This document shows, piece after piece, positions 1 through 64,000 of a stretch of 64,000 nucleotides of DNA. Made by a program: the position numbers and the translations under genes. Each line of letters starts with the position of its first letter. Position 1 is the stretch's first letter. Below the pieces are notes generated by a model, which worked only from the letters and a program-made list of their open reading frames with translations, ran no database searches and had not been told where the DNA came from. Location of the stretch: positions 434,001 through 498,000 of the forward strand of contig JBHGNT010000016.1 in the NCBI GenBank assembly GCA_043228905.1. Direction: 5' to 3'. This DNA is from Azolla caroliniana. Taxonomy: Eukaryota > Plantae > Polypodiophyta.

Positions 1-3000
1 GATTCGCATGTTTGAACACAAAAATCCGATATCACACGAGCCACGGATGAACATTTTAATTTACTAACGCGCTCTTCTCCACTACCTCCTCAAATTTGCT
101 AATTTCTTCATGTCTCTCGACCTATGTTTCAAAATCTTGATTTTTTAATTCCATATCAGAGCAAGCGTTGTTAGCTTCGATTCCCATGTTTGAATACAAA
201 AATACGATATCACACGAGCCACATATGAACATTTTAATTTACCTACTAGCTCTTGTCAACTCCCACCTGAAATTTGCTAATTTCTTCACGTCTCTCGACC
301 TGACTTTCAAAATCTTGACTTTTTAATTCCATATTAGAGCTAGCGTTGTTAGCTTTGATTCTTATGTTTGAACACAGCAATCCGATATCACACGAGCCAG
401 GTATGAACATTTTAATTTACCTACTAGCTCTTGTCAACTCCCTACTCAAATTTGTTAATTTCTTCATGTCTCTCGACCTGAGTTTCAAAATCTTGATTTT
501 TGAATTCCATATTAGAGCTAGCGTTGTTAGCTTCGATTCACATGTTTTAACATAAAAATCCGATATCATACGAGCCAGGTATGAACCTTTTAATTTACCT
601 ACTAACGCTTGTTAACTCCCTCCTCAAATTTGCTAATTTCTTCATATCTCTCGACCTGAAGCTTCAAAATCTTGATTTTTTAATTCCATAACATAGCTAG
701 CGCTGTTAGCTTCGATTCACATGTTTGAACACAAAAATCCGATATCACACGAGCCACGGATGAACATTTTAATTTACCTACTAGCGCTTGTCAACTCCCT
801 CCTCAAATTTGCTAATTTCTTCATGTCTCTCGACCTGAGTTTCAAAATCTTGATTTTTTAATTCCATATCAGAGCTAGCGCTGTTAGCTTCGATTCACAT
901 GTTTGAACACAAAAATCCGATATCACACGAGCCTGGTATGAACATTTTAATTTACTAACGCGCTCTTCTCCACTACGTCCTCAAATTTACTAATTTCTTC
1001 ATGTCTCTCTACCTGAGTTTCAAAATGTTTATTTTTTATATGTATATTAGAGCTAGCGTTGGTAGCTTCGATTCGCATGTTTGAACACAAAAATCCGATA
1101 TCACACGAGCTAGGTATGAACATTTTAATTTACTAACGCGCTCTTCTCTACTACCTCCTCAAATTTGCTAATTTCTTCATTTGTGTCGACCTGAGTTTCA
1201 AAATCTTGATTTTTTAATTCCATATGACAGCTAGCGTTGTTAGCTTCGCTTCGCATGTTTGAACAAAGAAATCCGATATCACAAGAGCCAGGTATGAACA
1301 TTTTAATTTACTAACGCGCTCTTCTCCACTACCTCTTCAATTTTGCTAATTTCTTCATATCTCTCGAGCTGAGTTTCAAAATCTTGATATTTTAATTCCA
1401 TATCAGAGCTAGTGCTGTTAGCTTCGATTCGCATGTTTCAACATAGAAATCCGATATCACACGAGCCAGGTATGAACATTTTAATTTACCTACTAGCTCT
1501 TGTCAACTCCCTCCTAGAATTTGCTAATTTCTTCATGTGTGTCGACCTAAGTTTCAAAACTTGATTTTTTAATTCCATATCACAGCTAGCGTTGTTAGCT
1601 TCGATTCCCATGTTTGAACACAGAAATCAGATATCACTCGAGCCTGGTATGAACATTTTAATTTACTAACGTGCTCTTTTCCACTACCGCCTCAAATTTG
1701 CTAATTTCTTCATGTCTCTCGACCTGAGTTTCAAAATCTTGATTTTTCAATTCCATATCAGAGCTAGCGTTCTTAGCTTTGATTCTTATGTTTGAACACA
1801 AAAATCCGATATCACACGAGCCAGGTATGAACATTTTAATTTACTGACTAGCTCTTCTCAACTCCCTCCTCAAATTTCTTAATTTCTTCATGTCTCTCGA
1901 CCTGAGTTTCAAAATCTTGATTTTTTAATTCCATAACAGAGCTAGCGCTGTTAGCTTCGATTCACATGTTTGAACACAAAAATCTGATATCACACGAACC
2001 ACGTATGAACATTTTAATTTACCTACTAGCGCTTGTCAACTCCCTCTTCAAATTTACTAATTTCTTCATGTCTCTCGACCTGAGTTTCAAAATCTTGATT
2101 TTTCAATTTCATATTAGTGCTAGCGTTGTTAGCTTCGATTCGCATGTTTGAACACAAAAATCCGATATCACACGAGCCACGTATGAACATTTTAATATAA
2201 CCTACTAGCTCTTGTCAACTCCCTCCTAAAATTTGCTAATTTCTTCATGTCTCTCGACCTGAGTTTCAAAATCTTGATTTTTTAATTCCATATCAGAGCT
2301 AGCGTTGTTAGCTTCGATTCGCATGTTTGAACATAAAAATCCGATATCCTACGAGCCAGGTATGAACCTTTTAATTTACCTACTAGCGCTTGTCAACTCC
2401 CTCCGCAAATTAGCTAATTTCTTCATGTCTCTCGACCTGAGTTTCAAAATCTTGATTTTTTAATACCATTTCAGAGCTAGCGTTGCTAGCTTCGATTCGC
2501 ATGTTTGAACATAAAAATCCGATATCACACGAGCCTGGTATGAACATTTTAATTTACTAACGCGCTCTTCTCCACTACGTCCTCAAATTTACTAATTTCT
2601 TCATGTCTCTCGACCTGAGTTTCAAAATCTTGATTTTTTATATGTATATTAGAGCTACCGTTGTTAGCTTCGATTCGCATGTTTGAACACAAAAATCCGA
2701 TATCACACGAACCACGTATGAACATTTTAATTTACCTACTAGCGCTTATCAACTCCCTCCTCAAATTTGCTAATTTCTTCATGTCTCTCGACCTGAGTTT
2801 CAAAATCTTGATTTTTCAATTCCATATTAGTGCTATCAGAGCTAGCGTTGTTAGCTTTGATTCGCATGTTTGAACATAAAAATCCGATATCATACGAGCC
2901 AGGTATGAACCTCTTAATTTACCTACTAGCGCTTGTCAACTCCCTCCTTAAATTTGCTAATTTCTTCATGTCTCTCGACCTGAGTTTCAAAATCTTGATT

Positions 3001-6000
3001 TTTTAATACCATATCAGAGCTAGCGTTGCTAGCTTCGATTCGCATGTTTGAACACAAAAATCCGATATCACACGAGCCTGGTATGAACATTTTAATTTAC
3101 TAACGCGCTCTTCTCCACTACGTCCTCAAATTTACTAATTTCTTCATGTCTCTCTACCTGAGTTTCAAAATGTTGATTTTTTATATGTATATTAGAGCTA
3201 GCGTTGGTAGCTTCGATTCGCATGTTTGAACACAAAAATCCGATATCACACGAGCTAGGTATGAACATTTTAATTTACTAACGCGCTCTTCTCTACTACC
3301 TCCTCAAATTTGCTAATTTCTTCATTTGTGTCGACCTGAGTTTCAAAATCTTGATTTTTTAATTCCATATGACAGCTAGCGTTGTTAGCTTCGCTTCGCA
3401 TGTTTGAACAAAGAAATCCGATATCACAAGAGCCAGGTATGAACATTTTAATTTACTAACGCGCTCTTCTCCACTACCTCTTCAATTTTGCTAATTTCTT
3501 CATATCTCTCGAGCTGAGTTTCAAAATCTTGATATTTTAATTCCATATCAGAGCTAGTGCTGTTAGCTTCGATTCGCATGTTTCAACATAGAAATCCGAT
3601 ATCACACGAGCCAGGTATGAACATTTTAATTTACCTACTAGCTCTTGTCAACTCCCTCCTCAAATTTGCTAATTTCTTCATGTGTGTCGACCTAAGTTTC
3701 AAAACTTGATTTTTTAATTCCATATCACAGCTAGCGTTGTTAGCTTCGATTCCCATTTTTGAAAACAATAATCCGATATGACACGAGCTAGGTATGAACA
3801 TTTTAATTTACCTACTAGCTCTTGTTAACTCCCTCCTCAAATTTGTTAATTTCTTCATGTCTCTTGATCTGAGTTTCAAAATCTTGATTTTTTAATTCCT
3901 ATCAGAGCTAGCGTTGCTAGCTTCGATTCGCATGTTTGAACACAAAAATCCGATATCACACGAGCCAGGTATGAACATTTTAATTTACCTACTAGCGCTT
4001 GTCAACTCCCTCTTCAAATTTGCTAATTTCTTCATCTCTCTCGACCTGAGTTTCAAAATCTTGATTTTTTAATTCCATATCAGAGCTAGCGTTGTTAGCT
4101 TCGATTCACATGTTTGAACACAAAAATCCAATATCACACGAACCACGGATGAACATTTTAATTTACCTACTAGCACTTGTCAACTCCCTCCTCAAATTTG
4201 CTAATTTCTTCATGTCTCTCGACCTGAGTTTCAAAATCTTGATTTTTTAATTCCATATCAGAGCTAGCGTTGTTAGCTTCGATTCGCATGTTTGAACACA
4301 AAAATCCCATATCATACGAACCACGTATGAACATTTTAATTTACCTACTAGCGCTTGTCAACTCCCTCCTCAAATTTGCTAATTTCTTCATGTCTCTCGA
4401 CCTGAGTTTCAAAATCTGGATTTTTCAACTCCTTAACAGAGCTAGCGCTGTTACCTTCGATTCGCATGTTTGAACACAAAAATCCGATATCACACGAGCC
4501 ACGGATGAACATTTTAATTTACTAACGCGCTCTTCTCCACTACCTCCTCAAATTTGCTAATTTCTTCATGTCTCACGACCTGAATTTCAAAATCTTGATT
4601 TTTTAAATCCATATCTGAGCTAGCGTTGTTAGCTTCCATTCGCATGTTTGAACACAAAAATCCGATATCACAAGAGCCACGGATGAAGATTTTAATTTAC
4701 TAACGCGCTCTGCTCCACTACCTCCTCAAATTTGCTAATTTCTTCATGTCTCTCGACCTATGTTTCAAAATCTCGATTTTTTAATTGCATATCAGAGTAA
4801 GCGTTGTTAGCTTCGATTCGCATGTTTGAATACAAAAATACGATATCACACGAGCCACGTATGAACATTTTAATTTACCTACTAGCTCTTGTCAACTCCC
4901 ACCTGAAATTTGCTAATTTCTTCACGTCTCTCGACCTGACTTTCAAAATCTTGACTTTTTAATTCCATATCAGAGCTAGCGTTGTTAGCTTTGATTCTTA
5001 TGTTTGAACACAGAAATCCGATATCACACGAGCCAGGTATGAACATTTTAATTTACCTACTAGCTCTTGTCAACTCCCTCCTCAAATTTGTTAATATCTT
5101 CATGTCTCTCGACCTGAGTTTCAAAATCTTGATTTTTTAATACCATATCAGAGCTAGCGTTGCTAGCTTCGATTCGCATGTTTGAACACAAAAATCCGAT
5201 ATCACACGAGCCTGGTATGAACATTTTAATTTACTAACGCGCTCTTCTCCACTACGTCCTCAAATTTACTAATTTCTTCATGTCTCTCTACCTGAGTTTC
5301 AAAATGTTGATTTTTTATATGTATATTAGAGCTAGCGTTGGTAGCTTCGATTCGCATGTTTGAACACAAAAATCCGATATCACACGAGCTAGGTATGAAC
5401 ATTTTAATTTACTAACGCGCTCTTCTCTACTACCTCCTCAAATTTGCTAATTTCTTCATTTGTGTCGACCTGAGTTTCAAAATCTTGATTTTTTAATTCC
5501 ATATGACAGCTAGCGTTGTTAGCTTCGCTTCGCATGTTTGAACAAAGAAATCCGATATCACAAGAGCCAGGTATGAACATTTTAATTTACTAACGCGCTC
5601 TTCTCCACTACCTCTTCAATTTTGCTAATTTCTTCATATCTCTCGAGCTGAGTTTCAAAATCTTGATATTTTAATTCCATATCAGAGCTAGTGCTGTTAG
5701 CTTCGATTCGCATGTTTCAACATAGAAATCCGATATCACACGAGCCAGGTATGAACATTTTAATTTACTAACGCGCTCTTCTCCACTACCTCCTCAAATT
5801 TGCTAATTTCTTCATGTGTGTCGACCTAAGTTTCAAAACTTGATTTTTTAATTCCATATGACAGCTAGCGTTGTTAGCTTCGATTCGCATTTTTGAACAC
5901 AATAATCCGATATGACACGAGCTAGGTATGAACATTTTAATTTACCTACTAGCTCTTGTTAACTCCCTCCTCAAATTTGTTAATTTCTTCATGTCTCTTG

Positions 6001-9000
6001 ATCTGAGTTTCAAAATCTTGATTTTTTAATTCCTATCAGAGCTAGCACTGTTAGCTTCCATTCACATGTTTGAACACAAAAATCCGATATCACACGAGCC
6101 ACGTATGAACATTTTAATTTACCTACTAGCGCTTGTCAACTCCCTCTTCAAATTTGCTAATTTCTTCATCTCTCTCGACCTGAGTTTCAAAATCTTGATT
6201 TTTTAATTCCATATCAGAGCTAGCGTTGTTAGCTTCGATTCACATGTTTGAACACAAAAATCCAATATCACACGAACCACGGATGAACATTTTAATTTAC
6301 CTACTAGCACTTGTCAACTCCCTCCTCAAATTTGCTAATTTCTTCATGTCTCTCGACCTGAGTTTCAAAATCTTGATTTTTTAATTCCATATCAGAGCTA
6401 GCGTTGTTAGCTTCGATTCGCATGTTTGAACACAAAAATCCCATATCACACGAACCACGTATGAACATTTTAATTTACCTACTAGCGCTTGTCAACTCCC
6501 TCCTCAAATTTGCTAATTTCTTCATGTCTCTCGACCTGAGTTTCAAAATCTGGATTTTTCAACTCCTTAACAGAGCTAGCGCTGTTACCTTCGATTCACA
6601 TGTTTGAACACAAAAATCCGATATCACACGAGCCACGGATGAACATTTTAATTTACTAACGCGCTCTTCTCCACTACCTCCTCAAATTTGCTAATTTCTT
6701 CATGTCTCACGACCTGAATTTCAAAATCTTGATTTTTTAAATCCATATCTGAGCTAGCGTTGTTAGCTTCCATTCGCATGTTTGAACACAAAAATCCGAT
6801 ATCACAAGAGCCACGGATGAAGATTTTAATTTACTAACGCGCTCTTCTCCACTACCTCCTCAAATTTGCTAATTTCTTCATGTCTCTCGACCTATGTTTC
6901 AAAATCTCGATTTTTTAATTGCATATCAGAGTAAGCGTTGTTAGCTTCGATTCGCATGTTTGAATACAAAAATACGATATCACACGAGCCACGTATGAAC
7001 ATTTTAATTTACCTACTAGCTCTTGTCAACTCCCACCTGAAATTTGCTAATTTCTTCACGTCTCTCGACCTGACTTTCAAAATCTTGACTTTTTAATTCC
7101 AAATCAGAGCTAGCGTTGTTAGCTTTGATTCTTATGTTTGAACACAGAAATCCGATATCACACGAGCCAGGTATGAACATTTTAATTTACCTACTAGCTC
7201 TTGTCAACTCCCTCCTCAAATTTGTTAATATCTTCATGTCTCTCGACCTGAGTTTCAAAATCTTGATTTTTGAATTCCATATTAGAGCTAGCGTTGTTAG
7301 CTTCGATTCGCATGTTTGAACATAAAAATCCGATATCATTCGAGCCAGGTATGAACCTTTTAATTTACCTACTAACGCTTGTCAACTCCCTCCTCAAATT
7401 TGCTAATTTCTTCATGTCTCTCGACCTGAAGCTTCAAAATCTTGATTTTTTAATTCCATAACATAGCTAGCGCTGTTAGCTTCGATTCACATGTTTGAAC
7501 ACAAAAATCTGATATCACACGAGCCACGGATGAACATTTTAATTTACCTACTAGCGCTTGTCAACTCCCTCCTCAAATTTGCTAATTTCTTCATGTCTCT
7601 CGACCTGAGTTTCAAAATCTTGATTTTTTAATTCCATATCAGAGCTAGCGCTGTTAGCTTCGATTCACATGTTTGAAGACAAAAATCCGATATCACACGA
7701 ACCACGTATGAACATTTTAATTTACCTACTAGCGCTTATCAACTCCCTCCTCAAATTTGCTAATTTCTTCATGTCTCTCGACCTGAGTTTCAAAATCCAT
7801 ATTTTTCAATTCCATATTTTAGCTAGCGTTGTTAGCTTCCATTCGCATGTTTGAACACAAAAATCCGATATCACACGAGCCACGTATGAACATTTTAATT
7901 TACCTACTAGCGCTTGTAACCTCCCTCATGAAATTTGCTAATTTCTTCATGTGTGTCGACCTGAGTTTCAAAATCTTGATTTTTTAATTGCATATCAAAG
8001 CTAGCGTTGTTAGCTTCGATTCGCATGTTTGAACAAAGAAATCCGATATCACAAGAGCCAGGTATAAACATTTTAATTTACTAACGCGCTCTTCTCCACT
8101 ACCTCCTCAAATTTGCTAATTTCTTCATATCTCTCGAGCTGAGTTTCAAAATCTTGATTTTTTAATTCCATATCAAAGCTAGTGTTGTTAACTTTGATTG
8201 ACATGTTTCAACACAAAAATCCGATATCACAAGAGCCACGTATGAACATTTTAATTTACCTACTAGCTCTTGTTAACTCCCTCCTCAAATTTGTTAATTT
8301 CTTCATGTCTCTCGATCTGAGTTACAAAATCTTGATTTTTTAATTTCATATTAGAGCTAGCGTTGTTAGGTTCGATTCGCATGTTTGAACACAGAAATCC
8401 GATATCACACGAGCCAGGTATGAAAATTTTAATTTACCTACTAGCTCTTGTTAACTCCCTCCAATGTCACACGAGCCACGTATGAACATTTTAATTTACT
8501 AACGCGCTCTTCTCCACTCCATCGTCAAATTTGTTAATTTCTTCATGTCTCTCGACCTGATTTTCAAAATCTTGATTTTTTAATTCCATATCAGAGCTAG
8601 CGTTGTTAGCTTCGATTCGCATGTTTGAACACAAAAATCCGATATCACACGAGCCTGGTATGAAGATTTTAATTTTCTAACGCGCTCTTCTCCACTACCT
8701 CCTTAAATTTCATATTTCCTCATGTGTGTCGACCTGAGCTTCAAAATCTTGATTTTTTAATTCCATATCACAGCAAGCGTTGTTAGCTTCGATTCACATG
8801 TTTGAACACAGAAATCCGATATCACACGAGCCAGCTACCTCCTCAAATTTGCTAACGCGCTCTTCTCCACTACCTCCTCAAATTTGCTAATTTGTTCATG
8901 TCTCTCGACCTGAGTTTCATAATCTTGATTTTTTAATTCCATATGACAGCTAGCGTTGTTAGCTTCGATTCGCATGTTTGAACACAGAAATTCGATATCA

Positions 9001-12000
9001 CACGAGCTAGGTATGAACATTCTAATTTACCTACTAGTACTTGTTAACTCCCTCCTCAAATTTGTTAATTTCTTCATGTCTCTCGATCTGAGTTTCAAAA
9101 TCTTGATTTTTTAATTCCATATCAGACCTAGCACTTTTTACCTCCCTCCTCAAATTTGTTAATTTCTTTATGTCTCTCGATCTGAGTTTCAAAATCTTGA
9201 TTTTTTAATTCCATATCAGAGCTAGCACTGTTAGCTTCGATTCACATGTTTGAACACAAAAATCCGATATCACACGAGCCACGGATGAACATTTTAATTT
9301 ACCTACTCGCGCTGGTAATCTCCCTCATGAAATTTGCTAATTTTTCATGTCTCTCGACCTGAGTTTCAAAATCTTGATTTTTTAATACCATATCAGAGCT
9401 AGCATTGCTAGCTTCGATTCGCATGTTTGAACACAAAAATCCGATATCACACGAGCCACGTATGAACATTTTAATTTACCTACTAGGTCTTGTCAACTCC
9501 CTCCTCAAATTTGCTAATTTCTTCATGTCTCTCGACCTGAGTTTCAAAATCTGGATTTTTTAATTCCATATCAGAGCTAGCGTTGTTAACTTCGAATCGC
9601 ATGTTTGACCACAAAAATCCGATATCACACGAGCAAGGTATGAACATTTTAATTTACTAATGCGCTCTTGTCAACTCCCTCCTCAAATTTACGAATTTCT
9701 TCATGTCTCTCGACCTGAGTTTGAAAATCTTGATTTTTTAATTCCATATCAGAGCTAGCGTTGTTAGCTTCGATTCGCATGTTTGAACACAAAATTCCGA
9801 TATCACACGAACCACATATGAACATTTTAATTTACCTACTAGCGCTTATCAACTCCCTCCTCAAATTTGCTAATTTCTTCATGTCTCTCGACCTGAGTTT
9901 CAAAATCTTGATTTTTGAATTCCATATTAGTGCTAGCGTTGTTAGCTTCGATTCGCATGTTTGAACACAAAAATCCGATATCACACGAGCCTGGTATGAA
10001 CATTTTAATTTACTAACGCGCTCTTGTCCACTACGTCCTCAAATTTACTAATTTCTTCATGTCTCTCGACCTGAGTTTCAAAATGTTGATTTTTTATATG
10101 TATATTAGAGCTAGCGTTGTTAGCTTCGATTCGCATGTTTGAACACAAAAATCCGATATCACACGAGCTAGGTATGAACATTTTAATTTACTAACGGGCT
10201 CTTCTCTACTACCTCCTCAAATTTGCTAATTTCTTCATTTGTGTCGACCTGAGTTTCAAAATCTTGATTTTTTAATACCATATGAGAGCTAGCGTTGTTA
10301 GCTTCGATTCCCATGTTTGAACACAAAAATCTGATATCACACGAGTCTGGTATGAACATTTTAATTTACCTACTAGCTCTTGTCAACTCCCTCCTCAAAT
10401 TTACTAATTTTTTCATGTGTGTCGACCTGAGTTTCAAAATCTTGATTTTTTAATTCCATATCATAGCTAGCGTTGCTAGCTTCGATTCCCATGTTTGAAC
10501 ACAGAAATCAGATATCACACGAGCCTGGTATGAACATTTTAATTTACTAACGCGCTCTTTTCCACTACCGCCTCAAATTTGCTAATTTCTTCATGTCTCT
10601 CGACCTGAGTTTCAAAATCTTGATTTTTGAATTCCATATCAGAGCTAGCGTTGTTAGCTTTGATTCTTATGTTTGAACACAAAAATCCGATATCACACGA
10701 GCCAGGTATGAACATTTTAATTTAGCTACTAGGTCTTCTCAACTCCCTCCTCAAATTTGTTAATTTCTTCATGTCTCTCGACCTGAGTTTCGAAATCTTG
10801 ATTTTTGAATTCCATAACAGAGCTAGCGCTGTTAGCTTCGATTCACATGTTTGAACACAAAAATCCGATATCACACGAACCACGTATGAACATTTTAATT
10901 TACCTACTAGCGCTTGTCAACTCCCTCCTCAAATTTACTAATTTCTTCATGTCTCTCGACCTGAGTTTCAAAATCTTGATTTTTCAATTTCATATTAGTG
11001 CTAGCGTTGTTAGCTTCGATTCGCATGTTTGAACACAAAAATCCGATATCACACGAGCCACGTATGAACATTTTAATTTACCTACTAGCTCTTGTCAACT
11101 CCCTCCTCAAATTTGCTAATTTCTTCATGTCTCTCGACCTGAGTTTCAAAATCTTGATTTTTCAATTCCATATTAGACCTAGCGTTAGCTTCGATTCGCA
11201 TGTTTGAACATAAAAATCCGATATCATACGAGCCAGGTATGAACCTTTTAATTTACCTACTAGCGCTTGTCAACTCCCTCCTCAAATTTGTTAATTTCTT
11301 CATGTCTCTCGATCTGAGTTACAAAATCTTGATTTTTTAATTTCATATTAGAGCTAGCGCTGTTAGCTTCGATTCACATGTTTGAACACAAAAATCCGAT
11401 ATCACACGAGCCACGTATGAACATTTTAATTTACGAACGCGCTCTTGTCAACTCCCTCCTCAAATTTGCTAATTTCTTCATGTCTCTCGACCTGAGTTTC
11501 AAAATCTTGATTTTTTAATTCCATATCAGAGCTAGTGTTGTTAACTTCGAATCGCATGTTTGACCACAAAAATCCGATATCACACGAGCCAGGTATGAAC
11601 ATTTTAATTTACTAATGCGCTCTTGTCAACTCCCTCCTCAAATTTACTAATTTCTTCATGTCTCTCGAGCTGAGTTTCAAAATCTTGATTTTTGAATTCC
11701 ATATTTGAGCTAGTGTTGTTAGCTTCGATTCGCATGTTTGAACACAAAAATTCGATATCACACGAACCAGTTATGAACATTTTAATTTACTAACGCGCTC
11801 TTGCAACTCCCTCCTCAAATTTGCTAATTTCTTCATGTCTCTTGACCTAAGTTTAAAATCTTGATTTTTTAATACCATATCAGAGCTAGCGTTCTTAGCT
11901 TCGATTCACATGTTTGAACACAGAAAACAGATATCACACGAGCCTGGTATGAACATTTTAATTTACGAACGCGCTCTTCTCCACTACCTCCTCAAATTTG

Positions 12001-15000
12001 CTAATTTCTTCATGTCTCTCGAGCTGAGTTTCAAAATCTTGATTTTTTAATTCCATATCACAGCTAGTGTTGTTAGCTTCGATTCGCATGTTTGAACACA
12101 GAAATCCGATATCACACGAGCCAGGTATGAACATTTTAATTTACTAACGCGCTCTTCTCCACTACCTCCTCAAAGTTGCAAATTTCTTCATGTCTCTCGA
12201 GTTTAGTGTAAGAATCTTGATTTATTAATTCCATATCAGAGCTAGCGTTGTTAGCTTCGATTCGCATGTTTCAACACAAAAACCCGATATCACACGAGCC
12301 AGGTATGAACATTTTAATTTACTAACGCGCTCTTGTCAACTCCCTCCTCAAATTTTCTAATTTCTTCATGTCTCTCGACCTGAGTTTCAAAATCTTGATT
12401 TTTGAATTCCATATTTGAGCTAGTGTTGTTAGCTTCGATTCGCATGTTTGAACATAGAAATTCGATATCACACGAACCAGTTATGAACATTTTAATTTAC
12501 TAACGCGCTCTTCTCCACTACCTCCTTAAATTTGCTAATTTCTTCATGTCTCTCGACCTGAGTTTCAAAATCTTGATTTTTTAATTCCATATGACAGCTA
12601 GCGTTGTTAGCTTCGATTCGCATGTTTGAACACAGAAATTCGATATCACACGAGCTAGGTATGAACATTTTAATTTACCTACTAGCTCTTGTTAACTCCC
12701 TCCTAAAATTTGTTAATTTCTTCATGGCTCTCGATCTGAGTTACAAAATCTTGATTTTTTAATTTCATATTAGAGCTAGCGTTGTTAGCTTCGATTCACA
12801 TGTTTGAACACAAAAATCCGATATCACACGAGCCAGGTATGAACATTTTAATTTACTAATGCGCTCTTGTCAACTCCCTCCTCAAATTTGCTAATTTGTT
12901 CATGTCTCTCGACCTGAGTTTCAAAATCTTGATTTTTTAATTCCATATGACAGCTAGCGTTGTTAGCTTCGATTCGCATGTTTGAACACAGAAATTCGAT
13001 ATCACACGAGCCAGGTATGAACATTTTAATTTACTAACGCGCTCTTCTCCACTACCTCCTCAAAGTTGCAAATTTCTTCATGTCTCTCGAGTTTAGTGTT
13101 AGAATCTTGATTTATTAATTCCATATCAGAGCTAGCGTTGTTAGCTTCGATTCGCATGTTTCAACACAAAAACCCGATATCACACGAACCAGGTATGAAC
13201 ATTTTAATTTACTAACGCGCTCTTGTCAACTCCCTCCTCAAATTTTCTAATTTCTTCATGTCTCTCGACCTGAGTTTCAAAATCTTGATTTTTGAATTCC
13301 ATATTTGAGCTAGTGTTGTTAGCTTCGATTCGCATGTTTGAACACAAAAATCCGACATCACACGAGCCAGGTATGAACATTTTAATTTACTAATGCGCTC
13401 TTGTCAACTCCCTCCTCAAATTTACTAATTTCTTCATGTCTCTCGAGCTGAGTTTCAAAATCTTGATTTTTTAATTCCATATCAGAGCTAGCGTTGTTAG
13501 CTTCGATTCGCATGTTTGAACACAGAAATTCGATATCACACGAGCCAGCTATGAACATTTTAATTTACTAACGCGCTCTTCTCCACTACCTCCTTAAATT
13601 TGCTAATTTCTTCATGTGTGTCGAGCTGAGTTTCAAAATCTTGATTTTTTAATTCCATATCAGAGCTAGCGTTGTTAGCTTCGATTCGCATGTTTGAAGA
13701 CAGAAATACGATATCACACGAGCCAGGTATGAAAATTTTAATTTACTAACGCGCTCTTCTCCACTACCTTCTAAAATTTATTAATTTCTTCATGTCTCTC
13801 GACCTAAGTTTTAAAGTCTTGATTTTCTAATTCCATATCAGAGCTAGCGTTGTTAGCTTCGATTCACATGTTTGAACACAAAAATCCGATATCACACGAG
13901 CCTGGTATGAAGATTTTAATTTTCTAACGCGCTCTTCTCCACTACCTCCTTAAATTTGCTAATTTCTTCATGTGTGTCGAGCTGAGTTTCAAAATCTTGA
14001 TTTTTTAATTCCATATCAGAGCTAGCGTTGTTAGCTTCGATTCGCATGTTTGAACAAAGAAATCTGATATCACACGAGCCTGTTATAAACATTTTAATTT
14101 ACTAACGCGCTCTTCTCCGCTACCTCCTCAAATTTGTTAATTTCTTCATATCTCTCGAGCTGAGTTTCAAAATCTTAATTTTTTAATTCCATATCAGAGC
14201 TAGTGTTGTTAGCTTCGATTCGCATGTTTCAAAAAAGAAATCCGATATCACACGAGCCAGCTATGAACATTTTAATTTACTAACGCGCTCTTCTCCACTA
14301 CCTCCTCAAATTTGCTAATTTGTTCATGTCTCTCGACCTGAGTGTCAAAATCTTGATTTTTTAATTCCATATGACAGCTAGCGTTGTTAGCTTCGATTCG
14401 GATGTTTGAACACAGAAATTCGATATCACAGGAGCTAGGTATGAACATTTTAATTTACCTACTAGCTCTTGTTAACTCCCTCCTCAAATTTGTTAATTTC
14501 TTCATGTCTCTCGATCTGATTTACAAAATCTTGATTTTTTAATTTCATATTAGAGCTAGCGCTGTTAGCTTCGATTCACATGTTTGAACACAAAAATCCG
14601 ATATCACACGAGCCACGTATGAACATTTCAATCTACCTACTAGGTCTTGTCAACTCCCTCCTCAAATTTGCTAATTTCTTCATGTGTCTCGACCTGAGTT
14701 TCAAAATCTTGGTTTTTTAATTCCATATCAGAGCTAGTGTTGTTAACTTCGAATCGCATGTTTGACCACAAAAATCCGATATCACACGAGCTAGGTATGA
14801 ACATTTTAATTTACTAATGCGCTCTTGTCAACTCCCTCCTCAAATTTACTAATTTCTTCATGTCTCTCGAGCTGACTTTCAAAATCTTGATTTTTGAATT
14901 CCATATCAGAGCTAGTGTTGTTAGCTTCGATTCGCATGTTTGAACATAGAAATCCGATATCACACGAGCCAGGTATGAACATTTTAATTTACTAACGTGC

Positions 15001-18000
15001 TCTTCTCCACTACCTCCTTAAATTTGCTAACTTCTTCATGTGTGTCGAGCTGAGTTTCAAAATCTTGATTTTTTAATTCCATATCAGAGCTAGCGTTGTT
15101 AGCTTCGATTCGCATGTTTGAACAAAGAAATGTGATATCACACGAGCCTGTTATGAACATTTTAATTTACTAACGCGCTCTTCTCCGCTACCTCCTCAAA
15201 TTTGCTAATTTCTTCATATCTCTCGAGCTGAGTTTCAAAATCCTAATTTTTTAATTCCATATCAGAGCTAGTGTTGTTAGCTTCGATTCGCATGTTTCAA
15301 CAAAGAAATCCGATATCACACGAGCCAGCTATGAACATTTTAATTTACTAACGCGCTCTTCTCCACTACCTCCTCAAATTTGCTAATTTGTTCATGTCTC
15401 TCGACCTGAGTTTCAAAATCTTGATTTTTTAATTCCATATGACAGCTAGCGTTGTTAGCTTCGATTCGCATGTTTGAACACAGAAATTCGATATCACAGG
15501 AGCTAGGTATGAACATTTTAATTTACCTACTAGCTCTTGTTAACTCCCTCCTCAAATTTGTTAATTTCTTCATGTCTCTCGATCTGAGTTACAAAATCTT
15601 GATTTTTTAATTTCATATTAGAGCTAGCGCTGTTAGCTTCGATTCACATGTTTGAACACAAAAATCCGATATCACACGAGCCACGTATGAACATTTTAAT
15701 TTACCTACTAGGTCTTGTCAACTCCCTCCTCAAATTTTCTAATTTCTTCATGTCTCTCGACCTGAGTTTCAAAATCTTGATTTTCGAATTCCATATTTGA
15801 GCTAGTGTTGTTAGCTTCGATTCGCATGTTTGAACACAGAAATTCGATATCATACGAACCAGTTATGAACATTTTAATTTACTAACGCGCTCTTGTCAAC
15901 TCCCTCCTCAAATTTGCTAATTTCTTCATGTCTCTTGACCTAAGTTTAAAATCTTGATTTTTTAATACCATATCAGAGCTAGCGTTGTTAGCTTCGATTC
16001 ACATGTTTGAACACAGAAAACCGATATCACACGAGCCAGGTATGAACATTTTAATTTCACGAACGGGCTCTTCTCCACTACCTCCTCAAATTTGCTAATT
16101 TCTTCATGTCTCTCGAGCTGAGTTTCAAAATCTTGATTGTTTAATTCCATATCAGAGCTAGCGTTGTTAGCTTCGATTCGCATGTTTGAACACAGAAATC
16201 CGATATCACACGAGCCAGGTATGAACATTTTAATTTACTAACGCGCTCTTCTCCACTACCTCCTCAAAGTTGCAAATTTCTTCATGTCTCTCGAGTTGAG
16301 TGTTAGAATCTTGATTTATTAATTCCATATCAGAGCTAGCGTTGTTAGCTTCGATTCGCATGTTTGAACACAGAAATACGATATCACACGAGCCAGGTAT
16401 GAAAATTTTAATTTACTAACGCGCTCTTCTCCACTACCTTCTGAAATTTATTAATTTCTTCATGTCTCTCGACCTAAGTTTTAAAGTCTTGATTTTCTAA
16501 TTCCATATCAGAGCTAGCGTTGTTAGCTTCGATTCACATGTTTGAACACAAAAATCCGATATCACACGAGCCTGGTATGAAGATTTTAATTTTCTAACGC
16601 GCTCTTCTCCACTACCTCCTTAAATTTGCTAATTTCTTCATGTGTGTCGAGCTGTGTTTCAAAATCTTGATTTTTTAATTCCATATCAGAGCTAGCGTTG
16701 TTAGCTTCGATTCGCATGTTTGAACAAAGAAATCTGATATCACACGAGCCTGTTATGAACATTTTAATTTACTAACGCGCTCTTCTCCGCTACCTCCTCA
16801 AATTTGCTAATTTCTTCATATCTCTCGAGCTGAGTTTCAAAATCTTAATTTTTTAATTCCATATCAGAGCTAGTGTTGTTAGCTTCGATTCGCATGTTTC
16901 AACTAAGAAATCCGATATCACACGAGCCAGCTATGAACATTTTAATTTACTAACGCGCTCTTCTCCACTACCTCCTCAAAGTTGCTAATTTGTTCATGTC
17001 TCTCGACCTGAGTTTCAAAATCTTGATTTTTTAATTCCATATTAGAGCTTGCGTTGTTAGCTTCGATTCGCATGTTTGAACACAGAAATCCGATATCACA
17101 CGAGCCAGGTATGAACATTTTAATTTACGTACTAGCGCTTGTCAACTCCCTCCTCAAATTTACTAATTTCTTCATGTCTCTCGAGCTGAGTTTCAAAATC
17201 TTGATTTTTTAATTCCATATCAGAGCTAGCGTTGTTAGCTTCGATTCGCATGTTTGAACAAAGAAATCCGATATCACACGAGCCAGCTATGAACATTTTA
17301 ATTTACTAACGCGCTCTTGTCAACTCTCCTCACATTTGCTAATTTATTCATGCCTCTCGACCTGAGTTTCAAAATCATGATTTTATAATTCCATATCAGA
17401 GCTAGCGTTGTTAACTTCGATTCGCATGTTTGAACACAAAAATCCGATATCACACGAGCCAGGTATGAACATTTTAATTTACTAATGCGCTCTTGTCAAC
17501 TCCCTCCTCAAATTTACTAATTTCTTCATGTCTCTCGAGCTGAGTTTCAAAATCTTGATTTTCTAATTCCATATCAGAGCTAGCGTTGTTAGCTTCGAGT
17601 CGCATGTTTGAACAAAGAAATCCGATATTACACGAGCCAGCTATGAACATTTTAATTTACTAACGCGCTCTTCTCCACTACCTCCTTAACTTTGCTAATT
17701 TCTTCATGTGTGTCGAGCTGAGTTTCAAAATCTTGATTTTTTAATTCCATATCAGAGCTAGCGTTGTTAGCTTCGATTCGCATGTTTGAACAAAGAAATC
17801 TGATATCACACGAGCCTGTTATGAACATTTTAATTTACTAACGCGCTCTTCTCCGCTACCTCCTCAAATTTGCTAATTTCTTCATATCTCTCGAGCTGAG
17901 TTTCAAAATCTTAATTTTTTAATTCCATATCAGAGCTAGTGTTGTTAGCTTCGATTCGCATGTTTCAACAAAGAAATCCGATATCACACGAGCCTGGTAT

Positions 18001-21000
18001 GAAGATTTTAATTTTCTAACGCGCTCTTCTCCACTACCTCCTTAAGTTTGCTAATTTCCTCATGTGTGTCGACCTGAGTTTCAAAATCTTGATTTTTTAA
18101 TTCCATATCACAGCAAGTGTTGTTAGCTTCGATTCACATGTCTGAACACAGAAATCCGATATCACACGAGCCAGCTATGAACATTTTAATTTACTAACGC
18201 GCTCTTCTCCACTACCTCCTCAAATTTGCTAATTTCTTCATGTCTCTCGACCTGAGTTTCAAAATCTTGATTTTTTAATTCCATATCAGAAGTAGCGTTG
18301 TTAACTTCGATTCGCATGTTTGAACACAAAAATCCGATATCACACGAGCCAGGTATGAACATTTTAAGTTACTAATGCGCTCTTCTCCACTACCTCCTTA
18401 AATTTGCTAATTTGTTCATGTCTCTCGACCTGAGTTTCAAAATCTTGATTTTTTAATTCCATATCAGACCTAGCGTTGTTAGCTTCGATTCGCATGTTTG
18501 AACACAAAAATCCGATATCACACGAGCCAGGTATGAACATTTTAATTTACTAATGCGCTCTTGATAACTCCCTCCTCAAATTTACTAAATTCTTTCACGT
18601 CTCTCGAGCTGAGTTTCAAAATCTTGATTTTTTAATTCCATATCAGACCTAGCGTTGTTATCTTCGATTCGCATGTTTGAACAAAGAAATCCGATATCAC
18701 ACGAGCCACGTATGAACATTTTAATTTACCAACGCGCTCTTCGCCACTACCTCCTTAAATTTGCTAATTTCTTCATGTGTGTCGAGCTACGTTTCAAAAT
18801 CTTGATTTTTTAATTCCATATTAGAGCTAGTGTTCTTAGCTTCGATTCGCATGTTTGAACACAGAAATTCGATATCACACGAACCAGTTATGAACATTTT
18901 AATTTACTAACGCACTCTTCTCCACTACCTCCTTAAATTTGCTAATTTCTTCATGTGTGTCGAGCTGATTTTCAAAATCTTAATTTTCTAATTCCATATC
19001 AGAGCTAGCGTTGTTAACTTCGATTCGCATGTTTGAACACAAAAACCCGATATCACACGAGCCAGGTATGAACATTTTAATTTACCTACTAGCTCTTGTT
19101 AACTCCCTCCTCAAATTTGTTAATTTCTTCATGTCTCTCGATCTGAAATACAAAATCTTGATTTATTAATTCCATATCAGAGCTAGCGTTGTTAGCTTCG
19201 ATTCGCATGTTTCAACACAAAAACCCGATATCACACGAGCCAGGTATGAACATTTTAATTTACTAACGCGCTCTTTTCAACTCTCTCCTCAAATTTGTTA
19301 ATTTCTTCATGTCTCTCGACCTGAGTTTCAAAATCTTGATTTTTTAATTCCATATTAGAGCTTGCGTTGTTAGTTTCGATTCGCATGTTTGAACACAGAA
19401 ATCCGATATCACACGACCCAGGTATGAACATTTTAATTTACTAACGCGCTCTTCTCCACTACCTCCTCAAAGTTGCTAATTTCTTCATGTGTGTCGAGCT
19501 GAGTTTTAGAATCTTGATTTATTAATTCCATATCAGAGCTAACGTTGTTAGCCTCGATTCGCATGTTTCAACACAAAAACCCGATATCACACGAGCCAGG
19601 TATGAACATTTTAATTTACTAACGCGCTCTTGTCAACTCTCTCCTCACATTTGCTAATTTCTTCATGTCTCTCGAGCTGAGTTTTAGAATCTTGATTTAA
19701 TAATTCCATATCAGAGCTAGCGTTGTTAGCTTCGATTCGCATGTTTGAACACAAAAACCCGATATCACACGAGCCAGGTATGAACATTTTAATTTACTAA
19801 CGCGCTCTTGTCAACTCTCTCCTCAAATTTGTTAATTTCTTCATGTCTCTCGACCTGAGTTTCAAAATCTTGATTTTTTAATTCCATATTAGAGCTAGTG
19901 TTGTTAGCTTCGATTCGCATGTTTGAACACAGAAATCCGATATCACACGAGCTAGGTATGAACATTTTAATTTACTAACGCGCTCTTCTCCACTACCTCC
20001 TTAAATTTGCTAATTTCTTCATGTGTGTCGAGCTGAGTTTTAGAATCTTGATTTATTAATTCCATATCAGAGCTAGCGTTGTTAGCTTCGATTCGCATGT
20101 TTCAACACAAAAACCCGATATCACACGAGCCAGGTATGAACATTTTACTTTACTAACGCGCTCTTGTCAACTCTCTCCTCACATTTACTAATTTCTTCAT
20201 TTCTCTGGACCTGAGTTTCAAAATCTTGATTATTTAATTCCATATCAGAACTAGCGTTGTTAGCTTCGATTCGCATGTTTGAACACAAAAATCCGATATC
20301 ACACGAGCCTGGTATGAACATTTTAATTTACTAACGCGCTCTTCTCCACTACCTCCTCAAATTTGCTAATTTCTTCATGTCTCTCGAGCTGAGTTTTAGA
20401 ATCCTGATTTATTAATTTCATATCGGAGCTAGCGTTGTTAGCTTCGATTCGCATGTTTGAATACAGAAATCCGATATCACACGAGCCAGGTATGAACATT
20501 TTAATTTACTAACGCGCTCTTCTCCACTACCTCCTCAAATTTGCTAATTTCTTCATGTCTCTCGAGCTGAGTTTCAAAATCTTGATTTTTTATTACCATA
20601 TCACAGCTAGCGTTGTTAGCTTCGATTCGCATGTTTGAACACAGAAATCCGATGTCACACGTGCCAGGTATGAAAATTTTAATTTACTAATGCGCTTTTC
20701 TCCACTACCTTCTGAAATTTATTAATTTCTTCATGTCTCTCGACCTAAGGTATAAAGTCTTGATTTTCTAATTCCATATCAGAGCTAGCGTTGTTAGCTT
20801 CGATTCACATGTTTGAACACAAAAATCCGATATCACACGAGCCTGGTATGAAGATTTTAATTTTCTAACGCGCTCTTCTCCACTACCTCCTTAAGTTTGC
20901 TAATTTCCTCATGTGTGTCAACCTGAGTTTCAAAATCTTGATTTTTTAATTCCATATCACAGCAAGTGTTGTTAGCTTCGATTCACATGTTTGAACACAG

Positions 21001-24000
21001 AAATCCGATATCACACGAGCCAGCTATGAACATTTTAATTTACTAACGCGCTCTTCTCCACTACCTCCTCAAATTTGCTAATTTCTTAGTGTCTCTCGAC
21101 CTGAGTTTCAAAATCTTGATTTTTTAATTCCATATCAGAGGTAGCGTTGTTAACTTCGATTCGCAAGTTTGAACACAAAAATCCGATATCACACGAGCCA
21201 GGTATGAACATTTTAATTTACTAATGCGCTCTTGTCAACTCCCTCCTCAAATTTACTAAATTCTTTCACGTCTCTCGAGCTGAGTTTCAAAATCTTGATT
21301 TTTTAATTCCATATCAGAGCTAGCGTTGTTATCTTCGATTCGCATGTTTAATTTACTAACGCGCTCTTCTCTACTACCTCCTCAAATTTGCTAATTTTGT
21401 TCATGTCTCTCGAGCTGAGTTTTAGAATCTTGATTTAATAATTCCATATCAGAGCTAGCGTTGTTAGCTTCGATTCGCATGTTTCAACACAAAAACCCGA
21501 TATCACACGAGCCAGGTATGAACATTTTAATTTACTAACGCGCTCTTGTCAACTCTCTCCTCACATTTGCTAATTTCTTCATGTCTCTCGACCGGAGTTT
21601 CAAAATCTTGATTTTTTAATTCCATATTAGAGCTAGCGTTGTTAGCTTCGATTCGCATGGTTGAACACAGAAATCCGATATCACACGAGCCAGTTATGAA
21701 CATTTTAATTTACTAACGCGCTCTTCTCCACTACCTCCTTAAATTTGCTAATTTCTTCATGTGTGTCGAGCTGAGTTTTAGAATCTTGATTTATTAATTC
21801 CATATCAGAGCTAGCGTTGTTAGCTTCGATTCGCATGTTTCAACACAAAAACCCGATATCACACGAGCCAGGCATGAACATTTTAATTTACTAACGCGCT
21901 CTTGTCAACTCTCTCCTCACATTTGCTAATTTCTTCATGTCTCTCGACCTGAGTTTCAAAATCTCGATTTTTTAATTCCATATTAGAGCTAGCGTTGTTA
22001 TCTTCGATTCGCATGTTTGAACAAAGAAATCCGATATCACACGAGCCAGGTATGAACATTTTCATTTACTAACGCGCTCTTCTCTACTACCTCCTCAAAT
22101 TTGCTAATTTCTTCATGTCTCTCGAGCGGAGTTTTAGAATCTTGATTTAATAATTCCATATCAGAGCTAGCGTTGTTAGCTTGGATTCGCATGTTTCAAC
22201 ACAAAAACCCGATATCACACGAGCCAGGTATGAACATTTTAATTTACTAACGCGCTCTTGTCAACTCTCTCCTCAAATTTGTTAATTTCTTCATGTCTCT
22301 CGACCTGAGTTTCAAAATCTTGATTTTTTAATTTCATATTAGAGCTAGTGTTGTTAGCTTCGATTCGCATGTTTGAACACAGAAATCCGATATCACACGA
22401 CCCAGGTATGAACAGTTTAATTTACTAACGCGCTCTTCTCCACTACCTCCTTAAATTTGCTAATTTCTTCATGTGTGTCGAGCTGAGTTTTAGAATCTTG
22501 ATTTATTAATTCCATATCAGAGCTAGCGTTGTTAGCTTCGATTCGCATGTTTCAACACAAAAACCCAATATCACACGAGCCAGGTATGAACATTTTAATT
22601 TACTAACGCGCTCTTGTCAACTCTCTCCTCACATTTACTAATTTCTTCATTTCTCTGGACCTGAGTTTCAAAATCTTGATTATTTAATTCCATATCAGAG
22701 CTAGCGTTGTTATCTTCGATTCGCATGTTTGCACACAAAAATCCGATATCACACGAGCCTGGTATGAACATTTTAATTTACCAACGCGCTCTTCTCCACT
22801 ACCTCCTCAAATTTGCTAATTTCTTCATGTCTCTCGAGCTGAGTTTTAGAATCCTGATTTATTAATTTCATATCGGAGCTAGCGTTGTTAGCTTCGATTC
22901 GCATGTTTGAATACAGAAATCCGATATCACACGAGCCAGGTATGAACATTTTAATTTACTAACGCGCTCTTCTCCACTACCTCCTCAAATTTGCTAATTT
23001 CTTCATGTCTCTCGAGCTGAGTTTCAAAATCTTGATTTTTTATTACCATATCACAGCTAGCGTTGTTAGCTTCGATTCGCATGTTTGAACACAGAAATCC
23101 GATGTCACACGAGCCAGGTATGAAAATTTTAATTTACTAATGCGCTCTTCTCCACTACCTTCTGAAATTTATTAATTTCTTCATGTCTCTCGACCTAAGT
23201 TATAAAGTCTTGATTTTCTAATTCCATATCAGAGCTAGCGTTGTTAGCTTCGATTCACATGTTTGAACACAAAAATCCGATATCACACGAGCCTGGTATG
23301 AAGATTTTAATTTTCTAACGCGCTCTTCTCCACTACCTCCTTAAGTTTGCTAATTTCCTCATGTGTGTCGACCTGAGTTTCAAAATCTTGATTTTTTAAT
23401 TCCATATCACAGCAAGTGTTGTTAGCTTCGATTCACATGTTTGAACACAGAAATCCGATATCACACGAGCCAGCTATGAACATTTTAATTTACTAACGCG
23501 CTCTTCTCCACTACCTCCTCAAATTTGCTCATTTCTTCATGTCTCTCGACCTGAGTTTCAAAATCTTGATTTTTTAATTCCATATCAGAGGTAGCGTTGT
23601 TAACTTCAATTCGCATGTTTGAACACAAAAATCCGATATCACACGAGCCAGGTATGAACATTTTACTTTACTAATGCGCTCTTGTCAACTCCCTCCTCAA
23701 AATCTTGATTTTTTAATTCCATATCACAGCAAGTGTTGTTAGCTTCGATTCACATGTTTGAACACAGAAATCCGATATCACACGAACCAGCTATGAACAT
23801 TTTAATTTACTAACGCGCTCTTCTCCACTACCTCCTCAAATTTGCTAATTTCTTCATGTCTCTCGACCTGAGTTTCAAAATCTTGATTTTTTAATTCCAT
23901 ATCAGAGGTAGCGTTGTTAACTTCAATTCGCATGTTTGAACACAAAAATCCGATATCACACGAGCCAGGTATGAACATTTTACTTTACTAATGCGCTCTT

Positions 24001-27000
24001 GTCAACTCCCTCCTCAAATTTACTAAATTCTTTCACGTCTCTCGAGCTGAGTTTCAAAATCATGATTTTTTAATTCCATATCAGAGCTAGCGTTGTTATC
24101 TTCGATTCGCATGTTTGAACAAAGAAATCCGATATCACACGAGCCAGGTATGACCATTTTAATTTACTAACGCGCTCTTCTCTACTACCTCCTCAAATTT
24201 GCTAATTTCTTCATGTGTGTCGAGCTGAGTTTCAAAATCTTGATTTTTTAATTCCATATCAGAGCTAGCGTTGTTAACTTCGATTCGCATGTTTGAACAC
24301 AAAAATTCGATATCACACGAGCCAGGTATGAACATTTTAATTTACTAATGCGCTCTTGTCAACTCCCTCCTCAAATTTACTAATTTCTTCATGTCTCTCG
24401 AGCTGAGTTTCAAAATCTTGATTTTTTAATTCCATATTAGAGCTAGCGTTGTTAGCTTCGATTCGCATGTTTGAACACAGAAATCCGATATCACACGAGC
24501 CAGTTATGAACATTTTAATTTACTAACGCGTTCTTCTCCACTACCTCCTTAAATTTGCTAATTTCTTCATGTGTGTCGAGCTGAGTTTTAGAATCTTGAT
24601 TTATTAATTCCATATCAGAGCTAGCGTTGTTAGCTTCGATTCGCATGTTTCAACACAAAAACCCGATATCACACGAGCCAGGCATGAACCTTTGAATTTA
24701 CTCACGCGCTCTGGTCAACTCTCTCCTCACATTTGCTAATTTCTTCATGTCTCTCGACCTGAGTTTCAAAATCTTGATTTTTTAATTCCATATCAGAGCT
24801 AGCGTTGTTAACTTCGATTCGCATGTTCGAACACAAAAATCCGATATCACACGAGCCAGGTATGAACATTTTAATTTACTAATGCGCTCTTGTCAACTCC
24901 CTCCTCAAATTTACTAAATTCTTTCACGTCTCTCGAGCTGAGTTTCAAAATCTTGATTTTTTAATTCCATATCAGAGCTAGCGTTGTTATCTTCGATTCG
25001 CATGTTTGAACAAAGAAATCCGATATCACACGAGCCAGCTATGAACATTTTAATTTACCAACGCGCTCTTCTCCACTACCTCCTCAACTTTGCTAATTTC
25101 TTCATGTGTCTCGAGCTGAGTTTTAGAATCTTGATTTATTAATGCCATATCAGAGCTAGCGTTGTTAGCTTCGATTCGCATGTTTCAACACAAAAACCCG
25201 ATATCACACGAACCAGGTATGAACATTTTAATTTACTAACGCGCTCTTCTCAACTACCTCCTCAAATTTGCTAATTTCTTCATGTGTGTCGACCTGAGTA
25301 TCAAAATCTTGATTTTTTAATTCCATATCACAGCAAGCGTTGTTAGCTTCGATTCGCATGTTTGAACACAGAAATCCGATATCACATGAGCCAGGTATGA
25401 ACATTTTAATTTACCTACTAGCTCTTGTTAACTCCCTCCTCAAATTTGTTAATTTCTTCATGTCTCTCGACCTGAGTTTCAAAATCTATATTTTTTAATT
25501 CCATATTAGAGCTAGTGTTGTTAGCTTTTATTCGCATGTTTGAACACAGAAATTCGATATCACACGAACCAGTTATGAACATTTTAATTTAGTAACGCAC
25601 TCTTCTCCACTACCTCCTTAAATTTGCTAATTTCTTCATGTGTGTCGAGCTGAGTTTCAAAATCTTGATTTTTTAATTCCATATCAGAGCTAGCGTTGTT
25701 AGCTTCGATTCGCATGTTTGAACACAGAAATCCGATATCACACGAGCGAGGTATGAACAATTTAATTTACTAACGCGCTCTTCTTCACTACCTCTTCAAA
25801 TTTGCTAATTTCTTCATGTCTCTCGAGCTGAGTTTTAGAATCTTGATTTATTAATTCCATATCACAGCAAGCGTTGTTAGCTTCGATTCACATGTTTGAA
25901 CACAGAAATCCGATATCACACGAGCCAGCTATCAACATTTTAATTTACTAACACGCTCTTCTCTACTACCTCCTCCAATTTGGTAATTTCTTCATGTCTC
26001 TCGAGCTGAGTTTTAGAATCTTGATTTATTAATTCCATATCAGAGCTAGCGTTGTTAGCTTCGATTCCAATGTTTCAACACAAAAACCCGATATCACACG
26101 AGCCAGGTATGACCATTTTAATTTACTAACGCGGTCTTGTCAACTCCCTCCTCAAATTTGCTAATTTCTTCATGTCTCTCGAGCTGAGTTTCAAAATCTT
26201 GATTTTTTAATTCCATATTAGAGCTAGTGTTGTTAGCTTCGATTCCCATGTTTGAACACAGAAATTCGATATCACACGAACCAGTTATGAACATTTTAAT
26301 TTACTAACGCGTTCTCCTCCACTACCTCCTCAAATTTATTAATTTCTTCATGTCTCTCGAGCTGAGTTTCAAAATCTTGATTTTTTAATTCCATATTAGA
26401 GCTAGTGTTGTTAGCTTCGATTCACATGTTTGAACACAGAAATTCGATATCACACGAACCAGTTATGAACATTTTAATTTTCTAACGGGCTCTTGTACAC
26501 TACCTCCTCAAATTTGCTAATTTCTTCATGTGTGTCGAGCTGAGTTTCAAAATCTTGATTTTTTAATTCCATATCAGAGCTAGCGTTGTTAGCTTCGATT
26601 CGCATGTTTCAACATAAAAACCCGATATCACACGAGCCAGGTATGAACATTTTAATTTACTAACTCGCTCTTGTCAACTCCCTCCTCAAATTTGCTAATT
26701 TCTTCATGTCTCTCGAGCTGAGTTTCAAAATCTTGATTTTTTAATTCCATATTAGAGCTAGCGTTGTTAGCTTCGATTCGCATGTTTGAACACAGAAATC
26801 CGATATCACACGAGCCAGCTATGAACATTTTAATTTTGATTTTTTAATTCCATATCATAGCTAGCGTTGTTAGCTTCGATTTGCATATTTAAACATAGAA
26901 ATCCGATATCACACGAGCCAGGTATGAAAATTTTAATTTACTCACGCGCTCTTCTCCACTACCTTCTGAAATTTGCTAATTTCTTCATTTCTCTCGACAT

Positions 27001-28806
27001 AAGTTTCAAAGTCTTGATTTTCTAATTTCATATCAGAGCTAGCGTTTCTTCATGTCTCTCGAGCTGAGTTTTAGAATCTTGATTTATTAATTCCATATCA
27101 GAGCTAGCGTTGTTAGCTTCGATTCGCATGTTTCAACACAAAAACCCGATATCACACGAGCCAGGTATGAACATTTTAATTTACTAACGCGCTCGTGTCA
27201 ACTCTCTCCTCACATTTACTAATTTCTTCATTTCTCTGGACTTGAGTTTCAAAATCTTGATTATTTAATTCCATATCAGAGCTAGCGTTGTTAGCTTCGA
27301 TTCGCATGTTTGAACACAGAAATCCGATATCACACGAGCCTGGTATGAACATTTTAATTTACTCACGCGCTCTGGTCAACTCTCTCCTCACATTTGCTAA
27401 TTTCTTCATGTCTCTCGACCTGAGTTTCAAAATCTTGATTTTTTAATTCCATATCAGAGCTAGCGTTGTTAACTTCGATTCGCATGTTCGAACACAAAAA
27501 TCCGATATCACACGAGCCAGGTATGAACATTTTAATTTACTAACGCGCTCTTGTCAACTCTCTCCTCACATTTGCTAATTTCTTCATTTCTCTCGACCTG
27601 AGTTTCAAAATCTTGATTATTTAATTCCATATCAGAGCTAGCGTTGTTAGCTTCGATTCGCATGTTTGAACACAAAAATCCGATATTACACGAGCCTGGT
27701 ATGAACATTTTAATTTACTAACGCGCTCTTCTCCACTACCTCCTCAAATTTGCTAATTTCTTCATGTCTCTCGAGCTGAGTTTTAGAATCCTGATTTATT
27801 AATTTCATATCAGAGCTAGCGTTGTTAGCTTCGATTCGCATGTTTCAACATAAAAACCCGATATCACACGAGCCAGGTATGAACATTTTAATTTACTAAC
27901 TCGCTCTTGTCAACTCCCTCCTCAAATTTGCTAATTTCTTCATGTCTCTCGAGCTGAGTTTCAAAATGTTGATTTTTTAAATCCATATTAGAGCTAGTGT
28001 TGTTAGCTTCGATTCGCATGTTTGAACACAGAAATTCGACATCACGCGAACCAGTTATGAACATTTTAATTTACTAACGCGCTCTTCTCCACTACCTCCT
28101 TAAATTTGCTAATTTCTTCATGTGTGTCGAACTGAGTTTCGAAATCTTGATTTTTTAATTCCATATCAGAGCTAGCGTTGTTAGCTTCGATTCGCATGTT
28201 TGAACAAGGAAATCCGATATCACACGAGCCAGCTATGAACATTTTAATTTACTAACGCGCTCTTCTCCACTACCTCCTCAAATTTGCTAATTTCTTCATG
28301 TCTCTCGAGCTGAGTTTTAGAATCTTGATTTATTATTTCCATATCAGAGCTAGCGTTGTTAGCTTCGATTCGCATGTTTCAACACAAAAACCCGATATCA
28401 CACGAGCCAGGTATGAACATTTTAATTTACTAACGCGCTCTTCTCCACTACCTCCTCAAATTTGCTAATTTCTTCATGTCTCTCGACCTGAGTTTCAAAA
28501 TCTTGATTTTCTAATTGCATATAAGAGCTAGCGTTGTTAACTTCGATTCGCATGTTTGAGCACAAAAACCCGATATCACACGAGCCAGGTATGAACATTT
28601 TAATTTACCTACCAGCTCTTGTTAACTCCCTCCTCAAATTTGTTAATTTCTTCATGTCTCTCGATCTGAGATACAAAATCTTGATTTTTTAATTCCATAT
28701 TAGAGCTAGCGTTGTTAGTTTCGATTCGCATGTTTGAACACAGAAATCCGATATCACATGAGCCAAGTATGAACATTTTAATTTACCTACTAGCTCTTGT
28801 TAACTC
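1..28806. repeat. 178-bp tandem satellite array, left arm (centromere-like monomer length)
   Basis: Head-to-tail monomers with approximate consensus GCTAGCGTTGTTAGCTTCGATTCGCATGTTTGAACACAAAAATCCGATATCACACGAGCCAGGTATGAACATTTTAATTTAC...CTCCTCAAATTTGCTAATTTCTTCATGTCTCTCGACCTGAGTTTCAAAATCTTGATTTTTTAATTCCATATCAGA. Period is 178 bp, all in one orientation. Centromeric function is inferred only from monomer size and context. Confidence 0.97.
2965..7270. repeat. Higher-order repeat, 12 monomers (2134 bp), about 2 copies
   Basis: Diagnostic variants recur at offset 2134: spurious ORFs 4270 and 6404, TATATGTATATTAG near 3181 and 5315, CCTATGTTTC at 4757 and 6891. 2134 = 12x178-2. Boundaries are approximate. 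Confidence 0.8.
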
Positions 28807-28846
28807 TGTTGAACACGGTGCTCGGCCACAACCGAGGAATAGGATC
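28807..28846 (-). repeat. 40-bp remnant of the copia 3' LTR (U5 end)
   Basis: TGTTGAACACGGTGCTCGGCCACAACCGAGGAATAGGATC is identical to 32030-32069, then switches directly into RT coding sequence. Confidence 0.95.
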
Positions 28847-30492
28847 TTCAGCATCTGTATCTTGACCTGGTCCCGTCCGACGATCAACATGTCGTCCACG
28901 TACAGGAGGAGTATTAGAAAGTCTCCTCCTTCGAACTTCTTCACAAACACGCAGTGATCGGACTGCGTTTTGTGGTACCCTTCGTCGGTCATGAAAGAGT
29001 CGAACTTCCAGTACCATTGCCGGGGAGCCTGCTTCAGTCCGTAAAGGCTCTTCTTCAACCGGCATACCAGGTGCTCCTTCCCTTTCTTCTCGAATCCTTC
29101 CGGTTGCTGCATGTAGATCTCTTCTTCGAGGTCACCGTGAAGGAATGCCGTCTTCACGTCCATCTGTTCTACCTCGAGGTCCATGCTTGCCGCTATGCTC
29201 AGCACCGTCCGGATGGAGGTCATCTTCACTACCGGGGCAAATATCTCGTCGAAGTCGACGCCCTTCTTCTGCTGAAACCCCTTCACCACGATCCTGGCTT
29301 TGTATCTCGGGGGGTTTCCGGCATCTCCCGGTTTCAGCTTGAACACCCACTTGTTTCGAAGTGCCCGCTTTCCTTTCGGCAACTCCACAAGTTCATATGT
29401 GTGGTTCTCATGCAGGGAATCCATCTCCTCCTGCATGGCACTTAACCACCTGCGGCTATGGGTGTCAAGCTTTGCTTCTTCAAAACTCTCCGGCTCCCCC
29501 TCCTCGGTTAGCAGCACGTGCTCTGGTTCCGGAAATCTCCGGGGGGCCCTTCTCTCTCTTAGAGGATATCTCCGTTCCGGAGCTTCGGTAACCGGCTCCT
29601 CCGTTTCCTCTTCATCCGAATCCATTTCGGGATCGGGGCCGGTTCCGGTATCAGTTTCATCTTCCTCGGCCGGTTCTGTTTCTTCACCGTCTTCGGCCGG
29701 ATCCTCGAGTGCTAACCGGTCCCTTGCCGGTCGGGACTGCTCCTCGTAGAGTTGATCCTCACCGGACGACTTGGAGCTCTTCATCTTCTTCTCCGACTCC
29801 CAGTCGGCGAGTGTCTTGTCCTCCATGAAGATGATATCACGACTCCGGAATATCTTTTTGTCGACCGGGTCCCATACTCGGTAGCCGAACTCGTCGTCGC
29901 CGTAACCAAGGAATATGCATGGCCGGGTCTTTGGGTCTAGCTTTCCTCTCCGGTCCTTTGCCACATGCACATATGCGAGACACCCGAACACCTTCAGATG
30001 CCGGTAGGATACTTCCCTACCGGTCCACACTCTCTGCGGCGTGTCTCCGTCCAAAGGTACTGAGGGTGATCTGTTTATCACGTATGTCGCCGTCGACATT
30101 GCCTCAGCCCAAAACCCCTTGGGTAATTTCGCATGCGCCAGCATACTCCGGACCCTCTCCATTATGGTCCGGTTCATCCTCTCGGCCAGCCCGTTCAGTT
30201 CCGGCGTCTTCGGCACAGTAAACTCGAGCCGGATTCCCTTCGAGCGACAGTACTCCTCGAACTGCCCCCGGTATTCCCCTCCGTTATCCGCTCGTATCGC
30301 TTTCAGCTCCTTGCCGGATTCCCTTTCCACTCTCGCGTGGAGTTCTTTGAAGACGGACAATACTTGGTCCTTTGTCTTCAACGGTGCCGTCCACAGCTTC
30401 CGGCTATGGTCATCTATGAATGTTACGAAGTACTGGGCTCCGCCATGTGACTTCGTTTCTACCTGACACACATCAGTGTGTACCAACTCCAA
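28847..30492 (-). CDS. Copia integrase core and reverse transcriptase (fragment, no RNase H)
   Basis: LVHTDV, IRADNGGEY and NGLAERMNRT (DDE), CIFLGY, KARIVVKGF, QMDVKTAFLHG, SLYGLKQAPRQW, LLYVDDML. Confidence 0.9.
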
Positions 30493-30540
30493 TGGTACAC
30501 TACGTCTCGTCGGTGGCCTTGAGTGGAAGGAGGTTCGGTT

Positions 30541-31998
30541 CTATTTACCGGCCAGGCAATCGGTGCACTTCTCCAGGTGCACATACTTCACTGGAATAAG
30601 GTTGTCTTCTGCAAGCCTCTTCATCCCCTTCTCACTCATGTGACACAGTCTCTTGTGCCACAGCTCACCGGCAGTATCGGCTGCCACGTTCAGCTCCTCC
30701 GGACATAGCCGGGAATTCATCAGGTACAGGGTGTTGACCTTCCGGGCCCGAGCCACTATCAGGCTCCCTTTGCTGAACTTCATGACACCGTTCCGGATGC
30801 TACCCGTGTAGCCTTCATCGTCTAGCCTCCCGGCCGAAATCAGGTTCAATCGGACCTCCGGAACGTGTCGTACATCCTTCAGCAGCATCTTGCATCCGGT
30901 TGACGTCATCAGCCACACGTCTCCTATGCCGGCAATCCGGCATGTACCTTCATTTCCCATCCGGACACAGCCGTGCTCACCGGCTGTATAGGATGAGAAG
31001 TATTTCTTCTCCGGGGTCAGGTGGAACGACGCTCCGGAATCGACCACCCAGGTCATCTCTTCACCGGCAAGGTTTAGCTCCCTCTCTTCGGTAATGAGCA
31101 TTATCTCTTCTTCACTTGCCGCGAGTGCCGTCGTTCCTTTCCGGTCCTGCCCTCGCCGATCCGGACCTCTCCGGTCCGTGGCTCCCCGGTATGCACCGTT
31201 TCGCTCCGGTGACTTCTTCGAATCGGTACCGTCGGTTCCGTTGTCTTTCCGGAAATGCCGACAGTTCTTCTGGAAGTGCCCCGGCTTCCCACAGTAGAAG
31301 CATGTAGGTCTTCCCCTTGACTGCGACCGTGTCCCCGACTTCTCCCGTCTTTGCGGGCTCCGGTTCCGTTGTCTTCCCCGTTCCGATTCGGTAAGCAGCG
31401 CCTTCGAGCCGGAGGCCGGTTCTTTATCTCTCCGACGCGCTTCTTCATTTAGAATACTTGTCTTTACCGTTAGTAAAGACAAGTTCTCTTCCTTACAGGA
31501 GGTGCTGAGAGTAACTACCAAGTTCTCCCAGCTCTCCGGAAGGGTACACATCAGCATGATGGCTTGCATTGCGTCATCCAACGGGAACTTGATCGCTGCA
31601 AGCTGGTTCACGAATCCCATGAACGTGCTGACGTGTTCGACCATGCTCTCGCCGTCCCGGTACTTAAGATTCACTATCTTCCTCATCAGGGAGGTCCGGG
31701 TCAGAGCATTCTTCCTCTCATACAGTCCGGACAGCTTCTGCCACATCTCATAGGCGTTCGTATCGTTCGCCACATGTTGCAGGACACTTACATCGACATA
31801 TTGCCGGATCGTCGCTACGGCTTTCCGGTTCAGGAGCTTCCACTCCGACTCTATTACCCCCTTGGGTATCTCGGCATTGTCGATCGGTTCGTACAGGTCT
31901 CGGACGATGAGAAGGTCTTCCATCTTTATCTTCCAGTCGGCGTAGTTCTGTGAGTTCAACACCATCATGCCCGGAGGCCCACTACCACCGCCTTCCAT
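30541..31998 (-). CDS. Copia Gag, zinc knuckle, aspartic protease and integrase Zn-binding region (fragment)
   Basis: CFYCGKPGHFQKNC (CCHC knuckle), WVVDSGASFH (protease), LWHKRLCHMS...CTDCLAGK (HHCC/GAG-pre-integrase). The ORF-track start at 32052 lies in the LTR and is not the real start. Confidence 0.88.
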   Translation of the reverse strand: MEGGGSGPPGMMVLNSQNYADWKIKMEDLLIVRDLYEPIDNAEIPKGVIESEWKLLNRKAVATIRQYVDVSVLQHVANDTNAYEMWQKLSGLYERKNALTRTSLMRKIVNLKYRDGESMVEHVSTFMGFVNQLAAIKFPLDDAMQAIMLMCTLPESWENLVVTLSTSCKEENLSLLTVKTSILNEEARRRDKEPASGSKALLTESERGRQRNRSPQRREKSGTRSQSRGRPTCFYCGKPGHFQKNCRHFRKDNGTDGTDSKKSPERNGAYRGATDRRGPDRRGQDRKGTTALAASEEEIMLITEERELNLAGEEMTWVVDSGASFHLTPEKKYFSSYTAGEHGCVRMGNEGTCRIAGIGDVWLMTSTGCKMLLKDVRHVPEVRLNLISAGRLDDEGYTGSIRNGVMKFSKGSLIVARARKVNTLYLMNSRLCPEELNVAADTAGELWHKRLCHMSEKGMKRLAEDNLIPVKYVHLEKCTDCLAGK

Positions 31999-32014
31999 TT
32001 TCTGTGTTACCGTC

Positions 32015-32026
32015 GCTCTGATACCA
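32015..32026 (-). promoter_or_regulatory. Primer-binding site for tRNA-iMet
   Basis: Minus strand reads TGGTATCAGAGC, 3 nt downstream of the 5' LTR end. Confidence 0.95.
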
Positions 32027-32029
32027 CTT

Positions 32030-32646
32030 TGTTGAACACGGTGCTCGGCCACAACCGAGGAATAGGATCAACTCACAGAAAATAGGAAATACAAAATGCA
32101 CGAAGACAATAGAGAGAAAAGTACACAGGATGTTTTACGTGGAAAACCCTAAATGGGAAAAACCACGGAAGTCCTCAAACTCCAACTATCACTATGAACA
32201 GAGATGTACAATGGTGAAGCCACAAGGCAACAACCTTGAGCTCACTGTCTTCGCCACAAGCGGCGGTAATACACAGAGGCAACGACCTCTTCGTCTTTCT
32301 CTCTCTCTCTCTCTCTCTCGGCTGCTCCCTTCACTCTCTCTAAGTGGAAAACAGAAAATGAGCAGCAGTCACTAAACTGTTTGCCCTAAGTCATATTTAT
32401 ACACATATGACTTTCGGGCTATTTACAAATATAGCCTCAAGGGCCCTTGGCAAACATATTCACAAATATGTCCCCGCATCCGGATCTCTCTCCGGGTACA
32501 TTCATCATCCGGCTCCGTAGCCGGGGTCTTCGTCATCCGGCTCCGTAGCCGGGGTCTTCTCTTCATCATCCGATTCCGTAACCGCAACCAGGCTTGCCGT
32601 CATTCATTTCCGGACATCCCATCCGGAGGGACCGAAAATCCCAACA
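32030..32646 (-). repeat. Copia 5' LTR (617 bp)
   Basis: Minus strand TGTTGGGATT...GTGTTCAACA. TATAAATA at 32394-32401 (minus). (GA)n tract near 32298-32319. 28-bp tandem repeats in the U3 region at 32505-32580. Confidence 0.93.
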
Positions 32647-35600
32647 AACTCCCTCCTCAAATTTGTTAATTTCTTCATGTCTCTCGACCTGAGTTTCAAA
32701 ATCTTGATTTTTTAATTCCATATTAGAGCTAGCGTTCTTAGCTTCGATTCGCATGTTTGAACACAGAAATCCGATATCACACGAGCCAGGTATGAACATT
32801 TTAATTTACTAACGCGCTCTTCTCCACTACCTCCTCAAATTTGCTAATTTCTTCATGTCTCTTGAGCTGAGTTTTAGAATCTTGATTTATTAATTCCATA
32901 TTAGAGCTAGCGTTGTTAGCTTTGATTCGCATGTTTCAACACAAAAACCCGATATCACACGAGCCAGGTATGAACATTTTAATTTACTAACGCGCTCTTG
33001 TCAACTCTCTCCTCACATTTGCTAATTTCTTCATGTCTCTCGACCTGAGTTTCAAAATCTTGATTATTTAATTCCATATCAGAGCTAGCGTTGTTAGCTT
33101 CGATTCGCATGTTTGAACACAAAAATACGATATCACAGGAGCCAGGTATGAACATTTTAATTTACCTACTAGCGCTTGTCAACTCCCTCCTCAAATTTGC
33201 TAATTCCTTCATGTCTCTCTACCTGAGTTTCAAAATCTTGATTTTTTAATTGCATATTAGAGCTAGCGTTGTTTGCTTCGATTCGTATTTTTGAACACAG
33301 AAATCCGATATCACACGAGCCAGGTATGAACATTTTAATTTACCTACTAGCGCTTGTCAACTCCCTCCTCAAATTTGTTAATTTCTTCATGTCTCTCGAC
33401 CTGAGTTTCAAAATCTTGATTTTTGAATTCCATATCAGAGCTAGCATCGTTAGCTTCGAGTCGCATGTTTGAACACAGAAATCCGATGTCACACGAGCCA
33501 GGTATGAACATTTTAATTTACCTACTAGCTCTTGTCAACTCCCTCGTCAAATCTTCTAATTTCTTCATGTCTCTCGACCTGAGTTTCAAAATCCTGATTT
33601 TTTAATTCTATATCAGAGCTAGCGTTGTTAGCTTCGATTCACATGTTTGAACACAGAAATCCGATATCACACGAGCCAGGTATGAACATTTTAATTTACC
33701 TACTACCTCTTGTCAACTCCCTCCTCAAATTTGCTAATTTCTACATGTCTGTCGACCTGAGTTTCAAAATCTTGATTTTTTAATTCCATATCAGAGCTAG
33801 CGTTGTTAGCTTCGATTGGCATGTTTGAACACAGAAATCTAATATCACACGAGCTAGGTATGAACATTTTGATTTACTAACGCGCTATTCTCCACTACCT
33901 CCTCAAATTTGTTAATTTCTTCATGTCTCTCGACCTGAGTTTCAAAATCTTGATTTTTTAATTCTATATCATATCAAGCATTGCTAGCTTCGATTCACAT
34001 GTTTGAACACAAAAATCTGATATCACACGAGCCAGGTATGAACATTTTAATTCCCTCCTCAAAATCGCTAATTTCTTCATGTCTCTCGACCTGAGTTTCA
34101 AAATCTTGATTTTTTAATTCCATATCAGAGCTAGCGTTGTTAGCTTCGATTCGCATGTTTGAACACAAAAATCCGATATCACAGGAGCCAGGTATGAACA
34201 TTTTAATTTACCTACTAGCGCTTGTCAACTCCCTCCTCAAATTTGCTAATTTCTTCATGTCTCTCGACCTGAGTTTCAAAATCTTGATTATTTAATTCCA
34301 TATCAGAGCTAGCGTTGTTAGCTTCGATTCGCATGTTTGAACACAAAAATACGATATCACACGAGCCACGTATGAACATTTTAATTTACCTACTAGCTCT
34401 TGTCAACTCCCTCCTCAAATTTGCTAATTCCTTCATGTCTCTCTACCTGAGTTTCAAAATCTTGATTTTTCAATTCCATATCAGAGCTAGCGTTGTTAGC
34501 TTCGATTCGTATGTTTGAACACAGAAATCCGATATCACACGAGCCAGCTATGAACATTTTAATTTACCTACTAGCGCTTGTCAACTCGCTCCTCAAATTT
34601 TTTAATTTCTTCATGTCTCTCGACCTGAGTTTCAAAATCTTGATTTTTGAATTCCATATCAGAGCTAGCATCGTTAGCTTCGAGTCGCATGTTTGAACAC
34701 AGAAATCCGATATCACACGAGCCAGGTATGAACATTTTAATTTACCTACTAGCTCTTGTCAACTCCCTCGTCAAATCTTCTAATTTCTTCATGTCTCTCG
34801 ACCTGACTTTCAAAATCTTGATTTTTTTAATTCTATATCAGAGCTAGCGTTGTTAGCTTCGATTCACATGTTTGAACACAGAAATCCGATATCACACGAG
34901 CCAGGTATGAACATTTTAATTTACCTACTAGCGCTTGTCAACTCCCTCCTCAAATTTGCTAATTTCTTCATGTCTCTCGACCTGAGTTCCAAAATCTTGA
35001 TTTTTCAATTCCATATCAGAGCTAGCGTTGTTTGCTTCGATTTGCATGTTTGAACACAAAAATCCGATATCATACGGGCCAGGTATGAACATATTAAACT
35101 CATTGCTCAAGTTTGTTACTTTCTTCATGTCTCTCGACCTGAGATTCAAAATCTTGATTTTTCTATTCCATATCAGAGCTAGCGTTGTTAGCTTCGATTC
35201 GCATGTTTGAACACAAAAATCCGATATCACACGAGCCTGGAATGAACATTTTAATTTACTGACGCGCTCTTGTCAACTCTCTCCTCAAATTTGCTAATTT
35301 CTTCATGTCTCTCGACCTGAGTTTCAAAATTTTGATTTTTTAATTCCATAACAGAGCTAGCGTTGTTAACTTCGATTCACATGTTTGAACACAAAAATCC
35401 GATATCACAGGAGCCAGGTATGAACATTTTAATTTACCTACTAGCTCTTGTCAACTCCCTCCTCAAATTTGCTAATTCCTTCCTGTCTCTCTACCTGAGT
35501 TTCAAAATCTTGATTTTTTAATTTCATATTAGAGCTAGCGTTGTTTGCTTCGATTCGTATGTTTGAACACAGAAATCCGATATCACACGAGCCAGGTATG

Positions 35601-38600
35601 AACATTTTAATTTACCTACTAGCGCTTGTCAACTCCCTCCTCAAATTTGTTAATTTCTTCATGTCTCTCGACCTGAGTTTCAAAATCTTGATTTTTGAAT
35701 TCCATATCAGAGCTAGCATCGTTAGCTTCGAGTCGCATGTTTGAACACAGAAATCCGATATCACACGAGCCAGGTATGAACATTTTAATTTACCTACTAG
35801 CTCTTGTCAACTCCCTCGTCAAATCTTCTAATTTCTTCATGTCTCTCGACCTGAGTTTCAAAATCTTGATTTTTTTAATTCTATATCAAAGCTAGCGTTG
35901 TTAGCTTCGATTCACATGTTTGAACACAGAAATCCGATATCACAGGAGCCAGGTATGAACATTTTAATTTACCTACTAGCGCTTGTCAATTCCCTCCTCA
36001 AATTTGCTAATTTCTTCATGTCTCTCGACCTGAGTTTCAAAATCTTGATTTTTTAATTCCATATCAGAGCTAGCGTTGTTAACTTCGATTCGCATGTTTG
36101 AACACAAAAATACGATATCACACGAGCCACGTATGAACATTTTAATTTACCTACTAGCTCTTGTCAACTCCCTCCTCAAATTCGCTAATTCCTTCATGTC
36201 TCTCTACCTGAGTTTCAAAATCTTGATTTTTCAATTCCATATTAGAGCTAGCGTTGTTTGCTTCGATTCGTATGTTTGAACACAAAAATCCGATATCATA
36301 CGGGCCAGGTATGAACATTTTAAACTCATTCCTCAAGTTTGTTACTTTCTTCATGTCTCTCGACCTGAGATTCAAAATCTTGATTTTTCTATTCCATATC
36401 AGAGCTAGCGTTGTTAGCTTCGATTCGCATGTTTGAACACAAAAATCCGATATCACACGAGCCTGGAATGAACATTTTAATTTACTAACGCGCTCTTGTC
36501 AACTCTCTCCTCAAATTTGCTAATTTCTTCATGTCTCTCGACCTGAGTTTCAAAATTTCGATTTTTTAATTCCATATCAGAGCTAGCGTTGTTAACTTCG
36601 ATTCGCATGTTTGAACACAAAAATCCGATATCACAGGAGCCAGGTATGAACATTTTAATTTACCTACTAGCGCTTGTCAACTCCCTCCTCAGATTTGCTA
36701 ATTTCTTCATGTCTCTCGACCTGAGTTTCAAAATCTTGATTATTTAATTCCATATCAGAGCTAGCGTTGTTAGCTTCGATTCGCATGTTTGAACACAAAA
36801 ATACGATATCACACGGGCCACGTATGAACATTTTAATTTACGTACTAGCTCTTGTCAACTCCCTCCTCAAATTTGCTAATTCCTTCATGTCTCTCTACCT
36901 GAGTTTCAAAATCTTGATTTTTTAATTTCATATTAGAGCTAGCGTTGTTTGCTTCGATTCGTATGTTTGAACACAGAAATCCGATATCACACGAGCCAGG
37001 TATGAACATTTTAATTTACCTACTAGCGCTTGTCAACTCCCTCCTCAAATTTGTTAATTTCTTCATGTCTCTCGACCTGAGTTTCAAAATCTTGATTTTT
37101 GAATTCCATATTAGAGGTAGCATCGTTAGCTTCGAGTCGCATGTTTGAACACAGAAATCCGATATCACACGAGCCAGGTATGAACATTTTAATTTACCTA
37201 CTAGCTCTTGTCAACTCCCTCGTCAAATCTTCTAATTTCTTCATGTCTCTCGACCTGAGTTTCAAAATCTTGATTTTTTAATTCTATATCAGAGCTAGCG
37301 TTGTTAGCTTCGATTCACATGTTTGAACACAGAAATCCGAAATCACACGAGCCAGCTATGAACATTTTAATTTACCTACTAGCGCTTGTCAACTCCCTCC
37401 TCAAATTTGCTAATTTCTTCATGTCTCTCGACCTGAGTTTCAAAATCTTGATTTTCCAATTCCATATCAGAGCTAGCGTTGTTAGCTTCGATTCGCATGT
37501 TTGAACACAGAAATCCGATATCATACGAGCCAGGTATGAACATTTTAATTTACTTACAAGCTCTTCTAAACTCCCTCCTCAAATTTGCTAATTTCTTCAT
37601 GTCTCTCGACCTGAGTTTCAAAATCTTGATTTTTCAATTCTATAACAGAGCTAGCGTTGTTACCTTTGATTCGTATGTTTGAATACAGAAATCTGATATC
37701 ACACGAGCCAGGTATGAACATTTTAATTAACCTACTAGCTCTTGTCAACTCCCTCCTCAAATTTGTTAATTTCTTCATGTCTCTCGACCTGAGTTTCAAA
37801 ATCTTGATTTTTGAATTCCATATCAGAGCTAGTGTTCTTAGCTTCGATTCGCATGTTTGAACATAGAAATCCGATATCACACGAGCCAGGTATGAACATT
37901 TTAATTTACCTACTAGCGATTGTCAACTCCCACCTCAAATTTGCTAATTTCTTCATGTCTCTCGACCTGAGTTTCAAAATCTTGATTTTTCAATTCCATA
38001 TCAGAGCTAGCGTTGTTAGCTTTCATTCTTATGTTTGAACACAGAAATCCGATATCACACGAGCCAGGTATGAACATTTTAATTTACCTACTAGCTCTTG
38101 TCAACTCCGTCCTCAAATTTGTTAATTTCTTCATGTCTCTTGACCTGAGTTTCAAAATCTTGATTATTTAATTCCATATCAGAGCAAGCGTTGTTAGCTT
38201 CGATTCGCATGTTTGAACATAGAAATCCGATAGCACACGAGCCAGGTATGAACATTTTAATTTACCTACTTGCTGTTGTCAACTACCTCCTCAAATTTGT
38301 TAATTTCTTCATGTCTCTCGACCTGAGATTCAAAATCTTGATTATTAAATTCCATATTAGAGCTAGCGTTGTTAGCTTCGATTTGCATATTGGAACACAG
38401 AAATCCGATATCACACGAGCCAGGTATGAACATTTTAATTTACCTACTAGCTCTTGTCAACTCCCTCCTCAAATTTATTAATTTCTTCATGTCTCTCGAC
38501 CTGAGTTTCAAAATCTTGATTATTTAATTCCATATCAGAGCAAGCGTTGTTAGCATCGATTCGCATGATTGAACACAGAAATCCGATATCACACGAGCCA

Positions 38601-41600
38601 AGTATAAACATTTTAATTTACTTACTAGCGCTTGTCATCTCCCTCCTCAAATTTGCTAATTTCTTAATTACTCTCGACCTGAGTTTCAAAATCTTTATTT
38701 TTCAATTCCATATCAGAGCTAGCGTTGTTAGCTTCGATTCGCATGTTTGAACATAGAAATCCGATAGCACACGAGCCAGGTATGAACATTTTAATTTACC
38801 TACTAGCTCTTGTCAACTACCTCCTCAAATTTGTTAATTTCTTCATGTCTCTCGACCTGAGTTTCAAAATCTTGATTATTAAATTCCATATTAGAGCTAG
38901 CGTTGTTAGCTTCGATTTGCATATTGGAACACAGAAATCCGATATCACACGAACCAGGTATGAACATTTTAATTTACCTACTACCTCTTGTCAACTCCCT
39001 CCTCAAATTTGCTAATTTCTACATGTCTGTCGACCTGAGTTTCAAAATCTTGATTTTTTAATTCCATATCAGAGCTAGCGTTGTTAGCTTTCATTCTTAT
39101 GTTTGAACACAGAAATCTGATATCACACGAGCTAGGTATGAACATTTTGATTTACTAACGCGCTCTTCTCCACTACCTCCTCAAATTTGTTAATTTCTTC
39201 ATGTCTCTCGACCTGAGTTTCAAAATCTTGATTTTTTAATTCTATATCATATCAAGCATTGCTAGCTTCGATTCACATGTTTGAACACAAAAATCTGATA
39301 TCACACGAGCCAGGTATGAACATTTTAATTCCCTCCTCAAAATCGCTAATTTCTTAATGTCTCTCGACCTGAGTTTCAAAATCTTGATTTTTTAATTCCA
39401 TATCAGAGCTAGCGTTGTTAGCTTCGATTCGCATGTTTGAACACAGAAATCCGATATCATACGAGCCAGGTATGAACATTTTAATTTACTTACAAGCTCT
39501 TCTAAACTCCCTCCTCAAATTTGCTAATTTCTTCATGTCTCTCGACCTGAGTTTCAAAATCTTGATTTTTTAATTCCATATCAGAGCTAGCGTTGTTAGC
39601 TTCGATTCGCATGTTTGAACACAAAAATACGATATCACAGGAGCCAGGTATGAACATTTTAATTTACCTACTAGCGCTTGTCAACTCCCTCCTCAAATTT
39701 GCTAATTCCTTCATGTCTCTCTACCTGAGTTTCAAAATCTTGATTTTTTAATTGCATATTAGAGCTAGCGTTGTTTGCTTCGATTCGTATTTTTGAACAC
39801 AGAAATCCGATATCACACGAGCCAGGTATGAACATTTTAATTTACCTACTAGCGCTTGTCAACTCCCTCCTCAAATTTGTTAATTTCTTCATGTCTCTCG
39901 ACCTGAGTTTCAAAATCTTGATTTTTGAATTCCATATCAGAGCTAGCATCGTTAGCTTCGAGTCGCATGTTTGAACACAGAAATCCGATGTCACACGAGC
40001 CAGGTATGAACATTTTAATTTACCTACTAGCTCTTGTCAACTCCCTCGTCAAATCTTCTAATTTCTTCATGTCTCTCGACCTGAGTTTCAAAATCCTGAT
40101 TTTTTAATTCTATATCAGAGCTAGCGTTGTTAGCTTCGATTCACATGTTTGAACACAGAAATCCGATATCACACGAGCCAGGTATGAACATTTTAATTTA
40201 CCTACTACCTCTTGTCAACTCCCTCCTCAAATTTGCTAATTTCTACATGTCTGTCGACCTGAGTTTCAAAATCTTGATTTTTTAATTCCATATCAGAGCT
40301 AGCGTTGTTAGCTTCGATTGGCATGTTTGAACACAGAAATCTAATATCACACGAGCTAGGTATGAACATTTTGATTTACTAACGCGCTCTTCTCCACTAC
40401 CTCCTCAAATTTGTTAATTTCTTCATGTCTCTCGACCTGAGTTTCAAAATCTTGATTTTTTAATTCTATATCATATCAAGCATTGCTAGCTTCGATTCAC
40501 ATGTTTGAACACAAAAATCTGATATCACACGAGCCAGGTATGAACATTTTAATTCCCTCCTCAAAATCGCTAATTTCTTCATGTCTCTCGACCTGAGTTT
40601 CAAAATCTTGATTTTTTAATTCCATATCAGAGCTAGCGTTGTTAGCTTCGATTCGCATGTTTGAACACAAAAATCCGATATCACAGGAGCCAGGTATGAA
40701 CATTTTAATTTACCTACTAGCGCTTGTCAACTCCCTCCTCAAATTTGCTAATTTCTTCATGTCTCTCGACCTGAGTTTCAAAATCTTGATTATTTAATTC
40801 CATATCAGAGCTAGCGTTGTTAGCTTCGATTCGCATGTTTGAACACAAAAATACGATATCACACGAGCCACGTATGAACATTTTAATTTACCTACTAGCT
40901 CTTGTCAACTCCCTCCTCAAATTTGCTAATTCCTTCATGTCTCTCTACCTGAGTTTCAAAATCTTGATTTTTCAATTCCATATCAGAGCTAGCGTTGTTA
41001 GCTTCGATTCGTATGTTTGAACACAGAAATCCGATATCACACGAGCCAGCTATGAACATTTTAATTTACCTACTAGCGCTTGTCAACTCCCTCCTCAAAT
41101 TTTTTAATTTCTTCATGTCTCTCGACCTGAGTTTCAAAATCTTGATTTTTGAATTCCATATCAGAGCTAGCATCGTTAGCTTCGAGTCGCATGTTTGAAC
41201 ACAGAAATCCGATATCACACGAGCCAGGTATGAACATTTTAATTTACCTACTAGCTCTTGTCAACTCCCTCGTCAAATCTTCTAATTTCTTCATGTCTCT
41301 CGACCTGACTTTCAAAATCTTGATTTTTTTAATTCTATATCAGAGCTAGCGTTGTTAGCTTCGATTCACATGTTTGAACACAGAAATCCGATATCACACG
41401 AGCCAGGTATGAACATTTTAATTTACCTACTAGCGCTTGTCAACTCCCTCCTCAAATTTGCTAATTTCTTCATGTCTCTCGACCTGAGTTCCAAAATCTT
41501 GATTTTTCAATTCCATATCAGAGCTAGCGTTGTTTGCTTCGATTTGCATGTTTGAACACAAAAATCCGATATCATACGGGCCAGGTATGAACATATTAAA

Positions 41601-44600
41601 CTCATTGCTCAAGTTTGTTACTTTCTTCATGTCTCTCGACCTGAGATTCAAAATCTTGATTTTTCTATTCCATATCAGAGCTAGCGTTGTTAGCTTCGAT
41701 TCGCATGTTTGAACACAAAAATCCGATATCACACGAGCCTGGAATGAACATTTTAATTTACTGACGCGCTCTTGTCAACTCTCTCCTCAAATTTGCTAAT
41801 TTCTTCATGTCTCTCGACCTGAGTTTCAAAATTTTGATTTTTTAATTCCATAACAGAGCTAGCGTTGTTAACTTCGATTCACATGTTTGAACACAAAAAT
41901 CCGATATCACAGGAGCCAGGTATGAACATTTTAATTTACCTACTAGCTCTTGTCAACTCCCTCCTCAAATTTGCTAATTCCTTCCTGTCTCTCTACCTGA
42001 GTTTCAAAATCTTGATTTTTTAATTTCATATTAGAGCTAGCGTTGTTTGCTTCGATTCGTATGTTTGAACACAGAAATCCGATATCACACGAGCCAGGTA
42101 TGAACATTTTAATTTACCTACTAGCGCTTGTCAACTCCCTCCTCAAATTTGTTAATTTCTTCATGTCTCTCGACCTGAGTTTCAAAATCTTGATTTTTGA
42201 ATTCCATATCAGAGCTAGCATCGTTAGCTTCGAGTCGCATGTTTGAACACAGAAATCCGATATCACACGAGCCAGGTATGAACATTTTAATTTACCTACT
42301 AGCTCTTGTCAACTCCCTCGTCAAATCTTCTAATTTCTTCATGTCTCTCGACCTGAGTTTCAAAATCTTGATTTTTTTAATTCTATATCAAAGCTAGCGT
42401 TGTTAGCTTCGATTCACATGTTTGAACACAGAAATCCGATATCACAGGAGCCAGGTATGAACATTTTAATTTACCTACTAGCGCTTGTCAATTCCCTCCT
42501 CAAATTTGCTAATTTCTTCATGTCTCTCGACCTGAGTTTCAAAATCTTGATTTTTTAATTCCATATCAGAGCTAGCGTTGTTAACTTCGATTCGCATGTT
42601 TGAACACAAAAATACGATATCACACGAGCCACGTATGAACATTTTAATTTACCTACTAGCTCTTGTCAACTCCCTCCTCAAATTCGCTAATTCCTTCATG
42701 TCTCTCTACCTGAGTTTCAAAATCTTGATTTTTCAATTCCATATTAGAGCTAGCGTTGTTTGCTTCGATTCGTATGTTTGAACACAAAAATCCGATATCA
42801 TACGGGCCAGGTATGAACATTTTAAACTCATTCCTCAAGTTTGTTACTTTCTTCATGTCTCTCGACCTGAGATTCAAAATCTTGATTTTTCTATTCCATA
42901 TCAGAGCTAGCGTTGTTAGCTTCGATTCGCATGTTTGAACACAAAAATCCGATATCACACGAGCCTGGAATGAACATTTTAATTTACTAACGCGCTCTTG
43001 TCAACTCTCTCCTCAAATTTGCTAATTTCTTCATGTCTCTCGACCTGAGTTTCAAAATTTCGATTTTTTAATTCCATATCAGAGCTAGCGTTGTTAACTT
43101 CGATTCGCATGTTTGAACACAAAAATCCGATATCACAGGAGCCAGGTATGAACATTTTAATTTACCTACTAGCGCTTGTCAACTCCCTCCTCAGATTTGC
43201 TAATTTCTTCATGTCTCTCGACCTGAGTTTCAAAATCTTGATTATTTAATTCCATATCAGAGCTAGCGTTGTTAGCTTCGATTCGCATGTTTGAACACAA
43301 AAATACGATATCACACGGGCCACGTATGAACATTTTAATTTACGTACTAGCTCTTGTCAACTCCCTCCTCAAATTTGCTAATTCCTTCATGTCTCTCTAC
43401 CTGAGTTTCAAAATCTTGATTTTTTAATTTCATATTAGAGCTAGTGTTGTTTGCTTCGATTCGTATGTTTGAACACAGAAATCCGATATCACACGAGCCA
43501 GGTATGAACATTTTAATTTACCTACTAGCGCTTGTCAACTCCCTCCTCAAATTTGTTAATTTCTTCATGTCTCTCGACCTGAGTTTCAAAATCTTGATTT
43601 TTGAATTCCATATTAGAGGTAGCATCGTTAGCTTCGAGTCGCATGTTTGAACACAGAAATCCGATATCACACGAGCCAGGTATGAACATTTTAATTTACC
43701 TACTAGCTCTTGTCAACTCCCTCGTCAAATCTTCTAATTTCTTCATGTCTCTCGACCTGAGTTTCAAAATCTTGATTTTTTAATTCTATATCAGAGCTAG
43801 CGTTGTTAGCTTCGATTCACATGTTTGAACACAGAAATCCGAAATCACACGAGCCAGCTATGAACATTTTAATTTACCTACTAGCGCTTGTCAACTCCCT
43901 CCTCAAATTTGCTAATTTCTTCATGTCTCTCGACCTGAGTTTCAAAATCTTGATTTTCCAATTCCATATCAGAGCTAGCGTTGTTAGCTTCGATTCGCAT
44001 GTTTGAACACAGAAATCCGATATCATACGAGCCAGGTATGAACATTTTAATTTACTTACAAGCTCTTCTAAACTCCCTCCTCAAATTTGCTAATTTCTTC
44101 ATGTCTCTCGACCTGAGTTTCAAAATCTTGATTTTTCAATTCTATAACAGAGCTAGCGTTGTTACCTTTGATTCGTATGTTTGAATACAGAAATCTGATA
44201 TCACACGAGCCAGGTATGAACATTTTAATTAACCTACTAGCTCTTGTCAACTCCCTCCTCAAATTTGTTAATTTCTTCATGTCTCTCGACCTGAGTTTCA
44301 AAATCTTGATTTTTGAATTCCATATCAGAGCTAGTGTTCTTAGCTTCGATTCGCATGTTTGAACATAGAAATCCGATATCACACGAGCCAGGTATGAACA
44401 TTTTAATTTACCTACTAGCGATTGTCAACTCCCACCTCAAATTTGCTAATTTCTTCATGTCTCTCGACCTGAGTTTCAAAATCTTGATTTTTCAATTCCA
44501 TATCAGAGCTAGCGTTGTTAGCTTTCATTCTTATGTTTGAACACAGAAATCCGATATCACACGAGCCAGGTATGAACATTTTAATTTACCTACTAGCTCT

Positions 44601-47600
44601 TGTCAACTCCGTCCTCAAATTTGTTAATTTCTTCATGTCTCTTGACCTGAGTTTCAAAATCTTGATTATTTAATTCCATATCAGAGCAAGCGTTGTTAGC
44701 TTCGATTCGCATGTTTGAACATAGAAATCCGATAGCACACGAGCCAGGTATGAACATTTTAATTTACCTACTTGCTGTTGTCAACTACCTCCTCAAATTT
44801 GTTAATTTCTTCATGTCTCTCGACCTGAGATTCAAAATCTTGATTATTAAATTCCATATTAGAGCTAGCGTTGTTAGCTTCGATTTGCATATTGGAACAC
44901 AGAAATCCGATATCACACGAGCCAGGTATGAACATTTTAATTTACCTACTAGCTCTTGTCAACTCCCTCCTCAAATTTATTAATTTCTTCATGTCTCTCG
45001 ACCTGAGTTTCAAAATCTTGATTATTTAATTCCATATCAGAGCAAGCGTTGTTAGCATCGATTCGCATGATTGAACACAGAAATCCGATATCACACGAGC
45101 CAAGTATAAACATTTTAATTTACTTACTAGCGCTTGTCATCTCCCTCCTCAAATTTGCTAATTTCTTAATTACTCTCGACCTGAGTTTCAAAATCTTTAT
45201 TTTTCAATTCCATATCAGAGCTAGCGTTGTTAGCTTCGATTCGCATGTTTGAACATAGAAATCCGATAGCACACGAGCCAGGTATGAACATTTTAATTTA
45301 CCTACTAGCTCTTGTCAACTACCTCCTCAAATTTGTTAATTTCTTCATGTCTCTCGACCTGAGTTTCAAAATCTTGATTATTAAATTCCATATTAGAGCT
45401 AGCGTTGTTAGCTTCGATTTGCATATTGGAACACAGAAATCCGATATCACACGAACCAGGTATGAACATTTTAATTTACCTACTACCTCTTGTCAACTCC
45501 CTCCTCAAATTTGCTAATTTCTACATGTCTGTCGACCTGAGTTTCAAAATCTTGATTTTTTAATTCCATATCAGAGCTAGCGTTGTTAGCTTTCATTCTT
45601 ATGTTTGAACACAGAAATCTGATATCACACGAGCTAGGTATGAACATTTTGATTTACTAACGCGCTCTTCTCCACTACCTCCTCAAATTTGTTAATTTCT
45701 TCATGTCTCTCGACCTGAGTTTCAAAATCTTGATTTTTTAATTCTATATCATATCAAGCATTGCTAGCTTCGATTCACATGTTTGAACACAAAAATCTGA
45801 TATCACACGAGCCAGGTATGAACATTTTAATTCCCTCCTCAAAATCGCTAATTTCTTAATGTCTCTCGACCTGAGTTTCAAAATCTTGATTTTTTAATTC
45901 CATATCAGAGCTAGCGTTGTTAGCTTCGATTCGCATGTTTGAACACAGAAATCCGATATCATACGAGCCAGGTATGAACATTTTAATTTACTTACAAGCT
46001 CTTCTAAACTCCCTCCTCAAATTTGCTAATTTCTTCATGTCTCTCGACCTGAGTTTCAAAATCTTGATTTTTTAATTCCATATCAGAGCTAGCGTTGTTA
46101 GCTTCGATTCGCATGTTTGAACACAAAAATACGATATCACAGGAGCCAGGTATGAACATTTTAATTTACCTACTAGCGCTTGTCAACTCCCTCCTCAAAT
46201 TTGCTAATTCCTTCATGTCTCTCTACCTGAGTTTCAAAATCTTGATTTTTTAATTGCATATTAGAGCTAGCGTTGTTTGCTTCGATTCGTATTTTTGAAC
46301 ACAGAAATCCGATATCACACGAGCCAGGTATGAACATTTTAATTTACCTACTAGCGCTTGTCAACTCCCTCCTCAAATTTGTTAATTTCTTCATGTCTCT
46401 CGACCTGAGTTTCAAAATCTTGATTTTTGAATTCCATATCAGAGCTAGCATCGTTAGCTTCGAGTCGCATGTTTGAACACAGAAATCCGATGTCACACGA
46501 GCCAGGTATGAACATTTTAATTTACCTACTAGCTCTTGTCAACTCCCTCGTCAAATCTTCTAATTTCTTCATGTCTCTCGACCTGAGTTTCAAAATCCTG
46601 ATTTTTTAATTCTATATCAGAGCTAGCGTTGTTAGCTTCGATTCACATGTTTGAACACAGAAATCCGATATCACACGAGCCAGGTATGAACATTTTAATT
46701 TACCTACTACCTCTTGTCAACTCCCTCCTCAAATTTGCTAATTTCTACATGTCTGTCGACCTGAGTTTCAAAATCTTGATTTTTTAATTCCATATCAGAG
46801 CTAGCGTTGTTAGCTTCGATTGGCATGTTTGAACACAGAAATCTAATATCACACGAGCTAGGTATGAACATTTTGATTTACTAACGCGCTCTTCTCCACT
46901 ACCTCCTCAAATTTGTTAATTTCTTCATGTCTCTCGACCTGAGTTTCAAAATCTTGATTTTTTAATTCTATATCATATCAAGCATTGCTAGCTTCGATTC
47001 ACATGTTTGAACACAAAAATCTGATATCACACGAGCCAGGTATGAACATTTTAATTCCCTCCTCAAAATCGCTAATTTCTTCATGTCTCTCGACCTGAGT
47101 TTCAAAATCTTGATTTTTTAATTCCATATCAGAGCTAGCGTTGTTAGCTTCGATTCGCATGTTTGAACACAAAAATCCGATATCACAGGAGCCAGGTATG
47201 AACATTTTAATTTACCTACTAGCGCTTGTCAACTCCCTCCTCAAATTTGCTAATTTCTTCATGTCTCTCGACCTGAGTTTCAAAATCTTGATTATTTAAT
47301 TCCATATCAGAGCTAGCGTTGTTAGCTTCGATTCGCATGTTTGAACACAAAAATACGATATCACACGAGCCACGTATGAACATTTTAATTTACCTACTAG
47401 CTCTTGTCAACTCCCTCCTCAAATTTGCTAATTCCTTCATGTCTCTCTACCTGAGTTTCAAAATCTTGATTTTTCAATTCCATATCAGAGCTAGCGTTGT
47501 TAGCTTCGATTCGTATGTTTGAACACAGAAATCCGATATCACACGAGCCAGCTATGAACATTTTAATTTACCTACTAGCGCTTGTCAACTCCCTCCTCAA

Positions 47601-50600
47601 ATTTTTTAATTTCTTCATGTCTCTCGACCTGAGTTTCAAAATCTTGATTTTTGAATTCCATATCAGAGCTAGCATCGTTAGCTTCGAGTCGCATGTTTGA
47701 ACACAGAAATCCGATATCACACGAGCCAGGTATGAACATTTTAATTTACCTACTAGCTCTTGTCAACTCCCTCGTCAAATCTTCTAATTTCTTCATGTCT
47801 CTCGACCTGACTTTCAAAATCTTGATTTTTTTAATTCTATATCAGAGCTAGCGTTGTTAGCTTCGATTCACATGTTTGAACACAGAAATCCGATATCACA
47901 CGAGCCAGGTATGAACATTTTAATTTACCTACTAGCGCTTGTCAACTCCCTCCTCAAATTTGCTAATTTCTTCATGTCTCTCGACCTGAGTTCCAAAATC
48001 TTGATTTTTCAATTCCATATCAGAGCTAGCGTTGTTTGCTTCGATTTGCATGTTTGAACACAAAAATCCGATATCATACGGGCCAGGTATGAACATATTA
48101 AACTCATTGCTCAAGTTTGTTACTTTCTTCATGTCTCTCGACCTGAGATTCAAAATCTTGATTTTTCTATTCCATATCAGAGCTAGCGTTGTTAGCTTCG
48201 ATTCGCATGTTTGAACACAAAAATCCGATATCACACGAGCCTGGAATGAACATTTTAATTTACTGACGCGCTCTTGTCAACTCTCTCCTCAAATTTGCTA
48301 ATTTCTTCATGTCTCTCGACCTGAGTTTCAAAATTTTGATTTTTTAATTCCATAACAGAGCTAGCGTTGTTAACTTCGATTCACATGTTTGAACACAAAA
48401 ATCCGATATCACAGGAGCCAGGTATGAACATTTTAATTTACCTACTAGCTCTTGTCAACTCCCTCCTCAAATTTGCTAATTCCTTCCTGTCTCTCTACCT
48501 GAGTTTCAAAATCTTGATTTTTTAATTTCATATTAGAGCTAGCGTTGTTTGCTTCGATTCGTATGTTTGAACACAGAAATCCGATATCACACGAGCCAGG
48601 TATGAAGATTTTAATTTACCTACTAGCGCTTGTCAACTCCCTCCTCAAATTTGCTAATTTCTTCATGTCTCTCGACCTGAGTTTCAAAATCTTGATTTTT
48701 TAATTCCATATCAGAGCTAGCGTTGTTAGCTTCGATTTGCATGTTTGAACAGAAATATCCGATATCATACGGGCCAGATATAAACATTTTAATTTACCTA
48801 CTAGCTCTTGTCAACTCCCTCCTCAAATTTGCTAATTTCTTCATGTCTCTCGACCTGAGTTTAAAAATCTTGATTTTTCAATTCCATATCAGAGCTAGCG
48901 TTGTTAGCTTCAATTCGCATGTTTGAACACAAAAATCCGATATCATAGGGGCCAGGTATGAACATTTTAATTTACCTACTAGCGCTTGTCAACTCCCTCC
49001 TCAAATTTGCTAATTTCTTCATGTCTCTCGACCTGAGTTTCAAAATCTTGATTTTTAAATTCCATATCAGAGCTAGCGTTGTTTGCTTTGATTTGCATGT
49101 TTGAACACAAAAATCCGATATCATACGGGCCAGGTATGAACATTTTAATTTACCTACTAGCGCTTGTCAACTCCCTCCTCAAATTTGCTAATTTCTTCAT
49201 GTCTCTCGACCTGAGTTTCAAAATCTTGATTTTTAAATTCCATATCAGAGCTAGCGTTGTTTGCTTTGATTTGCATGTTTGAACACAAAAATCCGATATC
49301 ATACGGGCCAGATATGAACATTTTAATTTACCTACTAGCTCTTGTCAACTCCCTCCTCAAATTAGCTCATTTCTTCATGTCTCTCGACCTGAGTTTCAAA
49401 ATCTTGATTTTTTAATTCCATATCAGAGCTAGCATTGTTAGCTTCGATTCGTATGTTTGAACTCTTGTCAACTCTTGTCAACTCCCTCCTCGAATTAGCT
49501 AATTTCTTCATGTCTCCCGACCTGAGTTTCAAAATCTTGATTTTTCAATTCCATATCAGAGCTAGCGTTGTTAGCTTTGATTCGCAGGTTTGAATACAAA
49601 AATCCGATATCACACGAGCTAGCGATGAACATTTTAATTCCCTCCTCAAATTTGCTAATTTCTTCATGTCTCCTGACCTGAGTTTCAAAATCTTGATTTT
49701 CCAATTCCATATCAGAGCTACGTTGTTAGCTTCGATTCGCATGTTTGAACACAAAAAACTGATATCATACGGGCCAGATATGAACATTTTAATTTACCTA
49801 CTAGCTCTTGTCAACTCCCTCCTCAAATTAGCTCATTTCTTCATGTCTCTCGACCTGAGTTTAAAAATCTTGATTTTTTAATTCCATATCAGAGCTAGCG
49901 TTGTTAGCTTCGATTCGCATGTTTGAACACAGAAATCCGATATCATACGGGCCAGGTATGAACATTTTAATTTACTTACAAGCTCTTTTAAACTCCCTCC
50001 TCAAATTTGCTAATTTCTTCATGTCTCTCGACCTGAGTCTCAAAATCTTGATTTTTCAATTCTATAACAGAGCTAGCGTTGTTACCTTTGATTCGTATGT
50101 TTGAATACAGAAATCTGATATCACACGAGCCAGGTATGAACATTTTAATTTACCTACTAGCTCTTGTCAACTCCCTCCTCAAATTTGTTAATTTCTTCAT
50201 GTCTGTCGACCTGAGTTTCAAAATCTTGATTTTTGAATTCCATATCAGAGCTAGTGTTGTTAGCTTCGATTCGCATGTTTGAACACAGAAATCCGATATC
50301 ACACGAGCCAGGTATGAACATTTTAATTTACTGACTAGCGCTTGTCAACTCCCACCTCAAATTTGCTAATTTCTTCATGTCTCTCGACCTGAGTTTCAAA
50401 ATCTAGATTTTTCAATTCCATATCAGAGCTAGCGTTGTTAGCTTTGATTCTTATGTTTGAACACAGAAATCCGATATCACACGAGCCAGGTATGTACATT
50501 TTAATTTACCTACTAGCTCTTGTCAACTCCCTCCTCGAATTTGTTAATTTCTTCATGTCTCTGGACCTGAGTTTCAAAATCTTGATTTTTTAATTCCATA

Positions 50601-53321
50601 TCAGAGCAAGCATTGTTAGCTTTGATTCGCATGTTTGAATACAGAAATCCGATATCACACGAGCTAGCTAATTTCTTCATGTCTGTATCATATCAGAGCT
50701 AGCGTTGTTAGCTTTGATTTGTATGTTTGAACACAGAAATTCGATATCACACGAGCCAGGTATGAAGATTTTAATTTACCTACTACTTCTTGTCAACTCC
50801 CTCCTCAAATTTGCTAATTTCTTCATGTCTGTCGACCTGAGTTTCAAAATCTTGATTTTTTAATTCCATATCAGAGCTAGCGTTGTTAGCTTCGATTTGC
50901 ATGTTTGAACAGAAATATCCGATATCATACGGGCCAGATATAAACATTTTAATTTACCTACTAGCTCTTGTCAACTCCCTCCTCAAATTTGCTAATTTCT
51001 TCATGTCTCTCGACCTGAGTTTAAAAATCTTGATTTTTCAATTCCATATCAGAGCTAGCGTTGTTAGCTTCAATTCGCATGTTTGAACACAAAAATCCGA
51101 TATCATAGGGGCCAGATATAAACATTTTAATTTACCTACTAGCTCTTGTCAACTCCCTCCTCAAATTAGCTAATTTCTTCATGTCTCTCGACCTGAGTTT
51201 CAAAATCTAGTTTTTTAATTCCGTATCAGAGCTAACGTTGTTAGCTTCGATTCGCATGTTTGAACACAAAAATCCGATATCATACGGGCCAGGTATGAAC
51301 ATTTTAACTTAGTTACTAGCGCTTGTCAACTCCCTCCTCAAATTTGCTAATTTCTTCATGTCTCTCGACCTGAGTTTCAAAATCTTGATTTTTCAATTTC
51401 ATATCAGAGCTAGCGTTGTTAGCTTCGATTCGCATGTTTGAACACAAAAATCCGATATCATACGGGCCAGGTATGAACATTTTAATTTACTTACAAGCTC
51501 TTCTAAACTCCGTCCTCAAATTTGCTAATTTCTTCATGTCTCTCGACCTGAGTTTCAAAATCTTGATTTTTCAATTCCATATCAGAGCTAGCGTTGTTAG
51601 CTTCGATTTGCATGTTTGAACACAAAAATCTGATATCATACGGGCCAGGTATGAACATTTTAATTTACTTACCAGCTCTTCTAAACTCCCTCCTCAAGTT
51701 TGCTAATTTTGTTCATATCTCTCGACCTGAGTTTCAAAATCTTGATTTTTAAATTCTATATCATATCAAGCATTGCTAGCTTCGATTCGCATGTTTGAAC
51801 ACAAAAATCTGATATCACACGAGCCAGGTATGAACATTTTAATTCCCTCCTCAAAATCGCTAATTTCTTCATGTCTCTCGACCTGAGTTTCAAAATTTTG
51901 ATTTTTTAATTCCATAGAAGAGCTAGCGTTGTTAGCTTCGATTCGCATGTTTGAACACAGAAATCCGATATCACACGAGCCAGGTATGAACATTTTAATT
52001 TACATACTTGCTCTTGTCAACTCCCTCCTCAAATTTGCTAATTTCTTCATGTCTCTCGACCTGAGTTTCAAAATCTTGATTTTTGATTTCCATATCAGAG
52101 CTAGCGTTGTTAGCTTTGATTCGTATGTTTGAACACAGAAATTCGATATCACACGAGCCAGGTATGAACATTTTAATTTACCTAGTACCTCTTGTCAACT
52201 CCCTCCTCAAATTAGCTAATTTCTTCATGTCTGTCGACCTGAGTTTCAAAATCTTGATTTTTTAATTCCATATCAGAGCTAGCGTTGTTAGTTTCGATTC
52301 GCATGTTTGAACACAAAAATCTGATATCAGACGAGCCAGGTATGAACATTTTGATTTACTAACGCGCTCTTCTCCACTACCTCCTCAAATTTGTTAATTT
52401 CTTCATGTCTCTCGACCTTATTTTCAAAATCTTGATTTTTTAATTCCATTTTAGAGCTAGCATTGTTAGCTTCGATTCGCATGTTTGAACACAGAAATCC
52501 GATATCACACGAGCCAGGTATGAACATTTTAATTTACCTACTAGCTCTTGTCAACTCCCTCCTTAAATTTGTTAATTTCTTTATGTCTCTTGACCTGAGT
52601 TTCAAAATCTTGATTATTTAATTCCATATCAGAGCAAGCGTTGTTAGCTTCGATTTGCATGTTTGAACACAAAAATCCGATATCACACGAGCCAGGTATG
52701 AACATTTTAATTTACCTACTAGCTCTTGTTAACTCCCTCCTCCAATTTGCTAATTTCTTCATGTCTCTCGACCTGAGATTCAAAATCTTGATTTTTGAAT
52801 TCCATTTTTGAGCTAGCGTTGTTAGCTTCGATTCGCATGTTTGAACACAGAAATCTGATATCACACGAGCCAGGTTTGAACATTTTAATTTACCTACTAG
52901 CGCTTGTCAACTCCCTCCTCAAATTTGCTAATTTCTTCATGTCTCTCGACCTGAGTTTCAAAATCTAGATTTTTCAATTCCATATTAGAGCTAGCGTTGT
53001 TAGCTTTGATTCTTATGTTTGAACACAGAAATCCGATATCACACGAGCCAGGTATGAACATTTTAATTTACCTACTATCTCTTGTCAACTCCCTCCTCAA
53101 ATTTGTGAATTTCTTCATGTCTCTTGACCTGAATTTCAATATCTTGATTTTTGACTTCCATTTTAGAGCTAGCTTTGTTAGCTTCGATTCGCATGTTTGA
53201 ACACAGAAATCCGATATCACACGAGCCAGGTATGAACATTTTAATTTACCTACTAGCGCTTGTGAACTCCCTCCTCAAATTTGCTAATTTCTTCATGTCT
53301 CTCGACCTGAGTTTCAAAATC
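32647..53321. repeat. 178-bp tandem satellite array, right arm
   Basis: Same monomer and orientation as the left arm. Ends abruptly mid-monomer at ...GAGTTTCAAAATC (53321). Confidence 0.97.
33067..48606. repeat. Higher-order repeat, 37 monomers (6502 bp), about 2.4 near-identical tandem copies
   Basis: Spurious ORFs recur at exactly +6502 (33269/39771/46273 and 34315/40817/47319). 37x178 -22-21-21-22+1+1 = 6502, matching the four shortened and two lengthened monomers in the unit. Confidence 0.95.
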
Positions 53322-54980
53322 ACCAAAAACAAAAAAAGTTTACACTTTGACCCCACATCTAATCCTCACCTTGATGCAATTATTAACATTAACTCTAACC
53401 CTACCCCAAAATCAAACCCTAACCCTCTCCCCATCCCTAAATCTACCCCAAAAAACAATAACTTTAATCCCAACATAACATCTAACCACAAATCCCACCG
53501 TAATCCTTGTAAACAAAATCCTTACCCTACTCCCAACCATACTAAACCCAACCCTAAAACAAAGTCTAATAGGAATCCTAACCCTAACTCTAAACCGAAA
53601 CCTAACCCTAACCATAACCCAAAACCGAACCATAACCCTAACCCGAAACCCAAACCCAATCTCACTAAGAATCTAAACCCTAAACCCCACCCAAAATCTG
53701 TAAAATACACACGCCCTTTCGGCCCTTCACAACAACCGCACCAGCGTCGCCAACAACACCCTCTTCGACCACCGCCGCCGCCACCATTACCACCATCCAA
53801 GCCTCGGCAAAAATTCTACACTTATAACATAACAACACACGAAATTACTCCGCGCCATAATTTAGATTCCAATCAATACGAACCAATAGTTAAATTTATT
53901 GGTTTCAACGAACCCGAACTTCTCCAACGAATGCAACTCCGCCATATACCTTCCGCCCCATTTCAGCCCAAAGCAAACACTATCCATAGCTTCTCCTCTC
54001 CATTTCCTCCTGAAAACAAACAACAAGTATACCTTTACCGGCATCAAAACCGAGGCCAACCTAACAATGGTTTTCAGCCGCTGCCGCCGCCGCCTCCGCA
54101 ACCGCAACACCACGAGCCCTGGAGATATATGACGGAAAGAGAACACCAAATGCACTCATATCAGCATCGACATCAACATATAAATCAACGCCAACCCAAC
54201 AATGATCTTCAGCCGCAACCGCCACCGCCACCGCCGCCACCGCCACCACCATGCGACCAGCCCTGCAAATTACAGCAGCCTCTTCTGCCGACGCCTCGAC
54301 CCCCGCCGTTTTCTCACCCTCTCCAACATCAACCTCCCTCTCGGACAACATACGAGACGGCAATTAATAACATAACCACCACCAATTATCAGCTCCAACC
54401 GCCACTTGAGGAGGACACACCACTCCACCATTCGCGAGATACCTATCATCAGATTCACCACCAGCCCCAACACACCCCATTCAGTTTCATCGCTCCCCCC
54501 TTGTATCCCTCCCCCGAAGACCTTCAACCCCAAAACAATACTCATCCTTACCCTCCTACCCATACCCACTGTGTAAATCCTAACGCTCACCCTACCCCTA
54601 ACTCTCCTTCTCTTTCGTTTTCTTTTTATACTCCTCCTAATAATTCTAGAAATACCTTTCCTACCCCCCCCTCTCACAACTATTCACACACACTAAGCCC
54701 CCCTTGGTTTAAAGAAACTACCCACAATCACAACATAAACCCTCCCCTATTTTCCCAAATACCCTTAGCCTTCCCCAACCCCTCATACACCTCTCTTAAC
54801 CCCTACATCCCTAACCACTACACCCAATCAACCCATACCCAACATCCTCCTTACACCACCTCTACCAAACCATCCACAAGTTGTATCCACCCCTCAACTA
54901 GTCACCCTAAATCCCCTATGTATTCTTCTCACATCACACTTCCCACCACTCAGAACCTCCACCGGCCAAAAAACGTTTAG
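53322..54980 (+). CDS. PLE ORF1, Pro/His/Gln/Asn-rich low-complexity protein, 5'-truncated
   Basis: About 550 stop-free codons with NP/KP dipeptide repeats, poly-Pro tracts and an internal repeat (QPNNGFQP / QPNNDLQP). The first ~57 aa in the ORF track are chance read-in from the satellite. No recognisable domain. Confidence 0.6.
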   Translation, partial: TKNKKSLHFDPTSNPHLDAIININSNPTPKSNPNPLPIPKSTPKNNNFNPNITSNHKSHRNPCKQNPYPTPNHTKPNPKTKSNRNPNPNSKPKPNPNHNPKPNHNPNPKPKPNLTKNLNPKPHPKSVKYTRPFGPSQQPHQRRQQHPLRPPPPPPLPPSKPRQKFYTYNITTHEITPRHNLDSNQYEPIVKFIGFNEPELLQRMQLRHIPSAPFQPKANTIHSFSSPFPPENKQQVYLYRHQNRGQPNNGFQPLPPPPPQPQHHEPWRYMTEREHQMHSYQHRHQHINQRQPNNDLQPQPPPPPPPPPPPCDQPCKLQQPLLPTPRPPPFSHPLQHQPPSRTTYETAINNITTTNYQLQPPLEEDTPLHHSRDTYHQIHHQPQHTPFSFIAPPLYPSPEDLQPQNNTHPYPPTHTHCVNPNAHPTPNSPSLSFSFYTPPNNSRNTFPTPPSHNYSHTLSPPWFKETTHNHNINPPLFSQIPLAFPNPSYTSLNPYIPNHYTQSTHTQHPPYTTSTKPSTSCIHPSTSHPKSPMYSSHITLPTTQNLHRPKNV

Positions 54981-55025
54981 TACGGCGTGCTAAAAGATCA
55001 AACCGACGTTTTAGACACGCCGTAC
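54968..55025 (+). promoter_or_regulatory. Candidate -1 programmed ribosomal frameshift signal
   Basis: A AAA AAC (54968-54974) in the correct phase of ORF1, a 5-nt spacer, then stem GTACGGCGTG (54980-54989) / CACGCCGTAC (55016-55025), extended by CTAAAA / TTTTAG. Confidence 0.7.
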
Positions 55026-55098
55026 ACCCAACTAAACGTGTGTGGTATTTTGTTAATGGTAACTCTACCCCCTAGATTCCTCTAATTGGCTAGGTAAC

Positions 55099-56652
55099 AT
55101 GTCACATAGAATCCCCTTTAGACCACATACAAAAAAAACACGTAAAAAGAAACTTAGATATAAATTTTGGAAACCCCTTACAACACCCTTTAGTCCCCCT
55201 CATAGTAGTAAAATCCACAACCTTTCTACACATACCCTTAGCAAGTCAGAAATTAAACTTCTTAACCTAGGTCTTAAGTTTATACCTCCCTCCCCCCTCC
55301 CCACCTCCACTTCTATTCTTCAAGAATTCCATAACCTTAGTAGATCCCTTAGACTTAGACATTTCTTTCAAGACGACTCCTCCGTCCCACACAACCCCTT
55401 TAAACTACCCAACCCCTCTTGGAACCCCCCTACACAATACCCACCGTTAGAAGACATACTTCATAAACACCTTAATCTCCTCACCATAAAACTCCATAAT
55501 ACAAACCTACCCACTAAACACATTCCACTACACCTACTACAAGCCTTAAAAAGCCTTAAAAGCAATAAACACATTATCATCCTCCCCGCAGACAAAAATG
55601 TAGGTGTTTGTGTCTTAAACAAACAAACATACCTAGATAAAGCCCTAGCTCACCTATCCGATACATCCACTTACAAACCCGTAGATACCTTCCCCTTAGA
55701 AGAACTCCTACATAGATTAAAAACCTTAATGAATCAACACCTAGGAACCCTCTCCCTCATAGAAATAAAATTCATCTTACACAAACCATCCAACGAATAC
55801 CGAGTCCCCACCATGTACTTCCTACCCAAAGTACACAAAGAACCCATTGGCTATAGGCCTATTTGTTCTTACAACGGTTCGTTATTTGAACAAACTTCTA
55901 AGTGGCTACACCACCAACTCCTCCCCATACTCCTACAACAAAAACAATACCTTAGAGACTCATTCTCCTTAGTACAATCCCTAGAAAACCTCACGACACC
56001 ACCCAATAGCTTCATCTTTTCATTTGACGTAGAATCCCTCTACCCGAGTATTCCACCAAAACTAGGACTACTAGCCCTAAAACACCTAATTACCCCCCAT
56101 TTCTCAAAACAAAAAGCCAACCTCATCTATACTCTCAGCGCCTTAACCTTAGAATATCACTTCCTTAAATTTAATAACCAAATCTATCAACAAATTAAAG
56201 GCACAGCCATGGGAAGCAATTTTTCCGTAGTATATGCTTGCCTTTTTTTGTCATACCTCGAGAATTCCAACCCATCTCCCCATTTATTTTATTTCACGAG
56301 ATATATTGACGATGCCTTTGGTGTATGGACCGGTACGAAAACACAACTCTTAGACTACCTAAATTTCTATAGTATTACCACTCAAAACTCCATTAAACTG
56401 ACCATCCAAACCTCTCTCACTAAACTTCCTTTTCTCGACCTTTGGATAAACCTCGCTAATAATAATTTCAACTTTAATTGTTTTCAAAAAGAACTTAATA
56501 CTTACCAATACATACCCTTCACCTCGACACATCCTATCCACGTCAAAAAAAGCTTCCTCTCGAACGAACTTAAAAGATACATTATTAGAGAAAGTACAGC
56601 CCAAGGTTATTTAAAAATGCAACAACTATTTTTTAAGAGACTACGAGCATGA
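55099..56652 (+). CDS. Penelope-like reverse transcriptase (main fragment)
   Basis: NLS...LLNLGLKFIP, ILPADKN, YFLPKVHK, YRPICS, SFDVESLYPSI, QIKGTAMGS, RYIDDAFGVW, PFLDL, YIPFTSTHP. The TGA at 56650-56652 falls in the expected RARGYP motif (CGA>TGA) and the frame stays open to 56857. Confidence 0.92.
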   Translation: MSHRIPFRPHTKKTRKKKLRYKFWKPLTTPFSPPHSSKIHNLSTHTLSKSEIKLLNLGLKFIPPSPLPTSTSILQEFHNLSRSLRLRHFFQDDSSVPHNPFKLPNPSWNPPTQYPPLEDILHKHLNLLTIKLHNTNLPTKHIPLHLLQALKSLKSNKHIIILPADKNVGVCVLNKQTYLDKALAHLSDTSTYKPVDTFPLEELLHRLKTLMNQHLGTLSLIEIKFILHKPSNEYRVPTMYFLPKVHKEPIGYRPICSYNGSLFEQTSKWLHHQLLPILLQQKQYLRDSFSLVQSLENLTTPPNSFIFSFDVESLYPSIPPKLGLLALKHLITPHFSKQKANLIYTLSALTLEYHFLKFNNQIYQQIKGTAMGSNFSVVYACLFLSYLENSNPSPHLFYFTRYIDDAFGVWTGTKTQLLDYLNFYSITTQNSIKLTIQTSLTKLPFLDLWINLANNNFNFNCFQKELNTYQYIPFTSTHPIHVKKSFLSNELKRYIIRESTAQGYLKMQQLFFKRLRA

Positions 56653-56857
56653 GGATACCCTACACAGTTTATCCTCAATATATTCAAAAAACACCCCTAT
56701 TCCCTTAGACCAACTCTCCTCTCAAACAAAACCATTAACCAAACCCCCACACCCATAATCTTTAAACTAAAATTCACACACCAAGCCCCTAATCTAGGAA
56801 TAAAAGAAACCCTTACTAGCCTACACTTAAACCTCCAAGAAGACCCTCTACTACAAC

Positions 56858-57312
56858 TATTATAGATCTAGATACTAACGTAAGCTTAAGATAAGGATAA
56901 TGAAAAGATAGATAGAAAGGAGAAAGAGAAAGAAGGGTGCCGATCCACCCGACCACCCCCGAGCGAAGGGATCGAGACGGACTCGAGCCTCGATCGGCGT
57001 CCCATACCACCGCCGTGGCGTCGAGTCGTACCTGGTGCTGGCGCGCTCGCTACAAGAATTGACCCACCACACGAGCAGAGTCTCGATGTAGTCAAAAGAT
57101 GATCAAATGAGGGTAGCTAGGCCTCTTATTTATAGCGAAACCCAAGGCCCCCAGGCAAGTTCACACTTGACCTAATGGGTTGTCTCAATCCCGAGGATTA
57201 AAAGTAATCCTCCCCTTCTTTACACTCTCATTTAACCCTCACACTTATCCACGTGTATAGAATACTACGGTAAATTCTTACCACGGGATATTATATGGTC
57301 ATGCCCGTAACA
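56858..57312 (-). repeat. Gypsy 3' LTR (455 bp)
   Basis: Direct repeat of 63410-63864. Minus strand TGTTACGGGC...CTATAATA. TATAAATA at 57127-57134. Confidence 0.95.
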
Positions 57313-59716
57313 TACTCCCCCTCTTTAAAACATTGCACTCTTGCAATGGAAAGTTAGGGAAGTTAGTTCTAAGAGTATTTTCGCGTTCCCATGTGGCATC
57401 TTTTATTGATTTATCCATCCATTTTATTTTGAATTCTCGGATTTCTTTAGTACGTAATTTTTTTGATTTAACATCGAGAATTCTTTCTGGTACATGTGGT
57501 TTAGAAGATAATTCTTCAGAAGTAACCAGAGTTTCAGTTGTAACTGTATTGTCGCCAGAACCTAGAAGTTCTTTTAGACGACTCACATGAAAGACTGGAT
57601 GAATTCCGACACCATCGGGAAGAGCGAGACGATAGGCTGATGACCCAATGCGTTTGAGGACTGTAAAAGGTCCACAAAACCGTGGGGCTAACTTAGCGCA
57701 CTTACCCGTAGACAATGTCTTAGAATTGTGAGGTACCCGTAAAAATACCTTCTGTCCAGGGTTGAATACACGAGGTTGCCTATGATGATCGGCATAAAAA
57801 CGCGCTCTATCTTGAGCTGTTTTTATATTATCTCGTGCAATATGCAACATATCTTGCATATCCCGAAGAAAGTTTTGCGTACTTCGCAACTCATCATGAT
57901 GTATATTAACATCAATCGGGGCTCGTGGCTGAAAACCATACATCAACATAAAAGGACTATATCCCGTCGACGTATGCTTGGAGCTGTTATAAGCAAACTC
58001 CAAAATTGGGAGATAACGTTCCCATTTTGTTGGTTTTGCACCAACGTATGCTCGAAGCATGTCCTCAATAATTTGATTTACTCGTTCTGTCTGTCCATCG
58101 GATTGAGGATGATCCGTGGAGCTCATGCTCAACGTAGTTTCTAACTTCTTAAAGACTTGTGTCCAGAAGTCACTAGTAAACTTTGGATCTCGAGCACTCA
58201 CGATATCCATCGGTAACCCATAAAAACGAAACAATTCGTCAACGAATTGGTAAGCCAATTCAGGAGCTGTTACCGTGGTTTTAGTAGCAATAAATCTGGC
58301 CATTTTAGTTAGTCGATCAACGACAACCCAGATGGCATCATGACCTTTTTGGGTGCGAGGAAGGCTAACAATAAAATCCATGGATATACTTTCCCACTTA
58401 TTATTGGGAATGTCCAAGGGATGTAAAAGTCCTGCGGCTTTAAGTCGCTCGGCTTTGTTAACCTGATACTGGTGACATTTAGTCACATAGCTATGTATGT
58501 CAGGACGCATCTTAGGCCAATAAAATTGAGTGGAGATGAGAACGAGTGTACGATGTATTCCAGGGTGCCCTGTTGAGGGTGCATCATGGCATTCAAAAAG
58601 AATCCTCTTTTTGACCTCGGGTAAATCTGGAACACAAACCTTCCCATTACGGTAGAGCAAACCGTTAGCAATGTGGAAGTATTCCTTCGAGGATGTGGTG
58701 GTGTCTGTTCCAGACTCAACTCTTGCCCAGTATTTTGCGAAATAACTGTCATCAGGATACTTTCCTCGAAGGTGATCATAAAGATCTGATGATATTTCAG
58801 TGAAGCTAAGCGTGTTAACTTCACGGATGCGACTTAGTGCATCAGCGACAGTGTTCATGGAACCTTTACGATATCGTATGGAAAAATCAAAGTCCTGGAT
58901 GAGATCAGCCCATCGTGCCTTACGACCTTTCAGGTCTTGTTGGTCACAAAAATATTTCAAGGACTCGTGGTCCGTTGTTACCACAAAGTGATTTCCATAA
59001 AGATAATGGCGCCATGTTTTGAGCGCATGTATAACTGCAAATAATTCCTTTTCTTGAACGGTATACCGACATTGAGCAGAATCAAGTTTCTTACTCTCGA
59101 ATGCTATTGGTTTACCATCTTGATACAAGACAGCACCTATAGCATAATCGCTTGCATCGGTTTCAACCTCGAAAGGTTTTGAAGGATCAGGTAAAAGAAG
59201 TGAAGGAGCCTTGAAAACTAGGTCCTTGAGTTCCTTAAATGCAAGGTCTAGTGTAGCATTCCACACAATAGGTTTTGTAGACTTACGCGTTTGACCTTTT
59301 AAAAGATCAGTAAACGGCATCGTCAATTGGGAGTAATTACGAAGAGACTTTCGCAAAAACCCCACAAAACCAAGGAATGATCGAACTTCTCGAATATTCC
59401 GAAGAGTGGGCCAAAGCTTGATTTTCTCAATGCGAGAAGGATCAATTTCAACTCCTCGTTCGGTTATGAGATGTCCTAGATAAGTAATTGATTTCTTGAA
59501 GAACTCACATTTTGAGATCTTCGCATAAAACTGTTTGTCACGCAATGTTTGTAAAACAAAGCGGACATGTCTAGCATGTTCTTGTAATGTACGGCTATAA
59601 ACTAAAATATCATCCAAGAAAATAACGACAAATTTTCCAAGTTGTTCTCGGAAAATGTCATTCATTTCTTGTTGAAAAGTAGCCGGAGCATTGGTCAAAC
59701 CAAAAGGCATAACCAA
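57299..59716 (-). CDS. Gypsy RT C-half, RNase H, integrase, GPF/Y motif and chromodomain (fragment)
   Basis: [63 protein letters not shown]...IKW...DATWE. Confidence 0.92.
57315..57326 (-). promoter_or_regulatory. Polypurine tract
   Basis: Minus strand AAAGAGGGGGAG, 2 nt upstream of the 3' LTR. Confidence 0.9.
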
Positions 59717-59902
59717 AAACTCGTAATGGCCATAGCGCGTACGAAATGTCGTTTTAGGAACATTGTCCTCACTTATTCGTATTTGATGGTAGCCAGTACG
59801 GAGATCAAGTTTCGTAAAATACCGAGCTCCCTAGAGACGGTCAATTAGATCGTCAGCCCGGGGCAATGGATACGAATTCTTGATCGTCACTTTATTCAAG
59901 CG

Positions 59903-61324
59903 TCAGTAATTAATACACATACGCCATGTGCCCTCTTTCTTTTTAACCAAGAGAACTGGTGCACCCCATGGAGATTTACTATAACGTATATAACCCATTC
60001 GTAAATAGTCCTTGAGTTGCTTAGATACCTCATCTTCTTCGGATCGACTTAAGCGATACGGAGGTATACTTATTGGTGCAACACCAGGTACAATATCTAT
60101 ACGATGGTCTATATTACGTTTAGGAGGTAACCCATCAGGTAGTTCACTTGGAAAAACATCATGAAAATCATTTAAGATTTCATCAAGTTGTTGTTGTTCA
60201 AAATATGTTAATTGAATCGGGACATTATCGATATTGTAAACGTGAATGTCCGGATCAAGTACACAATAAAATAACGTAGAACAAGACAACTCGGATATTG
60301 ATGGACACGAGGAAACAATCGAGAGGGATTGTTTTTTTACACATTGAATAAAATGCGTACAATCGTTCAGTACAAAAGAAATGGAATGACGAACCCAATC
60401 AATAAATAAAGAAGAGTTTTTATTATAAAACCAGGGATAACCCAGTATTACATCGGTGGTACAAAGATTCATTACATGGAAGTCTACTTCCTCTTTATAA
60501 GTATCAATAGAAATTCCTAATGAATGAATCGCCTCGTTGATGTATTGTACTCTTCCATCAGCCAAGTGCACCGTGTAGGTGTGATCACTTACGGTGGGTT
60601 GGATTCCCCATATCTGAACCAAACGATCATTCACAAAATTGTGTGAGCTTCCCGAATCAAATAAAAATTGTACAGGAGATCCATTGATATACCCGTTTGC
60701 ACGTAGTAAATCATTGGGACCCAATACATAGTGAGGGAAAGAACATTGACAATTACTTAAATGGTGTGTATAGACCTGAAGGACATTAGGAATCTGACCT
60801 TTATGGTCTGCAGCTTTAGCTTTGTTGTCTTGCTCTTTCCGTTGGAGCTTTCGACATTGATCTTTTGTATGACCCTTCTTTTTGCAGAATACGCAAAAAG
60901 GATGTTGTCGCTTACAATCGCGATCCAGGAATTCATTGGGTGTCTTGCGTTTCCCAACAAATTGCGACTGCTTAGTCCCGGGCGCTTCGTTGGGTTTGTT
61001 ATGGTCCTTCTTCGAAGTGCGTTGGTAGCAAAGAACTATTTCAACGGCCTCTTCGAAGGATTTTGGATCCTTATCGTGCACTATCCAGTGATAGTCCGAA
61101 TTGGGGATGCCATTGACAAAACAAGCTATCAACCAATTGTCCCCTTCTAGACCCGATTTTTGGATTTGGGTCCTAGCATGGTGAACATAGTCTTCTAGCG
61201 AGGAAAATTTCCTGCTAGAGAGGTTCATTAAAGCTTGTGCTACCTCGGTTCGAGAGGGAGGTTGCAGAAATTGGCCCTTAAAAACCGTGACAAAATCTGT
61301 CCAGGTATCAGGCAATTTCCCCAT
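59903..61324 (-). CDS. Gypsy Gag C-half, zinc knuckle, protease and RT N-terminus (fragment)
   Basis: CVFCKKKGHTKDQC, LFDSGSSHNF, DVILGYPW, LPPKRNIDHRI, SPWGAPVLLVKKK. Confidence 0.88.
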   Translation of the reverse strand: MGKLPDTWTDFVTVFKGQFLQPPSRTEVAQALMNLSSRKFSSLEDYVHHARTQIQKSGLEGDNWLIACFVNGIPNSDYHWIVHDKDPKSFEEAVEIVLCYQRTSKKDHNKPNEAPGTKQSQFVGKRKTPNEFLDRDCKRQHPFCVFCKKKGHTKDQCRKLQRKEQDNKAKAADHKGQIPNVLQVYTHHLSNCQCSFPHYVLGPNDLLRANGYINGSPVQFLFDSGSSHNFVNDRLVQIWGIQPTVSDHTYTVHLADGRVQYINEAIHSLGISIDTYKEEVDFHVMNLCTTDVILGYPWFYNKNSSLFIDWVRHSISFVLNDCTHFIQCVKKQSLSIVSSCPSISELSCSTLFYCVLDPDIHVYNIDNVPIQLTYFEQQQLDEILNDFHDVFPSELPDGLPPKRNIDHRIDIVPGVAPISIPPYRLSRSEEDEVSKQLKDYLRMGYIRYSKSPWGAPVLLVKKKEGTWRMCINY

Positions 61325-61432
61325 AGTACGGAGGCCACGCCACCAGGCGGCGGCCTTACCCCCGAGTTCTCAGCCGACATATGCAATCTTCGTACTATCT
61401 GGCATGGGATAGAGCTCAAAATGAGACTCCCA

Positions 61433-61732
61433 TCATCCCAGCCATGTGCAGATTGCTTCTTCGGTTCTTTCCTTTTTGTCTCCCGTAAATGGCTTAACGA
61501 CAAATGATGGTTCACCTTGTCGCTCATCAGGTCTATTAGTCTCACGTTGTAGACTAATGACACGTGCCTCAAGAGCACTCTGAGATTGCCGAAGTTCGGT
61601 CATCTGTTGAGCGGTGAAACTAAGGAATTGGGTTATTTGTGCCAAATACATCTCAGTGGACATTTGTCCAGGAGGATTCCCTTGAGTTCCTTCCGCTTGA
61701 GCGGATGACATCGGGTCATTAATTTGAGCCAT
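61433..61732 (-). CDS. Gypsy Gag N-terminus (fragment)
   Basis: In frame with the downstream gag (61732-61324 = 408 nt). Coiled-coil-like segment, then PFTGD...W; readthrough gives LGGKAAAWW. Confidence 0.75.
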   Translation of the reverse strand: MAQINDPMSSAQAEGTQGNPPGQMSTEMYLAQITQFLSFTAQQMTELRQSQSALEARVISLQRETNRPDERQGEPSFVVKPFTGDKKERTEEAICTWLG

Positions 61733-62897
61733 TAAAGATTATTTCTGGAAAAGAAATAGGATAAGGTCAGAGATATAGTCATAACATCATGTCGTGATGT
61801 AAACATATCATGGGCGAGCATTAATCGATATCATTATCTCACGTCAATACCCCTCTAGACGTATGAGATGAGGTTCAAGATCAGGTTACTATGGTAACAC
61901 AAAGGTGTTTTAAAAACCATGGGGGTGACAAATAAATGTCTTTCCCTGATCTCTATATCAATTTTTTCATGGTGGCTCCCCGAGGCTCAACCATGTATGT
62001 TCGCGTCATGAATAGTTTATACACGAAAAAAATGTTAACAATAAACTATGTTTCGGTGCCCACATAAGTGGTTTCGGCTCTTGAAGTCCTATTACGAGGA
62101 CCCCGAGGTGCACTTAGACCTTAAGTCTAAACATGTGTTATAGTCATATGTATCAAGGATGTTGTATGGTCTTGGTCATATTTGAACTCGAGACCTCGAG
62201 AACAAATACATTAAACACTTGAGCCAACCAAGTAAGTTGGTCTTCTCGAATGTTTAATATTTGATGCGTATAAGAGATATGCGAGGCAATTGATCATATA
62301 TGTTTTTTTAAAAGAACATATATGTCAAGGGTCCTTATTTCGCCCTCATTTACCAAAACTATGTTGGTACGTTACCTAACCTCAAGTCTCGTAATTACGA
62401 TGGCATACGCCAAAGTGCAACCTAATGGTCAAGCCAAATGAGCCCTCGTTTCGTAGTAGGCTCATGTGGGCCATCACATGGTCACGTCATTACGAATGCC
62501 TCTCGTAAGAACGAGCTCATGGTGGCATCGTATCCATGTAACAAGGGAGGGATGTTGGATACGTGCGTCATTGGAGCGACCTCACTTGAAGTGGGTCAAG
62601 CCCTACGTACTCAACATCATTATGGCTATTGCGTTTCTTTACGTAACGAAATCGAGGTCATCAACAATAAAAAATTGTTGAAAATGGGATGGTGACAACG
62701 CCATTCTCACAAAAATGTGAGGATGGCCACCAACATCCTTTTCCCGACCATGACAACTTTCGATATAATCACGTAATAACGAATATACACATATGTTTAC
62801 TTATCACATATATACGATCAAATACGTATATATGTGACCACATATGCCTATATTAAACATATCGTTATATTAAATAGCCACAAATGATGTGATCGAG

Positions 62898-63160
62898 ATA
62901 CGTAATCGAGGTATATACCTCTACGCACACGAAACATCCACAAATAAGAGATCATCGTAATACGCAATGGAGGTATTGACCTCTTACGCATACGAGACCA
63001 AACCCATATCGTTTACAACAAATCAAGGTATTGAACTCATACGCAAACGTAACATATGTTCGTGAACGTAATACGTAATTGAGGTATTAACCTCGTACGC
63101 ATACGACACTCATCACATATTATTAATATGTCAAACGAGGTATTGACCTCGTGCACATAT
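62898..63160 (-). repeat. Five palindromic repeats with dissimilar spacers in the gypsy 5' leader
   Basis: Core GAGGT-N4-ACCTC at 62908, 62970, 63025 (degenerate), 63081 and 63137. Spacing is 62, 55, 56 and 56 bp. Confidence 0.8.
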
Positions 63161-63397
63161 GTAAACGTTTTAGATAATCAATTAAAGACCACTACAACAT
63201 CATTGACTTAATGAAAAAGAATTACATATAAATTAAACACATGATTAGATGGGAGAAGAGAGAATAGAAAGAAAAATTCTGGAAAGAGTTACCGAAGTTC
63301 TTTGTTGATCGTTGTTTGGATCAAGGCCAACCGCACAACGATCGATCAGCATCAATCAAAAGACAAATGAAAAACAAAGAAACATTAGTACATAAAA

Positions 63398-63407
63398 TCT
63401 GATACCA
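63398..63407 (-). promoter_or_regulatory. Primer-binding site for tRNA-iMet (10-nt match)
   Basis: Minus strand TGGTATCAGA, 2 nt downstream of the 5' LTR end. Confidence 0.88.
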
Positions 63408-63409
63408 AA

Positions 63410-63864
63410 TATTATAGATCATAGCACTAATGTAAGCTTAAGATAAGGATAATGAAAAGATAGATAGAAAGGAGAAAGAGAAAGAAGGGTGCCGATCCAC
63501 CCGACCACCCCCGAGCGAAGGGATCGAGACGGACTCGAGCCTCGATCGGCGTCCCATACCACCGCCGTGGCGTCGAGTCGTACCTGGTGCTGGCGCGCTC
63601 GCTACAAGAATTGACCCACCACACGAGCAGAGTCTCGATGTAGTCAAAAGATGATCAAATGAGGGTAGCTAGGCCTCTTATTTATAGCGAAACCCAAGGC
63701 CCCCAGGCAAGTTCACACTTGACCTAATGGGTTGTCTCAATCCCGAGGATTAAAAGTAATCCTCCCCTTCTTTACACTCTCATTTAACCCTCACACTTAT
63801 CCACGTGTATAGAATACTACGGTAAATTCTTACCACAGGATATTATATGGTCATGCCCGTAACA
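63410..63864 (-). repeat. Gypsy 5' LTR (455 bp)
   Basis: Direct repeat of 56858-57312. TATAAATA at 63679-63686 (minus). Followed on the plus strand by TSD ACAAC. Confidence 0.95.
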
Positions 63865-63869
63865 ACAAC

Positions 63870-63961
63870 ACATCCCCAAACCAATAATTTGTTGGACTAA
63901 ATCTAAAAATCTACACTCTTCACTAGTCAACACAAAAAACATTACTATAGATCCACACTAA
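63870..63961 (+). pseudogene. C-terminal end of the PLE RT ORF beyond the gypsy insertion
   Basis: Joining 56857 to 63870 gives in-frame ...QEDPLLQHIPKPIICWTKSKNLHSSLVNTKNITIDPH* with TAA at 63959-63961. The reconstructed ORF from 55099 is 1851 nt. Confidence 0.85.
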
Positions 63962-64000
63962 CTCCTCTCCATATTTTTATTTTTTTTAAACCACAAGTTT

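Follow-up and report, generated by a model that had tools for sequence, protein, structure and literature searches.

We find that the junction between the upstream reading frame (ORF1) and the reverse transcriptase (RT) frame of a Penelope-like element (PLE) in Azolla caroliniana very probably carries a conserved programmed -1 ribosomal frameshift signal, a reading drawn from the layout of the junction, the phase of its slippery heptamer, its conservation, and the selection acting on it. In the mechanism we propose, most ribosomes would stop one codon past the heptamer and release ORF1p, and a minority would pause at a downstream hairpin while tRNA-Lys (AAA) and tRNA-Asn (AAC) occupy the heptamer. 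Ribosomes paused in this way would slip back by one base, giving an ORF1-RT fusion of ~1,530 aa as the minority product. The outcome would be an excess of helical ORF1 protein over RT, resembling that of Gag over Gag-Pol, with the RT tethered to ORF1 protein.

The junction in the window and in an intact copy

The window is the whole 64,000-nt stretch analyzed here (A. caroliniana assembly GCA_043228905.1, contig JBHGNT010000016.1, positions 434,001-498,000 of the forward strand), and its features are collected in Table 1. An earlier note on this DNA had described an ORF1 ending in CCA AAA AAC GTT TAG, with a phased heptamer, a 5-nt spacer, and a 10+6 bp stem, and all of its coordinates check. 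The stem pairs positions 54980-54989 with 55016-55025 (10 bp) and, after one bulged A, 54990-54995 with 55009-55014 (6 bp). The predicted hairpin has an energy of -24.6 kcal/mol (z -7.76) that is equaled in 0 of 200 shuffles, and its 12-bp core (54984-54995 with 55009-55021) is kept across families. It was equally correct that the -1 frame stays open for 35 codons and meets a TAG (55073-55075) immediately after the C5 run.

Table 1. Features of the PLE copy in the window (positions in the window)
Feature	Position	Strand	Remarks
ORF1, 3' two-thirds	53319..54980	+	Pro/Asn/His-rich, low complexity
Slippery heptamer A AAA AAC	54968..54974	+	in ORF1 phase
Transframe segment	54968..55098	+	upstream of the RT frame's first AUG (55099)
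Spacer	54975..54979	+	5 nt to the window stem, 9 nt to the family-invariant core; overlaps the ORF1 TAG (54978-54980)
Predicted stimulatory hairpin	54980..55025	+	10+6 bp
PLE-type RT	55063..56857	+	DKN, RT core, thumb; no GIY-YIG
C5 run	55068..55072	+	one base shorter than in every other copy seen; breaks the -1 frame here
Ty3/gypsy chromovirus-type LTR retrotransposon	56858..63864	-	in the RT 3' end; 5-bp target duplication ACAAC
RT ORF remainder and start of the 3' region	63865..64000	+	RT stop at 63959-63961

In the window copy the RT ORF (55063-56649; RVT_1 E 5.6e-6) lies in the +1 frame relative to ORF1, and the earlier note had predicted that an extra C would fuse the -1 frame to it. That base was found: the run is C6 in all six sequencing runs that cover the site and in a related locus, L001, and a C6 run places the RT in the -1 frame relative to ORF1. 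The extra C stands at full contig depth in X1, X5, X7, and X9 (four studies) and is also present in X2 and in one X10 contig, all of this being evidence from contigs, which lose rare variants, and from a set whose best matching runs may include the window's own sample. The C5 may be either a mutation or an assembly error; compared with L001, the window copy shows a further homopolymer change, an extra T in the 3' T run.

L001 is a whole unit, 98.9% identical to the window copy over 3,546 bases. It encodes an ORF1 of 877 aa (45-2678) and an RT frame at -1 (2609-4645), and carries a hammerhead-like motif near 5444 and eight CCCTAAA repeats; the ends of its contig carry identical sequence, corresponding to head-to-tail units.

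The window copy itself is a dead member of this PLE family, because it is 5'-truncated, one base short, interrupted by a premature TGA, and split by a Ty3/gypsy insertion. The TGA (56650-56652) is absent from other copies, and contigs of four runs from four studies (X1, X5, X7, and X9) have C instead of T at 56650. The Ty3/gypsy insert contains a chromodomain and two near-identical LTRs, and its gag-pol is interrupted by stops. ORF1 begins at the position equivalent to L001:1020, where it abuts a 178-bp satellite, and as a result of this truncation it lacks the conserved helical N-terminal domain; at the other end, the window stops short of the unit's hammerhead-like motif and CCCTAAA repeats (L001:5430-6080).

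The sequence that the truncated PLE abuts (at 53319-53322) is a 53-kb array of the 178-bp satellite, not telomeric repeats. A PLE that follows the telomere-attachment model has its 5' end toward the chromosome tip. Break healing, recombination, or later expansion of the satellite may each have produced the junction. The array also houses a Ty1/copia-like LTR element on the minus strand (~28810-32646) that is GC-richer than its surroundings, and between 33898 and 48258 a higher-order pattern of the satellite recurs every ~6.5 kb, with identical TRF rows at offsets of 6,502.

Conservation of frame, heptamer, and hairpin across loci

The heptamer in the window needed comparative support, because the 610 codons of the window ORF1 frame contain seven canonical heptamers in phase. 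The strand is A/C-rich and Lys-Lys-Arg codons can spell AAAAAAC, so that a heptamer arising from A-rich sequence, an apparent stem arising from a basic peptide, and an accidental frame relation would together mimic a signal by chance. We fetched 81 loci, 62 of which form a land-plant-like group; 18 of these 62 were left out (14 without an RT N terminus and 4 with the frame broken near it), and 44 were scored. Families were defined at 90% RT identity (16 families) and groups at 55% (5 groups), and the locus counts do not represent independent events, the loci being related by descent and drawn mostly from one assembly series.

The longer upstream ORF places the RT in the -1 frame in 43/44 loci, which bears out the frame relation that the earlier note had expected of the family. 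Its slippery site is conserved as well, an in-phase XXX AAA C lying within the ORF1/RT overlap in 42/44 loci, from 14/16 families and 5/5 groups (<55% RT identity), with RT identity down to 38%; the loci where it is absent, L030 and L034, are both degenerate copies. Across the overlaps of the 16 families, XXXAAAC occurs at 18/877 positions in phase and at 2/861 and 0/861 positions out of phase, and the in-phase frequency in the ORF1 bodies is 10/7041. The overlap spans just 16-19 nt in five families and the heptamer is still inside it, which pins the frame switch to the heptamer; by chance, a 16-nt overlap would contain a heptamer with a probability of ~0.006. The combination of phased heptamer and overlap exceeds chance. 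In addition, AAA AAA is invariant at the slip site, and Lys codons elsewhere vary.

The hairpin, as the earlier note had proposed, is also a family feature. Predicted folds of the 60 nt after the heptamer reach a z of -2 or lower in 12/14 families and rank in the top 1% of windows for stability in 11/14, the better of two candidate sites being taken for L044 and L048. L041 has no hairpin (z +1.2) and that of L056 is weak (z -0.9); L042, L048, and L049 have stable hairpins with differing stem sequences. Together with the phase enrichment and the invariant AAA AAA, this stability leaves the chance reading largely refuted, and we regard it as scarcely credible.

Among 21 aligned near sequences, the 16 stem pairs are 86.6% paired and seven pairs are invariant. 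The earlier note had proposed stem covariation as a check: two-sided changes are seen in 4/16 pairs, but 229/500 shuffles reach that count, so the covariation of the stem appears modest; the covariation score lies above that of all shuffles (0/500), for sequences that are related. Protein constraint overlaps the stem region. Silent positions are frozen: within the first 20 codons, eight families share the same codon at 6/12 positions with an invariant residue, and the same residues in the RT body have identical codons in 0-17% of cases. We did not find a conserved pseudoknot helix in eight families, no loop-to-downstream helix exceeding 81% pairing.

In the distant families (38-47% RT identity), the -1 peptide can be aligned from the heptamer onward (KR...HP...LL...W); in L044 the homologous site reads G GGA AAC. 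The ORF1 stop lies 1 codon or 50-170 codons past the slip site, depending on the family, and an idea of a ribosome queue formed by a stop ten codons after the slip site was rejected as a misfit to these distances. The more distant L064, L070, L071, L074, L075, L078, and L080 keep the -1 layout, with candidate heptamers at nonalignable sites (L080 is without one) and weak hairpins (z +0.5 to -2.0). Separately, L048:2148-2178 and L051:1819-1849 each contain a tandem pair of in-phase A AAA AAC heptamers 24 nt apart and L049:3488-3503 contains overlapping heptamers; in all three loci ORF1 runs ~450-500 nt past the heptamers.

These arrangements bear on whether ORF1 and the RT frame are spliced together across an intron, for example with the conserved TAG after the heptamer as its 3' splice site. 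Introns in PLEs are indicated by a figure legend (PMC8557442, Fig. 1), near families retain the TAG, and in public gene models of Closterium, Ginkgo, Cryptomeria, and Selaginella an ORF1-like sequence continues into RT. The distant families, however, keep heptamer and hairpin with an ORF1 that runs 150-500 nt further on, and the codons upstream of the TAG vary as -1-frame codons (Arg CGN). Plant introns are U-rich, whereas the 50 nt upstream contain 2-26% U. The two Closterium models drop the conserved IHNLS motif, as predicted introns laid over a frameshift would be expected to do. We judge an intron to be very unlikely.

Selection on the RT frame points again to a frameshift. In the stretch from the slip site to MWLG, compared across 10 loci of 8 families, the -1 frame has a pN/pS of 0.31 and no stops, and the other two frames have pN/pS of 1.04 and 1.61 with 18 and 57 stops. 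Codon variation thus indicates that the -1 frame is under purifying selection from the slip site to the first AUG. The peptide encoded here is basic, following the pattern KKR..RRAKR....F.HA.HP.KR.(F/W)Y......W, and a homologous peptide is present in distant families.

The RT might instead be made separately, through initiation or termination-reinitiation past the ORF1 stop, at an AUG belonging to the RT or at a non-AUG codon, with the hairpin playing some other role. An AUG is found at codon 39 (MWLG) in 26/42 loci and at codon 44 in the window-copy family, and gene callers start proteins at that AUG. Codons ahead of the AUG are nevertheless under purifying selection in the RT frame, both in the stem part (pN/pS 0.29) and after the stem (0.32), and the codon-39 AUG is missing from the window-copy family, the L002 family (first AUG at codon 283), L020, L041-L044, and L048-L051. 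In 14/42 loci the first AUG comes only past the conserved IHN motif, 171-494 codons in. These comparisons of start codons show the RT frame to be without a conserved AUG of its own. Separate initiation, which also leaves the phased heptamer unexplained, is in our view very improbable.

Element identity and the ORF1 protein

To judge from its sequence, the element is an endonuclease-less (EN-less) plant PLE. Its nearest RT relatives are proteins of ~620 aa without GIY-YIG, the named matches being from Cryptomeria, Selaginella, Ginkgo, and Closterium; the 636-aa P0001 and its near relatives have no PF01541, whereas EN+ matches in the same list carry it, and the RT ORF terminates after the thumb. 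In a quick IQ-TREE analysis (54 rows, SH-aLRT support only, midpoint root, no reference Coprina sequences), the family falls in a clade with Selaginella, Ginkgo, and Cryptomeria RTs (SH-aLRT 99), apart from EN+ animal elements, and groups with the Selaginella RT P0029. L056 stands beside P0018 in the conifer-side clade, and the P0018 cluster includes a Picea glauca protein, ABT39_MTgene4059, which is annotated as a mitochondrial-scaffold gene and is thus a member of the EN-less PLE RT clade. These relatives, the plant telomere repeat, and the chromovirus point to a land-plant host.

The pattern CUGA(U/A)GA-stem II-GAAA, a candidate hammerhead ribozyme, is present in 20/22 loci of the land-plant group; Rfam at its gathering score detected a hammerhead in 0/13 loci, so the call comes from the pattern search. 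After the RT, CCCTAAA occurs 8, 11, and 17 times in L001, L002, and L003 and TTTAGGG 0 times, with 0-4 CCCTAAA in the fetched stretches of other families. Pfam searches of the element found no protease, RNase H, integrase, or LTR-type Gag domain, and no relatives were found in viral contigs. PLE RTs are also present in contigs of bacterial metagenome-assembled genomes (MAGs; L077-L081), most likely as eukaryotic contamination, and one of these loci, L078, has the -1 layout and the hammerhead pattern.

ORF1 contains a conserved domain of ~190 aa that is predicted to be all-helical (pLDDT 86), with homologues in Cryptomeria, Taxus, Ginkgo, Selaginella, and Closterium. A single-sequence search with ORF1 gave no match, and profile searches retrieved 4 and 51 proteins. 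No specific structural match to the predicted fold was found (best Foldseek E 0.7), and the best VIA result (Z 9.1, rmsd 4.6, 154 aligned) is within the range of generic helical bundles. Homology of the domain to the N terminus of the single-ORF EN+ L063 was not supported (hhalign probability 0.1).

Some protein traces of the junction extend to named species. ORF1 homologues of Cryptomeria and Closterium carry PKNG, as encoded by CCA AAA AAC GG, which we treat as a lead; a transframe-like peptide in Selaginella P0180 is weak (profile E 3.1; no BLASTP match) and likewise serves as a lead. At the DNA level the signal reaches L056 of the conifer-side clade, with a heptamer and a weak hairpin, and the named species are reached by protein only. 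In the gene models P0043, P0038, P0030, P0162, P0164, and P0180 (Closterium, Ginkgo, Cryptomeria, and Selaginella), the ORF1 domain and sequence from the RT frame are fused into one protein. Such fused models probably arise from predicted introns laid over the frameshift.

Expression mode and known systems

We lean slightly toward the view that the streptophyte EN-less clade, from Closterium through Selaginella and Ginkgo to conifers, ancestrally expressed its RT by way of a -1 frameshift from a helical ORF1, and that its members have been annotated as single-ORF or intron-joined since ORF1 and the recoding signal went unrecognized. Telomerase has the PLE reverse transcriptases as its sister group, and if this view is true, Gag:Gag-Pol-like stoichiometry would be a deep feature of that group. 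RT expression in EN-less PLEs has so far been poorly documented. The analysis identifies an overlooked ORF1 family common to Closterium through conifers; the frameshift would account for invented introns in gene models across that range and add a likely instance of -1 frameshifting in a non-LTR element of a plant nuclear genome. The cassette is compact (~60 nt) and comes with natural variants: A AAA AAC versus G GGA AAC, stop-adjacent versus stop-distant, and differing hairpins.

Full-text literature searches gave no report of frameshifting in plant PLEs, and early primary PLE papers may already mention the Selaginella ORF layout; the available portions of PMC12477314, PMC6431247, and PMC3846280 contain no plant frameshift, and the word frameshift is absent from PMC13159263. 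As described in the available text of PMC8557442, PMC13159263, and PMC4209133, the EN-deficient, telomere-associated Coprina PLEs include elements of Selaginella moellendorffii, and canonical hammerheads are reported in Selaginella PLEs (PMC4209133). The Azolla element shares with Coprina an RT without GIY-YIG, a hammerhead-like motif followed by reverse-complement telomeric repeats, head-to-tail units, and 5' truncation. Coprina elements typically have one ORF and Athena elements two, according to the portions of PMC13159263 available, whereas the Azolla element has a long ORF1 overlapping an AUG-less RT and a conserved -1 signal; the single-ORF feature is not strict for Coprina, because the same source reports one fungal Coprina with two ORFs.

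Compared with retroviral and LTR-element Gag-Pol, the junction has the same X XXY YYZ heptamer, 5-9-nt spacer, stable (here predicted) downstream structure, and enzyme ORF at -1, and differs in belonging to a PLE that has an all-helical ORF1 domain and is without protease, RNase H, integrase, or LTR-type Gag. A AAA AAC is the gag-pro slip site of MMTV, and a hairpin is the stimulator in HIV-1. The PLEs drawn with a frameshift and a pseudoknot are reportedly the rotifer Athena/Terminons. For animal PLE types, the legend of one figure (PMC8557442, Fig. 1) notes that a frameshift containing a pseudoknot may set ORF1 apart. As far as that legend describes them, these animal PLEs share with the Azolla element a coiled-coil-type ORF1 upstream of the RT and probably a frameshift link and an EN-less telomeric lifestyle, and the Azolla element differs from them in its land-plant clade, its simple hairpin, and its compact 6-kb unit.

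What the first reader, a model, noticed from the sequence alone, without database searches (positions are those of the whole stretch)
53322..63961. Endonuclease-less, two-ORF Penelope-like element joined directly to a centromere-type satellite
Seen: removing the gypsy element and one TSD restores an RT ORF of 616 codons (one CGA>TGA) that stops just after PIICWTKSKNLHSSLV. No GIY-YIG motif is visible upstream of the RT or in the 39 nt after the stop. The sense strand is strongly A+C-rich and G-poor. Known: EN-deficient PLEs (Athena, Coprina, Selaginella elements) are telomerase-related RTs associated with chromosome ends. Inference: this is a plant EN-minus PLE family at a satellite boundary, which may mark a healed break, a former chromosome end, or a lineage adapted to satellite edges.
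Basis: partly seen in the sequence, partly recalled or inferred. Interest (0 to 1): 0.85.

Follow-up and report, generated by a model that had tools for sequence, protein, structure and literature searches.

The report
Satellite-homing retrotransposon without a cutting enzyme
This is a broken copy of a young plant jumping gene that has no DNA-cutting enzyme and sits inside, not at the edge of, a repeat array next to a chromosome tip; most young copies of its family sit in the same repeat, likely because a 14-letter stretch of its RNA pairs with loose DNA ends there.

Summary
In detail: a two-ORF Penelope-like element with a 616-codon telomerase-like RT and no GIY-YIG, split by a gypsy element. 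The setting was misread. The element runs 1,478 bp past the window, then the same 178-bp satellite resumes in register with 7 bp duplicated. It is an insertion inside a telomere-adjacent array about 560 kb long; centromere identity is untested.

In this genome 9 of 12 young insertions lie in the satellite (about 3-8% of the DNA), against 5 of 38 sampled insertions of sister families. Copies end at the pLTR/ORF1 boundary, whose tail holds a 14-bp palindrome matching a satellite site (50,635 sites, control 51). Five of 9 satellite junctions use that site in exact register, and a contig from another organism label shows a further one. Target duplications run from 7 to 1,274 bp, and 5 of 6 copies face opposite to telomere extension.

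Best reading: priming on host-made DNA ends, steered by tail-satellite pairing (inferred, 0.62). I found no such case in 10 literature searches, but three key papers were not available. The scan noted related ends elsewhere in this genome.

The parts
1..53321 (+). 178-bp satellite array (with a copia-type insert at about 28807-32646); part of an array running from the telomere at contig base 3.5 kb to about 563 kb
53315..53321 (+). CAAAATC, the 7-bp target duplication at the 5' junction (last 3 bases also fit the element); repeated at the 3' junction beyond the window
53322..54980 (+). 3' two-thirds of ORF1 (Pro/Asn/His/Thr-rich, low complexity); copy is 5'-truncated at unit position 977, so the conserved N-terminal helical part is missing
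55099..56857 (+). ORF2, PLE reverse transcriptase, codons 1-586 (DKN, FDVESLY, YIDD motifs); premature stop at 56650-56652
56858..63864 (-). Ty3/gypsy chromovirus-type element inserted into the RT thumb region; LTRs about 455 bp, 98.7% identical; 5-bp duplication ACAAC
63870..63961 (+). last 30 codons and stop of ORF2; no endonuclease follows
63962..64000 (+). start of the 3' untranslated region. It continues beyond the window in L013: pyrimidine tract; TATA-like box and type I hammerhead motif with a 2-bp palindromic stem III (L013:717-811); pseudo-LTR with six single CCCTAAA heptamers ending at the family's common 3' end (L013:716-1478); satellite resumes at L013:1480 at the palindromic site matching the tail at 13 of 14 bases

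Best explanation
The window holds a dead, 5'-truncated copy of a young two-ORF, endonuclease-less Penelope-like element sitting inside a telomere-adjacent 178-bp satellite, and its family likely inserts by priming reverse transcription on host-made 3' DNA ends that pair with a short tail in its RNA, a tail that matches this satellite. Shown: the anatomy, the lack of an endonuclease, the satellite enrichment, the fixed 3' end at the pLTR/ORF1 boundary, the in-register match of the tail palindrome to one satellite site on either strand, and target duplications of 7 to 1,274 bp. Inferred: (1) RNA starts near the TATA box/hammerhead of an upstream pLTR and reads through the downstream pLTR; (2) a broken or stalled DNA end anneals to the tail and the RT copies from this internal start; (3) the cDNA stops at a variable point and rejoins the chromosome at or behind the priming site, which duplicates the stretch between; (4) the strand bias would fit nascent lagging-strand ends at forks moving outwards, which is the weakest step.
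For: Enrichment: 9 of 12 distinct insertions at 98% identity or more are satellite-flanked; satellite is about 2.5-7.6% of the assembly, P = 2e-8 at 8%; sister families 5 of 38, Fisher P = 1.2e-4. Tail: 3' ends stop at one position plus 0-16 nt of the next unit's start; the degenerate palindrome has 50,635 sites against 51 for the reversed control, only 8 on the 37-Mb contig C1. Five of 9 satellite junctions fall on it at 12-13 of 14 matches, null 1.7% of positions, P = 1.7e-7, at mirror-symmetric positions 73/74 (minus strand) and 56 (plus strand), while nine 5' junctions are scattered over the monomer. Independent data: a contig of run X9 (another organism label and study) leaves the element at the tail into the same site with AATCATGATTTT; one of X10 enters the satellite at a second AATC site. 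No fixed cut: duplications of 7, 24-27, about 360-390 and 1,274 bp in this family (99.8% against 94-96% for other registers) and 119, 125, 286, 818, 982 bp in five sister copies outside the satellite, with 2-6 nt of microhomology visible at the duplicated sites. Telomeric repeats fill the 5' junction of one interstitial sister copy, as expected of a free end. No endonuclease-bearing PLE was found in the genome.
Against: Small numbers (9 junctions), and the tail hypothesis was formed on the same junctions it was tested on; only two outside junctions are new. Four of 9 satellite junctions and most non-satellite ones use only short matches, and a 6-7 nt match alone puts only 21-25% of target sites in the satellite. 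Two of 5 sister-family satellite junctions fall inside the same palindrome without a matching tail (P = 0.08), so the site may be a break hot spot. Three of 12 young and 7 of 8 older copies lie outside the satellite. The window copy has the minority polarity, and the family's bias alone is not significant (8 of 10, P = 0.11; all families plus outside contigs 14 of 17, P = 0.013). Satellite arrays and unplaced contigs may be misassembled or redundant. Nothing here shows RT, ribozyme or promoter activity.
Confidence: 0.62

Rival explanations
1. Fragile-site or retention model: all endonuclease-less families patch any break using 2-7 nt of microhomology; the subtelomeric satellite simply breaks more often (the A/T-rich palindrome being a hot spot) or tolerates insertions better, and the tail match is incidental.
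For: Sister families also enter the satellite (5 of 38), two inside the palindrome without a tail match; short microhomologies suffice elsewhere; older copies are mostly outside the satellite.
Against: Sisters are far less enriched (P = 1.2e-4) and not above an 8% background (P = 0.18); this family's junctions keep the exact pairing register on both strands whereas the sisters' do not.
Confidence: 0.22
2. A nuclease supplied in trans (a host structure-specific nuclease or another retrotransposon's endonuclease) nicks the satellite at A/T-rich sites and the PLE RT uses the nick.
For: The window copy has a short, TSD-like 7-bp duplication; junctions favour AAAAT; the genome has an SLX1-like GIY-YIG gene (SLX1 label recalled) and a LINE-like insert was seen by eye.
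Against: Duplications range up to 1.3 kb with no fixed length and 5' junctions are scattered; no endonuclease-bearing PLE among 61 of 377 and 71 of 639 candidates scored.
Confidence: 0.1
3. One reading: classical terminal attachment to a telomeric overhang or healed chromosome end, later buried by satellite growth.
For: The window copy has the classical polarity (5' end towards the telomere, C-rich sense strand); the pLTR keeps six single CCCTAAA heptamers; one family copy (C60) ends on telomeric repeats.
Against: Satellite in register on both sides with a duplication and no telomeric repeats at the window's junctions; 5 of 6 copies with a known telomere face the other way; none of the 7 placed left ends whose telomere boundary was visible carries a 5'-capped element in classical polarity.
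Confidence: 0.06

Closest known systems
Coprina-clade endonuclease-less PLEs (Selaginella moellendorffii Sm1/Sm2; fungal Coprina, incl. two-ORF Coprina-1_Alen, PMC13159263)
   Same: Telomerase-like RT without GIY-YIG, type I hammerhead in the pLTR, C-rich sense strand, 5' truncation, two ORFs as in Coprina-1_Alen; RT groups at 100% support with Selaginella, Cryptomeria and Gb proteins.
   Different: Known members attach to G-rich telomeric overhangs and sit between telomeric repeats. Here copies are internal, carry variable target duplications, mostly face the other way, and end at a tail matching a satellite, not at telomeric repeats.
PLE-X families of Selaginella and Chara (Craig et al. 2021, PMC8557442)
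   Same: Endonuclease-less plant PLEs that insert internally, some at one site of a tandem repeat (28S rDNA); the paper leaves the mechanism open.
   Different: PLE-X belong to the Chlamys clade, with a CxC motif and an N-terminal extension; P0001 has no such motif and the target here is a satellite.
Poseidon PAc of Anolis (Frangieh et al. 2024, PMC11167929)
   Same: Internal start of reverse transcription near the pLTR/ORF boundary, leaving a variable tail.
   Different: PAc cuts its target with GIY-YIG and starts at an RNA site not homologous to the target; here there is no nuclease and the start site matches the target.
Endonuclease-minus group II intron RmInt1 (PMC6698660)
   Same: Works-like comparison: an RT without nuclease that uses RNA-DNA pairing for site choice and nascent lagging-strand ends as primers, with an orientation bias.
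   Different: No reverse splicing here; pairing is 4-14 nt and tolerant; lagging-strand priming is only inferred.
Athena/Terminon elements of bdelloid rotifers
   Same: Two ORFs, no endonuclease, hammerhead, priming by RNA complementary to a host repeat.
   Different: They extend telomeres using telomere-complementary repeats; no named Athena RT was available for the tree.

Membership tests
Penelope-like elements | RT related to telomerase RT, with DKN and core motifs | tested here: met
   Model pLDDT 89.6; the 12 best Foldseek hits are all telomerase RTs, best E 2.9e-12, TM about 0.4; D165-K166-N167, D310, D404-D405 conserved
Penelope-like elements | Tandem units forming pseudo-LTRs, 5' truncation, short 3' tail | tested here: met
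   6,124-bp head-to-tail units on C32 and C96; varied 5' ends; 3' ends within 0-16 nt of one position
Penelope-like elements | Hammerhead motif in the pLTR | tested here: met
   Core and stems I-III in 11 aligned copies of several families, 93 of 93 cells paired but no compensatory change; Rfam score 23 bits, below the cut-off of 52; the lowest-energy fold is an alternative one; one old copy has a changed core; cleavage not tested
Penelope-like elements | Spliceosomal intron in the pLTR region | not testable with these tools
   No RNA holder listed
Coprina (EN-minus) clade | No GIY-YIG endonuclease at either end | tested here: met
   none of the 32 rows of its clade carries PF01541
Coprina (EN-minus) clade | RT phylogeny with Coprina references | tested here: inconclusive
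   100% clade with a Selaginella protein and gymnosperm proteins inside a 63-row group without GIY-YIG that includes a Microbotryum protein (quick tree, SH-aLRT only, P0002 left out). No sequence labelled Coprina or Sm1/Sm2 was available.
Coprina/Athena telomeric elements | Attachment to the G-rich telomeric overhang: 5' end distal, telomeric repeats at the junctions, restricted to termini | tested here: not met
   Internal insertions with duplications; 5 of 6 face the other way; many copies on chromosome arms
Coprina/Athena telomeric elements | Reverse-complement telomeric repeats beside the hammerhead | tested here: inconclusive
   Six single CCCTAAA heptamers, never in tandem, 160-480 nt past the hammerhead; copies do not end there
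PLE-X (Chlamys clade) | CxC motif, N-terminal extension, 28S rDNA target | tested here: not met
   No cysteine in the 160 residues before the DKN motif of P0001; targets are satellite or other DNA
Centromeric satellite | CENH3 binding; one array per chromosome | not testable with these tools
   Shown only: satellite at 14 of 22 left and 4 of 21 right contig ends, at both ends of C8, C14 and C17

The most novel reading that the evidence does not exclude
An endonuclease-less PLE family has retargeted the telomere-priming trick of its clade to a host satellite: a 14-nt palindrome in its RNA acts as a short guide that captures broken or nascent DNA ends in the 178-bp arrays on either strand. If these arrays are the centromeres of telocentric chromosomes, it is a centromere-homing PLE. 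The same break-primed route, with duplications up to 1.3 kb, would explain how nuclease-free PLEs spread along whole chromosomes.
Probability: 0.4. Interest if true: 0.86.

Novelty: new variant of a known kind. Interest (0 to 1): 0.72.

Why it matters
Endonuclease-less PLEs are described as generally restricted to chromosome termini, and how some reach internal or targeted sites without a nuclease is stated as open (PMC8557442). This genome has at least six such families with long intact RT frames along chromosome arms, junctions that record the mechanism, and one family whose RNA tail matches its preferred target. That makes the question testable with one enzyme and a tail swap. It also points to a route by which a telomerase-related RT acts at internal breaks and adds duplications of up to 1.3 kb to satellite arrays.

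Tried and rejected
Boundary or former-end reading: rejected. Hidden or spliced GIY-YIG: none by Pfam, motif scan or custom profile; longer relatives gave 8 proteins, one with PF01541 at 26% identity. A sixth family with longer open frames was checked as a possible nuclease donor in 10 copies and has none. ORF1 function: no Pfam match over a cut-off, no relative in the protein collection for residues 85-300, Atlas best score 0.77; only its N-terminal helical part is conserved, 34% with family 2. PDB sequence search gave 0 hits. Expression: no RNA holder listed. Rfam microRNA hits in L013 are the satellite inversion, not RNA genes. The telomere pattern search listed only C2, so ends were read directly. 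The duplication scan gave no clear result for C46, C60, C52, C12, C8R and C654; for C35/C136, C8L and C479 the best matches (91-96%) cannot be told from ordinary monomer similarity. Look-ups of earlier findings by words, sequence and near place were empty. [quoted passage not shown] 2017 and the conifer PLE paper were not held.
Full report
OBSERVATION. The window is G000:C16:434001-498000 of a 523-Mb assembly with 22 contigs over 12 Mb. Satellite of period 178 fills 1-53321. At 53322 the element begins; ORF1 ends at 54980. ORF2 starts at 55099, has a TGA at 56650-56652, and is split by a gypsy element at 56858-63864 (gag, protease, RT, RNase H, integrase, chromodomain) with a 5-bp duplication; it ends at 63961, 616 codons in all. 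Eight other places encode this protein at 100% without stops. The window copy is 99.2% identical to an uninterrupted 6,124-bp unit and starts at unit base 977, so it is young but dead.

IT IS AN ENDONUCLEASE-LESS PLE. A model from a 40-sequence alignment has pLDDT 89.6 and its 12 best structural matches are telomerase RTs. In a quick tree of 120 proteins it sits in a 100%-supported clade of 32 rows with Selaginella, Cryptomeria and Gb proteins, none with GIY-YIG. A profile from 24 PLE endonuclease domains recognises 46 stored proteins but nothing in the window, in 198 loci or in the plant clade. The only PF01541 match in the genome, of 9 candidates, is an intron-containing gene that looks like SLX1 (label recalled). 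An endonuclease-bearing PLE protein matches only through its RT in all 61 of 377 candidates scored. Beyond the window lie a pyrimidine tract, a conserved TATA-like box and a type I hammerhead motif with a 2-bp palindromic stem III, the dimer-type design described in PMC4209133 (passages read). Cleavage was not tested and there is no covariation.

IT IS NOT AT A BOUNDARY. The element ends 1,478 bp beyond the window and the satellite resumes on the same strand and in register, with CAAAATC duplicated. The array runs from the telomere at 3.5 kb to about 563 kb of C16 (sampled stretches), so the copy is about 487 kb from the tip and about 64 kb inside the inner edge. Satellite was found at 13 of 21 left ends read, plus C13, and at 4 of 21 right ends; it follows the telomere directly at 6 of 7 placed ends where that boundary was visible and on five unplaced contigs. 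No right end had telomeric repeats, so the assembly is likely incomplete there. The satellite is telomere-adjacent; a centromere role is neither shown nor excluded.

THE FAMILY PREFERS THE SATELLITE. Two searches (40 of 275 and 40 of 144 candidates scored; both ran down into other families) gave 20 distinct insertions, counting tandem arrays and copies with shared junctions (C35/C136, C96, C32, C189, C13) once. Ten are satellite-flanked. At 98% identity or more it is 9 of 12, below that 1 of 8. The satellite is 2.5-7.6% of the assembly by motif counts; P = 2e-8 at 8%. As controls I read 8 young insertions of family 2, 20 copies picked from the rows at 61-66% identity and 10 high-ranking rows of a sixth family: 5 of 38 are in the satellite (Fisher P = 1.2e-4 against the young copies, 0.004 against all 20). 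These controls are top-scoring copies, not a random sample.

THE JUNCTIONS. The 3' ends stop at one position, give or take a few bases, and carry 0-16 nt of the next unit's start, GGAAAATCATGATTTT, just before the conserved ORF1 start. This holds a 14-bp palindrome. With its centre left free it occurs 50,635 times in the assembly against 51 for the reversed control, and only 8 times on C1: nearly all sites are likely satellite. With the empty site inferred from neighbouring monomers, 5 of 9 satellite junctions match the tail at 12-13 of 14 (null 1.7%, P = 1.7e-7) and 8 of 9 have an exact run of 4 or more (null 23%, P = 6e-5); the tenth copy (C60) ends on telomeric repeats and was left out. The five sit at monomer positions 73, 73, 73, 74 on the minus strand and 56 on the plus strand, mirror images about the palindrome, whereas nine 5' junctions are scattered. 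Contigs of six public runs were laid on the tail: X9 (another organism label) shows a junction not among those found in this assembly, at the same site with a near-perfect match, and X10 one at a second site; the other listed loose ends at the tail were two old non-satellite junctions also present here. Against this: 2 of 5 sister junctions also fall in the palindrome, out of register and without a close tail match, and 6-7 nt matches alone would put only 21-25% of targets in the satellite.

NO FIXED CUT. Duplications are 7 bp (window), 24-27 bp (C2), about 360-390 bp (C15) and 1,274 bp at 99.8% (C57; other registers 94-96%); the other ten copies scanned gave no clear value. Among the 20 sister copies five outside the satellite show 119, 125, 286, 818 and 982 bp; in two of these (286, 818) the duplicate ends about 200 and 700 bp before the mapped 5' end. 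Microhomologies of 2-6 nt are visible at such sites, and one copy has telomeric repeats filling its 5' junction. Polarity: 8 of 10 family copies in the satellite, and 14 of 17 over all families and outside contigs, lie antisense to the satellite's telomere-C strand (P = 0.11 and 0.013); 5 of 6 with a known telomere point their 3' end at it (P = 0.22). The window copy is an exception.

MECHANISM. I commit to priming on host-made ends, steered by the tail (0.62). A broken or stalled 3' end pairs with the tail inside the RNA, the RT copies towards the 5' end, stops early, and the cDNA rejoins at or behind the priming site, which duplicates what lies between. These steps are inferred from junctions. 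The polarity would fit nascent lagging-strand primers if forks move outwards, as known for the group II intron RmInt1 (PMC6698660, passages read); that step is the weakest. Rivals: fragile site or retention (0.22), borrowed nuclease (0.10), buried terminal attachment (0.06).

COMPARISON. Craig et al. 2021 (PMC8557442; passages and section 9 read) describe Athena and Coprina as attaching to telomeric overhangs, and leave open how the EN-less PLE-X families reach rDNA or genome-wide sites. Frangieh et al. 2024 (PMC11167929; parts 1-2 of 4 read) show internal initiation at a site not homologous to the target in an EN-bearing PLE. A two-ORF Coprina between telomeric repeats is in PMC13159263 (passages); a 2025 plant review names only the Selaginella case among plant telomeric PLEs (PMC12477314; passages and section 7). 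By protein this is most likely a Coprina-clade member; by behaviour it fails the terminal-attachment test. Ten searches (listings only, apart from the papers named) showed no satellite-targeted EN-less PLE. The founding 2007 paper, the Terminon paper and the conifer paper were not held, and no supplements were opened; they may describe interstitial copies. Two earlier notes of this scan concern other pieces of this genome; one calls the host a fern, which I did not test.

VERDICT. Real feature, setting corrected, new variant of a known kind. Interest 0.72.

Noticed in passing
window 28807-32646: Copia-type LTR element (gag and integrase frames on the minus strand, read by eye; 55% GC) inside the satellite; its two ends share only a 44-bp match, so one LTR looks cut short.
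   Followed up: partly
window 33000-48000: Higher-order repeat of 6,502 bp in the satellite, about three close copies.
   Followed up: no
L013:5917-7416 (G000:C16 about 503.9-505.4 kb): 1.5-kb inversion inside the satellite; more diverged monomers follow towards the inner edge.
   Followed up: no
window 56858-63864: The gypsy LTRs end in TA rather than CA on their sense strand and are 98.7% identical; a long non-coding stretch separates the 5' LTR from gag.
   Followed up: no
L074:3713 (G000:C7 left end): Telomere joined directly to the middle of ORF1 of a family 2 element whose 3' side faces the tip: a chromosome end that looks broken inside a PLE and healed.
   Followed up: partly
L113/L114 (C22 about 8.945-8.968 Mb), L109/L110 (C400), L112/L116 (C29): Head-to-tail arrays of 3-5 near-identical family 2 units (about 5.6 kb), two of the three outside the satellite.
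   Followed up: partly
L184:3764-3788 (C4 about 8.70 Mb): Three telomeric repeats as filler at the 5' junction of an interstitial copy with a perfect 119-bp duplication.
   Followed up: partly
L199-L208 (e.g. C13 about 8.84 Mb): A sixth, more distant EN-less family on chromosome arms with a related ORF1 (by eye), RT frames without an early Met, and no hammerhead found by my pattern.
   Followed up: partly
L031 (C96:61961-62723): Solo pLTR starting at the TATA-like box, with the same 3' junction as the tandem array 1.9 kb upstream.
   Followed up: no
L117:7739-9227 (C294): LINE-like RT fragment (by eye) inserted in the pLTR of a family 2 copy whose 5' end lies 2 kb from a telomere.
   Followed up: no

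What the first reader, a model, noticed from the sequence alone, without database searches (positions are those of the whole stretch)
62898..63160. CRISPR-like palindromic repeat/unique-spacer array in the gypsy 5' leader
Seen: five units of roughly ATACGTAATNGAGGTATTGACCTCNTACGCATACG, about 56 bp apart, separated by 21-28 nt spacers that do not resemble each other (e.g. AAACATCCACAAATAAGAGATCATCGTA, TAACATATGTTCGTGAACGTA). On the element's sense strand unit 4 folds as AUGCGUA-C-GAGGU-UAAU-ACCUC-AAU-UACGUAU. The outer stem needs a G-U wobble that works only on that strand, and loops vary while stems are mostly kept. Inference: the repeats are selected RNA hairpins, for example iterated Gag-binding/packaging signals, processing sites or translation elements. 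This is not a true CRISPR: there are no cas genes and the context is eukaryotic.
Basis: partly seen in the sequence, partly recalled or inferred. Interest (0 to 1): 0.75.

Follow-up and report, generated by a model that had tools for sequence, protein, structure and literature searches.

The report
Hairpin array inside retrotransposon leader intron
Five repeated hairpins sit inside a 1.5-kb intron in the leader of a plant jumping gene; their spacers are inherited unchanged, so this is not CRISPR-like, and the hairpins likely help mark the unspliced RNA for packaging while the spliced RNA would make the proteins.

Summary
The five units are real but not CRISPR-like: in 84 family copies the spacers are inherited by position and no new unit or spacer appears. 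They lie in the leader of a young plant chromovirus. That leader holds a 1,548-nt GT-AG intron (63292-61745): one genomic copy lacks exactly this stretch, against 713 unspliced copies. Apical stems are constrained (3 of 50 sites vary between lineages, against 31 of 102 unpaired), and A-U pairs drift to G·U on the sense strand only (6 to 0), although an automated strand test was inconclusive. Nine independent insertions lack one unit, so units are redundant. The sister family has unrelated hairpin repeats at the same place, and a separate, deeply conserved RNA structure lies near the intron's 3' end. Best reading: a redundant RNA signal on the unspliced genome, likely for Gag packaging; binding is untested and no spliced RNA was seen in public runs. 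The scan noted similar leader arrays in other genomes.

The parts
63410..63864 (-). 5' LTR (455 nt)
   Evidence: 7 mismatches in 455 to the 3' LTR; 5-nt target-site duplication ACAAC on both sides
63398..63407 (-). Primer binding site TGGTATCAGA (initiator tRNA-Met type; that label is recalled)
   Evidence: Sequence directly, 2 nt after the LTR
61745..63292 (-). Leader intron, 1,548 nt, GT...AG, 52 ATG triplets inside
   Evidence: L122 joins the two flanks exactly; size and ATG count; 110 of 114 exon-1 ends found in the fetched loci are followed by GT
63126..63160 (-). Hairpin unit 5 (first on the RNA): GAGGU-CAAU-ACCUC on an AUAUGU/ACAUAU stem
   Evidence: absent from 9 independent insertions
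63071..63105 (-). Hairpin unit 4; the predicted stem extends through the flanking spacers to 63120/63054
   Evidence: one pair is U-A in 34, U·G in 34 and C-G in 12 copies
63010..63049 (-). Hairpin unit 3, core broken in this subfamily
   Evidence: G-C in 61 copies, U·C in 19 at one apical pair
62960..62994 (-). Hairpin unit 2
62898..62932 (-). Hairpin unit 1; loop AUAU makes the top self-complementary (possible dimer contact, untested)
   Evidence: Loop ATAT in 81 of 85 copies; self-duplex -13.0 kcal/mol against -3 to -4 for the other loops
61835..61995 (-). Separate, deeply conserved structured element near the intron's 3' end
   Evidence: 6 of 161 sites vary between lineages; about 80% identical in families with 62-70% identical Gag; 6 of 38 predicted pairs show two-sided change
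57299..61732 (-). gag-pol with zinc knuckle, protease, RT, RNase H, integrase, chromodomain; this copy has four premature stops
   Evidence: Pfam; one frame of 1,400 aa or more in 9 of 44 copies
56858..57312 (-). 3' LTR

Best explanation
The array is five hairpins, likely made by old tandem duplications, that lie inside a spliceable leader intron of a plant chromovirus and likely act as a redundant docking signal on the unspliced genomic RNA, most probably for Gag during packaging. Shown: the units, their fixed inherited spacers, the intron borders, one exactly spliced genomic copy against 713 unspliced, constraint on the stems, and transposition with one unit missing. Inferred: removing the intron (52 ATGs, heavy structure) gives the translated Gag-Pol mRNA; keeping it gives the RNA that is packaged and copied; each hairpin shows the same GAGGU-N4-(A/G)CCUC top over a 3-nt bulge, so several Gag molecules would bind together and no single unit is essential. 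The essential core of the signal may be the conserved element at 61835-62200 rather than the array.
For: Exact GT-AG-spliced copy L122; 1 spliced against 713 unspliced junctions genome-wide. Donor and acceptor-like sites sit at matching places in the sister family and in L042 and L048. Lineage-variable sites: apical stems 3 of 50, unpaired array 31 of 102, while private mutation rates are alike (0.019 and 0.023 per site and copy). In 49 core pairs over 85 copies, six A-U pairs alternate with G·U in 3 or more copies and none with A·C; one pair runs U-A, U·G, C-G. Sense folding is stronger over the array. Sister family has its own hairpin repeats at the same leader position. Gag has a CCHC knuckle (sequence). 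Retroviral Gag selects unspliced over spliced RNA through 5' structures (PMC8096270, passages).
Against: No binding, packaging or structure-probing data. No spliced joint was seen in 7 public runs laid, and contigs cross both splice sites unspliced (low depth, RNA status mostly guessed, the joint table was cut), so the share of spliced RNA is unknown and 1 against 713 could just reflect rare splicing. The automated strand-symmetric test gave G·U to A·C counts of 3:4, 5:1, 4:5 and 6:4 in the array. Over all assigned pairs, lineage changes kept pairing 9 times and broke it 13 times, mostly in unit 3 and the basal stem of unit 2. One successful subfamily has a broken unit 3 core, and 9 insertions lack unit 5. 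The motif is absent from the sister family. The acceptor AG is missing at that place in 10 of 18 sister-family copies examined, and no spliced sister copy turned up among 17 non-GT donors.
Confidence: 0.45

Rival explanations
1. RNA hairpins with another job on unspliced RNA: nuclear export or control of how often the intron is kept, like the RTE and MTE elements of mouse retrotransposons.
For: Same data as the best reading: position in the intron 130 nt after the donor, stem constraint, sense-strand wobble. Intron-retaining RNAs need an export route; IAP and MusD use structured cis elements (PMC12786077, passages).
Against: No direct test; the same review says RNA export of plant LTR elements has not been studied directly. 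The family-specific sequence fits an element-encoded partner better than a conserved host factor (inference).
Confidence: 0.2
2. An old tandem repeat with no job of its own, held only by a general need for the intron to stay folded, or homogenised by template switching between units.
For: Units against spacers only p 0.085; apical stems against the middle intron p 0.03 by sites and 0.15 when scaled to private changes; most of the intron folds well; unit loss is tolerated; sister-family repeats are plain head-to-tail 83-nt units in 3 or 4 copies.
Against: The 14-nt top is kept in five units whose spacers have diverged beyond alignment; apical pairs are nearly as invariant as the conserved 3' element (0.06 against 0.04); five units persist in all eight clades.
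Confidence: 0.2
3. DNA palindromes that bind a dimeric host factor, an enhancer or insulator array like those in the 5' UTRs of Drosophila gypsy, ZAM and Idefix.
For: GAGGT-N4-ACCTC is a spaced palindrome repeated at about 56 nt; 5' UTR regulatory DNA is documented for ZAM and Idefix (PMC1885662, passages); conservation alone does not tell DNA from RNA; one search was inconclusive.
Against: Departures from the palindrome are G·T on the sense strand: five of 24 lower-stem pairs in this copy and six polymorphic A-U pairs, none A·C; the U-A, U·G, C-G series changes the DNA word but keeps the RNA pair.
Confidence: 0.12
4. A CRISPR-like memory array that gains spacers or is cut into guide RNAs.
For: Only the look of one copy: palindromic repeats with unlike spacers.
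Against: No spacer gain in 84 copies; the one long insertion is a local duplication; two spacers differ at 2 of 21 and 0 of 21 sites between young subfamilies; no Cas domain in the five ORFs scanned; no Rfam family at its threshold.
Confidence: 0.02

Closest known systems
Retroviral 5' packaging signals, e.g. MMTV (PMC8096270, passages)
   Same: Stem-loops between the primer binding site and gag, tied to a splice donor so that unspliced RNA is selected.
   Different: Here the intron ends 12 nt before the gag start, so Gag-Pol itself would come from spliced RNA; the hairpins are five related repeats; binding is untested.
Spliced plant LTR retrotransposons: BARE1, Ogre, CRR, EVADE (PMC3735527 and PMC12786077, passages)
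   Same: A plant LTR element makes spliced and unspliced RNA; spliced RNA is rarely or never copied into the genome.
   Different: Those introns lie in or between coding regions and tune Gag against Pol; this one is wholly in the leader, 1.5 kb long and structured.
5' UTR regulatory regions of Drosophila gypsy, ZAM and Idefix (PMC1885662, passages; the repeat make-up of the gypsy insulator is recalled)
   Same: Repeated motif with variable spacers in a gypsy-type leader.
   Different: Those act as DNA enhancers or insulators; here the variation leans to sense-strand RNA pairing.
Tandem arrays in non-coding regions of plant Ty3/gypsy elements (PMC6317226, passages)
   Same: Family-specific tandem repeats in untranslated regions.
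   Different: Described there for large non-chromoviruses; here a 7-kb chromovirus with short hairpin units inside an intron.
CRISPR arrays
   Same: Palindromic repeat and spacer look in a single copy.
   Different: Spacers are inherited, not acquired; eukaryotic retrotransposon; no Cas domain found in the ORFs scanned.

Membership tests
CRISPR array | Spacers gained over time, so that related arrays differ in spacer content | tested here: not met
   Spacers shared by position in 84 of 84 copies that cover the array; only deletions and one local duplication
CRISPR array | Near-identical repeats | tested here: not met
   Units 79-90% identical to the reference unit over 29 nt
CRISPR array | cas genes nearby | tested here: not met
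   Five ORFs of 50000-64000 scanned: retrotransposon domains or none; the rest of the window was not scanned
CRISPR array | Spacers match foreign DNA; processing into small RNAs | not tested
   No separate spacer search was run; small-RNA reads were not available
Chromovirus (Ty3/gypsy) | LTR pair, primer site, gag-PR-RT-RH-IN order, chromodomain | tested here: met
Chromovirus clade Tcn1 | No tRNA primer site (self-priming), per PMC6317226 | tested here: not met
   A TGGTATCAGA site follows the LTR; the clade was not determined by a tree
Spliceosomal intron | GT donor, pyrimidine tract and AG acceptor, kept across copies | tested here: met
   in the sister family the AG is variable
Spliceosomal intron | Exactly spliced product | tested here: met
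   One genomic copy, L122
Spliceosomal intron | Spliced transcript seen in RNA | tested here: inconclusive
   No joint in 7 low-depth runs of contigs
Retroviral-type packaging signal | Structured RNA present on unspliced RNA only, spliced RNA seldom copied | tested here: inconclusive
   Position met; 1 spliced against 713 unspliced copies, but the RNA ratio is unknown; structure supported, not by 45
Retroviral-type packaging signal | Specific Gag binding; needed and sufficient for packaging | not testable with these tools
   Needs binding and particle assays
DNA insulator or enhancer array | Binds a host factor as DNA and changes transcription | not testable with these tools
   Only indirect strand evidence
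Rfam families | Match at the curated score | tested here: not met
   8 weak matches in 61600-64000, best 26 bits against a threshold of 90

The most novel reading that the evidence does not exclude
This chromovirus lineage sorts its RNA with a leader intron: spliced RNA makes Gag-Pol, unspliced RNA carries a two-part packaging signal made of a deeply conserved 3' structure and a fast-changing, family-specific hairpin array that works as an identity code, so that each family's Gag prefers its own genome.
Probability: 0.25. Interest if true: 0.68.

Novelty: new variant of a known kind. Interest (0 to 1): 0.45.

Why it matters
Packaging and export signals of plant LTR retrotransposons are barely mapped, and a 2025 review lists only Ogre and EVADE as intron-bearing exceptions (PMC12786077, passages). 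A leader intron proven by a spliced genomic copy, with a bounded hairpin array, natural four-unit variants and a conserved partner structure, makes the question of how a single-frame plant gypsy element splits mRNA from genome directly testable. The CRISPR likeness itself is superficial, and repeat arrays in gypsy leaders are a known theme.

Tried and rejected
Rfam: no family at threshold. Public runs: 7 runs laid in two calls showed no splice joint; coverage was thin and one run had no contig on the stretch, so this is no evidence of absence. First junction patterns missed the window's own subfamily by one base of spacing (0 against 303); corrected. The first 30 loci were chosen by likeness in the array itself, so they were left out of the conservation counts. 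The unit 3 lower stem was out of register by one and corrected; the 'lower' row is therefore not used. Consensus folding across the whole array gave cross-unit alternatives, and pair sets predicted on one strand favour that strand, so those counts were not used as support. Strand-symmetric stem test: inconclusive. Two rows of the alignment were in the wrong orientation; redone. L042's family is not in this genome and its 5' leader is missing, so a third array could not be compared. Search for a spliced sister-family copy: none among 17. Literature searches found no description of this array or of a chromovirus leader intron; the library lacks most subscription papers and I read no supplements.

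Full report
Observation. None of 60 dinucleotide shuffles of the surrounding 1.5 kb gave a family of more than 3 members. The array folds at -97 kcal/mol (z -5.86) on the element's sense strand and -70.8 (z -4.42) on the other. Each unit has a GAGGU-N4-ACCUC top, a bulge of about 3 nt on the 3' side and a 6-pair lower stem; in units 1, 2 and 4 the predicted stem runs on into the 'spacers'. In this one copy the spacers are mostly unlike each other (1 of 6 pairs at p 0.04, uncorrected). Rfam has no match at threshold.

The element. It is a Ty3/gypsy chromovirus on the minus strand: LTRs at 63410-63864 and 56858-57312 with 7 mismatches in 455 nt, a 5-nt target duplication, a primer site at 63407-63398, and Gag, protease, RT, RNase H, integrase and chromodomain. 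This copy has four premature stops; 9 of 44 copies of this and the sister family have one open frame of 1,400 aa or more. The host is a plant that I did not name; the closest named protein is from a fern at 35% identity. A unit pattern has 1,811 matches in the genome and 0 for the reversed control.

Not CRISPR-like. I sampled 130 loci by an RT motif or by the gag start, not by the array; 8 had no leader, 15 were merged as duplicates (some are near-identical young copies at other places), leaving 107. Of the 90 that were 900 nt or longer, 84 cover the array. All carry the same spacers at the same positions. Changes are point mutations, deletions and one 81-nt local duplication. Between the two young subfamilies, whose leaders are 87% alike, the four spacers differ at 2 of 21, 0 of 21, 5 of 20 and 6 of 27 sites. 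Nothing is acquired.

The leader is an intron. The sequence shows a donor-like site 116 nt after the LTR and a pyrimidine tract with AG 12 nt before the gag ATG. Locus L122 joins these two points exactly, lacking GT...AG, 1,548 nt. Genome-wide, matched patterns find 1 spliced junction and 713 unspliced acceptors; exact patterns miss mutated copies of both kinds, and finding the one spliced copy in a sample of 40 was luck. Of 114 exon-1 ends in my loci, 110 are followed by GT. The intron holds 52 ATGs. Similar sites lie at matching places in the sister family and in two metagenome relatives, but the AG is absent at that place in 10 of 18 sister copies, and 17 sister copies with a non-GT donor were all point mutants. 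Seven public runs, mostly guessed to be RNA and held as thin contigs, showed no splice joint, and some contigs cross the sites unspliced. So splicing is shown once, through DNA; its frequency is unknown.

Constraint and strand. I split the 85 sequences into eight clades on a tree built without the array. Sites that differ between clades: apical stems 3 of 50, basal stems 7 of 52, loops 4 of 20, other array positions 31 of 102 (apical against other, p 0.0004), with similar private mutation rates; whole units against spacers 25 of 174 and 21 of 89 (p 0.085); middle intron 132 of 736. In 49 core pairs (unit 3's lower stem and the basal stems left out because they do not hold in all clades), six A-U pairs alternate with G·U in 3 or more copies and none with A·C; one pair is U-A in 34, U·G in 34 and C-G in 12 copies; G-C pairs decay about evenly both ways, as expected from methylation. 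Between units, the lower stem of unit 5 differs from the others by one two-sided and one one-sided change. Against this: with all pairs counted, clade-level changes kept pairing 9 times and broke it 13 times, and an automatic strand-symmetric stem test gave 3:4, 5:1, 4:5 and 6:4. RNA structure is the better reading, with moderate support.

Redundancy and turnover. Nine insertions with nine different flanks share a deletion of unit 5 and keep four cores, against 85 intact copies of that subfamily; the window's own subfamily has a broken unit 3 core. The sister family (63% Gag identity) has no such core, but at the same position it has two ~120-nt hairpin units and three or four 83-nt units, which also fold better on the sense strand. 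In contrast, 61995-61835 is nearly invariant (6 of 161 sites), about 80% identical across families, and 6 of its 38 predicted pairs show two-sided change in 8 sequences.

Mechanism. Most likely (0.45) the intron sorts the RNA: spliced RNA would be the Gag-Pol message, unspliced RNA the genome, and the hairpins are repeated, partly dispensable docking sites for Gag. The intron, the copy ratio, the constraint and the redundancy are shown; the partner and the role are inferred. Rivals: export or splicing control (0.2), a functionless or merely structural old repeat (0.2), DNA factor sites (0.12), CRISPR-like memory (0.02).

Known kinds. MMTV Gag selects unspliced RNA through 5' stem-loops next to the splice donor (PMC8096270, passages). 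BARE1 makes separate RNA pools and its spliced form is not found as DNA; Ogre and CRR splice within coding regions (PMC3735527, passages). A 2025 review says plant LTR elements generally lack introns, Ogre and EVADE excepted, and that their RNA export has not been studied directly (PMC12786077, passages). Tandem arrays in non-coding regions are noted for large non-chromoviruses (PMC6317226, passages), and 5' UTR DNA elements for Drosophila ZAM and Idefix (PMC1885662, passages). Nine literature searches found no account of this array or of a chromovirus leader intron; the library is partial and no supplements were read. The scan's notes list hairpin arrays in gypsy leaders of other genomes (unchecked) and nothing on this sequence.

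Verdict. A real, constrained repeat, not CRISPR-like; a new variant of a known kind. Its interest comes from the leader intron, the natural deletion variants and the conserved partner structure, which together make the packaging question testable. Interest 0.45.

Noticed in passing
window 61835-61995 and 62056-62113 (- strand); L042:1165-1433, L048:1828-1986, L054, L067: A structured non-coding element near the intron's 3' end is more conserved than Gag across families (about 80% DNA identity at 62-70% Gag identity), with two-sided pair changes in 6 of 38 predicted pairs; no Rfam match. It may be the essential cis signal and deserves its own study.
   Followed up: partly
L122 = G000:C2:8670900-8679400: A retrotransposon copy made from exactly spliced RNA; its LTRs are 98.6% alike over 369 nt and its 5' LTR is truncated.
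   Followed up: yes
L067:2480-3040 and L068-L085, L043: The sister chromovirus family has two ~120-nt hairpin units plus three or four 83-nt units at the same leader position, unrelated in sequence except a loose AGGT...ACCT stem.
   Followed up: partly
window 63352-63293 plus 61744-61739 (- strand): A 20-codon upstream frame in exon 1 is in register with a stop just after the splice junction, 6 nt before the gag ATG, in 35 of 66 copies; it may tune translation of the spliced RNA.
   Followed up: partly
window 63249-63185 with 62173-62126: Two long-range inverted matches (27 nt at 81%, 22 nt at 91%) could close a domain that holds the array and the hairpins after it.
   Followed up: no
L234-L242: Nine insertions with different flanks share a 36-nt deletion that removes unit 5, against 85 intact copies of that subfamily.
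   Followed up: yes
window 50000-53321: A 178-bp tandem satellite, about 90% identical between units.
   Followed up: no
window 53148-56652 (+ strand): A proline-rich frame followed by a reverse transcriptase frame of a non-LTR type, cut by the chromovirus insertion near 56850.
   Followed up: no
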